DNA from: Laetmonice hystrix
Lineage: Eukaryota
Reading direction: 5' to 3'
NCBI GenBank assembly: GCA_965235115.1
Contig: OZ249451.1
Span: 5,890,001 to 5,954,000 of the forward strand
DNA: 64,000 nt
Shown here piece by piece: positions 1-64,000 of this stretch. The translations under genes and the position numbers were made by a program. The notes below the pieces were generated by a model. That model was not told the DNA's origin and ran no database searches. It saw only the letters and a program-made list of their open reading frames with translations. The number at the start of each line of letters is the position of its first letter. Positions within the stretch are counted from its first letter, which is position 1.

Positions 1-3
1 CAG

Positions 4-3000
4 ACTGGTTGATAAACCGGCGTCACTGCCAACAGCAATGGCAGGGGGCAGCACTTGAAATCCGTGAAAAGATCAATAATGCCATACAAGACATGCCGCC
101 TGTGGAAGAAATCACACAGCTTCTTCAAGGAACATGTAAGTTTAAGGGAGCAATCTTTTATATCCAGGCTCGTGAAAGTATACATGTATAAAAGAAATGA
201 AAGAATATCAAAGGGTACATTCTACTTTTAGTAAAGATGGCTTATGAGTTGGACCAATTGTAATTCAAGGGTAAATCTACAAGGGTACAATATAGACTGG
301 GAAAGTATATTTTTTCAAGACATCAACTATTAAAGAGATAATATTGTTAGCTAGAGATAATATTATTGTCGGCTCATATCTAATTTATCTCATTCTACAG
401 AAGTAATTTTCTTTGACATGATTTTTTTCTACCAACACAGATATCAATTACTTTCACTGTTTGCGTATCTTGGAACTTCTAAAGGATACAGAATCTGGAT
501 CAAAAAATATATTTGGAAGATATAGCTCACAGCGAATGAAGGTGAAGTATTTACATAAATAAGATTCCCCCTTTTAAGGTAGACAGTATTGAAATGAGAA
601 TTTGTCATACTCATAAACTAGTGTTTTGTGACCATGAGGCATTACTTCCAAGGATAGCTTTTCGAGTTAGAAATTAAAAGAAAAGTAGCATTAGAAACTG
701 AAGGTTAAGTGGAGAATAATTTGCTCGTGTCGCATATATTGTATCTCCTTTGTATATTGCAGGATTGGCAGGAAGTTGGCAAGTTGTATGAAAAAAATGG
801 TCTATACCTAGGTTAGTGTAAAAGGAAAGGAAATTTGGAATAACTTGAAAAGATTGGATATTGGAATTGAAAATTGTAATTTCAGCTTTGGGTGCCAAGG
901 AACTACCAGTTTGTCTCATCCCCTGAACCTCAATTGTGCTACATTTGTATTTAAAAACTGCCTGACTCCTGATCAGGCGTCATTCAAGGGATATGACTTT
1001 CAAGTAGTGATACCAAATATCTAAATTACAGAGCTTAACCTATTGCCATTAATTTTATTGTGTCTACGCTCCAGAACCTACCAGATATTGGTGTAAACAT
1101 GAAAAAAAGCTTGTTAATTCTAAAAATTGAACTGCATCAAATGTTTTTTTTCTTTCAGCGGAGGCAGCACAGCTGTTGATGAGGAATGTCAACTATGAAA
1201 TCCCATCTTTGAAAAGACAATTAAACAGATGTCAGCAAGCTCAAAAAGTTTGTATCTGGTAACAAGCTCCATTCTAATAAAGAGAATCTTAAACAGACCT
1301 TTACTTGAAGATATTAGGATATTACTTTATTAAACGTTTTGTAAGGAAAAAAATGCTAAATAATCTTGTTTATTTAGGAGCATTATAATCAAATTTTTTT
1401 ATGTAGAATTCAGGAAATTATACAAATCTCTGATTTGTAGGACTGCACACGGAAAGAGGGAGAATATTGTTCTAGTGCAAGTGAACTCCGAGAAAGATTT
1501 ACGTCATCTTGTAAAATGATGGGCATTGAGGTATTGTGAGATTATTATCATCTCGAAAAACTTTAGTACTGATATGCTTGAGAATAACTTTATAAGTTGG
1601 TTTTGGTATTTGTTATGAGGGACAGGTTCTGAAATATTTTTGTTTTAAATCCCCCATTGATTAAGGCAGACATTAACATGGATATATATATTCTGTACAC
1701 AGTAATTGCATCATCGGAGAGCTTTTTTTTTCATTCCTCTTTGTAGGGAAAGAAACCAAAAGTGGAGTTGTTGGCTCTTGTGAAGGACATGCCAGTGACC
1801 TTTGACCTTATAGGGAGACAAGCATCTGGACTGAGGCCATCAATAGACTACTACACCGGTTTCTTAGAATTCACCCTTCAAAGGTTAGCAGGTGTTTGTA
1901 GAGATTGTAAACTTAACGTAATACTGACAATATAAACTTGATACCCATAAAATTCAACTCTTTGAAAGGGGTGAGTTTTAATTATGCCTCTCTTGTTACC
2001 ATAGCAACCATTGGCAAAATTTCAGCCATTGTTGTTCAAGTCTCATGATGTAGCCATAGTTTTACCTTTTCAAAAGACTAGTTTTTTGTTTATTTGTTCT
2101 TTTTGAAAAAATCTTTTTCCACACATGTGTATCCTTGTCAGAAATGATGTAAAAGGTTCACGACATTCTTTGTTTCCCACAGAAAAGATTTGACTTCTGA
2201 ATGCATACCACTATTGAGATTCATCAGTACCCATGGCAACACCACAACATACGAGTACAGGACTGGGAAGGCTCCAACATCTATTGTCGAACCAACCTTG
2301 AACTTGAGCATGGATGATACTGACATAGTAGAAAACGCTGCTGAGGTAAAAATCAAGACATGCTGGACCTATCATTTAACTTCATTGCCAGGTTTTTAGT
2401 GAGTTTCACATGACTAAAGCATCATAGCAAATGTTTCTATATTGTTTGATTTCTAAATGCCACTCCTCAATGTAAAAGTACCCAGCCGTCCCAGGAATTG
2501 AAGTATTTTGATGCTGTTATAGATTGACTGGGGTGACTCTGGGTCAGAGAGTATTGACTTTGGCATCAGTGCCGAAGACAGCGGAGATGGGATTGATTAT
2601 GGAGAAGTCGATGCTGGAGGCGATATTGACTGGGGTAAAGAGATCGAGACAATGCCAGACGACATGGGGGTCGTTGTCATCGAACCTGAATCCTCATTAA
2701 AAGGTGTGTCACATCATCGTTAGTTTGTTTTGTTTCCCAAGCCAAATGATATTAATGAAAAGTGGCTATCAAGGTTATAGTCAAGGGTTTGATTACTGAT
2801 ATTGAGCTTTGAAAGTAAGATTTAAAAATATATTCAGTGTAAAGCAGAAGACTTACTATAACATTGGTAATCATCTCAAGTAAAAATCTTATTTGAATAA
2901 GTATTAGTAAAATTTGAAGCCTGAGGAAAATTCTAGATTGTTGGAAGTCTTTTTGTTTAAAATTACTGAATTGTAACAGACACTGATGACGGCGTTGCTC

Positions 3001-4486
3001 GTGGCAACGATGCCTTGACAATCCTTGACAACCCAACACTGAGGAGCATGTTCCTAGATGAGCTCATGGAGGTGAGAAAATGGACTTCAGCATGTTCGAC
3101 TATATCAAATACTTTTTGTGAACTGAGTTACATATATCAGCAATGTTCTGCCACTGAAACTGTTACTGTTAAAAATATCAATGAGTTTGATTATATCATC
3201 ATTCCATACTTACAGTAGCCATTCCTATCTATATCTGAGAGTTAGTTTAAGAAAATGCCAGTGTCAGTTGCTTTCATTCAGATTGTGGTTGAAGCTTTAG
3301 GTAATTTTATATCTTGCCAATATTGTTACAGTGACACTTTGGCAACATTAAATACCTGTGGTATGATTAGTCTTAGAAAGATGGGTCTCTAAACAATACT
3401 TTTTTTTTCGTATCGGCCAGGTGGAGGCTTTCCTATTTCAACGTTTGTCGGAAATGCAAGCTGCTCCTGATGTCATAGTCAGCAGCCAACTTCAGGCCGC
3501 CCCCCAACAGCTCGACATGAGCGAGGATGACATTCAGACAAAACTGAAGGATGTACGAGACATCCTCTCTCAGTTCACGACAAAACGCATGAAGGATCTG
3601 CTGCACATTAGAAGCTCCCCAAGGTATGAAGTTCTGACACTGACACTAAAAGGTGTCAATATTATATAAAGACACATGCTAATAAATACAGTGTTATCCA
3701 GTCACCTTCAGAAATGCCAGGGAATACTCCAGTGTGCCTTATATTAACTGACTGAATGAGTCATAGGAGTCTGAACGTGGCAGGCTGTCCGTTATTGGGT
3801 TTTAAAGGGATTTAGAAAGTATGCAGATAAACAAAGCCCAAAACAACTAGTCGTGTCTCAATAATAGCTCAGATGTGTATGAATTCGATGACCAAGGTGC
3901 AGTCCAGTATAAGAATATAATTGTGTCAATGTATCTATAAGCACAATGACAGCAATTATAAACCAATGTCTGACTGTTTTATTGTATGTCGTACAGACAT
4001 GTGGAACGCCTGGCTGGCTCGCTCAGTAAGAACCTTGATGATGCTGAAAAGATGATGGCGAGATCACGTCTGATGGCCACCAGACGGAGCGAGGCGCTAG
4101 AGGAGGAGAAGGGACTGGAGCCAACGTTAGATCTCATCAAAAAACGGACAATAGAGTTAAAACAACAGGTGAATACTCTACTATACCTGTACACTGCCAG
4201 CCTTTCTGAGGGCCTTTCATACTAAATTAGATTATTTTTCATTATCGTCACTTTTCTATGATTTCATAATCATTTGTGGCTTTCATTAATTCCTGCATTT
4301 TTAATTTTCCATTCCACGGTCTTACAAAATATTGTTAGTTAAGTCCTGTGTTTATGCAACTGTACTTTCCACAAAATTGAAAAATAATAAAATGAACCTT
4401 TTTTGACTTTGCAGATTGAAGGTGAAATTTCCAAGAAATACAAGGATCGCAGAGTGAATATAATGGGAGAAATCAATACAATATAA
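4..4486 (+). CDS. CDK5RAP3: CDK5 regulatory subunit-associated protein 3 (C53, UFM1-pathway/ER-phagy adaptor); 5' part lies outside the window
   Basis: 12 phase-consistent GT-AG exons: 4-135, 441-541, 763-811, 1159-1247, 1441-1530, 1747-1883, 2183-2345, 2523-2703, 2980-3071, 3421-3623, 3997-4168, 4415-4486 (TAA). Translation includes DWLINRRHC...IREKINNAIQDMP, YINYFHCLRILELLK...KNIFGRYSSQRMKDWQE, RNVNYEIPSLK, IDWG motifs and EISKKYKDRRVNIMG, matching CDK5RAP3 as I recall it. Confidence 0.97.
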
Positions 4487-5209
4487 TCGAGGTTCACAAT
4501 CATCGGAATGGGAAGCTGTAGTATTACATATGTTAAAATATATAGGCTGCATAAAAAACTGTATGGGCATTTTACACACGCGACCCCAAATATGTATTCT
4601 TTTTACATGTATGCTAATGTTTACTGCAGAAAATGTGGTGTTTTAATGTATGTGATTATGTACCTGTATAATTTTTGTAATGTCCTTTAAGGCATTGATA
4701 CGTGGATATGGGGCTTTGCAATGATAAATCATTATAGGTGGACAGGTAGCAATACCTATCACACTACTCGAATATATTATAATATACTGACACTTTCAAA
4801 CCAGTTCAATAGGACTATACACAGTGACTGGGGAGTGAGAAATATATCAATACAGATCGACCAAATGACACTAAGGGATGAACATGGATACTACGCTACT
4901 GTACTTTAAAATCATTCCAGATACCGGTATCATTTTGTTATGAAAATTAATGTGAATGGAAGAAGTGACAAGTTTGACGCTGACAAGTGCTGGGGTGTCG
5001 AAAGCTATTGATAGTTGGCCGGGGAGGGGGGGGGGGCAAGCTGAGGGGAAGCCTATGCCTTGACGATATAGTCCATATAGATCTATGTACCCTGATATAG
5101 GGGTGGATCTATTCCCCGGTATGTACCCCCCCCCCCCCACCCTTTTCGGACACCCTTGAGTGTAGCCTACACTTATTTGTGAATACCTGGTATGGTATGC
5201 CAATTCAGA

Positions 5210-5215
5210 AATAAA
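5210..5215 (+). terminator. Candidate polyadenylation signal of CDK5RAP3
   Basis: AATAAA about 720 nt after the stop codon, followed by a T/G-rich stretch. Confidence 0.4.
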
Positions 5216-5730
5216 GTTGTTGACATGTTCTCTTTGCTTTTGTTTATTTTCTTACATGTTGAGTCATAGATCTATACAACCCAGGGTCAGTCTAGTTCTA
5301 TACTTGATTAAATAAATTAGAAAGGTCTTGATTAAAAGCAGATCGTATATAGATATGCTCTGAATTTGGAGATATTTATGCGTGATATATTTAATTAACT
5401 TTAGGGGAGGAAACTCGACTTGATTTGATGATATGACCATCTGAGTCGTCAGGTTTTTTATTCTTCTAGTGTTAGGCCTAGTTCTCGCCTTTTTCTTCGC
5501 CCCTTCCCCTGTTAATTTTATCGTTTGGAGGAAGGCATGATCTCCCAACATTCCCTTATCACCGTCCTTATGAACGTCACAGTCCTGTAAGCCTGGCAAT
5601 AAATACATAAATTTCTTGACCCAGCTGTGAAAGGTGTGGTTCTGAGTGTTTTACACAGTACCGGACGGTGGCTCCCCCTGTGTGTGATTGCAGTCTGACA
5701 TTCCACGTTTTGTCCCCACCACGCACATTT

Positions 5731-5740
5731 CCGCCATCTT
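5731..5740 (+). promoter_or_regulatory. YY1-type motif in the CpG-richer promoter/leader of the TFCP2-like gene
   Basis: CCGCCATCTT matches the YY1 consensus CCGCCATNTT, about 390 nt upstream of the first in-frame ATG. Confidence 0.4.
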
Positions 5741-6122
5741 GCACATTGTGTGTTGTTTACGTCGAGAAAGGAATTACAGGGACATCAACAATTTCGCCCA
5801 TTGCTCGAAGACAGGGCACGTCGGGTCTGGAGAGTCGGTTTAAGATGAGTTCGGGGGTTGTCCCCTTTTATCAGGGGCACACAGGGGTGGTGTGAGAGGC
5901 GTGGATGGTGAGGAGGAGGGCGTAGTTTCCATCGTCCGTGGAGCGTCAGCGAGGACCGACCGACTGTCCGTCCTTCACCCCCCGGCAGGCCGCAGCCCGC
6001 CCGCCCGCCGCCGGGGCCTGTGTCGCAGCAGCAGCAGCAGAGTGGCATCTCATCCTCATCCTCATCCTCCCCTACCGTCAATCATACCCCAACACGACCA
6101 TCACCAAACACAACATTCGGGC

Positions 6123-9100
6123 ATGTCCGATCTGTCGTTTTCGCTAGCGTCTCCTCAGAATCTTAAGTCCTACTTCACCATGACGCACAGTCTATCCTCG
6201 TGGTTGAATAACATCAAGTCGGATGACATTGATGGTGGCTTGGCTGCTGACTTCGATGGTTCGCTGTCGGGGTTGGGCGTGGAGCTGGGGAGCTCTACCT
6301 ACAATATGAGGTTTGTAAACAACCCCCCCCCCCGACCCCACCAAAAAAAACACCAAAAAACAATAGATCTATTAAAACCCTTATGCCTTAAATTAATTAT
6401 TGCTTGAACTGAGTTGAAGATAACAAGTTTACAAAATAATATGAAAAAAATTGATCCAGACATGAAGAATTTTAATGAAACTGCTCTCATGGCCAGGAAA
6501 CAAAACGGCATGTTCGTGATAAAAATAAACAATACAGTAGTCGGTACAGGACTGGAGCATCATATGATGGCATATATGCCGAGACGCTACATCTTTTCCC
6601 TGCTGTGACTTGACCCAACTGCTCTGCCGAGCATTTTTGAGCTACATCCCTTTACGGAACATTAGTTGCAAACATTGCCCTAAGCTAAACTATATTAAAT
6701 TCATTTTAAGCTAAGAAGAACATTTGACAGTTGCATTAGATTTTCTGTGACAGTCTGAGCACAATTTACAGTCCCTGGTCTAAACTCTACATGTTAATTA
6801 TTTGCACACCAAAAAATGAATTTGCTTATAAAAATTCAGTGGTTACCACAAAAAACAAATAAGTTGGAACTAACGAAGCTAGAGGAGGCCCTGAAATTTA
6901 GCTGAATGTCTGTTAAGTTTAATCATAGATCAACAGTCAAAGTGTAGTGTATGAGGGGAAAATACTTTAGGCAAAATTTATTTTGTGTGCATACCTGACA
7001 CTGACAGTAGATCAAGATATACGACAGGCATTTAATAAAGGTCAGTTCAAGTCTTTCCATTAAAAGGAATTGCAATATGTGGTATAATATATTGTTCATT
7101 GTCCATCTTCTGGGTGCAGTGATAGGGTTTGTCCTTGAAGGGTCATTGTTGTAAAGTCGAGGTGATGACACCAAGCCATGTGACTTGCTGTGGTTTGAAC
7201 TTTCCCGAGTTGTAGGCCGACTGATGGTCGCCTTAACCCTGGTGGTTTGTCCTGTAAGTGGTTTCTGATAACTTTATCACTACTGTCAACATAGGCACAG
7301 CTACGTCACCTTCTACCTACATGGTTGGTAAGATTCTGCATCAAAATGGAAATATTTGACCTTGATGTGGATAAGATAAGATAAGTACTGACTGATACTG
7401 ATAGCACATTCCTTTAAGTCTCTGTTTTCAGAAGACAGCTGCATTTAAAAAGATTTTTTTTAAACACTTTAAAAAGTCAATTGACACCCAAGGCTTGAAA
7501 TAAGTGGTATCGCATCGCAGTTTGCAATCCAGAATTCACGTTTTACAATACATAACAGATATAACAGATTTGAGGGCGGTAGGTTTTTTCTAATACAGTG
7601 AAGATATGTTGGTTTTATTTCTTACAGTGAAGCGCTGCTCGCTCTTCCGGTGTTCAAACAGGAAAGTCTCGAGGCAGGGTAGGTAGTGTGCAAAAGTTGA
7701 GTTTTGTAATGTCGCAACATTGAAAAAAGTCCGTAAAGAATCCTTCCCACTGCTGTAAACAGAGTTTGAACAATCTAGCATAAATTTCTGTTCATCTGAG
7801 ATTGCTTATGTAGAGTTCATGTAGAAGCTAAGATGTAAATCTTAGCTTGAAGTTAGTTTGAAGCACCAACATGTTTTTCAGAGATGAGTGTGAAAATGCT
7901 TGCCATTCTGACGATGTGCGTGCAACAACGCCGAGCGGCGAATCAACAACCTTCTCCGTTGAACTCATGCAGGGAGCGCTTGTCGTCAGTTCTGAAAACA
8001 ATAGGTTTGTATGAAGAATTCTTGTTTCCTTTGTTTTTTCGATAACTGAATATAATTAGCTTTTGGCCAATAGTAAGAATGAGACAGTAAAGTGACAACT
8101 GACTGAAGTTATTGCAACATGAACTGTTGCAGCAGTCTTCTTTCACTTTTTTTACAGCAAAGGCTGTGAATATATTGGCATGTATGAACCACAGTACATA
8201 TTTCAGAGCTGGTGTGTCCATATGTGTTATGTTTGATATAAATCATTTTTATTGAAAAGACTCATGAGGGGCATTAAGCCTGCTGTACACTCACGACTTT
8301 GTCCAACTTTGAGTTGGGAACCAGTTAGGAGGGCACACCAAAATCGTAGCCAATTAAAAAAATAAATGAGGAACCAAGCAGCTTGGCTGCAGTTAACCAA
8401 AATCAGGAGTGTGCTTGCTTTCTGATTATGGCCAACTGTTGTCGGCTTTCTTGGGCCCTTATAGTCAGTTGGGAGAGTGCCTGGCAGTCAGTCAGGAGTT
8501 TGGCGAAGTCGTGAGTGTTTTACAGATGCTGAATGGAACAGCAACAAGTAGGAAAAGTGTGAAAGTGTGACTTAAAGTAACATTATTGACCAAATGATTT
8601 ATAGCAAAGGTCACTCCTTGAAAAGGTGGACTGTTAAAAAAGGAAGTATCATGACTGAATCTACTGGGTATAATAATAACAAATAGAATGCATATCAGCA
8701 GGGGTCTTCAGTTTTATATTAGGGTTACAAATACCTAACTCTCACGAATTATTCTACAAATTATCCCACCCAATTCTTTCTCATTATCCATAAAGGTATC
8801 TGGTTTGAGTTTTAAAAATATCAGGAAGTATAATATCAATGATTGGCACTACTGCCATCCAATCATCCGTGAGGTAAGTGGTGAGGTATGTCAGGGTTGA
8901 GAACAGTACAATATACAATCAAGGTAACGTTAAACTCGTATCAGGGTGATCAGAGGCAGAATCAACACGAGAGCTTCTCTTATGCACTGCAATGCTATAA
9001 AGAATGCACCTTACCAAAATGCTCTGCTCTCAACAGGAATTTTTTTTGTAATTTTTTTTATCTTGATTTGTATGAAATCTTGCAGTAAATTTTTATTTCT

Positions 9101-12100
9101 CAATTATACTCTGCCTAAACTTAAAATTAAAATTGCAAGAAAATAGAGCACAGAAATTGGTCATCAGCATCCGGCAGATGTTATGCTTCTAGTTCCTATG
9201 CAGGTTTACTATTATGTAGCATCAAAACTGTCTCAACTAGCACATATTTATTAGAGCTATGCAAGCATATATAGCTAAAAATCTGTCTGAATGTAACACA
9301 CGTAATGGGAGAATGGCCCTGCAGAAAGTGTTCTTTCTCACTGATCAAATCCTGTATAAACTTGATGATTGGTATGGGATAAGTATACAAAGGATAAAAA
9401 TGCTGTGGGGGATGAGGAGGTCGTGGCCCAAGTTTCTTACTTGAACTTGAGTTGAAATTTACAGCTCAAGCTCCAGAGCTCCGTGAGATTGAGCAGTAAA
9501 TTTCACCAGCTCCACCAAGAAGTAGACCCTGATCCAATGCTGTATTTGACTCGCTGGTAGCACATGCTCTCCATATTTGCTGTTTGACAGTATGGATTAT
9601 GTAAACATAAGGGTGTGCCGTTGTGTCTTCTAGTCAAGCATCTATCAATAATAAAAAGTAGGTCAGCTTTGTTTTCAAACATAAAAGTAGCTATTGTGAT
9701 ACGGTATCAGATTCAGATAAGTATCAGGGCTTGGTTTCTTGGTAGAGATGAGTCAAATTCACAGCTAAAGCACATGTGCTGGTAGTTTCAGCAAAATTTG
9801 GCTGGTGAGTTTAAGCAGTAAATTTCAACTCAAGCTCTAGAAAGAAACCTAACGATAATACAGACTGAGTCTAAAATTAAGATGACTGTAATTGTGAGTA
9901 TGTTATAAAGTGAACAAGATGCTAGGTATGATTTTTTTATATAGCCATAGTATGATTTTGAGTGTTAAATCTAGCTCACCTTATTTGTAAAAATATGGCT
10001 GAAACAGCAATCCATGGAAAATGTTTTGCTTGAGCGTTATGTGGTTAATTTATTACTTACGATCCAGCATACAACATGATATGTGTAATAACCTTGAATT
10101 GAGATAAAGTGACTCCCAGGTAAAGGGTTGAATACTCTAAAAATGGTAAGTATAAAAATACCAATACGAGAAGGAAAAACAGTAGTGACATCGAGTACAA
10201 GATACAAATATACTAGAGTAATTCCTCAAATGTGGTGGAGGAAATACTGGAAATATAGTTCGCATAGATGCTTTGGTAAACATTGACACATTTTTAACTT
10301 GACCAAGATAATGGCCTGTGTTGATGTATAGATGAGAAGTAGTTAGTGGGCTTTTTAGATGTGGCAACCCAAAAATTGAAGTGACACAAGATATTTGAAC
10401 TTATTGTCGCTCATACAAAATCCTGCCTTTACTACAACGGAACTTAATTTTGGAACATCTCCCAAACTGTTATTAAAAGAACATTTTAGTATTTACATTT
10501 CTCAGGTTGATTTTCCGTCATCGTCGCTTGTTCAAGGCCAAGTGTCATGCGGCATATGATCGTGGTTGTTTTTCTCACTGATAGTCATAGCACACCTGAG
10601 AAAAAAGTTTGCTTTGAGGAGGTGTTATTAAGGACATGTTTTGCTCTTGCTCAGAGAGAGGGGTCAGAACACATATAATATCGGCGAACCTCATTGTGGC
10701 ATCAGTGAGGCAAGTGATTATACCTCGACGGCTGCCTGCTACGTAGCAAAACCCCAGCCCACAAGGTGAGACCAGAACAAGGCCCTGAAAATTAGCTCAG
10801 GCAGACACGCAATATGGTACGGATCAGTTGGGTCGCTAACTGGTACCTGAGGAACACAAGTGTGGGTTGAGTGCGAACGGAATGATGTCATTAGCCACGA
10901 TGGTTGATCACATATTTTATATGGTTTGGTCAGAAAAAGTGATGTGAAAATGTGATTGTGTTCCACCAGGAGACTTACCCCACAACTTGTTTGAGATTAG
11001 CTTGAGACTACTGTACTTGTGCCAGTCTGGACCAAACAACAAGAAAACTTCTGTAGTCATGAGCTAATTCCAAATAAAAGTCATGAGGCTCAGTCTTCTC
11101 GTAAAGCGGGCTGTTATTCAGTCCACTGTAGTATTTTTATGATGCACAAAAACTGCTAGTGCTAATAATAAAATTGGTACTGAATTTTCCAACTTTCTGC
11201 TGATGGATACACTTTTCCTGTATCAACAGCAGAGCAGTATTTGTACAATTGATAACTGGTATTGGGTTTTTTGAAAACCCATCTAAACAACTTAAATACC
11301 GGTACATGTATACCTGGTTATATTTTGATGTTCGGTCCATATGGTCTCAGTTGAAATTGCCAAAAAAGAAATACCAGAAATTGGTGATACTTTATGAATA
11401 CTACCGTTAAATATGTCTGTTAAATATAAACAAATCATAAGACACACTGGTGGATATTTGAGAGTTTGTATTTAGAGGAAGTTACTTGTTATTTTTTCTA
11501 ATTGTGTAACGAATCAATTGGACCATATTGTGACCCCTTTATTGCAATACCAAATGGTATATATATTATGAGAGAGTGTATCATTTAGCTCCCCCCTAAT
11601 GGGAAGTTACACATCCGAGTTGGAATATGTGACACAATGTTCAATGTTTTAACATCCCAGTACTTGTGTAGTATTTTTAAATCTTATGTGGTCCGAGAAA
11701 TTCAGACGCTGGGAAAGATGCAGTCTGTTGCTTGGTCATACAAGTTTATTCTTGAAACTCCCCAACCAGAATCTCAAGGGGCAATGACAACTTGGCTGCA
11801 GAATGAGCTGAAAATTTCAACTGGCAAGTAGCCTGGGACTATTTCTTTGGCAACACTTGTCCCTTTGACATGTACTCAGTACATTTACTAACCTGCGTTT
11901 ATAAGACAAGTCAAGTGTGATCTCAGGTACTGCACGTCATGCAAGAATTTCAAAGTTACTGGTTCAAGTTTATGTGTGAAAGTCCTGAACATACATCATG
12001 GAAATCTGTTTGCGGGTGAGATATCGGTATTTGTTGTAAAGAAATCTAGAGGCGGGAAAAGGGATCCAAGGTCATGTAAAGGGATCCAAGGTCATGTAAC

Positions 12101-15100
12101 GGGATCCAAGGTCATGTAACGGGATCCAAGGTCATGTAACGGGATCCAAGGTCATGTAAAGGGATCCAAGGTCATGTAAAGGGATCCAAGGTCATGTATT
12201 GATAGTTTTCTCATGTATTTTCCAGGTTTCAGTATATACTGGGTGCACCTACTTCACCAGCCACTAAGATGAATGAGGAAACGTTGACTTACTTGAATCA
12301 AGGTAGGATGCATGTTCTCAATAAAAGAAAAGAAAATCTCTAGATTAATTGACTGTAACTGTTCATAATTAGATTTATTAACATGACTAATTGAGTTCTT
12401 TTTTTTTCTTTCAGGCCAGTCTTATGAAATCAAACTTAAAAGATATGGAGAAACCGCAGAGTACGGCAACATAAAGGTAAGTATTAAAGAGTTTATTTTT
12501 CAAATTTTAATTTTTCAGGGGTCGCACCTTTGTCATAGAATCCTCCAGGCCCGGTGTGAAATAAAGTTCGTTCCCCTATACAGTATTTGCAGTTGAATTT
12601 GGAAATACCACGGAATCAAATATAACAGAAATCCTAGCAAAAGAAGACTAAAAAGATACAGAGCATTATCCTGAATTGTAAGGCAAGGATTTAAGACCTT
12701 ATTGTCAATTTGTAATGAATGTTTTTTCAGAGTATTGTCCGAGTGGTGTTCCATGACCGCCGTCTCCAGTACATGGAGTTGGAGCAGCTCCAGTTGTGGA
12801 GACTGGGACGGCCCGGAGAACGATTACTTGACATTGGTTAGTACACCTTACACTGGTTATAGTCACACTCGTAATGCAGTGAGGGTGGCAGGGGTGTTAG
12901 GGTTAAGGTAATGAAATGAGATGGGTTTAGCAAAGTTAAACTTATTGAAAAATTTTCCGCAGTCTGACGAGTCACAAAACGTGTCGAGATTTTCTGAAGC
13001 GGTAATCCTGACTGTGGAAGCACTTGGTGCTGACAAAGCAGAATCAGAAACATCAAATGTCAAGATAATGCCAAGAAAGTATGACTAAGTACCATACTAA
13101 TATCAGGAATTGCCTGGGTGAAACAGACTGAGTCTAACTACGTAGTGTTTTTATTTTCACCGTAGATATACCTTTGTCATCCGGAATCACTGATGTCAAG
13201 GTCGAGTCCAACAAACTCAACTCGGTCTCGTTTCGATGGGACCAGAACAAGGACTGCAGTGTGTATGTGAAGGTAAGTCTTAATATATCGTTCTGATACA
13301 CCTCGTCAAACATGAGTATGAGTTCGGGATATGTGGTAGAAATACCCAGGACATAGAGAGTTATGTCAAGAGCACAGAATGAACTGAAGAAATTGGGTTT
13401 TGCCACATCCATTTTGAGATATTTTTGTGTGGTCTTGTTCTGAAGAAATACCAAACTTTTAATAATTGGAGAATTCTGGAGAGGATACAGCCTCGTTAAA
13501 ACCGTATTAAATAATTATTCAATCTTTCTGTGCCCATCGAACCTCTAATGTGAGGTATTGTAATTTGTGTACTAAAAAAACGCTGAGGGACCTCAAAACT
13601 GGGCTGGATTTTGTAATCTTTCATGTCCGTTTCTCAAGCCAGGGATTTTTCCAGATTCCTGCTTTTTCCGCCAAAAAATTTAACACTCAGTGACCGCTGT
13701 GAATCCGTTTTTTCTCCCTTACCTGATCACACCTGTGATTTCTTCCAGGTGCATTGCATAAGTACAGAATTTACAGCCAAGAAACATGGTGGAGAGAAAG
13801 GTGTGCCGTTCAGGGTACAGGTTGAGACTTATGTTGAGGAGGACGAAGACTCGCGTTTGGTACACTGTGCGTCATGTCAGGTCAAAGTGTTTAAGGTGAG
13901 TCAGAGAACAGTCAGTATAATGGTGAAATTTTGGTATTTTGTGCCACTGTTATATATTAGATGGTTCTTGTTAAACATATTTTCGTTCTTCCTTAATTGT
14001 TCAGTAGTACTTACATGTAAATAAACCATACGTCTAAATGTTGTTTATGTAGAGCCTTTAATTTTTAACATTTTTTTCTTTTCTTATTTCAGCCGAAGGG
14101 AGCAGACAGAAAACAGAAGACTGATAGAGATAAAATGGAAAAACGCTCAGGGTCAGAAAAGGTAAATTTTAATTATTTGTCAAAAAAGGTCAATTTTAGT
14201 TTGTCATAAAAGGTAGTTCATTACTCTGATCTATATAAGGAATTTTTGACGTTCTGACAGTAAAGAATTGTGTCTTTTGCATAAACCAACCGTATGTCTG
14301 ATTTTATGAAGATTGAGATGTCATTGCACATCCTATATTCCTGGCTCGCTGACAGTATCGGTGGAGCCGGGGACACAAGCTAGCTTAATTCACTGCCACA
14401 ATCGGTCACGATCATCAAATGATGCTATACCAGGGTAATACTTTTCAACAATTTTGGGATAATTCACTTTCAAAATATGCAGCAGTGTGCCCCCCCCCCC
14501 CCCACATGAAAAAGAAAGAAGGGTAAAAACATATGGAAATCGTGCAAATACACAGTGCAGAGAAAGTTCATGGTATATTAACCTAAGGGAAATTCCAAAG
14601 GAAACTTTCCAGTGCTTAGATAGAAACCTGTATGACGTTATCAGGTCAATGGACGGTTTATCACTCCTGGGGATACACGGGTCTGCAGGCTCCCTCTAGC
14701 GTCAATATAGCTAACTACCAGTTCCCCATTTTACATTTTCCTATATTGATCTTATTGTAATCATTTATCTTAATTTGAATTAATAGTTGGCAGTTGTAGA
14801 CACTTTAATGTTCCATTAATCACAGGTAAATCATACTTCGAGTCCAAACTTAACGTTTCTGTCATTCAAGGTTCCATCGTCAGGCTGATAAGATTGACTT
14901 TTGCCTCGTCTCACATAGATAAATCTTAACTTGTTGAACTTTATGAAAAGGCAATAATTTTACTAGGCTATTAGGTTCTGTTGGATACAATTTAAATAAA
15001 AAAGCCTTGTATAAAATCACCCTCCATAAAATCATAAAATTAGGACAGCACTGGCATAACATTGGTATGCATACATGTAGGTTTTGAAATTGTGAAAATT

Positions 15101-18100
15101 TTTGTATATATTTATTGACAATCGTGACACTAAGGGCAAGGGTTTAAGTTCTATCCAAACGTTTTTTGTGAGGAAGTACCGAATTGTTCATGACTAAGTG
15201 TTAAAACCCCAGCCCCCCCAATAGATATAGACCATTCTCATCATGGTACACCAGGGTAGCCGGGGAAAAAGAAGGCTCACGAGCAAGGAGGCCAGTACGC
15301 ATGCAAGAAAAAAGAGGACTACTTTATCCCAACATTGTACAACGCTGAATCCGTCATATTTGATAAATGAGGCCGACTTTTTATTGGCCAAGCCGAGTGC
15401 CATTTACCGTGGTGATGTGGCAGTTATCCAAGACAGGTCAATGTGAGATTGGGGCAGGCCAGGGTGGTATCTCTGAGAGGGTCGTCGGGAGGGGTTGGAG
15501 GGGTGGGGGCGGGGGGGGGGGGGCCGGTGGACTGAGGACACAGAACAATGTATTCAGACTGGCACTGTAACAGTGCTGCTGCAACCATCGCAAATTTAAT
15601 AGATGCCGGTATAGATTCAAAATAAAAGTAAAATAGGAAGATTCTCTTGTGTGCAGATTAGGATAAAGTAATGTGCTTTTAGTTGTTTTGCAGGCGCGGA
15701 TCTAGGTTTGCGCCCAGGGGTGCGGTGGGGTGGGGGGTTGTGCATGTTTTGTAGCAAGAAAGAAGAATTACTTTGTAACAGGGGGGGGGGGTAGTAAACA
15801 CCCCCCCCCCCCCCCCCATAATCCGTCACTGTGTTGTGTTTTACTTATAAGTTATTAGGTGAAAAGTTATTAGGTGAAAAGTAAATCTGTAAGATGCAAG
15901 GTTCTTGAAACGCAGAACCATTGAGGAAAATAAACGAAATTGACTCTGTTATAGTACTGACTTCATACACGGCCCATAGCACAATGCTTGCTAACCTATG
16001 GTATTATATCCTGAAAGTTATGTTTCAATACTCCACAGGAGAAAGGAATTTGACTTGTGTTTCAGGATGTATCAGAAAGAATGTGTACTCCATAAATATC
16101 AGCTTAGTTCTCAGTGTTATTGCCTTGGTAGGGGGCCTTTTGGTCACCTCTATGAAATGTCTTAACAAGTTTAATATTAGTACAACAAAAATGTATACAG
16201 TTTGCAAGAATAAGTTGGTGAGGTATTTCCAGGGTCGTGTGCAGGATTTTTTTAGGGGGTTAGACTCAGGCTAAGGGAAGCCGTGCTAGGGGGTCTAGAG
16301 CATGCCGGAAAATTGTGGAATTTAAGGTGTAAATTGGTGGCATCTGGTGCATCTTAGAGCACAAAATAAGGTCTGAAATGGCATGTCAAAAGTGCTAGAA
16401 GGGCTTTTTCATTATCTGGATCAGCTATTTTATAACATGAAATTATAATGTCTTAGTGTTATTGATTTGCATTTAAACAAAGGAACACACAAAAGGGTCA
16501 GCTAGGTCATCATGGTGTTAGGGTTTTATAGATGTCGGGCCTATGCTGACCATGATAAGTAGAGACATGTAGCAAGTCTTGTTATGGCCTTGACATTATA
16601 TGTGAGGGACTAGGGCAAGTCTTGGCAGTGGAGCAGGGCATGGTAGGTCCAATCCAGTTCCCGCTGGTAGAAGCAGCTGTCGATCCCGGAGAATATAAAC
16701 ACGGGAGTGTGCGGGCGGGGGGTGAAGGAGTGTGTGGAGCAGGTCGCCGTCTGGGCAGTGAGTCTGTGACAGTGGACGCAGGGGGCAGGCCGTACTGTTG
16801 CCATAGACCACCAGCCGTTTTAACTGTGGTGTATGTGAGTGAGGAGGGGGATCCCAACCATCACATCCCCCGGGAGTACCGTGGAGGGGAGGCCGGTACT
16901 GGGGCCGTGACGGGCCGTGACGGGCCGTGAGGACGGACGGTGTCGGGAGGTGGAACTTTCCATGGACACTACAAGAAGGTTGGAAAGTTTCCATGGGGCA
17001 GGGGGCCTCTGGACTTGTTAAGTAAATCGGCTCAGGCCATGGATCATGGCGAGATTAAGAAATCAAGTTGGGAGGGTTCATGGAACTGTTTTGGGAAGGG
17101 TCAGTCTCGTGGATCAGTCTGGCAGAAGAGACATGGATCATTTTTGTAGGGTATGGATTCTTGGATCAGTTGGGAGATTTCATGGATCAGTATATAAGAG
17201 CCTACAACATGGATCAGTTGTTAATGGGGTGTCATGGATCAGTTTGGAGCTTTCATGGATCAGTGAATCAGTACAGGAGGAGCTGCGGATCAGTTCGTCA
17301 GATTTTAAGGATCACCTGAGGATTTTCAAGGATCATAATTATTGCCAGGTTTCACATGGATCAGCCCCTGTAGAAATTACATGGATCAGTTGCAGAACCG
17401 TTCTGGATCACTGAGATTGTATGAAAACAAAAGGATTGTGGCCCTTGCACTGACCATCAACCAGTGGAGGTGCATGCTCCCTATTTATTAGGATTTAATT
17501 ATTCTTTAGAAATTGGCGTCATCTAAGTACAGGGACTGTAGATAAGATAATCAAGTCAGAATTAATATATATATTAATTAATGTATATTACAAAGTAGTA
17601 TGATTAATATATAAGCAGCAGGCTGGTATATTACTGGTATCTGAAGAAGCTATAGGAGTGTGGGTGGGTGGGAGCAACTTGACCGGGAAGTGCAGGGGGG
17701 AGGCGGGGGGGGGGGGAGTGCTGGAATAGCTCAGGTGGAGGTCGGCACCTTGGAGTCCTACCCAGCAGGTGAAGCTAGTACACAGTCTGTGACGCTGATG
17801 TGTTGAATTCTTGCTCTTGGTTAAGTGAGGCAAGACTCAGAAACCAGTCAGATCGAGAAATGTTGCCTAGCTGGGTCGGGTCAGGTCAGGTCAGGTCAGG
17901 TCAGGTCAGGCTGGGGCTGCCTGTCTGGCTACATGGTGTTGTTTTCTCATCATTTCAACTCAGCCGAACCTAAAGCAAGCCGGGCATACTTGACTGCTTC
18001 CTGGGCGACTGGGGCTCTCAGACTCTGAGGCCCTTGTAACCAGTAGACTGGTACATAGTATGTGTGGAGATGTATAAGTAAGTCTACACCAACTTTATAT

Positions 18101-21100
18101 GTCGTGTTCACACTGAGTTGACCTTAATATTGACATTTGAAGGCAAACTAGAAAAGATCACAACTCTATCATGAAGAGTGTTATTTTCTGTGCGGGTGAA
18201 GGTAGGATTCTCTGTAATCTTCAGATATTGAGGTATCAGTGTTATCCTTATAGATGTGTTTGCCCTGCAGTGAAACAGTGTCTATTCACCTGTTATCAGT
18301 GTAGTTTTGTGGTGTTTGAGGAGGTCTTCCAGTGCAGTGTTATAATGTTTGAGAGGTATTAGTGCACCATGATATTTAATTTTTTGCAACTTATGAAGAT
18401 TTTTTTTTTTTTTTTTTCATGAAAACTACAACAAATGAAATTTTTCCTAGTGCAGAAAGAACGCAGCAAACTTTTTTTTGACAGAGCATGGAAATTATAC
18501 TAGTGAGAGCTTCGGCCATATGCCTTTGTTCAGTTTCCAATGTCCCTTTACATGTAAAACTGGTCAAGGAAGTTTACAAAAGGTTGCTTTTGTACCGTTG
18601 TTATATTCATAGATTGAATATCAATGACTTTTTTAGCCCCCACAACGGGGGGCTTATAATTCGACCTCCGTCCGTCCGTCCGTCCGTCCGTACGGCCGTC
18701 CGTCCGTCCGTCCGTCCGTATGTCCGTAGACAGCGATTTCTCAGAAGTGTATGGGTCGATTTCTTTGAAACTTCACACAAGGATCAGGGATGAACTGAGG
18801 ATGATGCACGTCAAACAGATTTTTGATATCATTCAAAATGGCCGTTTGGCGGCCATCTTGGATGTAAACACATTTTGAGCAATAACTCAGCCAAAACAAT
18901 CACGATTTCTTTCAAACATGGTGCAGGGATGAGGCATAATGAGGGCCAATATGCATCACAATAAAATTTCAATTCAGATCCAAAATGGCGACATGGCGGC
19001 CATATTTGTTTCTTGACCCCCACAATGACACTGTTTTGGCTTATATCTCGAAAACGGTGCAAGATAAGGCAATAGTTACTATTATTGACAGATAGGAAGT
19101 CATATATGACGTTTCATTTGGCGCCATTTTCGATGACCTTGAGCGACCTTGAAAGGTCAGTCAAGGTCATGCATATTTTCAATAGCCTGGATCTTCAAAA
19201 CAGTTAAAGATAACGACATAATCTTGCATGAAACATTACATAATGATCCGGAACAGTCCACGGATGACGTAGGTCAAAGATATTTTTGACATCAGTCAAA
19301 ATGGCCGCGTGGTGGCCATCTTGGATGTAAACACATTTGGAGCAATAACTCAGACAAAACGATTCCGATTTCTTTCAAATTTGGTGGAAAGAAGGTGTAT
19401 CTGAGGGGCAATGTATATGCCAATGTATTGCCAGCTCAGAGCAAATATGGCGACACGGCGGCCATATTAATATTTTACTCCCCCCCCATAACACTGTTTT
19501 GGCTCATATCTCGAAAACGGTGCAAGATAAGGCAATAGTTATTATTATTGATAGATAGGAAGTCATATATGAAGTTTCATTTGGCGTCATTTTCCATGAC
19601 CTTGAGCGACCTTGAAAGGTCAATCAAGGTCATGCATATTTTAATGGCCTGTACCTCCAAACCAGTTGAAAATAATAACATCTAATCTTGCATGAAACAT
19701 TACATAGTAACCAGGGACAGTCTAAGGAGGACACAGGTCAAATATATCATTAAAAATGGCTGCTTGGTGGCCATCTTGGATTTAAAGAAATTCGAAGCAA
19801 TTTCGTTCTTGCTGACAGAATGCATGAGGGGCAACAAGCGTGCCAAAAGTACGCATAGTTCTTGGACCCACAGATAATTTGTCCCTACTCAGTTGCTTCA
19901 CGCCCGATAACGCTATCAAACTGTACATAACTGACCTCTAAAGGTCAATCGAGGTCAAGCATATCTACAAAACACTTCATGTCGGATAACACTATCAAAC
20001 TGTACATAACTGCACATGCATCTTTACGTCGGATAACGCTATCAAACTGTACATAACTGCATAGAACTTTACTAAGTTTACGAAGTTTCATTTGACAATA
20101 TTTCCTTTGCCCTTCAAAGATCAATCGAAGTCGTGCATCGTTTATTCACGAATCCATAGTTCGTGGTGGGGGCTATAAGCTTCACAAGCTTGTTGACTGA
20201 TAATTTTGCAGAAATTTCCTGTGACATTAATTGTCAGTTCTATTATAAGAACCAACTGGGCAGATATGTCACATAATTTATTATTAGTGAGGTACCGGTA
20301 ACAGATGAACTATATATACATCAGTATACTTCCTACAAAAAACATTGCCTGTCTCAAATTAGCCTCTGGTTGTGTCAGCGAGTGCTGCTATCACGTTGAC
20401 CCATTTCTATGATCTTGATATGCAGATTTGAGTATGCCACAGAAAAAAAATCCCAGTCAGGATAGTTTTTCTCTAGTCAGGACTTTGTCCCCAGCTAATT
20501 TGATATTGTCAGTGATAGCAAGCATTAGATTTGGTGTCTGCAGACTGAGTCAGTGAATGATAGAAAAACAGCGCCACCTATCGTTAGTGTGATATTTAGG
20601 GTGCCACGTTCTGATTGGTCCAAGGACGTACAGTGTCTGGTTGACAAGTGGGTATTGTCTTACGGTGTGAAACGTTTAGAATAGGAACGAACCCAAAAGT
20701 TCCCTGGAACAGTGCATCTAGGATGTGGACAGGACACTCTGGAAGTAACAGCACTTGTCTCTTAAAGACAGAACAACTATGTTAGATTTTTGTAGATGCT
20801 CTAAGATTTGTTGTGTTTTCAACTAACTGATTATATACTTATTACTATGATTCTGTCTTTTCAGGAAAAGTATCAGCCTTCATACGAGTTTACAGTACTG
20901 TCGGAGGTAAGTAATTCAGCTAACATTTCGAGACAGAATTATGATAAATATATTTGTAATTATTCATGAGTAATAATAACTCCCCCCCCAAAAAAAAAAA
21001 AACCTGGAAAACTAGAGAAAAAACTAAAGTGCTGGTATATATGAAACTAGTATTGCATGCTGGTATAAAGTATGACACTAAGGGCTGCTGCCAGAAAATT

Positions 21101-24100
21101 GTTTGTTTTTGCATCTATTGGAGTTCCCACATTTTATAATTAGCTGATTGAATGAAATTAGAAATTATTTGTCTCATGACCTTGACCTTGGCTGTGAATT
21201 AACCTTGACCCTGCGTATTCAGCTGCCCTTGGAACAGGTGCAGAGTTATCTGGAGCAGCTGCTGCAGCAAGAACTGCTGCAGCCTGAGTACAAGAAGTGG
21301 TCGGACTTCAATGTAAAGAAGTGGAACATTTCACCACCACCACCGCCAACACCTGCAGCAAGCTCGACCTCCGAGACGACCCCCTCCCACATGGTCAACT
21401 ATAACCTGGGAGATGCGCCCTACAGCCCTGCCAGCTCTGTCGAGTCACTGTATGTCTTAAATTGTCTAATTAGACGGATTAAATAACTTAGATTAAACTT
21501 CACCAATATAATTATAAAGTGCATTTTTGGGGTCCCATATTTGTTATCTTTTGTCAGGTTTTGCCCCTCATTGTGGACTCAGCAGAGATACTAGGGTTTG
21601 TCACTCCAGCACAGGGCTGGAAAGTGTTTGGTGGGTTGCTAAAGCAACCAAGAACCAGTTATGTCTTGATGACGTCACAATGTGTGTGACATCACTAACT
21701 GACTTCACAGTAGGTGTGAGTCACAGTTAATTTTGATGAAGTCACAAAAACACATTTTACTGTGATCAGTTAACGTTATACCAGAAATATATGTGGCCAA
21801 GAAAGTGTGTTGAAGATGATGTTTGCCACTGAAGTTCAGTTTAGGAGTACAGCAAACTCACATTATTTACCTCAGACTATGTTGAATTACTTTACTTTAA
21901 ATTTAATGTTAAATCACTTTTTTTCATTTCAGTGAGAAAAGTCGTCCAAGCCGGAAGTTCCGAGGTAGCACCAGCGATGAGACGCCCTCCGTGGCTGTCC
22001 CAGTGCCAACCAAAGGGTCAAAGAGTTCAGCCACAGCTAGCGTGGCGTCGGAGGTGGGTGTAGTGCAGCGCCATATTGTGATTAAACCACGAACTAGCAA
22101 CACACCTCTGATGTTTTCAGAGCCTTGTGCAAAGACTGAAGATGTGAGTATAGAATAATGGATATGACCAGGGCTGGAGACTCCTAACATTATCAATAAA
22201 TCACCTGCTTGTTCTAAAATTCTCAAGGTGTACTCAAAGAAATCTGACATGCCATGAGAAACTCATAATTTCCATTTATAATTTACACTTTAGCATCATT
22301 GGGGAGGAAAAATTCCTCAACCCTTTTAGATAATAATGCTTTAGAATTTATGAACAACCAGGTGCACGTTTTTGAAAACAAGCAAAAAACTCATTTTGCT
22401 GACTAAAATCAAAGGCTGCTTTGTAGTCACACTCATGTTTCACCTGGTGCTTTAGAGTTCTTTATTTGCGACATTTGCTGTAAATTGTCTGCTTGATCTG
22501 AGTGTCCAGCCCTGAATTTTAAGTGGTGTTACGAAAAGATTTGTAATTTATCTTTGTCTTACAAGTTGACAACATAACTTGAGCATGGATACATCCTGGC
22601 ATTTCTCTTTGCTTTGTTTAAAACCAGCGTCTTATGTGACATAAACTTGTATCCGACTTGTTGGTAACAAAACAAATTGATTTGAATTATGCTTGTGCAT
22701 GTGTAACAGTACTGGGTGATACCCAATCTGACTATTCCCACCGGTTGGTTGTAAACTAGCATCTACAGGTTACCTTGATCCCGTGGTATAAACCACATCC
22801 GTGTCTAATCTCCAGTCAAGTTTTAGGGCCAGTCAAGGCTAGAGCTACTGAGCAGAGAATCATGAAACTTAACAGGTCTTTAGGCAATTTATCTCTGATT
22901 TTTTTTTCATCCTTTATCAATTTATAGGAGTTGATGTAAAGTTTAAGGCAAGTAACTACGACACCTGGGGGCGGGGGGGGGGCGGGGGGCGTTTCACGCA
23001 CTGTATGAGGGTACATCTCAGATTATAATCAGAAGAATTCCTCAAGTCAAGTTCTGTTCCATGAAGGAAGGGTTTTATCAGTGTTGAGGTGGTAATGGTG
23101 GGTTGCACACTTGGAGAGTGTGAGTACCTAAAGTCTGGGTTAGGATTCGCTAGCTAGAGTATTCATGCTGTACAATCAGTTTGTGATCACCAATAGTGGT
23201 ATGTGGTATTTGATCCACTTTGATTATTGCAGACTGTCTGGTGCTTTATGTTGACAGATTAAGCCGCTGTCGTCAACGGCAACGGCCCAACAAGTGACAA
23301 CATGGCTCCAGGCGAATCGCTTCTCAAACTATGTCAAGGTGTTCCAAAATTTCTCAGGTAGGTCGGAATTACCCGGCAGCATTATTTTGAGTAGCACACA
23401 TCAGAACTCAGAAAAGAAAAACTTCTACAAAGGACTTATGGAAGCAGCAGCCCCCCCCCCCCTCCCCCGGCATTCCAAGTGACCGAATTCCAAGTACATG
23501 AATTTTCTCCTGTTTGCAGGTGCCGATGTTCTTCGTCTTACGAGGGATGATCTTATACAGATATGTGGACTTGCCGACGGAATACGGTTAAACAACGCAA
23601 TACAATCAAAGTAAATGTCATGTTTGTAAAGTTTGGAAATTCATGGAATAGGTAACGTTTCCACCTTTAATCAGCACAGCAAAGTAAAAATACTGTACAT
23701 AAGTTAACCTGTTCTGATAAATCCAATGTTTGATTGTAGAACGGTCCGCCCTAAATTGACCATATACGTCAGCCAGATGGACGACTCAGCTAGCACAAGT
23801 AAGAGTTACTCTAATTCCTTGAGCAACCTGATATAAGTTATAAATGTAGGGATGTGTTTAAATGCAAACCATATAGGTTTGATAGTTATCCGGTGACAAG
23901 CTATTCGTACTCTAACTTGACACATGTATCCTACATGCCATAACGTACTAACAGGGATATATTGATAGCTAGAACAATCAGTTGACAGTGACTGCAAGAT
24001 TACAAATGTTTTAATTGTTCAATGTCGGTTCATCCACCAGAATCTACAAAGTCAAGCGGACAGCTGAATGTGACAAACAGTGACAAGTCCCCGTCAGTGT

Positions 24101-25768
24101 CTCCACCGGGTCCCGTGACCCCACCTCCCGGCAGCTCACCGACCTCAGAAAACTCGCAGGGTTCTATGGTCACTGAACATGTCAGAAAGAAACTCAGTTT
24201 TGTACGAGTGTCAACAGTGTCGTCACCCGTGGCTGTTCCGGCATTGTCAACCAAACGACAGATACAGGATGCGGAGCCGGAGGAGGTGGAGCAGGTCTCC
24301 TCCAGTAAGAAGCAAAGAACGAGAGCGTTGCGAATGTCACAGGCAGAAGGTAATATTTCATCACCAAGAAAGTGACGTAATATCGCGAGTAAACACACTA
24401 TAAGTGAATGGTTTGTGCCACATGTATAAAACGTTGAAATACGCACTTAGGCAAAATAGGTATGAACTGAAAACCAGATTACATTAGTGATACCAATAAA
24501 TTGACTGTCCTAGTGTCCTTTGTATTCTCCAGTTTACCACGCCCTGTACCTGGACACTCTGACAGTCGAGGCTATGGTCTCCAAGATTGCCGAACTTTTC
24601 TCCATTAACGCTGATCAACTCATCGAGACATTTGTTGTCGGACCATCAGGAATCAACGTGTTTGTCACAGACAGTGTCAGTATACACACCAGAACTTCCT
24701 CATACATAGCCTGGTATCGAGATATTCTCAAAGAGAAATCAGAAGTCGGATTCGTTCAGTCACAATTCCCCTAAAAAAATAGTAGGGATACCCACAAACG
24801 TCATTTTCCACGAAATGGTATTATAGCCTTTTGTAAATTGACCGTTCTGGTATGCATAGATGGGTGCCTTGTAATAACTTAGCCTTGTCTCTCGACGGTC
24901 TAGAACTTTATCTTGTAATAATTTAGCCTTGTCTCTCTCTACAGGTGGTCCAGAACTTTGTCTTGTAATAACTTAGCCTTGTCTCTCTCGACAGATGGTC
25001 CAGAACTTTATCTTGTAATAACTTAGCCTTGTCTCTCTCGACAGGTGGTCCAGAACTTTGTCTTGTAATAACTTAGCCTTGTCTCTCTCGACAGGTGGTC
25101 CAGAACTTTATCTTGTAATAACTTAGCCTTGTCTCTCTCGACAGGTGGTCCAGAACTTTGTCTTGTAATAACTTAGCCTTGTCTCTCTCGACAGGTGGTC
25201 CAGAACTTTGTCTTGTAATAACTTAGCCTTATCTCTCTCGACAGGTGGTCCAGAACTTTGTCTTGTAATAACTTAGCCTTGTCTCTCTCGACAGGTGGTC
25301 CAGAACTTTGTCTTGTAATAACTTAGCCTTATCTCTCTCTCGATAGGTGGTCCAGAACTTTGTCTTGTAATAACTTAGCCTTGTCTCTCTCGACAGGTGG
25401 TCCAGAACTTTGTCTTGTAATAACTTAGCCTTGTCTCTCTCTCGATAGGTGGTCCAGAACTTTGTCGATCAGTCACGTTTCTATTTGGAAGCAGAACAAG
25501 GTACGTCAGGCCTTTCACATATAAAAAAACTATGAAAAATATTTCTTTGAAAACTTTAAAAAGGGGGCAATTATTAAGAAACGATACATTTGCCTATTCA
25601 TTCCAGCTTTGGGATTAAACGTGGCCTAAAACCGAGTAATAAACGTTTTCTTTTCTCAATCCTATATTGTACGTGGTGTTGTACCCTACAGAGCCAGTTT
25701 TTGCTATTTTTTTTCCAGATGATGACGCCACAAGCAAATACCGGTTACTGATGCGTCTCTTGGATTGA
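6123..25768 (+). CDS. TFCP2: LSF/CP2-family transcription factor (probable co-orthologue of vertebrate TFCP2/UBP1/TFCP2L1): CP2 DNA-binding domain, SAM domain and C-terminal domain
   Basis: Phase-consistent exons: 6123-6310 (start could be ATG 6180; [10 protein letters not shown]), 7628-7678 ([13 protein letters not shown]), 12226-12302 ([23 protein letters not shown]), 12415-12476, 12731-12836 ([11 protein letters not shown]), 13166-13272, 13749-13895 ([22 protein letters not shown]), 14093-14161 ([12 protein letters not shown]), 20865-20906 (EKYQPSYE), 21223-21449, 21933-22143, 23258-23357 and 23520-23610 (SAM: [27 protein letters not shown]), 23740-23798 (VRPKLTIYV), 24041-24349, 24533-24675 (VYHALYL..GPSGI), 25449-25500, 25719-25768 (TGA). 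Confidence 0.96.
7882..8004 (+). CDS. Candidate in-frame cassette exon of the TFCP2-like gene
   Basis: TTTTTCAG acceptor, 123-nt open frame ([40 protein letters not shown]) and AG|GTTTGT donor. It is phase 2 at both ends, like the flanking junctions. No homology recognised. Confidence 0.55.
8283..8525. mobile_element. Short degenerate inverted-repeat (MITE-like) element in a TFCP2 intron
   Basis: ACACTCACGACTT (8287-8299) is the exact reverse complement of AAGTCGTGAGTGT (8506-8518); the outer CTGTA/TACAG also pair. Confidence 0.45.
9430..9850. mobile_element. Old MITE-like element with imperfect terminal inverted repeats of about 40 bp
   Basis: AGTTTCTTACTTGAACTTGAGTTGAAATTTACAGCT at about 9431 pairs imperfectly with AGCAGTAAATTTCAACTCAAGCTCTAGAAAGAAACCT ending at 9850. 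Confidence 0.5.
12061..12198. repeat. 20-bp minisatellite, about 7 units, just upstream of a TFCP2 acceptor
   Basis: GGGATCCAAGGTCATGTAA(A/C) x6 plus an 18-nt partial unit. Confidence 0.97.
15691..15831. mobile_element. Short poly-G/poly-C MITE-like element (CAGGNGCGGATC family)
   Basis: Begins CAGGCGCGGATCTAGG and ends ATAATCCGTCACTG, with internal G and C runs. Similar ends occur at 36978 and 45453-45634. Target duplication not resolved. Confidence 0.5.
17041..17410. repeat. Dispersed array of (CAT)GGATCA(G) motifs with non-identical spacers
   Basis: GGATCA starts at 17041, 17111, 17135, 17163, 17184, 17211, 17236, 17257, 17287, 17309, 17330, 17358, 17383 and 17405 (14 copies). Confidence 0.85.
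17881..17910. repeat. (TCAGG)6 pentanucleotide microsatellite
   Basis: Read directly from the sequence. Confidence 0.95.
18629..20194 (+). mobile_element. Non-autonomous Helentron-associated element (HINE/DINE-1-like) in a TFCP2 intron
   Basis: 5' T-run, then subterminal repeat TAGCCCCCAC (18634-43) with a nearby partial complement, then a (GTCC)n microsatellite (about 18667-18726). Internal tandem duplication of about 460 bp (about 18835, 19298, partial 19752). 3' inverted copy GTGGGGGCTA (20166-75), hairpin AAGCTT-CAC-AAGCTT (20177-91), then GTT. This is the established HINE layout. Confidence 0.8.
24868..25465 (+). repeat. 50-bp minisatellite (12 units) built from the TFCP2 penultimate-exon acceptor plus the exon start
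   Basis: Unit CTTGTAATAACTTAGCCTTGTCTCTCTCGACAG|GTGGTCCAGAACTTTGT. The first unit is degenerate, two units are 52 bp, and the last runs into the real exon at 25449. Confidence 0.97.
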
Positions 25769-27376
25769 GGTCGCGCTGCCCCACTTTCATCTGTAATTAT
25801 GCAAATTGCCATGGCAACATGAGCACAGCGCCACGGCCGCAGTCACATGTTCATCTTCACCTTCCATACGTTCAGTAGTATGACCAGATTTATATTTTAA
25901 TTAGTCGCCCACATTTAGACATAGATTTACAGGAAAACTTTTACAGATACTGTGGATCATAATGAAGGATAGCAAATAATTTGATATCAGTGAATGACCT
26001 TTATAAGGTTGAGACAAGGTGACGCATTTATTATGGGCCAGAGTTAGCACCTGTTTCAAGGAAGGCCTGTACATAGTTGTTTGCTTATGATAAAAAAAAT
26101 CATATATGGAATTTTCGTTTATAATTTGTCATTTGTTAATGATTTTTCAGAGTATCTCTCAGGAGGTTTGGTCTTGAAATCATTTAAAGAGAAAGATTGC
26201 TGTTCAGTCGTGAATGGTATTGCATTTTGTTCACCTTACCTATTGCCTGATGGCCAAGTGTAAGATTCATTCGAATTCATATTCGTTCTCATCAGGTCAG
26301 CATGGTTCTGTATGTTAGCAATAAATAGTTTTTGTGTGGATTTTTTGCTGTTACCCTATGTGACCTCCGTGGCTGTTGTCAAGTCGCAGCACTCGTTCTG
26401 TGGTTGAAATTGTGAAAATTTATTGAACAGTTTGACCATATGCCAGAATTCGGTTTTCTTTCATTGTTTTTCTACCTTTTTAACATTATTTTGATTCATG
26501 GTCAGAGAGTTGCGTTGAACTGTCTATAGGACCGCACATCAACACCAGATGTAAAACATATCTCCTAGGTCGATACTCAGTCTGAAACTGTTATCAAAGC
26601 AACGTTAGGGTAGCAGCGAGCTAGCCCCACAGGCTCTGAGCACTGCACATTTGTAAGTAAGTTCCAATTATGTTTTAGTGTATAATACCGCGTTTACAGA
26701 GTGACGTGTCATTCTCTCAGTGTTTGCCGTAACAGAGACTACCTAGGCCTGGCTCGGAAGGGGGGGATTTTTTTTTACGTTATATAGGGGAACCACTGCC
26801 GCAATAAGGGCCAAGTGACAGTAAAAAAAATAGAATTTTCCCATCATGAATTTATTTGTATCTTTGTTTGTATCAAGAAAATAATATTTCTGCTGTAGTA
26901 TTTCGGAGGGATTTCCTAGAGTTTTTGTTTAGTGCTTATTTGTTGTGACACTTTTGATGAAAGACGGTGATGGCATTGTTTGAAATCCTTAGTGGAGATG
27001 GCATTGAGGTTTTGTGGTATCATATGAAATATATGTACCGTTTAATGGTGTGTCACTGATATGTAATGTGCAATGAATTCGTAAAACACAATTGACATTT
27101 CAGTCATAGCCATCATGTTACAATTCTTTACAGTTGCCACAAACGTAAACATATATGCGTACATCCTGCCAGTTCGGTTTCAATTGCTGAATGGTTACAG
27201 ACACAGCCAGTGCAGTTGTACCCCCTCAAATATTCCTTCAACAGCCGTCAACATTCTTACCGCTGTAAAGTACCTTTATAGGGTAACTGTCGCAATGAAT
27301 TACGGTAGACGGCAGAGTAGGGAACACTGGAGAAAGAAGGTACTGCCGTATACGTACATAATGAAAGCAAATATGA

Positions 27377-27410
27377 ATTGATTGATTAATTGATTGATTG
27401 ATTGATTGAT
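27377..27410. repeat. (ATTG)n microsatellite, probably in the TFCP2 3' UTR or just downstream
   Basis: ATTGATTGATTAATTGATTGATTGATTGATTGAT. Confidence 0.9.
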
Positions 27411-28971
27411 AGATAAAGATGTGAAAGCTGCTGTTCAATGTCAACATACCGGTGACTGTTAGCGAGAATGCTAATTTAGCCCCTTTCTGGCGCAGCGTTG
27501 GCCGTCAGTACAGTCCAGATTAGACCCTCCCCACCAAGGTAGAACAATGGTGAACCATTATATGTTTACCATTGTAATACTAGTAACCTAAAGATTAGAG
27601 AGTATCTTCAACACGATTTGTTGAACCGTCCGTAACGATAAGAAAAATTAAGTCGACATCTTATCCACGCCTTTTTAGCTTAATTGAGGCTTTGCTCACG
27701 TAGGTACCAGCAACATTTGTTGACAGATTCTTCAATAAAACATAATCGCTTTAATATGGCATTGCATGGCTGTGTGTTGGGACGAGTAATGGTGCATGGT
27801 GGTTGGGTGGCTGGGTGTTAAGTAAAACATAGAGCGGCGTCTGCGATTGGCTCATTCACTCATTTCATTAAGTCATAGTTCACTTTGGCCTAGTATGCGG
27901 AGGTTGCGCGGTTATTTGTAGTCACCTGTATAATCGTCGTAGTTGTGTGATTGGAACAAAATGTTTTCGTAAAAAAAAGGAATAAGTGAAAGGCAGACAG
28001 TGTATCAGAATGGTGATTTTATTTTCGCAGAGGTGTGAGAGTATGATTATGAATGTGCGGAAGAATCTATAGATCACAGGAACAGTGTAAAGTGATCACA
28101 AAGTTTAACTCCCGTCTCCTTATCAACTTGATCCTGGTGACTGTATAGAGTTAATGTAACATGGTTTCGGGGTGGAATAAAATCTTTGTGATACAGAACT
28201 TGGCTTTTTCTTATTTTGTTTTGTATGTACGTGATGTAGTTTTCAAATTCTTCATCACAATTAATGCCTCAGTATCGAGGTGTAAAATTCTCAAGAAATC
28301 GTAAATTGATTGGAATATAGATATATCTCTGTCCAGTAACACTATGAGTGGTTAGGTCGTGTATGCCTTGGTCAGGCCCGTCGTACCATCGGTGAGTGTC
28401 CATGCTAGTCGTTAGATCAAGGGAGCACTCTTGCATCGACTTTTCCAGAAAAATCAAACATTGAAAAGCGGTTACATTCTACACCAAGTTGCAATTCTAG
28501 TTCTCTGACAGGGGTCGGTTTCTCAGTAGTTGGGCAAGTCCCTTGCCTAACTTGAGCCATGAATGGTTAGGCAAGGACGGTGACAAAGAAACCCTCTCCT
28601 GGTGCCCCCCCCCCCCCAGATAGTACTATGCATAGCCATTCGTTTACGACGAGGGTATTGATGGGAAATACTCTAATATTCCTCAAATATCACAATATTG
28701 GTAATTCGTGTTCAATATAAAAAAATAAATGCCTTTGTCTGAACGATAAGTAAAATTTATTCGGCCAGGCTTGCTCAGCCACAAATAAGCCTACCTCGCT
28801 TACACAACAGATCAAATATTTAAAGGCTAGGTAACGGTACAAACAAGGAAATAAACATTGTACTAAAAATCCGTTCGATATGCCATATTCGATATTCTCC
28901 TGCCATAAAACAAGTAAACGACGTAAATTATCGTTGAGTAATGCTAGCCTGTCGCGCTCCGCGTTTAACGA

Positions 28972-29010
28972 TGACGTCACCAGTCGTCATCACGTTCAGC
29001 CAATCACGTG
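28972..29010 (+). promoter_or_regulatory. Candidate promoter cluster for the SAM-like gene (CRE, CCAAT, E-box)
   Basis: TGACGTCA at 28972-79, CCAAT at 29000-04 abutting CACGTG at 29005-10, in CpG-rich DNA. A candidate UTR donor CAG|GTAGGT lies near 29331. Confidence 0.4.
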
Positions 29011-29785
29011 CCGTTTCCATCTCGGGAATGGGTGGACCATGGCTATACTGTCTGAAACCTATATACGTCAATTCACGTTGGATACGAACTGCGGAATGGA
29101 TGTCTGTATCTATCCATCAGAGGAGCATTGTTGTGACATATGGCCGGCCTAGAAGGATTAGTTCTAGATCTTTCCTTTTACTCTTTTCTGCCGCTCAAAG
29201 CACACGGATGTGACTAAGGATCTTGAGCAGCCAGTAGGGCTATGTGCTGTTCCATTTCGTGAAGCGAGATCAAACTCGTTTTGGTTTCCTGAAACCTCCT
29301 AGTACAGTATCTAACGCAGGAGTGTGCACAGGTAGGTCTGTGCGTGTGTTGTGTGTCTGATATTTAAAACGACCTTAAAAGAAAATAGGCCTAGGCCTAC
29401 CATGCATGCTGCGAATTGCGCTTGGTTCTTACCAGACTTTTTGGAAAAGGTCTTCCAAAAGTGGCCCAACTGCTAAACTTTAAAGTACATTTTGCTTAGA
29501 CATTCAGAGGCCATGAACTTTTGGTAATGATGCTTTGTTTTACTTTTATCTTTAGCAAACATCCTATATGAATGAACGAAAGAAATGTGTAGGGGAATTT
29601 CTGTTCGTTATTGCAGACTGGTTAGGCCCTATCATGCCCTCTTAAAGTTCCATTTAGGTCCTTCATCGGGGCAGAGGTCTAGCTGCTCTGTTACTCATGT
29701 ATTTCATCCATGTATTTTGTCCAGCACCGGATCAGCCAGATTCCGGATCGAGACATTCTGCAACAGTTTTCTGTCGGTTGAGAAC

Positions 29786-32700
29786 ATGGCCTCAAGGTCA
29801 GGTCCGAACACAAGTGACTTTATCATCCGGTGGTGTAGCAAATACGGCCTGTCCTACGACACCGCGCCTTTTCTGGCGTCAAAAGGTTTTACTAGCGCCA
29901 CACATATATACTCCCTGGGCCGTTAGCAGGTTGAAACACTTTCCATCCCCTTGGATCAACGGCAACTTTTACGCGGAGCGTTATTACAATTCAAAAAGAG
30001 TGACGCAAAGTTCGCCAAACGTCAGGCAAGGAAGAACACTTTGCCTCTCGAAGAGGTCCTGTTTGTAGGGAAGGACATTGAATTGGAAAGGTCACAACAG
30101 ATGCAAGCGTCTACGTCTAATATCGGTAGGCATTCGTCTGTTAGATTGACTACTAAAATATAAAGGGAAAACACGTGCATTCCCTTTGTTATACATATGT
30201 AACTACATCAAGTCTATTGATTCTTCGTCTTCTAAATGCCTGGGCATTCATCTAGATAAAATTTCCTGCATTAGGATGCCAAGTTTCTCGAATATCAATG
30301 GAGCCTATACTGTATAGATCTAGACACTATACTGCATGAGTTGCCAGTAAATTCAGGTGGAGAATCTGTCTTCAAAAAGCAAACCATTCCTTTCACGATG
30401 CCCCCCCCCCCCCCCCCCCCCCCATTCCACAAAACGCAGCTTTTCTGTTTGCAGCTCAAGAGAAGCCGCCTGAAGATGTTGCGCGCAGACGACGCCGACG
30501 AAAGCCTAGAGAGGATCGAGGCAACTCAACGGAAGGACAAACGCTGGCCGACCGTATCATGGGGCAGCGGGAAAATCGGAAACGGCAGCAGGTGCATGGC
30601 CTATTGATGCTAGTGACAGCAGAAGTTGTACACTGTACTAGTCTTTGAAGCAACATGCATATGCAGTGGCAAAACATTTGGGGGTTCCAACACTATTTCG
30701 CATTCATTTCATCGCGGAATTTATCACCTTCTGCATGTTTGCCCGAAAATTATATTCAAAAGAATGAGGCGATAAATATAGTCTAGGCTATGAAAGAAAA
30801 TAATAAAAATAAAAACAAGAAGAGAAAACACATTGATTAATGTACAATTGTACATCACTGGCAGAAAAACACAGAGGTCTATAATAGTACTCTTGAACGA
30901 ATCGCTAAAATTTGCACTGCATGGTGCCTCTCGCTGCCTTATCAGCCCTTACTTAATTACAGAATTTAGAGTAATACATGTATATTCGTTGCTCTCTAGC
31001 CAAAACCATCAGCGTCAAAAATTCGAACTGAGTCTAAATTATTAATGACCTGGCAGTGTGCGACTAGTCGATATATCTACTGGCTGTAATCAACGCCCCC
31101 CCCCCCCACCGTTCTCATATCTAAAGCTACAAGAAAGGTTTCTACTACAGGTAGAGTCGACTGAGTATATATCGAGAATATGTCTTCATGTTTGGGGTCC
31201 ACTCGTATTATTTCCTATCTGTTAGCGTCGATTTGTGAAAAACAATTTTTACTTCTCGGGGATGGTTTATCAATTCTCTAGAGAGATAGATATATAGACT
31301 CAGAGTTCGATTAAAGAGCGGGCCGATACAGCAAATAGCTGCTACGGTTTCACAACAAGCACACACATGTGAAGGTTGTAGGGAATGGGGCCTACTGCCA
31401 AGAGTTAAAACTAAATGTCATTACAGAACCTTTTTGGTACATTTCCTTGTGCACTAACAATGCCATCAGCTGGAAGGGACTTCTTTTTATATTATATCAT
31501 TCATTCATATTTCATGAGTGTCGGGCTATTTGTTATATATGCCCACTGATTATAAACGTATGGATAATTAAATGTTCTTGCAGTGAAATACTATACAGGG
31601 TGTCTCAAAAAAATGGTAATCCAAAAACAAAGGGCTTTTGTGACCAGCTATACGTAAATTTAGAGAAGATAAATGGCTGAATCATAAAGTATGGTTCATG
31701 AGCTTTCCAGTGACACCATCCTGACCTTCCTGTGGTCGCGCATTGCCGAACTGTGGGGTTTTAAAAATGGGACATCAGAATCCAAAATTTACAACTTGGG
31801 ATATGGTTGAAATTGACACCAAAACAACGCCAATCACCCGATCTTACCCCGTGCAACTTCTTTCTTTGGGGACATTTGAAAGACAGGGTATTCACCGATC
31901 CTCCTCGGGATATCGCAGAGTTACGGGCCCGAATCACCCACGAGGTGAACAACCTCCAAAACAACCCCGCAATGGTTAGAAGAGCTGTTCACGACATGCT
32001 TCGTCGCTGCAACCTTTGCCTCCAGAGAGGGGGTGGACATGTTGAAGGGGTTGGTCCGTGAATGATGGTGCAAGATTGTACCCGCATCAAATCTGGTTTA
32101 CGTAAAACTGGCACGCCTATGGCTGTTACATGTTCTGTAAATAAAATCTCTGACGAATCTTTGGCGTTGTTTTGGTGTCAATTTCAACCATATCCCAAGT
32201 TGTAAATTTTGGATTCTGATGTCCCATTTTTAAAACCCCACAGTTCGGCAATGCGCGACCACAGGAAGGTCAGGATGGTGTCACTGGAAAGCTCATGAAC
32301 CATACTTTATGATTCAGCCCTTTATCTTCTCTAAATTTACCTATAGCTGGTCACAAAAGCCCTTTGTTTTTGGATTACCATTTTTTTGAGACACCCTGTA
32401 GTAGGTCTGCAACATTGCCTTGTTACAGGCTTCAGCCAGTTCGATGTCACAGCTATCATTCTACTCAACGACATCCTGTTCAACATCCGAAGGCAGTGAG
32501 AATATGACGATGGATGGAGTGATAGGCCTACCAGTAGTATCTCGTAGACAAACTCAGCACGCGTCTCCATGGAGTGCACAGACAGAAACGACAGGTATGA
32601 ATTTGGAAGAACTCGTTCCTGAAGCGACAAAAGATGACGATGGCGGAGCATGGAAGAAAGGCAAAGTCCCCGAAGACGATCTCGAGTTTAAAACGAGCCC

Positions 32701-33004
32701 GGCAGGAAAAGCGACGTTTACTGGCTTACCGTCCCTCCAGGGGGAAGTATTTACTCAAACCGATTCGCCAGTGCTCAATACGATGAGCAGTGATGAAATT
32801 GACCAATTAGAGAAGGCATTAGATCAGAACCTCCATGATATACTGACAGGTTTCAAAGAAAAACACCCAATGGACGACTTTAAAACTCGGTCGAAAGACC
32901 TCCAAAGAGCCCACGAGATTTTAGAAAACGAACTGTTCAATGCAAAAGACAAACTCATCATTAAAAAAATAGATCGTTCCAGAACGTGCGAGGAAATGAA
33001 ATAG
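29786..33004 (+). pseudogene. Three-exon gene for an N-terminal SAM-like-domain protein (about 350 aa if the stop is read as sense), interrupted by TAG at 29924-26
   Basis: ATG 29786 in strong context (AACATGG). Exons 29786-30125 (phase 1, GTAGGC), 30455-30591 (phase 1 in, 0 out, weaker GTGCAT donor) and 32429-33004 (phase 0) join in frame. FIIRWCSKYGLSYDTAPFLASKGFTSATHIYSLGR*QVETLSIPLDQRQLLRGALLQF follows the SAM hydrophobic pattern across the stop. Confidence 0.62.
31596..32398 (+). mobile_element. Young non-autonomous Tc1/mariner (ITm) deletion derivative, 803 bp
   Basis: TA target duplication (31594-95 and 32399-400). 238-bp TIRs (31596-31833, 32161-32398) begin CAGGGTGTCTCAAAA, with only 2 mismatches seen. 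The interior keeps only the transposase C-terminus SPDLTPCNFFLWGHLKDRVF...GGHVE, with N at the third catalytic D position. Confidence 0.95.
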
Positions 33005-33734
33005 CTTGCACCATGAGACATTCACATTGAGATCTAGACAACTCAGCCTATTCCGTATGTACCATAATCGGCCAGCTTTCAGGCAGGCCTCGGCTGTGAA
33101 TCTCTCCGTCGAAAGGGTTCATTTTTAGACAGCACGCATTCTCCGCAGCAAACGTTCTATTGCCGGTGTTCGTCAAAACATTATACAACTCCGCCTTTTG
33201 ACCACGTCGCTCCAGTTGCAGGATATGTTCTTTGTGGGGGCCCACCCCAATGAAAACACGGTCGAAATGCAGCAGCGCCTACTGGCGGAGATTGTGAGAA
33301 ACTTGAATTAAACACGTACTGTATGCATCCACTGACATTTTAACATGGCCTATTGGGGCGGGGGGGGGGGTGAAGCCTATTAAAAACCACCCACTTTTTT
33401 TCATTAGGGGGGGTTGCAACCCCCCACCCCCACCCCCGGTTCCGCCGCCTGCTGAAAACTGCTGACAGGATTAGCAGTCACACGACAGATGCATACCGGC
33501 CGATCAGCGCTTGTTTGCACCACTGCCACAAGGGGGATACATACATAGCTCTATGAAACAAGGGGCAGTGCGATGGGTGTTCATCACTGAGTTGGATTTT
33601 TATTTTGCCTGAAACATTAATATGACAAATAGACGACTATTATTTAATTCTCGGACTCTCCAGCTATAGACAACCAATGCCGATATAGATAATTATTTAT
33701 AGCGGGTTCGTTGTTTTGACCTCGGAGCGACATT

Positions 33735-35540
33735 TCACCGCCATATCCCACCCAAGACTTTCCTGATAATGAAAAGCCACTGTGAGCGTCTTTCCTGTCC
33801 ATGGAAATATCTTCCCGATCTGACATCCTCGTAGTTTATTTTCAAATTAATCATTCTGCCGTAATAGCGGAGGTAGGTGGCGCCCCCGTCGCTGTGTAAG
33901 CCGCTTAACGTCATGGACCTTTTGAAGAACGCGTTTACGAAGATCAACAGAGCTTTCTCGTACAACTCGCTCTCGTCGCTCGTTCGTTTATATGATGTTC
34001 CATTTTCATTAATCTTAGATAGCACAGAATCGTCATGCCGAGAGAAAACTCCGCATTTGCGAGCTATCGCTATTGCGTAGAATATTCTTGATATCTTCAG
34101 ACGGTTTTTATTTTCGAATGCTATGCTACGTCTTGATGACGTCAGCATTCGATGAGCTATCACAGTGTCTTGCTCGTAGAACTGGCGAAGGTTAAATGCA
34201 ATGTCCTTGACCATACGGGTCAACCTCTCGACAGTGACATTTACGTCCCGGTTCGAATAGACACTACTTACTTTCAGAACATTGAATCCCGGGACGAAAA
34301 AGCTGGACACTTTTCTAACCAGCAGTGCTTGTGAAAGGATATCGAAGATTTCTATTGTCCTTACTGCAATGTTGCCATCTCCCTCCCAGCTGCAGTCGTT
34401 CGGATATTTCACGACTAGATAGAACCAAATAGTTTTTAGCCAATATGTTGGAACCACGTTGGCCATTTGACAAGTGGAACTGTTGTAATCAGACATTATG
34501 TACAAATTGCGTATCATCTTAGCTATTCGCAAGACTCGTTTCTTTGGAAGGCTTATCGCGCGTTCTAAGATGTGACGTTCTTCAACTGATGACGTCACTC
34601 GCGCCATTGTCCTCCCTGGCGTTGTCATGATGACACGTACCGTGTTTATATCATTCTCTGCGACTTGGTTTTGAGAAATCTTCATCGCGGAAGATTCCTT
34701 GTCATGGTCATCAACTAGTCTGGGCCCGAGATAGAAATGTTCCCAACTGATTGGCCGCTCATGTGAGGCGCAGAACCGTGATGGTAGTATTTGGAACGGT
34801 ATTGTCAAGACAACATCTACACAAACCTTCAGTGATTTATATTTGGCACCATTCCATATGAGCGTGTAGGTGAACACTTTTCCATAATCTGCAGACACTT
34901 TCTGAATGACACTCAAAGGGGACCATTGCCACCCCTCCTGCAGTACAGCCTTCAGTGCGTCTCCTATGGCATCGAATATACAGCGAAACCACACACTGCG
35001 GAGGGACACCGAGTACCGAGATTTCTTAGCAACATCTTTATGAAAAACAGGGAAAAGATCTTTAAATATATCTTCATTTACCACTTCATACAGTACTGAG
35101 AAGCAGGAGTCATTCCTAATGTCATGAATCTCCAATTTTGTGTTCTCTTCATCCGCGAGGACTGGCAGATCTATCATGAAGTCGAACTCATCTGGGGCGC
35201 CAAGTTTTAAACCTTCGTAACTACTTCCCGTCTTAAGCAGACGACACTCTTTGAAAAGTTGTAATTTTCCCGCCAAAATTTCACAGGCGTTTTCCATCAT
35301 TGCCTCAAGACTTCGGAATATACGCTCCTTTTCTTGAGTTTCTAGCATTTCGCATTTTTCCTCTAATTTGCGAAGGAATCGGCTGAATCTTTTCCCAGGT
35401 TGAGCAGATGAACTTCCAGATTCGGAGCTGCTGTATCGTCTGTTTTGTGCGTCTCTAGCTGCGTTTGTCGTCAGCGTCCAGTCAGTAAGGGGGGACGGCG
35501 GGCGCGTGTAGCACTTATCTCTCCAACCTGTAAATACCAT
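33735..35540 (-). CDS. cGAS-like receptor (cGLR; Mab-21/cGAS nucleotidyltransferase family), 601 aa, single ORF
   Basis: TGSSYEGLKLGAPDEFDFMI (GS plus E-x-D), third Asp in VCVDVVLTIP, and helical-bundle motifs TYWLKTIWFYL and SSFFVPGFNVL. There is no vertebrate cGAS zinc thumb before KKRVLRIAK. An in-frame TAA lies 2 codons upstream of the ATG, and AATAAA on - at 33599-33604. An upstream exon via TTTACAG near 35530 cannot be excluded. Confidence 0.93.
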   Translation of the reverse strand: MVFTGWRDKCYTRPPSPLTDWTLTTNAARDAQNRRYSSSESGSSSAQPGKRFSRFLRKLEEKCEMLETQEKERIFRSLEAMMENACEILAGKLQLFKECRLLKTGSSYEGLKLGAPDEFDFMIDLPVLADEENTKLEIHDIRNDSCFSVLYEVVNEDIFKDLFPVFHKDVAKKSRYSVSLRSVWFRCIFDAIGDALKAVLQEGWQWSPLSVIQKVSADYGKVFTYTLIWNGAKYKSLKVCVDVVLTIPFQILPSRFCASHERPISWEHFYLGPRLVDDHDKESSAMKISQNQVAENDINTVRVIMTTPGRTMARVTSSVEERHILERAISLPKKRVLRIAKMIRNLYIMSDYNSSTCQMANVVPTYWLKTIWFYLVVKYPNDCSWEGDGNIAVRTIEIFDILSQALLVRKVSSFFVPGFNVLKVSSVYSNRDVNVTVERLTRMVKDIAFNLRQFYEQDTVIAHRMLTSSRRSIAFENKNRLKISRIFYAIAIARKCGVFSRHDDSVLSKINENGTSYKRTSDESELYEKALLIFVNAFFKRSMTLSGLHSDGGATYLRYYGRMINLKINYEDVRSGRYFHGQERRSQWLFIIRKVLGGIWR

Positions 35541-37192
35541 AATTTACCGCGTGTACATACGCCGTGGCCATGTAGATCTATAACTGGAAAGTCATTTTCT
35601 AAGCCAAAATCAGAGAGGGCTGGAATTAATCTTTAAGAAGTCATATTTAGAACAATATACGGTAGACGAGGTGTACAAGGAGGACTAAAGGATGTAGATA
35701 TATAAAAACTTGCGTCTATAGAATAAATTTTATACGACTATACGCTCAAGGTGACCATTGTCAACCCTCCGATCGAAACAAATGTAGCGCAACGCTGGGC
35801 TTTCTAATGGGACCTCAATCTACCGAGCCCGGCCTTGGAAGTACTCAGTTATTTACATGTGCATGCACTACTTTCTGAACTCTGGCAGGCGTGCGGTGAA
35901 GGGTGACAGATTTTCTGCTATGTGAGTGTACTATACTTACACACACGAATCCCGTTATGTTTGTGAACGGAGCAGACTTCCTCATCAGTTCTTGTCATGT
36001 TGGCAGTTTGTAATGTTATAATGGAACGGCAGTCAGTCTGTGAGGAATAGACTAGAGTCTATGTACGACAAGATCTTTCAAACAATAGGCCCATGCCCTA
36101 AAGAAGCACGTAATGCTTTCCTCTCGGGGTTAAGTTTTTAGGTCGTCACTCAGACGGCTATAGTGCATGGCCGGATCCAGGTCGGCGTCAGAAGGGAGGG
36201 GGGTTAGTGAATGTTTCAGTTGAAATTTGGACAAGCTACAAAATATATTTTTTAAATCGCAATCTGTCGCTATAAACTGTTACAAATGTCAAATCCCAGT
36301 CCGGTTGAGACGATGGGATAAAGGGAAATCCACCGAATTCGGATAAAAATAGTTTGTATACCGACGACTGACCTTTGGACAATCGATCGTTCGTATCCTT
36401 CTCGTCTTGCACACGTTGTGCTCCAGGGTTTTAATCGCCACGGGGAAACCCTCTGTGGTCGATCTAGATCTATAGGCCTAATTAGGCGGTAACACAGGAA
36501 TAGGGCTAACTGGAAATCAACTCGATGTTGTCACTATAGGCGTACTATAGATGTGAACACGTGAACCTATGGGACGTCGTTTTTATTGTGAATGGACGGA
36601 CAAGGTTATGGCAGAGTGCGTGAGTCACATGGGGATCCAGATCACGTCCCACATCCGCCTTCATGAATGAGTGTTCACTTCCAGCTTAGCTAAAGGCTGA
36701 GAATCCCAACGCGAGTTCCCGGTTCACCCAGCGTCAATAGTTGACGTCATGCAGACCTGCCAACTCCCCCGCGTCATGATTGAGAGGGAGAATACATTTC
36801 AGACCTTTCTCTAGCTTGGTTCCCGCCTCCCGTGTAGGTCGCGGAACAAGGCTAACCTTTCTCCCGCTCTTTGGCCACTATATGAAGGGGGGGGGGGCAA
36901 ACGTACCTGTTTAAGAGCCTTATTTTTAACCCTCCGAAGAGGCAGTGACGTCTAATTCGCCCCCGTGAGTCCGTCCGCAGGGCCGGATCCAGCATTTTTT
37001 CAAGGGGGGGGGGGGGGGGGTTGCCGTCGCCTAGTCCGAAATTATCATTATTATATGAAATAGATCTCTATAACGTTAGGCTATTTATCGCTTTAGATTC
37101 TAGATTCACACTGCACGGTTCCTGGGCTGGAGGACGAACATTTGACACCTTTGTTTTCCGTACCTTTTGAACTCAAACAAAACAAGACAACC

Positions 37193-37886
37193 CGATTTCT
37201 TTCAAATTTGGTGCAAAGAAGGCGCAAATGAGGGCCAATGTATAGATCTAGAACAATGTATTCTCAGTTCAAAACAAATATGGCGACATGGTGGCCAAAT
37301 TGTTGTGGTTTTTTTTGGGCGGTTCAAATGACAGATAGGAAGTCATGAAGTTTTGTTTGGTGCCATTTTCCATGACCTTCAGCGACCTTGAAAGGTCAAT
37401 CAAGTGCATGCATATTTGCAATGGCCTGTATCTCTAAAACAGTTGAAGAAACATTCCACAATGATCAGGGACAGTCATAAGGATGACACAGATCAAACAT
37501 AATTTTGATATCATTCAAAATGGCCACTTGGTGGCCATCTTGGATTTAACACATTTTGAGCGATAATTGGGCCTACTCAGATAAAACAATCCCGAAATCT
37601 TCCACTTATTTTTTGCAAAAAAAGGAGCATATGAGGGGCAATGTGCCTTGTATAGGCCTATAGTGACATGGCGGCCATATTTATCTTGTGAGGTCAATCA
37701 ATTCAAGTTCTGGGACATTTTCGATGAATTATACAGATGCCTAAAAAGATGACCACTTAGGCCTACTAACAATAATGGATGAAAACATATATGAAGTTTC
37801 TTTGTGACTCATATATCAGGGATGTTCTTACATGGACTGTAAAAAAAATACAAAGTACTATAATAGTTCCTAGACCCACAAATAAT
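37193..37886 (+). mobile_element. Truncated, diverged copy of the HINE family at 18629-20194
   Basis: Shared blocks CGATTTCTTTCAAATTTGGTG, AAATATGGCGACA, CATGACCTT..CGACCTTGAAAGGTCAATCAAG, CAAAATGGCC..GGTGGCCATCTTGGATTT and GACCCACA.ATAATT in the same order. Confidence 0.8.
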
Positions 37887-38108
37887 TAGGCCTATCCCTC
37901 CCTAGAACTTTGAGGGCGGTGACACCGACGGGGTCTTGTTACTGCACACGCGCCCGATAGATCTCTCGCATCTGGAGACTTGCGGTCACAAATCCGTTTT
38001 TTTTAACTCCTATGTGTATCCTAGCTCTATATCTTTCAGTATAGGTGCTTCTCAATGACCCTCCCAGTGCTCTTCAACTGGGTCACTAAAGGTTTTGGTA
38101 ACTGTGGT

Positions 38109-38278
38109 GAGAATCTGGCTTGCCATTGGTCCAAGTTTTATCCCTAGGGGCAGCATTGAGAATCTGGCAAGCCCTCGGGGTCTCCGCTAGGGGGCCAAGC
38201 GTTCAGCGGTGGACGTGAACCAGCGGGAGAATCTGGCGTGCCATTGTTCCCAGTTTTGTCGCTAGGGGCAGCACTGGA
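38109..38278. repeat. Three imperfect direct repeats GAGAATCTGGC...CTAGGGG(G)C
   Basis: Units start at 38109, 38158 and 38227. Units 1 and 3 are similar over about 50 bp. Confidence 0.8.
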
Positions 38279-41197
38279 TCAGACAATATACAAATATGGC
38301 ACTTGGTTGAGTACAATATGAAAATTTATGGCACGATGGCAACTGATATTGCACGATACCAAGTGCCATATTTGTTTTATTTTATGACTGCCGCACTTTT
38401 CCTGTGTATGCCAGGACCCATCGACGACTGCACAGTCAGTTTAACTTTACTCCATAAGACTCATCATCTAGACCTAGGCCTACCGGTAGGCCTATGCTGA
38501 GCCTCAGTGCGTCAGTACTCACAATTCTACCAGTAAACCATGATCAAAACCATGACCAATTAACAATCAGTCACCACATAAACTTCTCATGTCGGGAAAT
38601 TAGATAGGCTACAGGGATCCATCGTGTTCACGACTGCTTTAGCTAGGCTAGAGCTAGCCTAGCTAGAGGCTATAACTCAGCCTCGCGTAGTTTCCGCTTT
38701 GCTATCATACGCTGTCACCCCCAGGCTGTTCTATTAAACTTACGTTAAGAATGCCTAGGAGCCTATTTGCACGAGGAGGGGGTGAAAACACTTGACGGCA
38801 ACGCAAAAGTAATATTGACTGGTCAATATTACTTTTTCCGTGCAATATTAGTTTTTATCTGTGATAACGTGACAGGGAACTGACCAATCAGGACAGGGAA
38901 AGTGCGGCAGCCATAAAATAACATCTATTATTGAACCCAGTCTGAGGAATCAATTGATAAAAATCAAGAAAGTTAAAATAGTGCTTGAACGAATTGGCAG
39001 GGGAGCATTTCCACAAAATTGGGCCTACTAATCTTAGTTTGTCTTCATGTATAACTTCGTCGGCTAATAATAATGTCTGTGTTCTCGGCCTACGGCCTGC
39101 GAAGAGTCCTAAATTCAAATGGAACCAGAAAAGATGGTGCAAAAAAAGTTCATTCTGATCAAACGAGTCTACACTCTCCCTGGTGGACCCACCAAGGAGA
39201 ACATTGTTGGGGTTTGCAAGTTAATAATAAATAGCTAAATAAATAGTTTTTTTTTTATAAAGAAAAATTATATAGCGCTACATTATATTCCTCTCCTCGT
39301 TTCCAAATAAATCATGTCAACCCATTGTCTCCTTGCCACCATATGCAGCGTTATTTTGGCTTTGTGATGTGCTCAGTTTGATATTCCAAGCGTTTTTATC
39401 AACCCAATAAACGGTCTATGATATCTCTGTCGCAGTCAATTGTCAATATGAATGAGGTCAGCCGGGTCCAATGCTTGCTTTGGGAGGTAAATGCCCCACA
39501 AGTATAGGGAGTCGACGATAGCGTCTGTCGGTTGCCAAGCAAAGAACAGTTCAGCTTCGGTTTTCTAAGCCTGGTGGTCAGAACGCAGGTGATTTGTCCA
39601 CCTGCGTTCTCCGCCCACGCTTTCAATATCGGTGGGTCCGCCATGACACGAATAGCGTGGAGGTCGCTTGTCACGAGGTGCTAACTTCCGAGAAGTCGGG
39701 ACATCGGCCGAGTTGGCGTTTGTCACACAAAGACCTGTGCTGTGCCGTTTTCCGGTATTTTGGAGTCCCTATAACATTTCACCAATCCGTTCCACGATTT
39801 TTAGCCGACAGCGCCGTGCGTCGCATTCACCGCACATCTCGACGTTCTCCACGCGTTGCCACGTGGTAGTGAGAGTTCGGTATGACCTGTGGTAACTCCG
39901 TAATTTGGCGACCACAGGGAGTGCACATCAACAATATAGAGACTTTGCTGCTAGGTACAACACACGCTTGGCTTCAGACACTTCACAGGAAGTGAGAGGA
40001 GGGGGAGGGGGCACGAGTGTAATATTACAACTCGAATCCGAGATGACATTCGGACACCTTTATCAACATGGCACCTGGAAATCATTGAAAAGGATAATAA
40101 AAATAAGTCAGTAAATAAAGAAATCGCATATCATCACCCCAAACAGAAACTCAGTGAAAGAAGTAAACCATTAAACATAGGCGTATGTGGTATACCGTTA
40201 TGATTATATGCTATGATTACAGAGGCCTATAACGCCTGATTTAATTAAGGTATATTTAATGAGTTTTCCGGGAAAGGCAAGATTGAAAAGTAATGGCGGG
40301 GAGGGGGGGGGGGTCAAAAATTGAGCTCTTCAGAAGCTGACGCGAATTACGCAAGATGCACATAGGCCTATAATAAAAAAAAGGAAACCTATAATAAAAA
40401 AAGAAGCCATATCCTTTTCCGTTTAAGTGTGATCTGCTAGGATATAAAATTGTAATTTTTTTTATAAAATTGTTATTTTTTTTATGAACAGAATCACTAT
40501 GAATTTCAAAATTGTAAACTATTTCTTCAATACCATCTTATCGGTTTCGCAGTCGTGTTTCAATGTCAGACGGCAACCCAACCGCTTCTAATTGCCCTAC
40601 CATTAATTATAACTATAAAATACAGATTCTGCCAAAGAAATTCTTCTTCGCAGAGAGTGCCAAATTGATGGCCCTGACTATAAGCAAAAATGTGTGTCGC
40701 TTTGACAGAATTAGAAGTTGCAATGGCTGGGAAGCAATGACAACTGACTTTCATCTCATCTTCACCGCCGTGATATGACCCTGGCTGTTGCAAGGCGTAA
40801 AACCCCAAATACCCTACCCTACCCCCCCAACAGTTATAATGATGTTTGGTTTATATCTCTCCTGCACGTTTGTTATACACGGGAGCTGCACAAGGAACAT
40901 TTCCCCCTGCATGCATGCATATATCTTCTCCAGATTATGGAAAGATTACAGATCGATCGGGCAGGTGTTCAAGGATAATTCCAGCTACATTTCTGGCTGA
41001 CAAGTGACCATTGACCTCAGGGCAGCAAGTGCATTCAAACACGGCATGCACTAGTTCTACTATAGTTGGGCTGGTCGGTATAATATACATGTACTATATA
41101 ATTAGTGATGTGCAACTGTATATCTTGACATCTTGCCCCTGAAATGTCGTACGACTTCAGATAACGGTTCAGCCGTAACTCGAGGTCGACAGAGAGA

Positions 41198-41342
41198 NNN
41201 NNNNNNNNNNNNNNNNNNNNNNNNNNNNNNNNNNNNNNNNNNNNNNNNNNNNNNNNNNNNNNNNNNNNNNNNNNNNNNNNNNNNNNNNNNNNNNNNNNNN
41301 NNNNNNNNNNNNNNNNNNNNNNNNNNNNNNNNNNNNNNNNNN
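41198..41342. other. Assembly gap (145 N), flanked by GA repeats
   Basis: Run of N with AGAGAGA on the left and AGAG on the right. Confidence 0.99.
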
Positions 41343-42183
41343 AGAGTATATATGCCTACATAACTAATTTAAAAGAGATAAACTAAATATGACATCATTT
41401 CATCCCCAACCCAACCATGACATTGCATGGCGCAAATTCGCCCCCCCCCGCCCCCCAGTCACATATCCGACACCAATGACGTAAAAAAACGACATACTGG
41501 TTAAGTTATGATCAATTAAAAAACTGGGACCGGAACCTGCCGCGCGGGGAGAAATGTTTTCACCGTGTAGGCCTACATCCTAAATCTTCCTTTTTCCTCC
41601 TCTTTCTTTTTAACACAACTACATATTACACCACGTTGATGAAAAACCCTATGTAAATGTCAGTCTGCCGTTTGATAAAGCGATAGGGGGGCTGGTGGGG
41701 GGATTTGTATATTCAGTGGGTCGTGACGTGTAGGTCATATAGACAGGCGGGCAGGGTCTGAAGTCTTCCTCCTGCAGGGACCAGCAGAGCAGGAGCAATG
41801 AACGATGTAGGCCACAGGAATCTGAGCGGTTCGTCCCGGGTAGGTCAAGCGTGAAAACAAGAATGTGGATTGGTTAGCCCGGCTATAACTTCTGCGTCAT
41901 GTGATGGCCTAGAGCTGTGGTCGCAGTCTGGGGGTTCGAAGCAGATCTTTGGTGGGCTTATGTTTGGCTACATCGACAACGGCGTGTAATCCAGGTAAGA
42001 GCTCACGGGATCTATTGGGGTTTACGTATGGTTCCTGCTTTAGACATCTATAGTGGTCGTTATCTTTTCTCCTTTAACCCATTTTGGTTAATCATTTGCT
42101 TGAAAAGAGTCACGGTGATTTGGGCCAGTAAAGAAACTAGACTTATGGCTACTATAGAACATCTTGAAAATGACCAGTATTAA

Positions 42184-42521
42184 AGGTGCTATTCGTGAAG
42201 AAAGGTTCCATTTTTTTTTTTTATTTTGTTGACGTTTATGTGATCCCACCTATCATGGAAATAGATTCAAAACAAAGGAAATCAAAATTTTTCATGGATA
42301 ACGGCACAAATGGGGCTCTCTCTGAAGGCCTGTGGAGACCCTGACACGCCCCACCATAGGAAATGGCTCTATCTCGGTGCGCACCGAGATAGGTTTCAAA
42401 TGCTGCACACAAACTAATAGAAGGTTTATCAGGCCAATGGTATCGGTAGGAATTTTTTCTAGTACTATGTGCACAATGTATGATAGGAGAAATGCCATTC
42501 TGTGCGAGACGAATAGCACCT
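42184..42521. mobile_element. Non-autonomous TTAA-targeting DNA element with AGG...CCT ends (Kolobok-like), 338 bp
   Basis: TTAA|AGGTGCTATTCGT at 42180 and ACGAATAGCACCT|TTAA ending at 42525: 13-bp perfect TIRs with TTAA duplication. Purine-purine termini fit Kolobok rather than piggyBac (CC..GG). Confidence 0.7.
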
Positions 42522-45452
42522 TTAAAAGGCATAATATTTGGATGGAAATCCAAAATTATTTGCTGCAATTCACTAGGTGGTTCAAAATCAATATTATAAA
42601 AAATCCTGTTGTGAATAGGCCAACCCTTACCAATCTTAATGCAGCCACTATAAGACAGCCATTTTGACTCGCGAGGACACGTAATTTAAATATTTATTAA
42701 CTGCTAGGATTTCTCTTTCGTGAATATTGCGAATGAAGATGACATGTAGTATCAAAGCAAACGGAATTCTGTGTGTTTCATGGAAACTAAACATGAACTA
42801 CTGGAACCACGGTATAGGCATTCCCTCACTAGTAACTAGAAACTCCGATGTTTCTTGAAACGGGAAGAATACAATAGTGTAACCATCGCATGCAACGAAA
42901 TTTTCCATTCAGTCATGAACCGTCCAAGTTCGTTTGAAAATCAAGTGAATTTTCAACCTTGAGGTTTAGTCAATCGATAGTAATAATGCATCAATGTAAA
43001 CGAATATACATTGCCATATTGTTGAAAAAGGTGGGGATGCAACTTTGCAGGGAATCCCCTCCCAGTATAATCATTGTAATTTCAGTTGGTATGTGGGGTA
43101 TTAACTTTACCTATACACAAGGATCCAATGCCGTTCTGCCTGAACTCTTTCCGTGCTAGGTCAACCGTGCTCGTTGAGAACATTTCGATATGGATACAGA
43201 ATGGATACACTTGAGCATAGTATACGTCTGGATATGTCACATAAAATTGTGTGACGTAAAGCCTTTCTCTAGCTTACTCAGCAGCCCTTTTGTCAAAAAA
43301 AGTCAATGGTCTACAATAATGTATGCCTGTGGTAACCTAAAAATCTATTCACCCCCCCCCCCCCATTCTGACCCCAATCAGATCAACCTAGTTTATCATA
43401 CATGCATGGACGGTATGGAGAATGTAACCTCTCAATCTATGTGTCCCAATTAGACAAGGCACTTTACATCATGAAGGACATCTAAATTTGCATGTTAATC
43501 ACCAGCTGGTTATTATGGCGTCTAGTAATTAATTTTATTATTAGCTTGGCAAACACCAAGTTGTTCCACAGAACCTTTACTCGACACATTGGTAGATAGA
43601 GTTTTTTTATCAACTTTACCAGACCAATTCGTGTAGATGAAAAAAGTGCTTGCCTTGTTTAAAATCACACGGAACAACTTTCGTAAAACGGCACCTTCCC
43701 TCTTCTCTGTGACTGATTATAGTAGTAGGGGGTTGGAGGGTTGGAGAATGGGGGCCTAACCTTAATTGTTGTAGGAATATCAAACTAATTTAGTTCTCAT
43801 GGTAAACGCCTCAACTGATGCTGCCAACTACCCCAGTGTCTGATAGAGATAATGTTCAGCACGCCGTCATAACGGTCAGAAGGACACCTGTGACATTCGG
43901 TGAATTCACCAAGTATTGGCTTTTGGAGAATCACTGCATTCATGAGGCACTGCAGCTGTGGTCCTCCTTCATGAGGCATGACAACATGCAATCGGGAACG
44001 TTACCAGGCCTTTTCCACGCCTCTGGACCCTGTTTTTCAGGATCACTGAACAATCAAATAGGTTGCCAAGTTACAGGAACCATGGAATGGGAAAATCGAA
44101 ATGACTTCCCAATGACCTGTTGCTACTACTGGAATGTTTGAAAAGTAATTTCGGGGAGTCCAACTCGCATGTCTCACCATGCAGGAGGCGTAGGGTAGAT
44201 CTATTTTAAGAATTGTTCTGTGAAAGTCAGTCTGTCAATGCATGTATCGTGCCAGGTTTGGGTTGAGAGCAACCTCGTGACTGGCAGGTACACCCGACGC
44301 ATCAGCTTATGCCTTCAGTTTACGCTACACGCGTATTAAACCTCGGGTCTTCCTAAAATTAGGGATACATGTACGCACGGCTGTGTGTGTGTGTGTGGGG
44401 GGGGGGACTCCAACAGGGATGTAGGATGCAGTAAGGAAAATGTTTAAAAAGAAAAAAGTTTTCAGATAGAGAAGTTCGTAAGGTCATGTGCTACTTTTAA
44501 GTTGTCCAAAAAGAACACAGTAGGGTTGCAGCAATACTAACTGGCCATGTATAGGAATGATGCAATCATGATTGCACAATAAATACCATCTATTTTCCAG
44601 GGTTAGACCATACACTCATACAAGGAACTGTATGAGGGCGATAATCAGTGTTCCCGCCTTCATTACGTCATAACGTTTATGACGTGACCAACTCACGTGA
44701 CGCCTATAAGATTCATACCGAGGCTGGTGCCAAGATTTAATTGGCGGAATGTCAGTCATCGTGGATGAACACGGGAATAGGTCACATTCACGGTTCGCCC
44801 ACAACCACCGATATTTGCCCGGTTATTTGCCAGTGGACGTCGCCCTAAGATGGAATTAATTAGGGTGTGTAGGCCTACTTCAAATCAAAAATGCGATATT
44901 TACAACCAGGTCAAAGAGCGCAGTGTCTGACAGGTTTGCTTTCTTGCAACTAGGCCTACTCGTACTCGATGGCGAATGAAACAAAGAAGAAAACCGGAAA
45001 TGAGCAGCTAAAGGTTTTGGGAACTTTGGAGACGTGTGACATTGTTAGGTGTTAGTTTACATGTCCGTATTTTGCACCGGGCCCGTCTTTGTATGCTGGG
45101 CCACTCGTCACTCGTTAGACTATGCAACTATTAATATAAGTGTAACTTGAAATGATGCTTATTGAATCATGAAACGTAAAAGTTATCTGAAATGTTGCCA
45201 AATTCGGTGTTTGGACGCCTGGCCTGAGTAGCATTGGGGAATGTGGGTATAACTAAAGCTGCGCCAACACGTAAACACAGGATGAGTCACTGAACCATGA
45301 AACTACAGAAATGTTTTAACTTGAAAAAGGAAAACTTTTGTACAGAGCCTCCCGGTATCCAACTTAATTAGCTGCTGACGATGAAGTGATTCGCCAGCTT
45401 GATATAAGCATCCTGCGGCTCTGACATCATGTGGTCCCATGTAGACCTACCT

Positions 45453-45634
45453 CAGGGGCGTATCCAGCAAATTTCGTTAGGGGGGGGGGGCTCAAAACCT
45501 AGATAGTCCACATATCATGGGATATAGAGTCCTCATGTAGTCGGATCTTGATCGTCAGCTGTACCCGACGTTTTAGGAGGGGGGGGGGGGCTCAAGCCCG
45601 GTAAGCCCCCCCCCCTCATTTGGATCCGCGCCTG
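45453..45634. mobile_element. Poly-G/poly-C MITE-like element (CAGGGGCGGATCC family)
   Basis: CAGGGGCGTATCCAG at the left end pairs with TTGGATCCGCGCCTG at the right end, with two internal GGGGGGGGGGGCTCAA blocks. Confidence 0.65.
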
Positions 45635-48600
45635 ACCTTTCAGACCGAGTTTAAAGCCAAGAATCAGATGAAATTTGGTATTCCCGTATTCTCGGAATTC
45701 ATGTGTGCTTCACCAGCCGACAACCTTCGCAATTGTTTGAACGCGTGCACACTTGTCGTGTGCAGGACTTGTAGCTCCTGGAGCCACGCCTCCGTGTGAT
45801 TTGAGCGAAGGTCCCGTGAATTGAGCCTCAAGGTAATATTTGTAGGAAATGGGTATCTGGCGTTTAGTTGCCTGTAAAGGATTATATGGTATGGTGTCGT
45901 GAACAGAGAGGACAATATAGTTAACAGGCCACTATCTTCGCTCAGCCTCCCACCCACCTCTCATAGCACCACGCTTGGTGACGCAGAAAGGCGTTAAGCA
46001 ATCTTTTCTTCGGAAGTTTGGCAATTCACCGACTCTAGAAATTCCGATCCCTTTCCCCGCAAATCGCTACACTTGGGTGACTGTCAATGTTGGGATAGCT
46101 TCGCCTAAACTGCGAGGGATCACGATGTCTCAATGACTGAGACTCCGTACAAGCCTCCACCGACGTGGAAACAGTCCCGCGTGTCTCGTATATAAAGATG
46201 GAGCCGTGCCCAGAACGTGGCGACGTTCTACGAAACCGTCTGCGGCGTCCTCGCTAATGGCGCGTTCCATCTGTGTGGTTGGAAACGGGCCGAGCGCCTG
46301 CGCATTGCTTAGATATAATTGGTGGACCACGCTTCAGCGATTTTCGATGGGGAAAAAAGAGCCAGTCGTCAGCGTTCGTTGATACGTGCTATTTAACCAA
46401 AAGTAACAGGTACGTTACAACGACAGACGACAGTGAAGCAGCTATAGCAAGGCGTCCCGCCAATCTCCTCTCTTTAGCCGACTTCTATAGAGACACTCTC
46501 CATGCCATGGAGACCATGGAGATGCGGCGGTAGTCTCGTGCAACTTATGACTAAGGATAGAAATATGATTCTTCAGTGAGGAGACAGAGGAAGTGTATCT
46601 GTGTGACCAATCAGAACGTGGTGGCGATGCTATAGGAATCAACAGGTAAGATAGGTTTCAACTTGGACATGATTGCCTCCAAACGTTGCAGATTTTTTTT
46701 TTTTTTTTTTTTTTTTTTGACAGGGGTTATGAGTACTGAGTACTCGGCTTAATTCCGTCGTCCTCATTGGAAGGGGGAAGCATCTAGGCCCCCTAAGGAC
46801 ATGCCTCATAGGCCTCCGAGTTGGCTCCCCTTTCAGCCAACGCGTTCTATGCGCAGGAGTTAAGCTCCCACGACTTATGACATCATGACAGTAGATTCAT
46901 CAAAGTATAGAGCGTCTATACCAACGTACCATATGCCTGAACATTGCCCGTCGGCACACGGAGCGGTACTTTCACTGACCAGTCAATTGAAACAGTCTAG
47001 AAGCCAGACGAAAAGTCAGCTCACATGGTCATACTCAGGTCGGATGGATAACGGCTCTGTGAATTAGCCCCCCCCCCCCCTCTGTCTCGTTCTGTCTGAA
47101 GATGTAGGCCTAACGGGGAACTATCACAATGTGTATAGGACAGTCTAGGCGATATGCACTATATGTCCCGAAACCTGATTTCAACGAAACACATTTTACG
47201 GAGCGCCTTAAGCTACAGATCACTTGGTCGCAACTATTTATCACCTATTCCTGGCCCAGTCAAAGACTTACGGAGTATGTGGGGCGGAACACTTTTAATA
47301 TTTCTAACGAGGGCACAAACTGACACCGTAAATCTGTTTGAATACCTCATTCAACCTTTACGTATACTTGACATATAGGATGTGCAGCTGGTGGATGTGC
47401 AATGTCCATAACTTCATGGGTAACGGTTAATAAAAATTCACGATTCTATGGCGTGCTTGGGAGGAATTCGAGACCTTGAACTCATTACAGCTTTGAAACT
47501 TGGACTCACAATAAGACGGACCATAGCCGTGACTCTATACATGTACTTTACATAAAAAGAACTCTGCTATTCAACTTCAGAATCTCGGTTTTTGCGATAG
47601 TAATTATGGGAGAAACCTATACATTTTGTGTTCCTAAAAACGTCATTCCGCTGAATTCGTTGTACAGTATCCACCCAATTCCAGGACATGGTCATATATT
47701 TTAACAAGGCAGGAGGAAACCATACTTTAATGAAGATACCTCTGGTGATTTATAGGAGGAACATATACATGTAGATAGAAATTAGATCGGTATAGATTAT
47801 GCCGGGTGGCAGTTTGGCAACTGCCTCGAGTACTGGGACCAGTCGCCTTTTCAACCCCTACCATGTGCATACAACTGGTTAAACTGGCACAAAGTGTGGG
47901 TATCTTTGTTCCTATATTATGGGGACAAGCCCGTTTACCAATTAGTGTGCTATATAAACTGGTCGGCTGACGATAGCGTCACCGTAACGCACCAAATATT
48001 ACGAGAGCATCACATCAATAACCAAGGTTATGTAGGATTCCTTTCAAGAGGGCAACTATAGGTGTTCTATATACAGTCAACCGAATTACCCTTTTCTCGA
48101 ATGCTAAATAGGCCATAATGGTTATAAATTGTTTTGGGTCTTTACTTTAGAGAACACTAAAATTGCGATTCAAATTGTATGAGGTGCATTGCCTTCAACC
48201 ATCAATGGCGAAACACCTTTACGATTTAGTATCGACGCGTTTATAGAATGTAGGCACTACAAGCATTTGGTTTTGGAGTGACCAGAAACATTCAGACGTT
48301 TGAAACAAATTATAACTGCTGTCCAATTTTCTTATGATTGCGGTCAGCCCTAAACAAACAAAAACACAATATAAGGCTAACGGGTTGGGTTGGTTTACAC
48401 CTTGTCGACAACGTAACCCCCATCTTTATGGCGACAAGGAAGGCGGCTTTGTTGCGCTGTTGTCTATACATGTACACGTACTCAGAACGCTGATGTATAG
48501 GCCGACACGCAGTTTTGAGCTGCAATTGAAATGGTTTCATATTGCAATATAACCGCTTAAAAGTTGCGTTCCTTGGACTGGAGCGGACCCGCAGAAGTAA

Positions 48601-49861
48601 TACTGGACAAAGGTGCAATATCATGTGCCTACAAGTCAAAAACCACGTGTCAAATTAATGTTTTTTTTCTCGCTGTTTTATAGGTAGCGGTGCAGTCGGG
48701 CGCTGGATAAGGTTGTACACATGTAGGCCTACCACGACCCAGCGGGCCGGAACGTATTGAAAACGTCTCCAGAACGTTTAGTTCCACCTTCTCTAAAGCC
48801 GGTCGAAGGTTAATTACCACCGTTAACTATACGTCACCTCTGGGGTCATCGACGGATTGGAAAAAGAGAACGCGCAAAACACTTTTGAGTTGTTTATTCA
48901 AAAGTCGCGTTGCCGTCGAAGGATAACTTGACCCACATTTCCGGAGTTGAGATTGCTGGATATGACTTTCAGACCAAGATGACCCAGCGGAAGAAGATGA
49001 TGGACCTATGAGAAGATGCATGATTAGGTCATGCAGACGGCAGCGGAAGCGGGTGCGTCTGCATGTCTGGATGCGAAATGATATTTACGTATCCTGGCCT
49101 GCAAGTGCACTCGTTTTCCTGCACCGACACCCTGGCTTCAACGGAAACCTCCAGCGGATAAATAACACAACCAAACCGAGACGACGCTTCCTAACGTACT
49201 CTAAAAATCGTTGGCATATATGGGAGAGCGGGGGGGGGGGGGGGGGGTTGCACCTACTTCCATCTGGAAGATGGTTAAAGTGGTAGCCTTTCACAATAAG
49301 ACACCTTTCAGGAAAGTGGCTATTATATATATGCCACCTCTAAAGCTACGAATTCATATACCATTATATACATTGCACATGTACAAAGAAATTATGTAGG
49401 CCTCCTGTTTCAATAAAGATTTATATATCATTCTCGTCATTTGTATTCTGAGACACAGTCAGAAAGCAAGTGTAAAAATAGAGGTTAGAGCTTATCTAAG
49501 CGGTACTGTAATACGTAAAGCAATGTTAAAAGCTTCTGTAGTCATAGACTACTTGGGGTACATATCCCCTAACTTGTAATATTTTATACCCCGTAGTGGT
49601 AGACCTAGATCACAAAACAAGATTATGGCAGACTTTAATCTGCATACATGTGTATACGCTCCAAACTAAAAATCTTGCCACCCCTCCCCCTAGTATTGCA
49701 CAAACATGCTTTGGGGCACATCCCTTATTCAAATTCAAAAAGATAGAAACTTTATCCTGGGTTGACTAAACCACCATCCTGAACTCCCTGTTAGATGCGA
49801 CAGTTACTGCTACATAAGGCAGAGACCCACATATCCCTGTGGTAAGTAGACAGACAAGCTG

Positions 49862-52800
49862 TCAGTTTGCCCGCTGTCGCTTAGCGTCATACGTTTTCAT
49901 TCTGTCCTCTCTGCCAGCCTCCCACTTCTCCAGGTCATTGGCCTGGAGAAGTATTCTCATCACCTCTCGCATCATACGGTCACAGTCCCCGAACACACGA
50001 CATCCAAGGGGAGACCGCGTCCTTGGGTCTAACTTCTCACACGTCTTGTCCAGGTGAGTGCTTTGTCTGCCCAAAACAAAAGACAAACTCCTTGGTTTCT
50101 TAATACTCTTACGTGAAAACCTAAGTTATGACTGGGAGTGGAAATAAATGACAAAGCATCAAACAATGACATTAAAAATACAAAAATTTCTTATGTGAAT
50201 TTATCATATAGAACAAGTTGCCGTAATGCTATGACACAAATTGTTATCTAGGAATGTCTGTGAATATATAACTATATATATGGCCTACAAATGAATATAA
50301 TGTACAACATGTATACATATATGTAAATGATTTACATATAGAGACCTGCTGCAATGAAATAAAATTACCTGTTGCATATAACAATTCGAAGTGGTCGTTT
50401 ACCCATTTCAACAAGCTCATTGGCCGGCGTGACAGTGAGAGTGGTCCCTAGACATAACATGAGATCGCACGCCTGGCTCTCTGTCACGGCACGGTCGTAT
50501 ATAATGTCCTCCAGATTGTCACGGAAATTAATGATGGTATCCATCAGAAAGCCCTTACAGCCCTGTCAATCAAAAAATTATATTATTTACTTTAGCAATG
50601 GAGACCAAGAGTCCTTACTCACTTGTTAGAAAAAAACTGAAATATAATTTTGCAATGAAGCCCATTGGTATTGTTCTTATTATTATAAAATCTAAAAGAT
50701 TGAAAATCATGTTTTGACACAGGCCTACCTTTTCTTCACACTTCCTCCCAGTCCGGTGACTGAGCCGACACAGATCACACTGTTTGGCATTCCGAGGTTT
50801 CAAAATATCCGTCTTTCCATTGTCCTCCAGCTCCTCAAAGTACAGACTGGCATGGTCGTCGAGGACATAATATGAACGCTCATACCTTTCTGAACATTTC
50901 TCACACTTCTCCAGGAAAACATTGCCATGAAGTTCAGAGATTTTCTCCCCCATGATACCTGCAAGTTTTATACAGTTTTTTTTTTAGTTGGCTCGACTTT
51001 ATTTGGTATTGTCAATTGATGAGGTTTTACAGTCATATATATGGGCAGATATTCTGCAAGCGAGCATTTTCTAAATTTGGGAAAGGGTCATCGTTTTGGC
51101 TGAAAATAAAGTTTCTCAGATGCCTTCAGTACTGGTATGACACACATTTCAGGCACGTCTTTTATTCACATCATGTGAGAAAGACTCCTCTGTGCTCTCA
51201 CTAAATTGTTTCAAAATTTTCAGCAATTTTGGTCTTCAGTGAAAGTGATTGCTAACTGGTTTTGAAGTGTCTGCCAATGAAACCCGACTACAAAGGCTAC
51301 CAGACCCTGACTCAGAGCGACTCCCCAATAGGACGGTCAAGGAAATGATGTCCTACATGAAAATCTATCAAAGCAACAATGAGTACAGCCCATTGTGTAG
51401 AACTGATTACATAGAAAATATTTGTAATACGATCTACTACTTGTAAGTGCAGCAGATACTTACCAGCCAGAGTATGAAGGCCATCCCCATTTTGACTGAT
51501 TACATATTTCAAAAGTCCCATTTCCATCAACTTTGTCAGGGCCTCATGGGTGTAGGTTGGCCGAAGGGACTCGTATGGTACTCCCTCCTCTCCCACCTCG
51601 TCTTTCTTCTCTGGAATCAAGCTATATATACTCACATCTGTATACAAGGTTCAAACTTAAAGTACTATACATATTGATATTTTTTATATTTGCATGAGAC
51701 GGTCATGTTTCAAGGTGTGGGGCATGTGTTCTTTTTTTTACCATCTTCCACAGACTCCTGTGTGCTGAATCTCCTGCGTTTGGCGGGAGATACGTCCACT
51801 TCCTCCCGGCAGGCCATGCAGTCCATATCCACTGCTTCACGATCCTCTGACGTCCATTTCCCACTCTTGCCCCTAAAATCACAATTTTTTTTAATTAATG
51901 TTTTAGATTATGATGAAAACTGCACTTTTGTCAAAATAAACAGTAGAAAATAAACAGGTTGCGCAGCAAATTTCACCAAAAAAATTCAAGCACTTTTCAA
52001 TACCATTTTCTCGAATTTCCAGTACATGCACGCGGCAAAATCTGAGCTTGTATGGTCAATTAATAGGACTGTATTTGACATTAGTCACTGCAGATATGTT
52101 TCTTGTTCATACAATACTTTTTGTGCAAAAATAAAATGACGGAGAATAGCCGACGGCAGTTGCGAGCAGTCAAATTCCCTAAGAATTTGAGACTATATCA
52201 TACCCCAATTTCGTTACTGCCTCCCTCCCACCAAATTCAGGGATAAAATACAGGAATTCAAGCACTTTTCAAGCCAGGCCTGAAAATTCAAGCACTTTTC
52301 AAGTCGCTGCGCACCCTGATAAAAACATGTACATTTATAGCGCGCAGCGCGCGCCGCCGAAGGCGGCGCCGCGAAGCGCTGTTATGGCAACGTACGTAGA
52401 TCTTCTCAACCTCTGCCCGATCCACCAAGCCAACAACTTAAACCGGATGGTAACCGGACCGCAGTCCATGCACGGCGCCATCTTGAATGTCCGAGTTGCG
52501 GGATTTTCTCGATTGTGATTGGTCGAAAAAAATGTCAATTAATGAGAAACTCGTAAAGAATGCAAAAATATTCCAGCTATAGCCTAATTAAATTATGGCT
52601 CCAATGACTGAAGGAGAAATATGGGATCTATACTTTCACCAGCCGATCGCTGTCTGTAAACTACTTTGGCTTGTGCGATTCTCAAAACTAGTTCCCTCAA
52701 ATCCCGCTATGCGCCGCCAGCGCTGAAAGCCCACTTCCGCCGACTGGGACTTCCGGTGTCAACATCCAGTACGACACACCGCCGCTTTGTTTCCGAGTAT

Positions 52801-53813
52801 GATCGTCGGGCTCGATTGGGCTATAGATAGAGTTAGGATTAGTTAAGGTTAGGGTTAGCTCTCAATCATTTCTGTCTGATGAATAGATATTCATACTAGT
52901 CTACCTGTGATCGTTAGGCCGCAGTACCAATCCTTGGACGTAGTCGTTAGAGTTTAACATCCACCTACCACAGCACTAGTGGCGCTACCACACGCTGCGC
53001 GCTCCCTATGTCCCCGACATTTCATATTACTATATCATCTAGTTTTTTTAACAGGATTTTTAGCAGTAGGCTTAATATGCTAACCTGTAGTCTCCTATGC
53101 CTGCTGATGTAGATATACCCGCTCCTGTAAAACAAACACAATGCTCCGATGATCTTATAAGTTCAGCAACCAGCCGACCCTTCTCTCTGATCTCTTTCCA
53201 AGAATCGTGTCTCTCGGCTGTTTCCGACGCCTCTTTGACCATTTCCTTCTCTGTGGCTAACATGGTTCCGGTTTTCTTCCTTCCAGACCGTGTCATCTTC
53301 AGTACATCTTCCCAACAGGCCACATGGAAGCTAGCATCTCCATTTTTAGTCCATGACACAATCAACTTTGCCTTGATTTTTTTCAGTGCAGCTTTGCTGG
53401 GCATCACAGTGCAAACATCGACCCTGGCCACGTCTGGAGGTAAGGGCCCCTGGTGGCACTCACGGTAACTGCATCTCTCAGACTATTAAAACAAGTGAAC
53501 ACATTTTCAGAGTAATTTGTGCAAAGGGGGAAGGCAAGCCCCCCCCCCCCCTTCCTAGTCCAGGAACCACCTACTACCTAGTCCTAGACTCTTGCTTGTT
53601 GAGTACCCCCCCCCCCCCCCCCCATCAATCAATCAACAATGCACTATCAGTGCCACTGATATGGACTGCCACTGCATTGGACTACCAGTCACAACACGAG
53701 ACATCATTACAAGGATTGATTTCACAGTAACAGTGGCTAGAAAAAGTCTTTTAAACTTCAGACGGATCCAAGCTTCTAGTTTATGTACTCACCCCACTTG
53801 TATTCGCCGCCAT
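49862..53813 (-). CDS. Divergent class IV (SIRT6/SIRT7-related) NAD-dependent deacylase with a putative N-terminal zinc finger, 441 aa
   Basis: Seven phase-consistent coding exons on -: 53813-53793, 53482-53085, 51872-51742, 51610-51464, 50958-50729, 50562-50369, 50066-49862 (1326 nt). Motifs FTGAGISTSAGIGDYRG, LRPTYTHEAL, ISQNGDGLH, ELHGNVFLEKCEKC, TGRKCEEKGC, DTIINF, LGTTLTVTPA and VICNRQ. Confidence 0.93.
51955..52318. mobile_element. hAT-like MITE in sirtuin intron
   Basis: CAGGTTGCGCAGC pairs with GCTGCGCACCCTG (12/13), and there are three internal copies of AATTCAAGCACTTTTCAA. An 8-bp target duplication is not cleanly seen. Confidence 0.6.
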
Positions 53814-55136
53814 TGCTGTAAAAACTTGGAAATGGCGAAGTAATGAACCAACTAAATTGGATGTCACAGTGATACTGGCACAAACCGTTAGACGGCGCCA
53901 CTTGTGTCAGCACGGGAGGGTGTTATCGATGACATACAAGTATGCAACATATTAGGTCCCACAACATAACGTCCCACATATGCACAAGGCATAGATTCAC
54001 TTACTTAGACTTTAGAGAAGATGAATTTCAGGGCACACAGCCTACTTCAACCCCTTGGTGGCTGTCGACATTGAGACTTGCCACGTCTCCATTCAAGATT
54101 TAACAAAAATTGACTTTAAATTAATAAAATGATTCAACAAATACACAGTATCAATGTCTACCACAGCACAGAAACCAAGCCTTGACCAGCTGGAAAGAAA
54201 ATAATTAGACAAATAGTAGATAATGAGTTTTCTTCAATTTTTATTGCTGCCCTTCACAACATTCGCTGTAAGAATTTGAAGTCCACACCCATTAGCAGTA
54301 CCAGTAGTTCTTCAATCGAATGTATAAAACTCACAATTTCTAGACTATAACAGCAGATTTGTTAACTGAATTAGAGCACCTAGGCCTATACAATTTTAAC
54401 AGGTATGAACCATTCATACACTTTAAAAATGGCTTATTAAATTTCTGGACCAACCAAAGTTTGGGGTGGATCTCAAAAAGTCAATCATCGATTGTATTTA
54501 AATTTAATAAATAAAACAGCCTTTAATCAGTTCCCTATTGTATCAGTCTTTTAGCAATGTGATGCCTGGACAGGACTTCTAGTAATATTCGTAAAATTCA
54601 CTAAAATAATACAATCTTTTCAACCTCCTTAAATACTGGAAATCTGCATTGAAGCTGCATTAAAAAATGGCCATTCTAACTATAGGCGCCCACAGTGCTG
54701 TTCAAACAAGGCGATACATACTGCCATTAAGCTTATGTAAATTTTTTAAACCAAGACTACAGTATTCCATAAAAACACCATACACGGGTAATACCAGCTG
54801 AATTGGCCCTTTTGAGACTGGAAGCAAGCAAACTTTTGTGATAGTTTCATGCCCCTACAGGTACATTAGAGTCTGCCATGATTCTGATAAAAACAAAACA
54901 AACAAAAAATATCAAGTGTATGAAAATATTCAGTTGAATAGATTCACTATCTTTTATATACATGTATATCACAAGATTCTGAAACTAATCTATTTTTTAA
55001 AATTTACTGAATAAAGATCACTTACTGTCTTCTTGCCAACAATCATGCACTTTCATATATATCTTTAAATATTCACACACATGTAACGCAGTATAGCATA
55101 CAGATTTACAGGTCCATCTATTGAAGCTTGCTGGTG

Positions 55137-55848
55137 TCAGTCTTTTCCATTATGAGATCCTTTGTCACCTTTGTGTACGACAGACTTGTCATGTTTTTTC
55201 TTGTCAAATACATAGTCTTTCAAGAGGGAGTAGGCCATGCCTATTGTTATTGCACCCACTACCATGCCCTGTGCTTTTACACGGAGATGCATTAAAAAAA
55301 TTGAAGTCGACATCTTCCCTCGCTTCTTGAAGGTATATGCTCCCCATGCAATTGTTCCTAGCATTCCAGCAATTCCTGGGAAATAAAAAAGAAATAAAAA
55401 ATGACATTGTTGTGTTGCTGATTATTATCCTAGGTGTGGTAAAACTGATGATCTTCTAAGTTCGATTCAAAAATGGTGAAATGGCTTTAGAATTAACAGA
55501 GCTGACACCTTTGTTATTGTGTTCAAACCATATTATTTTTTCTATTATTAAATATTCTATATATTCTTAAATAAACTCAAAAGTGATTATTAGATGTACC
55601 TAGGAATGCTTGAAAAATAAACAAGTTTTTCAAGGACACATAAATCTCAGGAAATTTGGAATCTTGAATTTTCAGGACACTTCAGATTATCTCCTTGTTA
55701 GGGTTTTTGAACATGAAAATCACAACTTCACCAAAAAATACACACCAATGGGGACAAACGGCGCTTCCTTGGCCTTCTGAATCAGCCGCTGACTATGTGT
55801 TTCCTCAACATAATCATTATTGACTGGCACTCCCCCTGTTGCTGCCAT
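55137..55848 (-). CDS. HIGD1: HIG1 domain family member 1 (hypoxia-inducible mitochondrial inner-membrane protein), 113 aa
   Basis: Exons 55848-55746 (MAATGG..QKAKEAPFVPI) and 55375-55137 (GIAG..STSIFLMHLRVKAQGMVVGAITIGM), matching the HIGD1A motifs KAKEAPFVPVG and HMRVAAQG. Candidate 5' UTR donor GTAAGT at 56796. Confidence 0.95.
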
Positions 55849-56859
55849 GTTCTCTATATTTCTGAAACATCAAATTTTACAACAAATTAGTGTTGAATAT
55901 TCAAAGTCAAAGATATTCCAAATGGCAAATCCTACCAGAATTGCCTAGAATTCGAAATTACAATAGTATACAGCATAAGATTGGCATTGCCATTGGCATC
56001 CCTTTCCAATTCTAGGTCGAGAAAGATGGAAGTAATACTAATGTAGACTCTACTAAAACAGCAAAAGTAATGATGTAATGATCATGATGTAGGCCTAGAG
56101 ATCTAGTAGTAGTAGTACAGCCGGCACAGGACAGTGCCACTGCCCAGACACTGAGACAGAGGCACTACTCTACTCCTCCTTGCTTGACTTCACCCCGTAC
56201 CCTTGTCGTGGAGATGACATAATCTTTCTGATGACAGCAGATCATAAAGTCACTTTGAGTAGGTTTGATGTCTCCAGACTGTAGGTCTAGTCAGTATAGA
56301 CCAAGGCCTCCAAGCCAGGCTCCACCACAGTTCAGTACCGGCGAAAAAAACCACCTCTGGCTGTCATTGACTTTGGACTGCTTGACGACGTGACCACTCC
56401 CTGCTGGTATTACAGTCATGTGTGGTACCACCAAAAAACTACCTTGGCTAAATCACGAAATGCTCAGATTATATTTGTTAAACTATTAAAGAGTTAATAT
56501 TTCCCTTAAAACAACTTCAGAAATCGAAAGTCTGAGTCGTCAAAGGTAGTTACTAAACTTTCGGGACCACCACAACTTGTGTTTCGTAACAAGCCGAAGG
56601 GCTCGTGAACGGATTTTCGATTGTCATGTGCTAGATCATTCATATAATCATAGGTCTTTGCTAGAACCCATCATGCCACAGCCGCGGCCAAGTTCGTTAT
56701 TATTTGACATTGCACCAGTTCAGGTAGATTTAGTGAGGTTTCCCCCCTATAATCATACAGACATAAACAAATCTTGGAGCCTTATTCATAACTTACCTTA
56801 ATTTCGAAATAACTGCCTTATGTTCCACCACTTGTTCACAAGTTTCTACTTCACCACGC

Positions 56860-57310
56860 TGGGAGGGGATTCCACTTATACCGAAGGGAACCGGCTGTCA
56901 ATGACGTCATACCATGACGTCACTGGAGGTCAAGGGATTGCCCCAGCCCATCCCCGTCCTGTTCATAAAATCATGGCTAAAAAAGATGACTTAGAATAAG
57001 CGAAATAGGAAAAGAACGAAGACGTTGAGTCCTAACCCTAAACAGACCCAGTTTCAATATCATTTTAGTATTGCTTTTTTAACCATATCTCGGCTCTCTG
57101 GCTCTGGTCGTGGACTTTACACTGGTTCCAAAACTACCACGCTACGCTGCTCCGCGCTGTGGTGAAGTGGTGGACGCGGGGACCCGTCTACGGATACGTG
57201 AGCTGTGGTGAGCTGTCCGGTCTAGTAACCGGTAGGGGGAGTCGGGTCATTACAGTTGTGTCCGTGAGGTGGCGCCAGTGTAATACTGAAATTACTTCCG
57301 GTTCAATGTG
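56860..57310. promoter_or_regulatory. Candidate bidirectional promoter between HIGD1 (-) and STK11IP (+)
   Basis: Divergent genes and CpG-richer DNA. Two perfect CRE palindromes TGACGTCA (56902-09, 56915-22) and an ETS/GABP-type ACTTCCGG (57294-301). Confidence 0.6.
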
Positions 57311-57928
57311 GATCATGAGAAGATGGTCACTTCAGATTGAGGTCTGATCAACTTGGACATGTTGAAATGAAAGGGAGTCAGTGGTCAGCAAGTAATGCCA
57401 TTTGATTCCGCCATTTCATCCATATTTAGAATGAGAATACGACAGTGTCCCGATGAGTCACATTTAGAGTGAAGATCGCAAACTTTCCGACTTCGTTTTC
57501 AGTTCAGATTCAGTTTTTTTTGTCTGAGTTCTGTTGTGTTGTTGGCCCTGTTCAGGTTGTTATTGAATGTTTGACCCCAGGCCACCTTAGAATAGATTTG
57601 CCTTGCCTTTGTTTGGATGGCCAGTTCTAAGTTTGGTGTGGGCGGGGGAGTAGGTAAGCTCTAAGAAGGCTAAATACGGTCGGTCACATGCTGGCCTAGT
57701 TCAGTTTCTAAACGGTGTCTGATTATAGGAGTAGGACTCTGTCTAAGTTCTGACTTGTTGGAGTAATGCTGGCCAGTCTCGTGACATGAGTCTAGACCTG
57801 AATCTAAAAACAAAGACTATGATTAGTATGAATGTACAGCAATACCATGAACACATACGATTTGTCTGAAATTGAGGAATACAAAACACAAGATTGTTGA
57901 TTGAACTTGGCGATTGTGTTCACACAAG

Positions 57929-58004
57929 TACAGCCTCTACAGGTGGTGTTTGTTTTATTACAGCCTCTACAGGTGGTGTTTTACAGCCTCTACAGGTGGT
58001 GTTT
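57929..58004. repeat. Three copies of a 23-bp unit upstream of the STK11IP start
   Basis: TACAGCCTCTACAGGTGGTGTTT at 57929, 57959 and 57982. Confidence 0.95.
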
Positions 58005-58068
58005 TTGTATGCGATATAACTAATATTTAAGCCAGTTGTTGGCTAAACCCAAGGAGGTCCTGAGCGAA

Positions 58069-61000
58069 ATGGCCACTCGATCAAAGATAAAACCAAAGGA
58101 CAATGATATTATTCGAGATTTGGCTCTATTACTGCGACAAAATGGTAAGCATATAAAATTATTATGGAACTAGAAACTGTTCTTAAAAGAAAGGATTGGT
58201 CTAGAAAAATAATAATATTATTAGTTGAAATTTAGTAAAATCCTTTCTGACATTCCCAGGCATTCTATGAAGTTGTTTTAAAGAGTATTGGGTGGAAATG
58301 ATTCAATTTTAAATCTTGAAATTCTTCATAATATGTTATCTAACCATTAGCCCCTAACCGTCAGTCATATAACTTACTTTAATGGTGTTGAGGAAAAGAA
58401 AGTTTTAGAGCAAGAGGGGAAAAAATGAAAATCTTATAAATTATTTGTTTCAGGAGAGAGAATTCTGAGTGGGCAGAGCAAGCTATCTTTGACGACACAG
58501 TGTCTCTGCATCCTCAACAATGGGTTTGCTCTGCTTCCGGGAGAAGATGAGTTCCAAACTTCCTTTGATGTCCTACCTCCAAATAGTCCCAAGCTACCAT
58601 TTGCTCAGGATATCCAGTTCCTCTATGACTTCGTTCAGAAAACTGTAGCACTTAAGGTAACTATATGAAGAAACGGACTAAGTCAGTCAGATCAGCTGTG
58701 TCCACAAGAAGGAATTCGCAAAGTCAGTGATTTTGAAAATCAGTGTCTAACACAAAATTGTGCTTTTTGAGCTCTATTTTCTCGATAATGTGTTCTGATG
58801 ATGGCAAATACCTGTTAATTGCATCAATCTCCCGCAGGTGATGCATTCAATGAGCACACTCCAGGGCCGCATTAACTTGGGTCCGTTCAGGGCTCTGAGG
58901 ACCCTTGAAATTAAGAAAACCCCACTACACCTCCTGGAGGGTATCGGACGAATGAGGGTACGGCTCCAGACCATCGTCTGCTGCAGGTGTCTATTAAACC
59001 TACAGGTATGTCACAACAGGTAACTAATGATTATGTTTCAGTTAAAAAAGATCACTGGAATGGTTTTGATTATAAAAGATATTTCCTTTGTCTGTAGGAG
59101 TTGTTTGAGGCCAGTGGAGGTGACTTGACCATACCCATGACATGGCCAGAACTGCGCATCGCCTGTCTCAGTTTTAACATGATTGAATGTCTGGACTCCT
59201 CTCTGGTATGTGCTGAGACAACCAATTAGCATTTATCTTGTCAAGAACATCTGTACCTAATAATGAGAATGGCAATCAGTAAAGTTTAAAATTTCAATTT
59301 TCTTCTCAAAAGTTGTCTACATTAAAATTATATTTAACTTGATAAAATGATTTAATGCATTTGGCAGTTCCTATACCTTCAGAACACACCTCGTCCTGTG
59401 TACTGAATTAATTTTGTATTCACTTTCTAAGACCTTTTACTTTCAGTAGTTTTGAAGCATGTTTGCTAAACTTTTTGAACTGCTGATTAATCCCAGAAAC
59501 AAAGTAACATCTGTTTGTATTTCTTTCAGAGACTTTTGCCAGTGTTGGATGTGTTGGATTTGAGTCACAACCTTATTTCTGAGACTGATAACTGTCTTGA
59601 GGTAGGCAACTATTAATAATGCAATGCATCCTGGGAAAATTAATACAATATGAAAAGTCCTTTTTATTCTAAATTTATATTACTTTATAATTATTCTAAT
59701 TATGCTTACTTTATTTTGGAAAAAACGTTTTTAGATATCAGTTTGCTATGAACAAGTACCGTAGTGTAAAATTCTTAGTTAAAACCTGTGTGGATTTAGA
59801 TCATGCAAATGGAAATCATGTGCTTGTCTTGATTTGTTTACAGTACCTGGAAGAGCTAAGTTTGATTAACCTTGGGTACAACAAGCTTCGTGAAGTCCCG
59901 TCATTCTCAATCAGTGCGCGAGTTAAACTCACCACTATCATTCTGAGGAACAACAACCTAGACAGTCTCCAAGGTTGGTGATTAGATCAATTTCATTAAA
60001 GAAGAAAGAACACTCAAGTAGAACATGTAGAACTGTAGAAAATAAATAAAAAATTTGCCAGAGATCTTTGTTATGCTCTTCAGACAAAGTTTGATGTTTT
60101 GTTTACAGGAATTGAAGAGCTTGTGGGTCTGCGTGAGTTGGATGTATGCGATAATTGCATGTCTGATCATCAGGTGGCGCTGCATCCCCTTAAGGCCCTT
60201 CATCGTCTTTCTGTGGTAAGTACATACAAAATTACAATATTGTAAATGTAATTACAATAAAATTCATAAAAATAAATAAAATAAAAGAACTGGACCTCAG
60301 TAACATCACTTGTATGTTTAATTTTGCAGTGTAAATACAGGTAGAAGTTGAAATAAGAACTATTTTGTTTTTTTGATTCAGCTTATATTGGAGGGAAACC
60401 CACTCTACTTCCACAGTGACCATCGTTTGCTGACTATTGGCCAACTCAATGCCACAGCTGCACCACGGGTATGCAGATGTTGACCACTATCTTGTGTCTT
60501 ATACTAGATATCTGAAATATGTATCAAATGTAAATCGTATTGTGTTGTAATGAATATTTTGTCTTGTATAGATGAAAAGTGTAAACTTTAAATTGACCGT
60601 TAAATTCCTGAATATCCACAGGTGACGTTAAATGGCAGCGCCGTTTCCCAGTCAGAGCTACAGGTCAGTTGTACTCTAGGTCAATTTCTGCCAGGCCAGC
60701 TGTAAAGCTTTCAACTGTTCTCGTTTTCATTATTTTGTATGAGAATTAACATTGTGTTATTGTTATCCTGATACTTGGTTTACAGAGGACTTTCTACAAA
60801 TAATAGTAAATTTAGAAAAACTGGGATTTGAGGCTTTCAGAATGATATGCAGTTTCAGGGAGCGATTAATCACCATTTTCTTTGGTTGCAGGGGGCGCAG
60901 AGACTCGTTGACCTTTTACCTAAAGTCACTTCTATTCCAACTCAAAAGTTACGCCCTGACTCACCAGGTGTCGCTAGTGAGAGTGACCTCAATACAAGTC

Positions 61001-64000
61001 AGGAGTCAAGGACGCTGACTGACAATGAAGTGTCAGTCAAGTCTAACATCAAGTACAAAAAGTCCAAGAAAGGTGGCAAGACCTCGAAGAAAGTCCGCCG
61101 TGTGTTGATCTCTGACCTCGAGTCAGGTGGAGAACCCGAGCCTGAACTCGAGAAACAGTCGCCTCAAAAATCTAAAGGTCAGTATGTTTCCCATCAGAAA
61201 CATGATAACTCCATGATCATAATTCATTTAGGTAAGATGTATTCACGACATTATGATTAGTGCAGCTAAGTCGCTCAATTTTGGTAATTTTTATGAAAAT
61301 GCGTTTTTCTTTTTCTTGGGTAGATTCTAGCCCACAAACGTCAGAGCATCTGGATGTGAAAAAACACATGGAAATTATGCGCAACCAGCTTGGACCTGAT
61401 TGGCTGCAAACTCTGGTTCATAATAAAGTTTCAACCAATGAAGCAACCCAAAGGCCATCTCCAAATACTGTGACAGTAAAAACTTCACCAGAGAGTAAAC
61501 CCGCACGTAGGACAGAAAAACAAATACCGCTTGTACAATCCGAAGAAGAACCTCTTTCTGAAAGTAGACTCGCACATTTTGAAATAGGCAGTGTTGATAG
61601 CGGGAGAGGATTTTTGCCTGTGCCAAGTGAAGATCTACATGACTTTGAGAAACTTACTCGGCTATCACCACAAGCTCTGACAGCGGATGTGACAAGGAAG
61701 ACTTCGCTGCAGCCAAGGGAATGTGAACTTGACCAAACTGACCGCCTCTCTGACCACCTTGAGATGGACAAAGATGAAAGACGAACCCATCATGATGAGG
61801 CAGACTTTGCTCCGCTGTATCGGTCACAATCCTCTGAGATTGAAACGATATATGACAAGAAAAACGACAGTGAACGAGAGGAGGTTGATTTTGGTAAGGT
61901 AGCCATTAGAATGAGAATCAAACTGAACTGAAATACGCCATGATCAAAAATTAGATCAGTTTCAAAAATGTCTATTTTTGAGTGATAAATATCATGTCGC
62001 ATTATCTATTCTATAACTCGGCAAAATGTTAATCCTCGTTTCACTAATTATCAGAAGTATATTTCTTACTGAATCTTCATTGTTTTCATTCGATTTGTTT
62101 TTTGTAAAGGTGCTGAAAGTGACCTGTTCATCGTCAGCCTGCTCAACAGTGACGTAGAAAAGTTAATCACGGTGACGCAGCGCTACCTGCTGGAGAAGGA
62201 CATAAACGGTGATCTGCTGGATGCCCTCGATCTCCAGTGCTTGTTAAGTGTTGAAGTGGGAACCATGGCAACGCAGGCCAGCGAAATGATCGTCTCGGAC
62301 GGAAACGGAAACTACCAAACTCTTTCAGTGTAAGCTCATATTTTTACTGCAGGATTGTACCTCAAAATGTGCTGCACTGTGATGTAAAATATGAATTTAG
62401 AAGTTCATTAAATACAGATGATTGAGAAGTATTTAAAGTCGTGAATGAATTTTTCATATAAAAAAGAATGTTCTGAAGTATAAAAGACATTTCAGTGTAA
62501 TATTACTAATATCCCATTACTACCTGACAGTATGAAGCATGAGACAACTGCTGATGAAGGTTTGGGTCCCGTGGTGAAGTTACTTTTTGATTACGTCAAA
62601 CGTGACCGCAGGGAACGACATTACATCATGGAAGACGATAACTGTGCCAAGGCAAGTCTCAAACTTTGTTCTCGTGAAAAATCATTTATAATATTTGAAA
62701 TATAAGGTATCTTCTGTTTCTCCATGCCCCCTATATAGTGAATGTCATTATGATGTATTTTGTTTCAGATGTTGTATGACCTCCTTCAGCCGGCCGTCGA
62801 GCACAACAAGGCTCAAGCAGTCGCTCGTGACCAGATGCATGTAAAATATCCCTTTTGGCCATTTTTTTTCTTCTAAAAGGTGTACATGTAAGGGAAATAG
62901 GGTGGAAAGCATCCCTTTTTACAAGCTGACACTAGCAATTAAGATGAGTCTTCGTAAATGTTCAATCAGTAAAATTCTGTGAAATTGCAGATAATGATGC
63001 TCAGGGTTAAGTTGACGTCCTTTAACCCACTAAAGTGTAACCGAAAGCCTGGTTTGTTTGTAGTGTGTCAAGTGTGGGAAGGATTTCTCCAGACAGCAAG
63101 CTCGGCTCCGGGTGCGGTCCAAGGGGATGGTCAGCAGTATGTTGAATGATGTCTACTCCTCCAGTGCAGAGAAAGGTACGAAACAAATGTTCATACATTC
63201 AAACCTGGGATGATGTCATATAAATTTATGATGTGCTAAAATTAGATTAAGATGATATGAATGAAGATGTTTTGGGAATTTTCTTTCTTTGTTTTTTTTT
63301 ATATGTGGTACCTAAACTTGAACCGAAATAACCCAAAATCGTGGCGTAAAGGGAATATTCAGGCTCTGCAAAAAACATGGCAGGAGATTGAGGAGGGCCT
63401 TTTGCATGATACATTTGCTGTCATTGCAGTCGAAACCAAAACCATTTTTTTATACTTTGTATGTTTTGAAGGGAGATTAATAATTATTATAATTTGTGGT
63501 ATGATGGTGATGAGAACGTATTCCAATCTCGGAATGTAGATTGATTTTAATCTGAGGTGTGTTCACTTGTCAATCCTTATTTAGGTGACCTTGAAGAAGT
63601 GATGCTCTGCCCTCACTGCTGCAGTGATATGGTATTAGAGGTCAATGTAGGTCATAGGTCAAAGGGCAGCACAGTCAATACTCCTATTGGCTCCTTTAAG
63701 GAGCCAATGGCTACATCATCGGCAAATCCGTCACCATGGAAACGAACTGAATCACCCAGGTAGTGAATTATATCCAAGTGTACATGTACTTTTGAATTAG
63801 ATTTCATGCAAGTTTTTTCATGCAAGTTGATATTGAAGTTTAACATCGAGGGAGGTCATAAGGGAAGAGATTCTGTTATTGGGAAGCCCACTCTACAACA
63901 TGGGTATGCAAGGGAAATTTTAATTGTGATCTGGTTTGCAGACTTCAGGAAGACAACCAGAGCCTGTTGTCATCTTCATTCAAGTCAGCCTTCGAAGCAT
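58069..64000 (+). CDS. STK11IP: Serine/threonine kinase 11-interacting protein (LKB1IP; LRR protein), 3' part outside the window
   Basis: Phase-consistent exons: 58069-58144, 58454-58656, 58838-59005, 59098-59205, 59530-59601, 59844-59973, 60109-60215, 60382-60468, 60622-60663, 60892-61177, 61324-61893, 62110-62329, 62531-62651 (GC donor), 62769-62840, 63064-63175, 63585-63759, 63942->64000. Motifs LALLLRQNG, IQFLYDFVQKT, GGDL..W, LDLSHN, LEGNPLYFH and a CxxC...CxxC pair match STK11IP as recalled. Confidence 0.94.

What the first reader, a model, noticed from the sequence alone, without database searches (positions are those of the whole stretch)
29786..33004. Hidden SAM-like gene facing the cGLR, knocked out (or read through) by a single TAG inside the SAM fold
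Seen: two separately listed ORFs (29585-29926 and 29951-30163) are in the same frame, separated by only one TAG, and the SAM-like pattern spans it. Two more exons join with correct phases, adding an RRRRRRKPR basic patch and a helical C-terminus. There is a CRE/CCAAT/E-box cluster upstream, and the stop lies 730 bp from the cGLR stop (tail-to-tail). Established: SAM domains polymerise in immune effectors such as SARM1. Inference: a possible cGLR partner or scaffold, here a recent null allele. Proximity alone does not show a functional link.
Basis: partly seen in the sequence, partly recalled or inferred. Interest (0 to 1): 0.7.

Follow-up and report, generated by a model that had tools for sequence, protein, structure and literature searches.

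The report
Orphan gene with a segregating stop codon
Next to a cGAS-like immune gene lies a probable small three-exon gene found only in this animal lineage; its in-frame stop codon is one of two natural alleles (the other reads glutamate), and neither a SAM fold nor a link to the immune gene could be shown, so it is ordinary.

Summary
The sequence observation holds. An ATG at 29786 opens a 350-codon, three-exon model (29786-30125, 30455-30591, 32429-33004). The phases fit, the splice sites are GT..AG, and the only internal stop is TAG at 29924-29926 (codon 47).

The main new fact is that the stop is polymorphic. In one biosample, the contig of one run reads G at 29924 (GAG, Glu) and the contig of another run reads T. 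So a null allele and an open allele coexist.

The gene is probably real:
- In-frame codon usage is the best of the six frames.
- Only about seven loci in the window have 190 or more codons with at most one stop.
- The C-terminal 72 residues have one homologue in another assembly (44% identity, E 1.3e-9).
- No transcript junction could be checked.

The SAM reading is not supported:
- Pfam is blank on the pieces.
- Whole-genome read-through scans with SAM_1, SAM_2 and SAM_3 do not list the locus.
- A home-made SAM profile ranks it 12th of 296 open pieces of the window.
- hhalign gives P 0.018.
- The second piece alone folds as a generic three-helix bundle.

The link to the cGLR is not supported either. 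In the one relative, the closest cGLR and the homologous exon lie on different contigs. Verdict: an ordinary lineage-restricted gene with a segregating nonsense allele. The intact domain could not be folded here.

The parts
29786..30125 (+). Exon 1 of the model: start codon plus 113 codons and one base. It encodes the N-terminal helical region.
   Evidence: ATG in good context and donor GT at 30126. In-frame codon-usage score is 0.158 and 0.152 for the two halves, the best of six frames and about the 90th percentile of open pieces in the window. The score drops upstream of the ATG (-0.015) and after the donor (-0.887).
29924..29926 (+). In-frame TAG (codon 47). This is a polymorphic site; the other allele is GAG (Glu).
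   Evidence: read laying: the X1 contig reads G at 29924 (depth 54, 255 letters from the contig end). The X2 contig of the same biosample reads T.
30126..30454 (+). Intron 1 (329 nt), with a poly-C run at 30393-30434.
   Evidence: GT..AG ends with a pyrimidine tract before the acceptor. No RNA junction was seen.
30455..30591 (+). Exon 2 (137 nt): arginine-rich basic patch RRRRRRKPR.
   Evidence: Its length restores the phase between exon 1 (ends in phase 1) and exon 3 (starts in phase 0). It is stop-free. Codon usage is not decisive: 0.103 in frame against 0.179 in frame +1.
30592..32428 (+). Intron 2 (1837 nt). It holds a multi-copy element with 240-nt terminal inverted repeats at 31594-31833 and 32161-32400.
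   Evidence: The inverted repeat is 99% complementary. Depth is 20-30 times the single-copy level.
32429..33004 (+). Exon 3: 191 codons plus stop. The first ~112 residues are predicted disordered. A helical hairpin follows.
   Evidence: Second-longest ORF region of the window. Codon score 0.19, above the 95th percentile of open pieces (0.183). AF2 gives helices at 121-145 and 151-190 with pLDDT about 90, and the rest is below 50.
32753..32968 (+). Conserved C-terminal module (residues 109-180 of exon 3).
   Evidence: The only homologue among 1.84 billion representatives is P0001 (93 aa): 44% identity, E 1.3e-9. It is single-copy in the own genome.
33735..35540 (-). Convergent neighbour: a single-exon 601-aa Mab21/cGLR-type gene. 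This is context, not shown to be a partner.
   Evidence: Pfam Mab-21_C at 1.4e-08 and the Mab-21 nucleotidyltransferase domain weakly at 0.0033. Homologues are listed.

Best explanation
A probably real, single-copy, lineage-restricted three-exon gene (350 codons) lies between TFCP2 and a cGLR. The reference haplotype carries a nonsense allele (TAG at codon 47). An open allele (GAG, Glu) is present in the same biosample.

The predicted product has four parts:
- An N-terminal helical region of about 110 residues. Residues ~55-110 fold on their own as a three-helix bundle.
- An arginine-rich patch, which looks like a nuclear-localisation or nucleic-acid-binding signal.
- A disordered Ser/Thr/acidic linker of about 110 residues.
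- A conserved C-terminal helical hairpin that probably mediates self-association.

Inferred working: a small nuclear adaptor that pairs through its C-terminal hairpin. The TAG allele stops translation before every recognisable module. It lies 199 nt upstream of the first exon junction, so it should be a null and a likely target of nonsense-mediated decay.

Shown: the gene model in silico, the polymorphism, the conservation of the C-terminal module and the predicted secondary structure. Inferred: expression, nuclear role, dimerisation and decay of the TAG transcript.
For: Gene model:
- Open, phase-consistent model with GT..AG introns.
- 195 codons with one stop is rare in the window: about seven loci.
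- In-frame codon usage is best of six frames for both halves of exon 1 and for exon 3, and it falls off outside the proposed exon 1 borders.
- Exon 3 has a homologue at E 1.3e-9.
- Exon 3 and the second half of exon 1, the two parts queried, are single-copy in the 627-Mb genome, so this is not a repeat.

Polymorphism and expression:
- 29924 is T or G within one biosample. No indel falls in the exons in either run.
- A 167-nt contig of the small run X4 lies in exon 3, at 32670-32835.

Structure:
- AF2 predicts a C-terminal hairpin with pLDDT about 90.
- AF2 predicts a three-helix bundle for residues 48-113, pLDDT 81.5.

Separate from TFCP2:
- The upstream TFCP2 has its own SAM_3 exons at 23267-23602. 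It shows no similarity to the candidate.
Against: - No RNA junction, transcript start or end was seen. No listed run is on record as RNA, and X4 covers neither exon 1 nor exon 2.
- Neither half of exon 1 has a homologue in the word-index search.
- The codon score of exon 2 is higher in another frame.
- The homologue covers only the last 72 residues, and its upstream exons could not be read because no DNA was served.
- The nonsense allele itself shows that the gene can be lost without lethality, at least in heterozygotes.
Confidence: 0.55

Rival explanations
1. The N-terminus is a sterile-alpha-motif domain spanning the TAG. The protein is a polymerising scaffold or partner of the convergent cGLR, and here it is a null allele.
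For:
- 21 of 2000 shuffles reach the real score on the home-made profile.
- The genes are tail to tail, 730 nt apart.
- The sense allele puts Glu at the break. From my own knowledge of SAM consensus, not tested here, that suits the acidic turn before helix 4.
Against: - Pfam is blank on the pieces.
- Read-through genome scans with SAM_1, SAM_2 and SAM_3 list 81, 48 and 3 places at E up to 10, and none is this locus.
- The home-made profile scores 1.0 bit, rank 12 of 296 open pieces of the window.
- hhalign probability is 2.6%.
- The second piece folds alone into a three-helix bundle, and its best matches are homeodomain-like, not SAM.
- In the one relative, the cGLR homologue and the homologue of exon 3 are on different contigs. 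No minus-strand ORF follows that cGLR.
- No paper links a SAM-only protein to cGLRs.
Confidence: 0.07
2. There is no functional gene as modelled. Exons 1 and 2 are chance or decaying open frames, and only the conserved helical module of exon 3 belongs to a real transcript, possibly a different one. Alternatively the whole locus is a young pseudogene.
For: - No homologue for either half of exon 1.
- Exon 2 codon usage is not best in frame.
- The only possible RNA trace lies in exon 3.
- A stop codon segregates in exon 1.
- The homologue P0001 is a 93-aa ORF matching only the C-terminal module.
Against: - Three independent open pieces sit on one strand with matching phases and good acceptors.
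- The codon signal starts at the ATG and ends at the donor of exon 1.
- On the G allele the frame is open for 195 codons, which would make it one of the five longest open frames of the window.
- No frameshifting indel appears in any exon in either run.
Confidence: 0.3
3. The TAG never matters, either because it is spliced out or because it is read through.
For: - 34 frame-keeping, stop-free GT..AG excisions exist on paper. One example is 29886..30068, with a fair acceptor tract.
- The stop is followed by CAG. From my own knowledge, untested here, this is part of the known UAG-CAR-YYA read-through context.
Against: - The TAG|CAG acceptors at 29926 and 29929 cannot keep the frame from ATG 29786.
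- Every excision removes much of the N-terminal region.
- The bases after CAG (GTT) do not fit YYA.
- A plain sense allele exists at the same base, which makes a simple SNP the economical reading.
Confidence: 0.05

Closest known systems
Taxonomically restricted (orphan) genes carrying segregating loss-of-function alleles
   Same: - Single copy.
- No family assignment in Pfam, PDB sequences or 1.84 billion representatives, except one short relative.
- A nonsense variant that coexists with an open allele.
   Different: Nothing unusual was found. Expression and allele frequency are unknown.
SAM (sterile alpha motif) domains, Pfam SAM_1 PF00536, SAM_2 PF07647 and SAM_3 PF18016
   Same: Residues ~8-66 align colinearly with SAM domains of the same genome. 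The conserved Trp, the Gly-Leu, the Phe and the Arg-containing last helix are in register.
   Different: The score is at background level: 1.0 bit, rank 12 of 296, hhalign probability 2.6%. The locus is absent from all three read-through genome scans.
Homeodomain-like three-helix bundles
   Same: The AF2 model of residues 48-113 (pLDDT 81.5) matches homeodomains almost exclusively at the top of an exhaustive PDB comparison. The best is DUX4, Z 8.2, rmsd 2.5 over 63 residues.
   Different: Z under 8-13 is common for helical bundles by the tool's own calibration. Foldseek E-values are 0.24 or worse. There is no Pfam Homeodomain hit. The third helix is acidic and lacks the WFxNxR signature, as read directly from the sequence.
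Neighbouring TFCP2/LSF SAM-like domain (upstream gene in the same window)
   Same: Same strand, about 6 kb upstream. It is a true SAM_3 match, at 31 and 27.4 bits in two exons at 23267-23602.
   Different: There is no sequence similarity to the candidate: local score 20, reached by 1219 of 2000 shuffles. The candidate is not TFCP2's SAM and not a copy of it.

Membership tests
SAM domain (PF00536, PF07647, PF18016) | Profile match at or above the curated cut-off | tested here: not met
   hmmscan of the pieces is blank at E up to 10. Genome scans that read through stops list no match at C21:5919786-5920125.
SAM domain (PF00536, PF07647, PF18016) | Colinear match of the hydrophobic core pattern to bona fide SAM domains, above background | tested here: inconclusive
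   A profile of 14 own-genome SAM domains scores 1.0 bit and ranks the locus 12 of 296 open pieces. 21 of 2000 shuffles reach the real score. hhalign gives P 0.018 and probability 2.6%.
SAM domain (PF00536, PF07647, PF18016) | Five-helix bundle of about 65-70 residues | not testable with these tools
   The domain spans the stop, and the tools take no read-through by reference. The halves co-folded at pLDDT about 50 with no verdict. Piece B alone gives a three-helix bundle.
SAM domain (PF00536, PF07647, PF18016) | Head-to-tail polymerisation or other SAM-SAM binding | not testable with these tools
   Needs an experiment.
Homeodomain | Profile match and a basic recognition helix with WFxNxR | tested here: not met
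   No Pfam hit. Helix 3 (residues 41-64 of piece B) is acidic, as read directly.
Homeodomain | Three-helix fold with a long third helix | tested here: inconclusive
   Z is 6-8.2 against many homeodomains, but this is within the range the tool calls a common arrangement.
cGLR partner or operon-like module | Linkage to a cGLR conserved in other genomes | tested here: not met
   P0003 (closest cGLR, 52% identity) and P0001 (exon 3 homologue) are both in ENA assembly ERZ26222911 but on contigs of 116,215 and 231,851 bp. No Mab-21 ORF lies within 10 kb of P0001. This is one relative only, and orthology is unproven.
Tyrosine-recombinase core-binding ('integrase SAM-like') and QRICH1/DUF3504 domains (lead from Atlas features) | Profile match | tested here: not met
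   The Atlas lead scored 0.93 to unnamed clusters, and 0.90 or lower to clusters named for DUF3504, QRICH1 and Phage_int_SAM. Genome scans with PF02899 and PF25561 do not list the locus. Home-made profiles rank it 104 of 260 and 117 of 239.

The most novel reading that the evidence does not exclude
The gene encodes a lineage-specific helical adaptor (SAM-like or three-helix) that works with the convergent cGLR. Its null and functional alleles are kept in the population as an immune presence/absence polymorphism.
Probability: 0.04. Interest if true: 0.6.

Novelty: new member of a known kind. Interest (0 to 1): 0.2.

Why it matters
There is little to gain beyond annotation. The result shows that an apparent 'knocked-out hidden gene' in a reference assembly is simply one allele of a heterozygous site. 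This is common in highly polymorphic marine invertebrates and is a caution for gene prediction from one haplotype.

If the gene is expressed, it adds one orphan protein with a conserved C-terminal helical hairpin. Animals homozygous for the TAG allele would be natural knock-outs for testing any role beside the cGLR. No evidence for such a role was found here.

Tried and rejected
- **Pfam on each piece:** blank. The only rows were sub-threshold: K-box at E 0.048 on exon 3 and DUF4549 at E 0.12 on P0001.
- **PDB sequence search of the two halves:** nothing relevant.
- **Word-index homologue search with both halves of exon 1:** no candidates.
- **Own-genome paralogue search:** only the locus itself.
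- **Co-folding the two halves as two chains (complex prediction):** no verdict, score 0.02, pLDDT about 50. This is evidence neither way.
- **Atlas features:** the first half gave nothing. The second half gave leads to DUF3504, QRICH1 and integrase core-binding clusters, which failed profile tests. The C-terminal module gave nothing usable.
- **Fold search of the exon 3 model:** only rows with TM about 0.2.
- **Hypothesis that the SAM-like exon belongs to, or was copied from, the upstream TFCP2:** rejected.
- **Rfam on the window:** no match.
- **Relative's contigs:** the DNA could not be fetched because the file is too large.
- **Left out:** folding or searching the whole N-terminal domain read through with X. 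It has no reference, long typed strings are not to be sent, and the tools take no read-through by reference.

Full report
**Observation.** The window is eukaryotic DNA, part of contig 21 of a 627-Mb, 35-contig assembly. From ATG 29786 (A at -3, G at +4) I rebuilt the model:
- Exon 1 is 29786-30125, with donor GTAGGC.
- Exon 2 is 30455-30591, with acceptor TTGCAG and donor GTGCAT.
- Exon 3 is 32429-33004, with acceptor TGTTACAG.

The joined sequence is 1053 nt, which is 350 codons plus a stop. The only internal stop is codon 47, and the RRRRRRKPR patch lies in exon 2. Exon 2 has 137 nt, exactly the length needed to carry phase 1 at the end of exon 1 to phase 0 at the start of exon 3. The stop at 33004 lies 730 nt from the end of the minus-strand 601-aa ORF (33735-35540). 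That ORF carries Mab-21_C (1.4e-08) and, weakly, the Mab-21 nucleotidyltransferase domain. The promoter 'cluster' is one CCAAT, one CACGTG and one CRE half-site at 29000-29071, with no full CRE. Only CACGTG is rarer than chance.

**Is it more than chance?** A span of 190 or more codons with at most one stop occurs at about seven loci in the window across six frames. Two of the others are the cGLR and exon 3. I built a codon table from 7,408 codons of long open frames of this genome plus the cGLR:
- The in-frame score is the best of six frames for both halves of exon 1 (0.158 and 0.152) and for exon 3 (0.19).
- For comparison, the median of the 295 open pieces of 60 or more codons in the window is 0.032, and the 90th percentile is 0.148.
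- The score is -0.015 in the open frame upstream of the ATG and -0.887 after the donor, so the signal follows the proposed borders of exon 1.
- Exon 2 is not decisive: 0.103 in frame against 0.179 in frame +1.

**The stop is polymorphic.** Five public runs hold the stretch, four of them from one biosample, and none is on record as RNA. I laid four of them on 29000-34900:
- The contig of run X1 covering 29669-30392 reads G at 29924 (depth 54, far from the contig end). That gives GAG, Glu.
- The contig of run X2 from the same biosample reads T.
- Other sites differ between the two contigs: 29701, 29712, 29867 (Pro28Ser), 29878 (synonymous), 30212 and 32573 (Ser208Gly). So the sample carries two haplotypes, or is a pool.
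- No insertion or deletion falls in an exon in either run.

The TAG is therefore real, because it is seen in a run as well as in the assembly. It is also not fixed: an open allele coexists with it.

No RNA junction could be examined. The small run X4 (59 Mb of contigs, kind unknown) has one 167-nt contig in exon 3 (32670-32835) and nothing on exons 1 or 2.

**Relatives.**
- Exon 3 and the second half of exon 1 are single-copy in the own genome.
- An exhaustive HMMER search of 1.84 billion representatives with exon 3 found one true relative, P0001. It is 93 aa, 44% identical over residues 109-180, E 1.3e-9. It comes from ENA assembly ERZ26222911, on a 231,851-bp contig.
- The two halves of exon 1 found nothing in the word-index search.
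- The closest relative of the cGLR, P0003 (52% identity), comes from the same assembly but from a different contig of 116,215 bp. No minus-strand ORF follows it, and no Mab-21 ORF lies within 10 kb of P0001.

So the only cross-species test available does not show linkage. It covers one relative, and orthology is unproven.

**SAM or not.**
- Pfam gives nothing on the pieces.
- Genome-wide scans that read through stops list 81 places for SAM_1, 48 for SAM_2 and 3 for SAM_3 at E up to 10. None is this locus.
- I built a profile from 14 full-length SAM domains of the same genome and scored exon 1 read through with X. It scored 1.0 bit, and 2.2 bits for the first 75 residues, which 21 of 2000 shuffles reached.
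- Against the 296 open pieces of the window, exon 1 ranks only 12th.

The resemblance therefore exists but is at background level, and it was found by the same eye-pattern that the test measures.

The SAM_3 scan also showed that the upstream gene TFCP2 has its own SAM exons at 23267-23602. Its CP2 exons are at 12209-14152. The candidate is neither part of TFCP2 nor similar to its SAM.

**Structure.** The intact domain could not be folded here, because the tools take no read-through by reference and long typed strings are not to be sent.
- Co-folding the two halves as separate chains gave no verdict.
- AF2 on residues 48-113 alone gives a three-helix bundle with pLDDT 81.5 and pTM 0.64.
- The top matches of that model in an exhaustive PDB comparison are almost all homeodomains, Z 6-8.2. 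Foldseek E-values are 0.24 or worse.
- That Z range is, by the tool's own note, a common arrangement for helical bundles. The third helix is acidic and has no homeodomain signature.
- Atlas features pointed to DUF3504, QRICH1 and integrase core-binding clusters. Profile tests reject that lead.
- Exon 3 is predicted disordered for residues 1-112. It ends in a confident helical hairpin (helices 121-145 and 151-190, pLDDT about 90) that coincides with the conserved module. Fold searches of it are uninformative.

**Ways around the stop.** No GT donor inside exon 1 can use the TAG|CAG acceptors at 29926 or 29929 and keep the frame from ATG 29786. There are 34 other frame-keeping excisions on paper, but each removes much of the N-terminal region. 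With a plain sense allele at the same base, a single-nucleotide polymorphism is the economical reading.

**Verdict.** The most likely reading (about 0.55) is a real but lineage-restricted gene. Its product has an orphan N-terminal helical region, an arginine-rich patch, a disordered linker and a conserved C-terminal helical hairpin. Architecture alone suggests a small nuclear adaptor that self-associates through the hairpin. The reference haplotype carries a null allele. The stop lies before all modules and 199 nt upstream of the first junction, so by the usual rule it should trigger nonsense-mediated decay (inference). The main rival (about 0.3) is that exons 1 and 2 are not part of a working gene. 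The SAM scaffold and cGLR partner reading is left at about 0.07. The finding is ordinary, and the useful result is that the 'knock-out' is one allele of a polymorphic site.

Noticed in passing
window 31594-32400: Intron 2 holds an element with 240-nt terminal inverted repeats (31594-31833 and 32161-32400, 99% complementary, 327 nt between them). Depth in DNA contigs is 20-30 times the single-copy level. The inner ORF (31807-32061) has no Pfam hit. From my own memory, untested, it recalls the C-terminal tail of Tc1/mariner-type transposases.
   Followed up: partly
window 31561-32545, run X4: Over the inverted-repeat element, the small run X4 shows a strong excess of A>G differences (22 A>G and 7 T>C, out of 37 places). 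The DNA-sized runs X1 and X2 are balanced. This would fit an RNA library with ADAR-type editing of the hairpin, but other genomic copies of the repeat could also explain it.
   Followed up: no
window 12209-14152 and 23267-23602 (+): The upstream gene is a TFCP2/LSF-type factor. Its CP2 domain exons are at 12209-14152, and a SAM_3 domain is split over two exons at 23267-23362 and 23510-23602. The C-terminal dimerisation-like exon lies in the open piece 24514-24771.
   Followed up: partly
window 33137-33530: The 730-nt spacer between the two convergent stops holds a highly repeated segment, with depth up to 4495 against about 55-90 nearby and many loose ends at 33255-33302. The only polyA-like signals for the plus-strand gene (ATTAAA at 33307 and 33379) lie inside it.
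   Followed up: no
window 33420-34474 (cGLR 3' half): The contigs of X1 and X2 agree with each other but differ from the assembly at about 19 sites, plus a 4-nt insertion behind 33540. Either the runs' sample is not identical to the assembled haplotype, or the cGLR is highly polymorphic.
   Followed up: no
window 5892-6407, 16559-17146, 61260-61931 (+): These are other long open frames of the window (171 aa; 196 codons with one stop; 223 aa). None has a Pfam match, and their nature was not pursued.
   Followed up: partly

What the first reader, a model, noticed from the sequence alone, without database searches (positions are those of the whole stretch)
33735..35540. Intronless cGAS-like receptor with intact catalytic residues in an accessory block
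Seen: a 601-codon uninterrupted ORF in a genome whose other genes here have many introns. It has GSSYEG...DEFD and VDV acidic residues, a Ser-rich N-terminus, a long spine helix and no zinc thumb. Established: animal cGLRs are pattern receptors making cyclic dinucleotides that activate STING, and ligands and products vary by family. Inference: an active, probably uncharacterised innate sensor that arose by retroposition or recent duplication. No STING gene is visible in this window.
Basis: partly seen in the sequence, partly recalled or inferred. Interest (0 to 1): 0.8.

Follow-up and report, generated by a model that had tools for sequence, protein, structure and literature searches.

The report
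Single-exon cGAS-like receptor, old orphan subfamily
This is a real, intact gene for a divergent cGAS-like innate immune enzyme in a marine-invertebrate-type (spiralian) genome, but its lack of introns is normal for this old gene family, so it is an ordinary new member and not a recent retrocopy.

Summary
Window 33735-35540 (minus strand) is an uninterrupted 601-codon ORF. It encodes a Mab-21/cGAS-fold nucleotidyltransferase with every catalytic position present: G105-S106, E118, D120, D242, R314, K341, Y366 and K369. It has no zinc thumb.

It does not group with the enzymatically silent MAB21L genes. The genome's own MAB21L is elsewhere (contig 4). STING genes exist on contig 10.

The origin story is not supported:
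- The gene is the only member of its subfamily in this 627-Mb genome; the nearest paralogue is 24% identical.
- There is no poly(A) remnant after the gene.
- Subfamily members in corals, oysters and a 52%-identical relative are also single-exon.
- 20 of the 28 Mab-21 loci in this genome sit in open frames of at least 500 aa.

The subfamily (anthozoans plus spiralians) is defined by a 120-170-aa C-terminal module with no known fold. It occurs in only 12 clusters among 1.84 billion representative proteins. Its Nematostella member was already catalogued and cloned by Li et al. 2023 and is not among the 15 enzymes they labelled active.

Expression, ligand and product remain untested; no RNA data were found. 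Verdict: a new member of a known kind, of modest interest.

The parts
33735..35540 (-). Complete single-exon coding sequence, 601 codons plus stop (33735-37)
   Evidence: still an intact ORF in the other haplotype or individual: no indel or stop among the variants listed (11 further variants were not listed)
35364..35540 (-). Residues 1-59: basic (pI 10.9, net +7), Ser-rich, predicted disordered N-terminal tail
   Evidence: weak similarity of residues 13-35 to the N-terminus of the Nematostella member
34233..35363 (-). Residues 60-436: cGAS/cGLR-fold core (spine helix, NTase lobe, helix bundle)
   Evidence: Foldseek to Sp-cGLR1 and cGAS, E about 1e-9, TM by target 0.60-0.69; Pocillopora cGLR E 1.7e-13 over residues 53-457; family profile against PDB: Sp-cGLR1 5e-21, cGAS about 1e-18
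35181..35228 (-). G105-S106 ... E118-F-D120: GS loop and the first two metal-binding acidic residues
   Evidence: invariant in 30 family members; aligns to the GS..EFD stretch of cGAS
34815..34817 (-). D242: third catalytic acidic residue (VDV)
   Evidence: invariant in the family; aligns with D of other cGLR paralogues and with Q169 of MAB21L; lies in predicted strand 237-250
34578..34601 (-). R314-V-T-S-S-V-E-E321: counterpart of the cGAS 'RLSFS..E' nucleotide-contact motif
   Evidence: R314 and E321 invariant; aligned to Sp-cGLR1 and cGAS
34242..34541 (-). Mab-21_C (HhH/H2TH-like) domain, residues 334-433, including K341 and the Y366-W-L-K369-T motif
   Evidence: Pfam PF20266, E 1.4e-8, 35.2 bits against a cut-off of 24.1
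33738..34232 (-). Residues 437-601: subfamily-specific C-terminal module (long helical hairpin, helix, three short strands); strongly basic here (net +14)
   Evidence: structure prediction; 12 clusters only, always C-terminal to Mab-21; no family or fold match; charge
33599..33648 (-). Candidate poly(A) signals (ATTAAA, AATAAA) 90-140 nt after the stop; no A-tract follows
   Evidence: read directly from the sequence; inference only, no RNA data

Best explanation
The ORF is a functional, single-copy, single-exon gene for a divergent cGAS-like receptor (cGLR; Mab-21 superfamily nucleotidyltransferase). It belongs to an old subfamily shared by anthozoan cnidarians and spiralians. That subfamily has an intact catalytic set, an NTase lobe with a longer spacer before the third acidic residue, no zinc thumb, and a private C-terminal helical module. 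By analogy with characterised cGLRs, an unknown ligand on the face behind the active site should switch on synthesis of a cyclic (oligo)nucleotide. That product would be read by one of the STING proteins encoded on contig 10. Shown here: gene integrity, fold, residue conservation, subfamily placement, ancestral lack of introns, and presence of STING. Inferred: catalysis, ligand, product and the STING link. The lack of introns is inherited from the subfamily ancestor and is not a recent retrocopy event.
For: ORF intact and far beyond chance. It stays open in a second haplotype or individual: no indel or stop among the listed variants. Fold matches Sp-cGLR1, cGAS and Pd-cGLR. The family profile scores Sp-cGLR1 at 5e-21 and cGAS at about 1e-18, against MAB21L1 at 3e-8 and MB21D2 at 8e-3. 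G105, S106, E118, D120, D242, R314, E321, K341, Y366 and K369 are invariant across 30 members at 22-52% identity. D242 aligns with the catalytic D of paralogues and with Q of MAB21L. In the tree the window protein pairs with P0001 (SH-aLRT 100) inside the subfamily clade (98). None of 25 other own-genome loci falls in that clade, and MAB21L is separate. Single-ORF members: P0001, coral-type P0003 and P0005. The Ostrea member has residues 47-717 in one exon. At least 3 STING ligand-binding-domain loci exist in the genome. The Nematostella member XP_001629304.1 (26% identity, E 8e-40) is listed as a cGLR and was cloned for the screen in Li et al. 2023, PMC9980059.
Against: No RNA run exists for this organism, so transcription is unshown. 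The Pfam NTase domain is below its cut-off for this protein (17.9 against 24.1 bits). The AF2 model is only moderate (pLDDT 66), and active-site geometry could not be inspected. Polymorphism gives no proof of constraint: 12 nonsynonymous against 6 synonymous changes, pN/pS 0.56, p=0.18. One allele carries G110D at a family-invariant glycine. The Nematostella member carries no active-enzyme label in Table S3 of Li et al., so no member of the subfamily has a demonstrated product. The window + P0001 lineage sits on a long branch.
Confidence: 0.65

Rival explanations
1. One reading: a recent retrocopy or recent duplicate sitting in a dispensable (accessory) block.
For: The gene is intronless among multi-exon neighbours. 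Transposon debris and high-copy repeats lie nearby: a mariner-like fragment at 31807-32061 and repeats at 36737-37721.
Against: No paralogue exceeds 24% identity in the genome, and none is in its clade. There is no A-tract after the candidate poly(A) signals. There are no flanking direct repeats beyond G-runs. Subfamily members in coral-type and oyster genomes and the 52% relative are single-exon too. 20 of the 28 Mab-21 loci in this genome lie in open frames of at least 500 aa. The gene has ordinary depth in the resequenced sample.
Confidence: 0.05
2. A cGLR-fold protein that keeps catalytic-looking residues but acts mainly without cyclic-nucleotide/STING signalling, for example as a scaffold or kinase activator, or with another product or receptor.
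For: Human MB21D2 has a complete motif yet remains an orphan, and many cGLRs were inactive in vitro (PMC9980059). The abstract of PMC12928593 reports shrimp Mab21 proteins acting outside the canonical nucleic-acid sensing paradigm. The private C-terminal module suggests extra interactions. The Nematostella member is not among the labelled active enzymes.
Against: Ten active-site positions are invariant across cnidarian-to-spiralian divergence. That is hard to explain without catalysis.
Confidence: 0.22
3. A gene drifting towards loss: unexpressed or under relaxed constraint in this lineage.
For: pN/pS of 0.56 is not significantly below 1. SNP density in the ORF (about 1.0%) matches the 3' flank (about 1.1%). 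There is a G110D allele, a long branch and no RNA evidence.
Against: 601 codons remain open in the reference, and no indel or stop appears among the listed variants of the other haplotype, whereas the 1.1-kb flank carries four indels. All invariant family residues are retained in the reference. The 52%-identical relative is also open over at least 530 codons.
Confidence: 0.08

Closest known systems
Nematostella vectensis XP_001629304.1 (LOC5508727; UniProt A7SGB3), a catalogued but uncharacterised cGLR in Li et al. 2023 (PMC9980059)
   Same: Same subfamily: 26% identity over 476 aa (E 8e-40), the same catalytic residues, the same long spacer (about 121 against 119 residues), and the same C-terminal module (profile E 6.9e-13). 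It falls inside the same clade.
   Different: The Nematostella N-terminus is about 20 residues longer. The window protein's C-terminal module is longer (165 aa) and strongly basic, whereas most members of the subfamily are acidic. The pairwise BLAST alignment itself ends inside the module.
Pocillopora damicornis Pd-cGLR (A0A3M6TIF0 / XP_027049992.1), reported as auto-active, acidic and making 2'3'-cGAMP (PMC9980059)
   Same: Best structural match among reviewed proteins (E 1.7e-13, residues 53-457). It has the cGLR fold and no zinc thumb. Most members of the window's subfamily are acidic like it (pI about 5).
   Different: Only 18% identity. It is 432 aa with no C-terminal module. The window protein is basic overall (pI 9.3).
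Stylophora pistillata Sp-cGLR1 (PDB 8gjy), a dsRNA-activated 3'3'-cUA synthase
   Same: Top PDB match by both profile (5e-21) and fold. It shares the GS..PDEFD and R.SFS..E motifs.
   Different: About 13% identity in the structural alignment. It is 376 aa and lacks the C-terminal module.
Vertebrate cGAS
   Same: Fold, catalytic triad, basic disordered N-terminal tail and spine helix.
   Different: No H(X5)CC(X6)C zinc thumb. The spacer to the third Asp is 119 residues, against about 90. It carries an extra C-terminal module. It is single-exon. It is not an orthologue.
MAB21L1/2 (developmental, no demonstrated enzymatic activity)
   Same: Mab-21 superfamily, and also single-exon.
   Different: MAB21L has N-G / E.E / Q where this protein has G-S / E.D / D. 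The genome's true MAB21L is at contig 4:8.62 Mb and is 79-89% identical to animal MAB21L proteins. The two are separate in the tree.

Membership tests
cGAS-like receptors (cGLR), criteria of Li et al. 2023 (PMC9980059) | Active-site motif h[QT]GS-X8-20-[DE]h[DE]h-X50-90-h[DE]h | tested here: met
   T104-G-S106, then 11 residues, then E118-F-D120-F, then V-D242-V. All are invariant in 30 members. Caveat: the spacer to the true third acid is 119 residues (family range 110-130), longer than the X50-90 search window. The authors' own catalogue includes the Nematostella member with a spacer of about 121, so the spacer length is a search heuristic and not a defining feature.
cGAS-like receptors (cGLR) | Homology over both the NTase core and the C-terminal helix bundle | tested here: met
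   Mab-21_C is above the cut-off. The NTase domain is weak for this protein, but 28 of 30 family members hit it (best 2.2e-11). The profile matches both stretches of Sp-cGLR1 and cGAS.
cGAS-like receptors (cGLR) | Predicted structural homology to known cGLR/CD-NTase enzymes | tested here: met
   The AF2 model matches 8gjy, cGAS and Pd-cGLR with TM by target 0.60-0.69 and E 1e-9 to 1e-13. Model confidence is moderate.
cGAS-like receptors (cGLR) | [quoted passage not shown] | not testable with these tools
   This needs recombinant protein and TLC or LC-MS.
cGAS-like receptors (cGLR) | A STING receptor encoded in the same genome | tested here: met
   PF15009 exons above the cut-off lie at contig 10:17.214-17.216 Mb, 17.223-17.225 Mb and 5.942 Mb.
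Vertebrate-type cGAS | Zinc thumb H(X5)CC(X6)C between the RLSFS motif and K414 | tested here: not met
   Only about 20 residues lie between E321 and K341, with one His and no Cys.
MAB21L-type (enzymatically silent) proteins | N-G in place of G-S, Q in place of the third Asp, and very high conservation across animals | tested here: not met
   Alignment and tree. The own-genome MAB21L lies elsewhere.
Processed retrogene | Intron-bearing parent gene, poly(A) remnant, target-site duplications, and intron loss relative to orthologues | tested here: not met
   There is no parent gene, no A-tract and no flanking repeats. Relatives are single-exon as well.

The most novel reading that the evidence does not exclude
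The private C-terminal module (residues 437-601) could be a new ligand-sensing or regulatory domain of this cGLR subfamily. Its charge flips from about -18 in coral-type members to +14 here (+7 in P0001), and this protein also has a basic N-terminal tail. Together these would mark a lineage-specific switch of ligand class, for example from a cationic non-nucleic-acid ligand to a nucleic acid.
Probability: 0.15. Interest if true: 0.55.

Novelty: new member of a known kind. Interest (0 to 1): 0.3.

Why it matters
The finding adds one intact member to a small cGLR subfamily that spans cnidarians and spiralians and has no known ligand or product. It also shows that single-exon structure is the norm for cGLR genes in this genome, so lack of introns should not be read as retroposition here. 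The subfamily's unexplained C-terminal module and its charge reversal give a concrete construct pair (full-length against residues 1-436) for anyone screening orphan cGLRs. Otherwise this is an expected part of the known cGLR radiation in marine invertebrates.

Tried and rejected
- Expression: both sequencing-run searches found only three runs of one sample. Laying them showed flat depth of about 50x over gene and flanks, so they are DNA and say nothing about expression.
- C-terminal module identity: no Pfam family. Protein-atlas features scored at most 0.78. The best VIA-align Z was 7.1, on the helical hairpin only. AFDB clusters gave E of at least 0.65. No fold could be assigned.
- C-terminal module self-association: complex prediction gave no verdict (score 0.00, partner pLDDT 33-34). 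This is not evidence either way.
- hhalign of the family against MAB21L aligned only the Mab-21_C part, so D242 was placed with a MAFFT alignment instead.
- DNA of the 52% relative could not be fetched because the sample file is too large, so dN/dS and synteny were not possible.
- The Oculina P0002 and P0006 loci are not on record.
- A tree with characterised cGLR sequences was not possible, because no tool returns those sequences as usable ids. Profile and fold rankings were used instead.
- The bacterial promoter/terminator scan is irrelevant for a eukaryote.
- A contig joint 37022->33419 in run X2 was considered as a possible deletion allele. It was rejected because it falls on inverted poly-G/C runs and depth shows no hemizygosity.

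Full report
**Observation**

The ORF listing returns one ORF of 601 aa at 33735-35540 on the minus strand. It is by far the longest in the 64-kb window; the next longest is 223 aa. With this window's base composition, the expected number of open frames this long is about 3e-12. The frame closes two codons upstream of the ATG, which has A at -3 and G at +4.

The neighbouring genes are indeed split. One ORF at 13.6-14.0 kb covers only positions 151-202 of the 223-position CP2 domain. One at 51.3-51.6 kb covers positions 58-96 of the 180-position SIR2 domain.

**What it is**

- **Pfam:** Mab-21_C scores above its cut-off (E 1.4e-8). The Mab-21 NTase domain scores below its cut-off.
- **PDB by sequence:** the best hits are cGAS chains, matching through the GS..EFD stretch and the Mab-21_C stretch.
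- **Database homologues:** a search found 35 relatives. One is 52% identical (P0001, an ENA assembly). The rest are 20-35% identical over their aligned parts and include Oculina patagonica, Ostrea edulis and Saccostrea cucullata. Later look-ups added Desmophyllum pertusum and Nematostella vectensis XP_001629304.1.
- **Family profile against PDB:** a profile of 30 members hits Sp-cGLR1 (8gjy) at 5e-21 and cGAS at about 1e-18. MAB21L1 scores only 3e-8 and MB21D2 8e-3.
- **Structure:** an AF2 model built on that alignment has pLDDT 66 and pTM 0.67. It matches Sp-cGLR1 and many cGAS structures with TM by target 0.60-0.69. Among reviewed proteins it is closest to the Pocillopora damicornis cGLR (E 1.7e-13, residues 53-457).

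**Catalytic residues**

G105, S106, E118, D120, D242, R314, E321, K341, Y366 and K369 are invariant across the 30 members. In a MAFFT alignment with the genome's other Mab-21 proteins and with MAB21L orthologues:
- D242 falls in the column that holds D in most paralogues and Q169 in MAB21L.
- G-S falls where MAB21L has N-G.

The spacer between the second and third acidic residue is 119 residues (family range 110-130). That is longer than the X50-90 window of the published search motif. The Nematostella member has a similar spacer and was nonetheless accepted in that catalogue.

There is no room and no Cys cluster for a zinc thumb between E321 and K341.

**Not MAB21L-type**

The genome's true MAB21L is a 359-aa single-exon gene on contig 4. 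It is 79-89% identical to MAB21L proteins from abalone, octopus, annelid, nemertean and vertebrates. This also places the genome among spiralians. In a maximum-likelihood tree, MAB21L forms its own group, well away from the window protein.

**Origin**

- **No close copy:** the whole-genome protein search finds only the gene itself. The nearest of 27 other Mab-21 loci is 24% identical.
- **Tree placement:** the window protein pairs with P0001 (SH-aLRT 100) inside a clade (98) made only of the foreign subfamily members. None of the 25 other own-genome loci in the tree joins that clade. So it is the sole representative of an old subfamily, not a recent duplicate.
- **Single-exon relatives:** P0001 is a 1593-bp uninterrupted gene. 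Coral-type P0003 (659 aa) and P0005 (690 aa) are uninterrupted in megabase-scale contigs. The Ostrea edulis member has residues 47-717 in one exon behind a single small 5' exon.
- **Single-exon paralogues:** within this genome, 20 of 28 Mab-21_C matches lie in open frames of at least 500 aa. All ten that were scanned carry both Mab-21 domains in that one frame.
- **No retrocopy marks:** no A-tract follows the candidate poly(A) signals. No flanking direct repeats exist beyond G-runs.

The lack of introns is therefore ancestral.

The gene and the 1.2 kb upstream of it are single-copy by depth. High-copy repeats begin at 36.7 kb.

**The C-terminal module**

Residues 437-601 are predicted as a long helical hairpin, a further helix and three short strands. 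A profile of this part finds only 12 clusters among 1.84 billion representative proteins. Apart from one 82-residue fragment, the module sits at the C-terminal end of proteins of 452-737 aa. It has no Pfam family, no atlas match and no structural match.

Most members of the subfamily are acidic (pI about 5). The window protein and P0001 are basic (pI 9.3). The module carries net +14 here, against about -18 in the coral-type members. Li et al. associate pI above 8.5 with nucleic-acid-sensing cGLRs and very acidic cGLRs with unknown, possibly cationic, ligands. The core itself is near neutral here (pI 6.4), so any ligand inference is weak.

**State in the population**

The only public runs are DNA from one sample. 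Their contigs differ from the reference at 18 listed positions in the ORF, 6 synonymous and 12 nonsynonymous. No indel or stop appears among the listed variants; one search left 11 further variants unlisted. The 1.1-kb 3' flank carries 12 SNPs and 4 indels.

pN/pS is 0.56 and is not significantly below 1 (p=0.18). One heterozygous change is G110D, at a glycine that is invariant in the subfamily. Other cGLRs have H or R at that position.

**Pathway context**

STING ligand-binding-domain exons lie at three places on contig 10, two of them in tandem.

**Literature**

Li et al. 2023 (PMC9980059) catalogued more than 3,000 cGLRs, with radiations in cnidarians and bivalves, and screened 140 of them. 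XP_001629304.1, a member of this subfamily, appears in their domain table and in their list of cloned genes. It carries none of the labels given to the 15 active enzymes that were analysed in depth. So the subfamily is known as a sequence class, but it is biochemically an orphan.

**Verdict**

This is a real and probably functional cGLR gene. It is a new member of a known kind, with an ordinary explanation for its lack of introns. Catalysis, ligand, product and expression are inferred, not shown.

Noticed in passing
window 32420-33004 (+) and 29786-33004: A 194-aa ORF converges on the 3' end of the cGLR gene. It has no Pfam hit. Another first-stage note (s1-327628) calls this region a SAM-like gene with an internal TAG.
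   Followed up: no
window 31807-32061 (+): An 84-aa ORF that, by reading, looks like the C-terminal part of a mariner/Tc1 transposase. It has no Pfam hit at E 0.01.
   Followed up: partly
window 36737-37721 and 38116-38500: High-copy repeats, 100-1000 times the single-copy depth in all three DNA runs. Diverged copies (about 75% identity) lie at 18.7-19.8 kb of the window.
   Followed up: partly
window 35212 (codon 110): Heterozygous C>T giving G110D at a subfamily-invariant glycine next to the GS loop. It is seen in contigs of runs X1 and X3 but not X2, all from the same sample.
   Followed up: partly
window 13623-14024 (+); 50615-53431 (-): Exons of a CP2/grainyhead-type transcription factor gene and of a sirtuin (SIR2) gene. 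Both are multi-exon.
   Followed up: partly
G000 contig 30: 11.514-11.577 Mb (L010-L013, L029): A tandem array of five near-identical single-exon Mab-21 genes (785-790 aa; one open frame of 597 aa). This is a recent local amplification, unlike the window gene.
   Followed up: partly
G000 loci L004, L007, L015, L019, L023 (contigs 18, 8, 21, 29, 18): Single-exon Mab-21 proteins with TPR-like matches in their C-terminal extensions. L004, L015 and L023 each have a TPR family near or above the Pfam cut-off; L007 and L019 have only sub-threshold hits. Open frames on contig 8 reach 1403 and 1658 aa.
   Followed up: partly
G000 contig 10: 17.214-17.225 Mb and 5.942 Mb: Two tandem multi-exon STING genes and a third STING ligand-binding-domain exon.
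   Followed up: no
window 33416-33436 and 37004-37024: Inverted G/C-run arms flank the gene. A contig joint in run X2 (37022->33419) falls on them. This is most likely a low-complexity assembly link and not a deletion allele.
   Followed up: partly

Follow-up and report, generated by a model that had tools for sequence, protein, structure and literature searches.

A zinc-type N-terminal domain specific to SIR9-type class IV sirtuins, identified in a gene of Laetmonice hystrix

Introduction

What kind of domain stands ahead of the catalytic core of a SIRT6-like sirtuin of Laetmonice hystrix, and does it sense DNA breaks? Accessory regions of sirtuins decide where and on what the enzymes act. 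Class IV sirtuins act on chromatin; among them, SIRT6 acts at DNA breaks, and its short N-terminus is required for chromatin association and activity. The gene considered here lies in a 64,000-nucleotide stretch of contig OZ249451.1 (positions 5,890,001 to 5,954,000 of the forward strand), called the window below, in which position 1 is the first letter. The initial annotation of this DNA described a class IV sirtuin fused to a putative PARP-type-like zinc finger, an enzyme that would carry its own sensor of nucleic acids or breaks. Our analysis makes it highly probable that the gene is an expressed and intact SIR9-type sirtuin whose residues ~8-102 form a family-specific zinc-type domain that is not of the PARP type.

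Results

Gene structure and expression

The sirtuin gene is located on the minus strand. Its coding sequence, assembled here, runs from 53813 to 49862 in seven exons and is open over 441 amino acids. The exons and the evidence for them are as follows.

53793..53813, minus strand: exon 1, proposed coding; ATG at 53813, MAANTSG, donor GGG/GTGAGT, phase 0
53085..53482, minus strand: exon 2, N-terminal zinc-type domain and the beginning of the sirtuin Rossmann fold (…FTGAGISTSAGIGDYR); translation and RNA
51742..51872, minus strand: exon 3, GKSGKWT… and an acidic disordered insert; RNA joints 51871/53084(+1) and 51610/51742, translation
51464..51610, minus strand: exon 4, …RPTYTHEAL…SQNGDGLH…; RNA joints, Pfam SIR2
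50729..50958, minus strand: exon 5, catalytic HG, sirtuin CxxC…CxxC zinc module and SIR9-specific insertion; RNA joints, SIR9 motif
50369..50562, minus strand: exon 6, second half of the Rossmann fold; RNA joints, Pfam SIR2
49862..50066, minus strand: exon 7, coding part including the stop TGA at 49862-49864; RNA contig 25, translation

The RNA evidence consists of contigs of run X4, the one of four runs (single sample) that behaved as RNA. Four introns with CT..AC ends are spliced out of a 1520-nt contig, and a second contig contains the junction of exons 2 and 3 (53085/51872). Because spliced X4 contigs cross the five downstream introns (introns 2-6), these introns are real and the gene is expressed. 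Over exon 2, an X4 contig spans 53240-53474, so that the codons of C11 and C16 are transcribed. At the other end of the gene, contig 25 is continuous from below 49600, where the 3' UTR runs on. An Rfam scan of introns 1-2 gave no match.

The frame of exon 2 opens at 53482, right behind an in-frame TAG, and reads SERCSYRECHQG...ASFHVACWEDVLKMTRSGRKK (= SERCSYRECHQGPLPPDVARVDVCTVMPSK…ASFHVACWEDVLKMTRSGRKKTG) before it continues into the sirtuin start …CFTGAGISTSAGIGDYR. The program-made list of open reading frames enters this frame only at GTG 53431, a truncation that the initial annotation had recognized correctly. Exon 2 matches the family profile over positions 2-94 of 95 (E 1.3e-27), and a search with its peptide for homologous proteins reached an identity of only 57% at best. 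The proposed exon 1, ATGGCGGCGAATACAAGTGGG followed by GTGAGT, is located at 53813-53793, ~310 nt upstream of exon 2. MAANTSG is the only one with a consensus donor among 31 phase-0 ATG...GT candidates in the 1.2 kb upstream, and the context of its ATG is good (A at -3, G at +4). When this exon is joined to exon 2, the numbering of the initial annotation is reproduced exactly (C11, C16, H17, M34, H60, C63, W64 and RSGRKK at 72-77); the junction of exons 1 and 2, which it had taken as the true one, lies beyond the X4 contig cover and is not confirmed. On sequence grounds, the join is a plausible and well-motivated model.

Assignment to the SIR9 family

SIR9 was defined, together with its insertion motif, as a new class IV sirtuin family by Gold & Sinclair (2022, Mol Biol Evol, PMC9486876). 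It is one of two families of that class that are ancestral to animals and were lost in vertebrates (PMC9486876). The SIR9-specific insertion of ~25 residues in the small domain is present in exon 5 (RYERSYYVLDDHASLYFEELEDNGKTDILKPRNAKQCDLCRL, compared with RYERTFYVMDDAGSQYFEDIEDYGKSEVKKPRHAKRCDTCGL in Crassostrea SIR9), and the Crassostrea and Mizuhopecten rows of supplementary Fig. S4 (PMC9486876) align with it residue for residue. The motif common to both is RYER..Y.(L/M)DD…(F/Y)(F/Y)E(E/D)(L/I)ED.GK…KP…C..C.L. GAGIS, QNxDxLH, HG and both CxxC pairs are also present, and these are invariant columns in an alignment of 112 full-length homologues (A3). Of five exon pieces scanned with Pfam, four match SIR2, all under the gathering score.

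The best homologues are 51-55% identical over the whole length. Those with names come from many molluscs, Capitella teleta and the sponges Amphimedon, Dysidea and Oopsacas. Their database labels are 'Sirt6-like' or 'SRT1-like'; PF02146 is assigned to all of them and PF26652 also to one. For P0107, which is the closest homologue of full length (54% identical), AF2 gives a model with a pLDDT of 90.3 and a pTM of 0.88. The best structural match of its core is human SIRT6 (E 7.6e-24, 30% identity, TM by target 0.77-0.79), and the loop equivalent to the exon 3 insert has a pLDDT below 50 in the homologue model. Human SIRT6 (PDB 3PKI and 3K35; nucleosome complexes 8F86 and 8G57) shares the catalytic His and the NAD motifs. 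Its N-terminal extension is short and without Cys/His ligands, whereas SIR9 has, beyond SIRT6, the zinc-type domain of ~95 residues, the acidic disordered loop and the small-domain insertion of ~25 residues.

With the SIR9 insertion motif and a homologue core that best fits human SIRT6, the earlier assignment to class IV is borne out. The gene agrees with the SIR9 of PMC9486876 in insertion, class and taxon range (molluscs, Capitella, sponges). It is an expressed, intact SIR9-type class IV (SIRT6-like) sirtuin and an ordinary member of a known, little-studied family. The analysis by Gold & Sinclair took in only the extracted SIR2 Pfam domain, and neither 'zinc' nor 'N-terminal' occurs in the text of that paper (PMC9486876). 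Because its coverage is that of the SIR2 domain, the N-terminal domain is an addition to the description of SIR9. Pfam has no model for this domain, and NCBIfam gave no match. What is new is therefore the N-terminal domain, an undescribed feature, and what was already known is the SIR9 family.

Conservation and distribution of the N-terminal domain

The N-terminal domain comprises the following elements.

53198..53482, minus strand: SIR9 N-terminal domain proper, residues 8-102; AF2, 55-sequence alignment A2
53456..53473, minus strand: zinc knuckle C11-x4-C16, codons 53471-53473 and 53456-53458; invariant Cys, transcribed
53402..53404, minus strand: M34, the sole in-frame ATG of exon 2 ahead of the sirtuin core; sequence
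53312..53329, minus strand: F59-H60-V-A-C63-W64, H60 at 53324-53326 and C63 at 53315-53317; conservation, model
53267..53293, minus strand: variable basic loop TRSGRKKTG, residues 71-79; lowest-confidence block of the model
53198..53251, minus strand: conserved helix-strand EKEMVKEASETAERHDSW, residues 85-102, closing the domain; conservation, model

The pattern from which the initial annotation had started (C11-x4-C16, F-H60-x2-C63-W, then RSGRKK) is read in frame. Conservation of the four ligands, which it had named as a check, was confirmed: C, C, H and C are invariant columns in the 112 full-length homologues of A3, as are the catalytic residues. In the 55 N-terminal segments of alignment A2, C4, C9 and C56 (exon-2 numbering, as are the following) are invariant, and H53, W44, G48, A50, F52 and W57 are conserved at 90% or more; in A2 and A3, E, A, T, E and S of the closing helix-strand are nearly invariant. 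The pattern C-x4-C-x(33-46)-H-x2-C[WYF] occurs in 105 of 120 homologues, with a mode of 41-43 for the spacing before His (43 in the query). In the others, either the N-terminus is incomplete or the knuckle has the variant form C-x2-C; one of these variants was named as the sponge Oopsacas. In one fragment, Asp replaces the ligand His. This Cys/His arrangement is clearly far beyond chance.

A paralogue is located on another chromosome (L002; MAAQMHCHLRKCIQG…FHDICW) and is 41% identical over the segment. It keeps all four ligands. Its N-terminus is MAAQMHC, with the ATG contiguous with the knuckle and no intron between them. The R-x-R-x-K-K-like loop is found in the subfamily termed B and is absent from that of the paralogue. 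Two further loci on contig C2 (L003/L008), which the family profile picked up at E 0.8-3, contain stops and are chance matches.

A profile built from two sequences, the gene and its paralogue, was scored against 1.84 billion representative proteins. It found 95 proteins, of which 92 are real matches, either SIR9-type N-termini or exon-sized fragments; at least 76 of the 92 reach the conserved helix and 72 the FTG(AG) beginning of the sirtuin. The remaining three are long proteins (ankyrin, FN3-like and another repeat protein) that match spuriously, only via repeated LH..C-/W-containing motifs. No other domain architecture around the N-terminal domain was present among the 92 real matches from the 1.84 billion proteins searched. 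The sequence evidence thus identifies a zinc-type domain of ~100 residues with four putative ligands (Cys-Cys-His-Cys) that is exclusive to SIR9-type sirtuins. The initial annotation had presented an architecture that it did not know from vertebrates, and vertebrate SIRT6/7 are indeed without a conserved N-terminal Cys2-His-Cys module; the unusual architecture exists, but as the N-terminus of SIR9 sirtuins in general and not as a peculiarity of this genome. Within a species-rich clade of ENA sequences with long N-terminal extensions, for which a vertebrate origin was considered, the one locus fetched is intronless and comes from a metagenome-type assembly.

Predicted structure of the domain

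AlphaFold had been proposed as a check of the N-terminus. The 95-residue segment folds confidently in AF2 with the 55-sequence alignment (pLDDT 92.7, pTM 0.82). According to the DSSP assignment of this model (exon-2 numbering), C4 and C9 lie among short N-terminal strands (2-3 and 6), and the knuckle is followed by a strand (RVDVC) and then a helix. H53 is the final residue of strand 49-53, and C56 is in the first turn of helix 54-65. A treble clef consists of a Cys knuckle plus a ligand pair at a strand end and helix start, and both pairs are found in the model in this arrangement. The four putative ligands are thus predicted to adopt a treble-clef-like layout, and from the model we infer that the domain binds one zinc ion via C11, C16, H60 and C63.

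The basic loop, with a pLDDT of 79, is the least confident block of the domain model. It had been described as a basic linker, a reading that the AF2 model does not bear out, since it places the loop as a variable element inside the domain and not as a tether. The EKEMVKEAxxTAExHDS segment is likewise part of the domain and not a linker, because it is modelled as a confident helix and strand (76-86 and 90-92, pLDDT 86-98). The high pTM of the full-length homologue suggests docking of the domain on the catalytic core, as opposed to a tether. When the N-domain (1-97) and core (98-442) of P0107 were modelled as separate chains, the score was 0.00, with the partner poorly folded without an alignment, so that this score speaks neither for nor against docking.

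Relation to the TTC3/DZIP3 domain and other folds

Of all Pfam families, PF19179, the TTC3/DZIP3 domain, alone drew matches from at least two members (3 of 55 with E below 1; lowest E 0.005). The domain of the gene matches it with 13.2 bits and E 0.078, below the Pfam gathering threshold of 26.9 bits. The highest-probability Foldseek matches in afdb_swissprot are human DZIP3 (252-305) and TTC3 (648-705), and those in afdb_clusters after SIR9 are unnamed proteins matched at residues 212-305; the probability of the matches on the TTC3/DZIP3 side is 0.23-0.47. The genome has its own DZIP3-like gene, with CRFESC…SCYAQCTIEYHPDCW…CFTPDCW (VRVSCYAQCTIEYHPDCWKKF between). Between the SIR9 alignment and this domain, hhalign gave a local probability of 56% (P 1.1e-4, 59 columns) and paired C-x4-C with C-x4-C and (Y/F)H-x2-CW with the same motif. 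The SIR9 HMM scored the DZIP3-like sequence with 3.0 bits in hmmsearch, which 37 of 2000 shuffles equalled, and a genome-wide run of the family profile missed the DZIP3-like exons.

The two domains share the C-x4-C knuckle, the central strand and (Y/F)-H-x2-C-W at identical relative spacing. The TTC3/DZIP3 domain, which sits in E3 ligases and not in sirtuins, has two further Cys pairs (C-x3-C before His and C-x4-C after), presumably a second zinc site, and SIR9 lacks both. In the hhalign alignment, the invariant W and G of SIR9 occupy the C-x3-C positions and a helix replaces the last Cys pair. Because W and G stand at these positions, SIR9 may have kept zinc site 1, with site 2 replaced by packing. 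The signal towards this domain recurs but is weak. On balance, the RING/PHD-like TTC3/DZIP3 domain with its two zinc sites is the most likely origin, somewhat more probable than not, and SIR9 would have retained a remnant with one zinc. A literature search on the function of the DZIP3/TTC3 domain returned nothing useful.

Outside the SIR9 family, structural likeness is weak throughout (VIA Z no higher than 3.9, Foldseek E above 0.3). Foldseek found nothing significant in the PDB (E 0.9 or more), and a sequence-profile search of the PDB gave no matches at E up to 10. The significant matches in the AlphaFold DB clusters and the ESM Atlas are SIR9 proteins only, the fold search of the ESM Atlas returning the family's own mollusc cluster alone; a feature-based protein atlas search gave no usable match. 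ZZ, RING, U-box and p300 RING modules dominate the best 50 VIA-align rows (Z 2.7-3.9). They share the layout of knuckle, hairpin and helix with the SIR9 domain, but cross-brace modules have eight ligands and two zinc ions (U-box none), whereas SIR9 has four conserved ligands, and Z is too low to argue for a shared fold. As model-based neighbours, they would fit a cross-brace ancestry.

Alternative explanations

One alternative is that transcripts start in or near exon 2 and that translation from M34 yields a sirtuin with a crippled, zinc-free N-terminus; a start at M34 alone had been named in advance as an observation that would speak against the domain. X4 contigs leave exon 1 and its junction with exon 2 uncovered, there is no in-frame ATG from the upstream TAG to M34, and the contig over exon 2 ends at 53474, beside an AG (53476-53475) and an out-of-frame ATG (53474-53472). 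However, contigs cannot define the ends of an RNA, and the consensus donor and good start-codon context lie 310 nt upstream in phase 0. The 26 codons ahead of M34 are open and in frame, and their fit to the family profile takes in both invariant Cys, QG, L.P and ARV(D/E)V; in 24 of the 25 best full-length homologues the BLAST alignments begin at residues 6-11, at or just before the first Cys. With a start at M34, two of the invariant ligands would be lost; at the corresponding place of the paralogue there is no Met. The DNA runs contain three allelic differences upstream of M34 (R14 and L21 synonymous, P20A in a variable loop), and by codon reading none touches a ligand. Because in-frame conservation extends upstream of M34, translation from M34 alone is very unlikely.

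Two further alternatives accept the complete domain and direct it to nucleic acids. As a PARP-type-like finger, it would sense DNA nicks or breaks and bring the sirtuin to damage. PARP-type fingers (PF00645; PARP1 F1/F2 and DNA ligase III) do share the ligand order Cys, Cys, His-x2-Cys with an aromatic residue ahead of His, the C-x2-C variants have a PARP-like spacing of the first pair, a basic loop lies downstream of the second ligand pair, and the role of SIRT6 at breaks is established. Against this, the knuckle and the spacing between the pairs differ (C-x4-C-x33-46-H-x2-C vs C-x2-C-x28-30-H-x2-C), as the initial annotation had itself observed for canonical zf-PARP, and the paralogous subfamily is without the basic loop. 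PF00645 was matched neither by the domain of the gene at E up to 10 nor by the 55 family members at E up to 1, although HMMER filters may hide very weak matches, and fingers of PARP1, PARP2 and LIG3 are absent from the best 50 Foldseek pdb matches (E up to 10) and from the best 50 VIA-align rows (48,161 chains). We therefore reject the PARP-type affinity, and a break sensor of this type is extremely improbable; sensing of DNA breaks is possible only in the general way in which any chromatin-directed module might contribute. It is less improbable, but still unlikely, that the domain is a general nucleic-acid-binding zinc module for RNA, DNA or nucleosomal DNA and not a protein-recognition module. 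The basic R-x-R-x-K-K loop lies beside the zinc site in many members, class IV sirtuins act on chromatin, and DZIP3, a possible distant relative, is described in a passage of PMC7803555 as an RNA-binding ligase. Yet the loop, which the paralogous subfamily lacks, has the lowest conservation and the lowest model confidence within the domain, the residues of the invariant surface (RVEVK, W, G-A-FH-CW, KEA-TAE-DS) do not make it basic, and the nearest fold neighbours (ZZ, RING, U-box and PHD-type) mostly bind protein or peptide.

Discussion

By analogy with such neighbours, we favour a docked targeting module as the role of the SIR9 N-terminal domain, and we propose the following mechanism. One Cys3His zinc site would be formed by the C11/C16 knuckle together with H60 at the strand end and C63 in the first helix turn. 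It would be followed by the variable basic loop, the closing helix-strand (EKxMVKEAxxTAExHDS) and then the first helix of the Rossmann fold. SIR9 may keep ligand pairs 1 and 3 of the TTC3/DZIP3 cross-brace, with the invariant Trp and Gly in place of pair 2. The module would be an accessory domain docked rigidly on the catalytic core. Like ZZ, PHD and RING-type modules, it could present a surface that recognizes a protein partner, a histone tail or chromatin and selects the substrates or the location of the deacylase. The basic loop, which is confined to this subfamily, may serve in nuclear import or in contact with an acidic or nucleic-acid surface.

Joined together, these elements would make the module a zinc-binding domain that is new and defines its family. 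Neither Pfam nor the solved structures contain it, and it is confined to a single family of sirtuins, in which it is conserved between sponges and molluscs and perhaps also in euglenids. It may derive from site 1 of the TTC3/DZIP3 domain and act as the substrate or chromatin reader of a class IV sirtuin lost in vertebrates. This joint reading is tentative and falls somewhat short of probable.

The result puts right a link to PARP-type break sensing that was appealing but lacked support. The domain is a candidate for a new domain-family entry, and its signature identifies SIR9 genes better than the split SIR2 Pfam matches. Furthermore, it provides a defined construct for assays of zinc, peptide, nucleosome and nucleic-acid binding. 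An invariant zinc-type domain directly ahead of the Rossmann fold is the first concrete handle on SIR9 biology.

Expression and allelic variation at the sirtuin locus

Exon 2 of the sirtuin gene contains three allelic differences. Two of the three DNA runs made from one sample show them, and in the RNA contig all three positions have the reference allele. On a reading of the codons, they are assigned as follows:

53443, allelic difference, L21 synonymous
53446, allelic difference, P20A
53462, allelic difference, R14 synonymous

Intron 1 includes two long homopolymer tracts, and allelic indels and substitutions occur around both of them in the DNA runs:

53545-53560, plus strand, C12 tract
53607-53623, plus strand, C16 tract

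Intron 2 is mostly occupied by a high-copy repeat (51990-53080), with a DNA-run contig depth of 2,000-18,000 compared with approximately 50 in the flanks. The DNA-run contigs across this repeat are broken into pieces of approximately 80-120 nt with many loose ends, and an Rfam scan assigned no Rfam family to it.

The next gene upstream of the sirtuin gene, also on the minus strand, encodes a HIG1 domain (PF04588, E = 2.8e-9):

55140-55364, minus strand, HIG1-domain gene
55723-55848, minus strand, probable first exon of the HIG1-domain gene

The RNA-type contigs reach a depth of 587 at 54269-54400, which suggests that this segment is a strongly expressed 3' UTR ending less than 500 nt from the start of the sirtuin gene.

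Related genes in the same genome

Two further loci encode a second SIR9 protein and a DZIP3/TTC3-like protein:

L002 (G000:C4:29251381-29254638), 1486-1836, plus strand, paralogous SIR9 gene of a second subfamily
L004 (G000:C19:3216169-3216920), 1507-2258, DZIP3/TTC3-like gene

The paralogue reads MAAQMHCHLRKCIQG…FHDICWKA…DNPY and lacks the basic loop. Its ATG and the knuckle lie together in one first coding exon, uninterrupted by an intron. This exon ends within FTG|AG, and the intron position is therefore unlike that of the sirtuin gene in the window. The Cys-rich domain of the DZIP3/TTC3-like gene is spread over three short exons (CRFESC… / …SCYAQCTIEYHPDCW… / …CFTPDCWSTC…).

Variants and range of the SIR9 N-terminal domain

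Among the profile hits, the sole ligand substitution is found in the family fragment P0040, in which Asp replaces the conserved His (FDSGCW). A 472-kb ENA contig encodes a SIR9 homologue that has a long extension at its N-terminus:

L009 (ENA ERZ25072196), 10001-11521, SIR9 homologue of 506 aa

Its coding region has no introns, and it falls in a species-rich clade made of ENA-only sequences. The same N-terminal domain is present in a further sirtuin in AFDB (A0A7S2SQH5) and in sirtuins from the EukProt transcriptomes of the euglenids Euglena gracilis and Ploeotia vitrea (P0069 and P0093). If these matches are not contamination, the fusion of this domain to a sirtuin would extend past the holozoan range given for SIR9.
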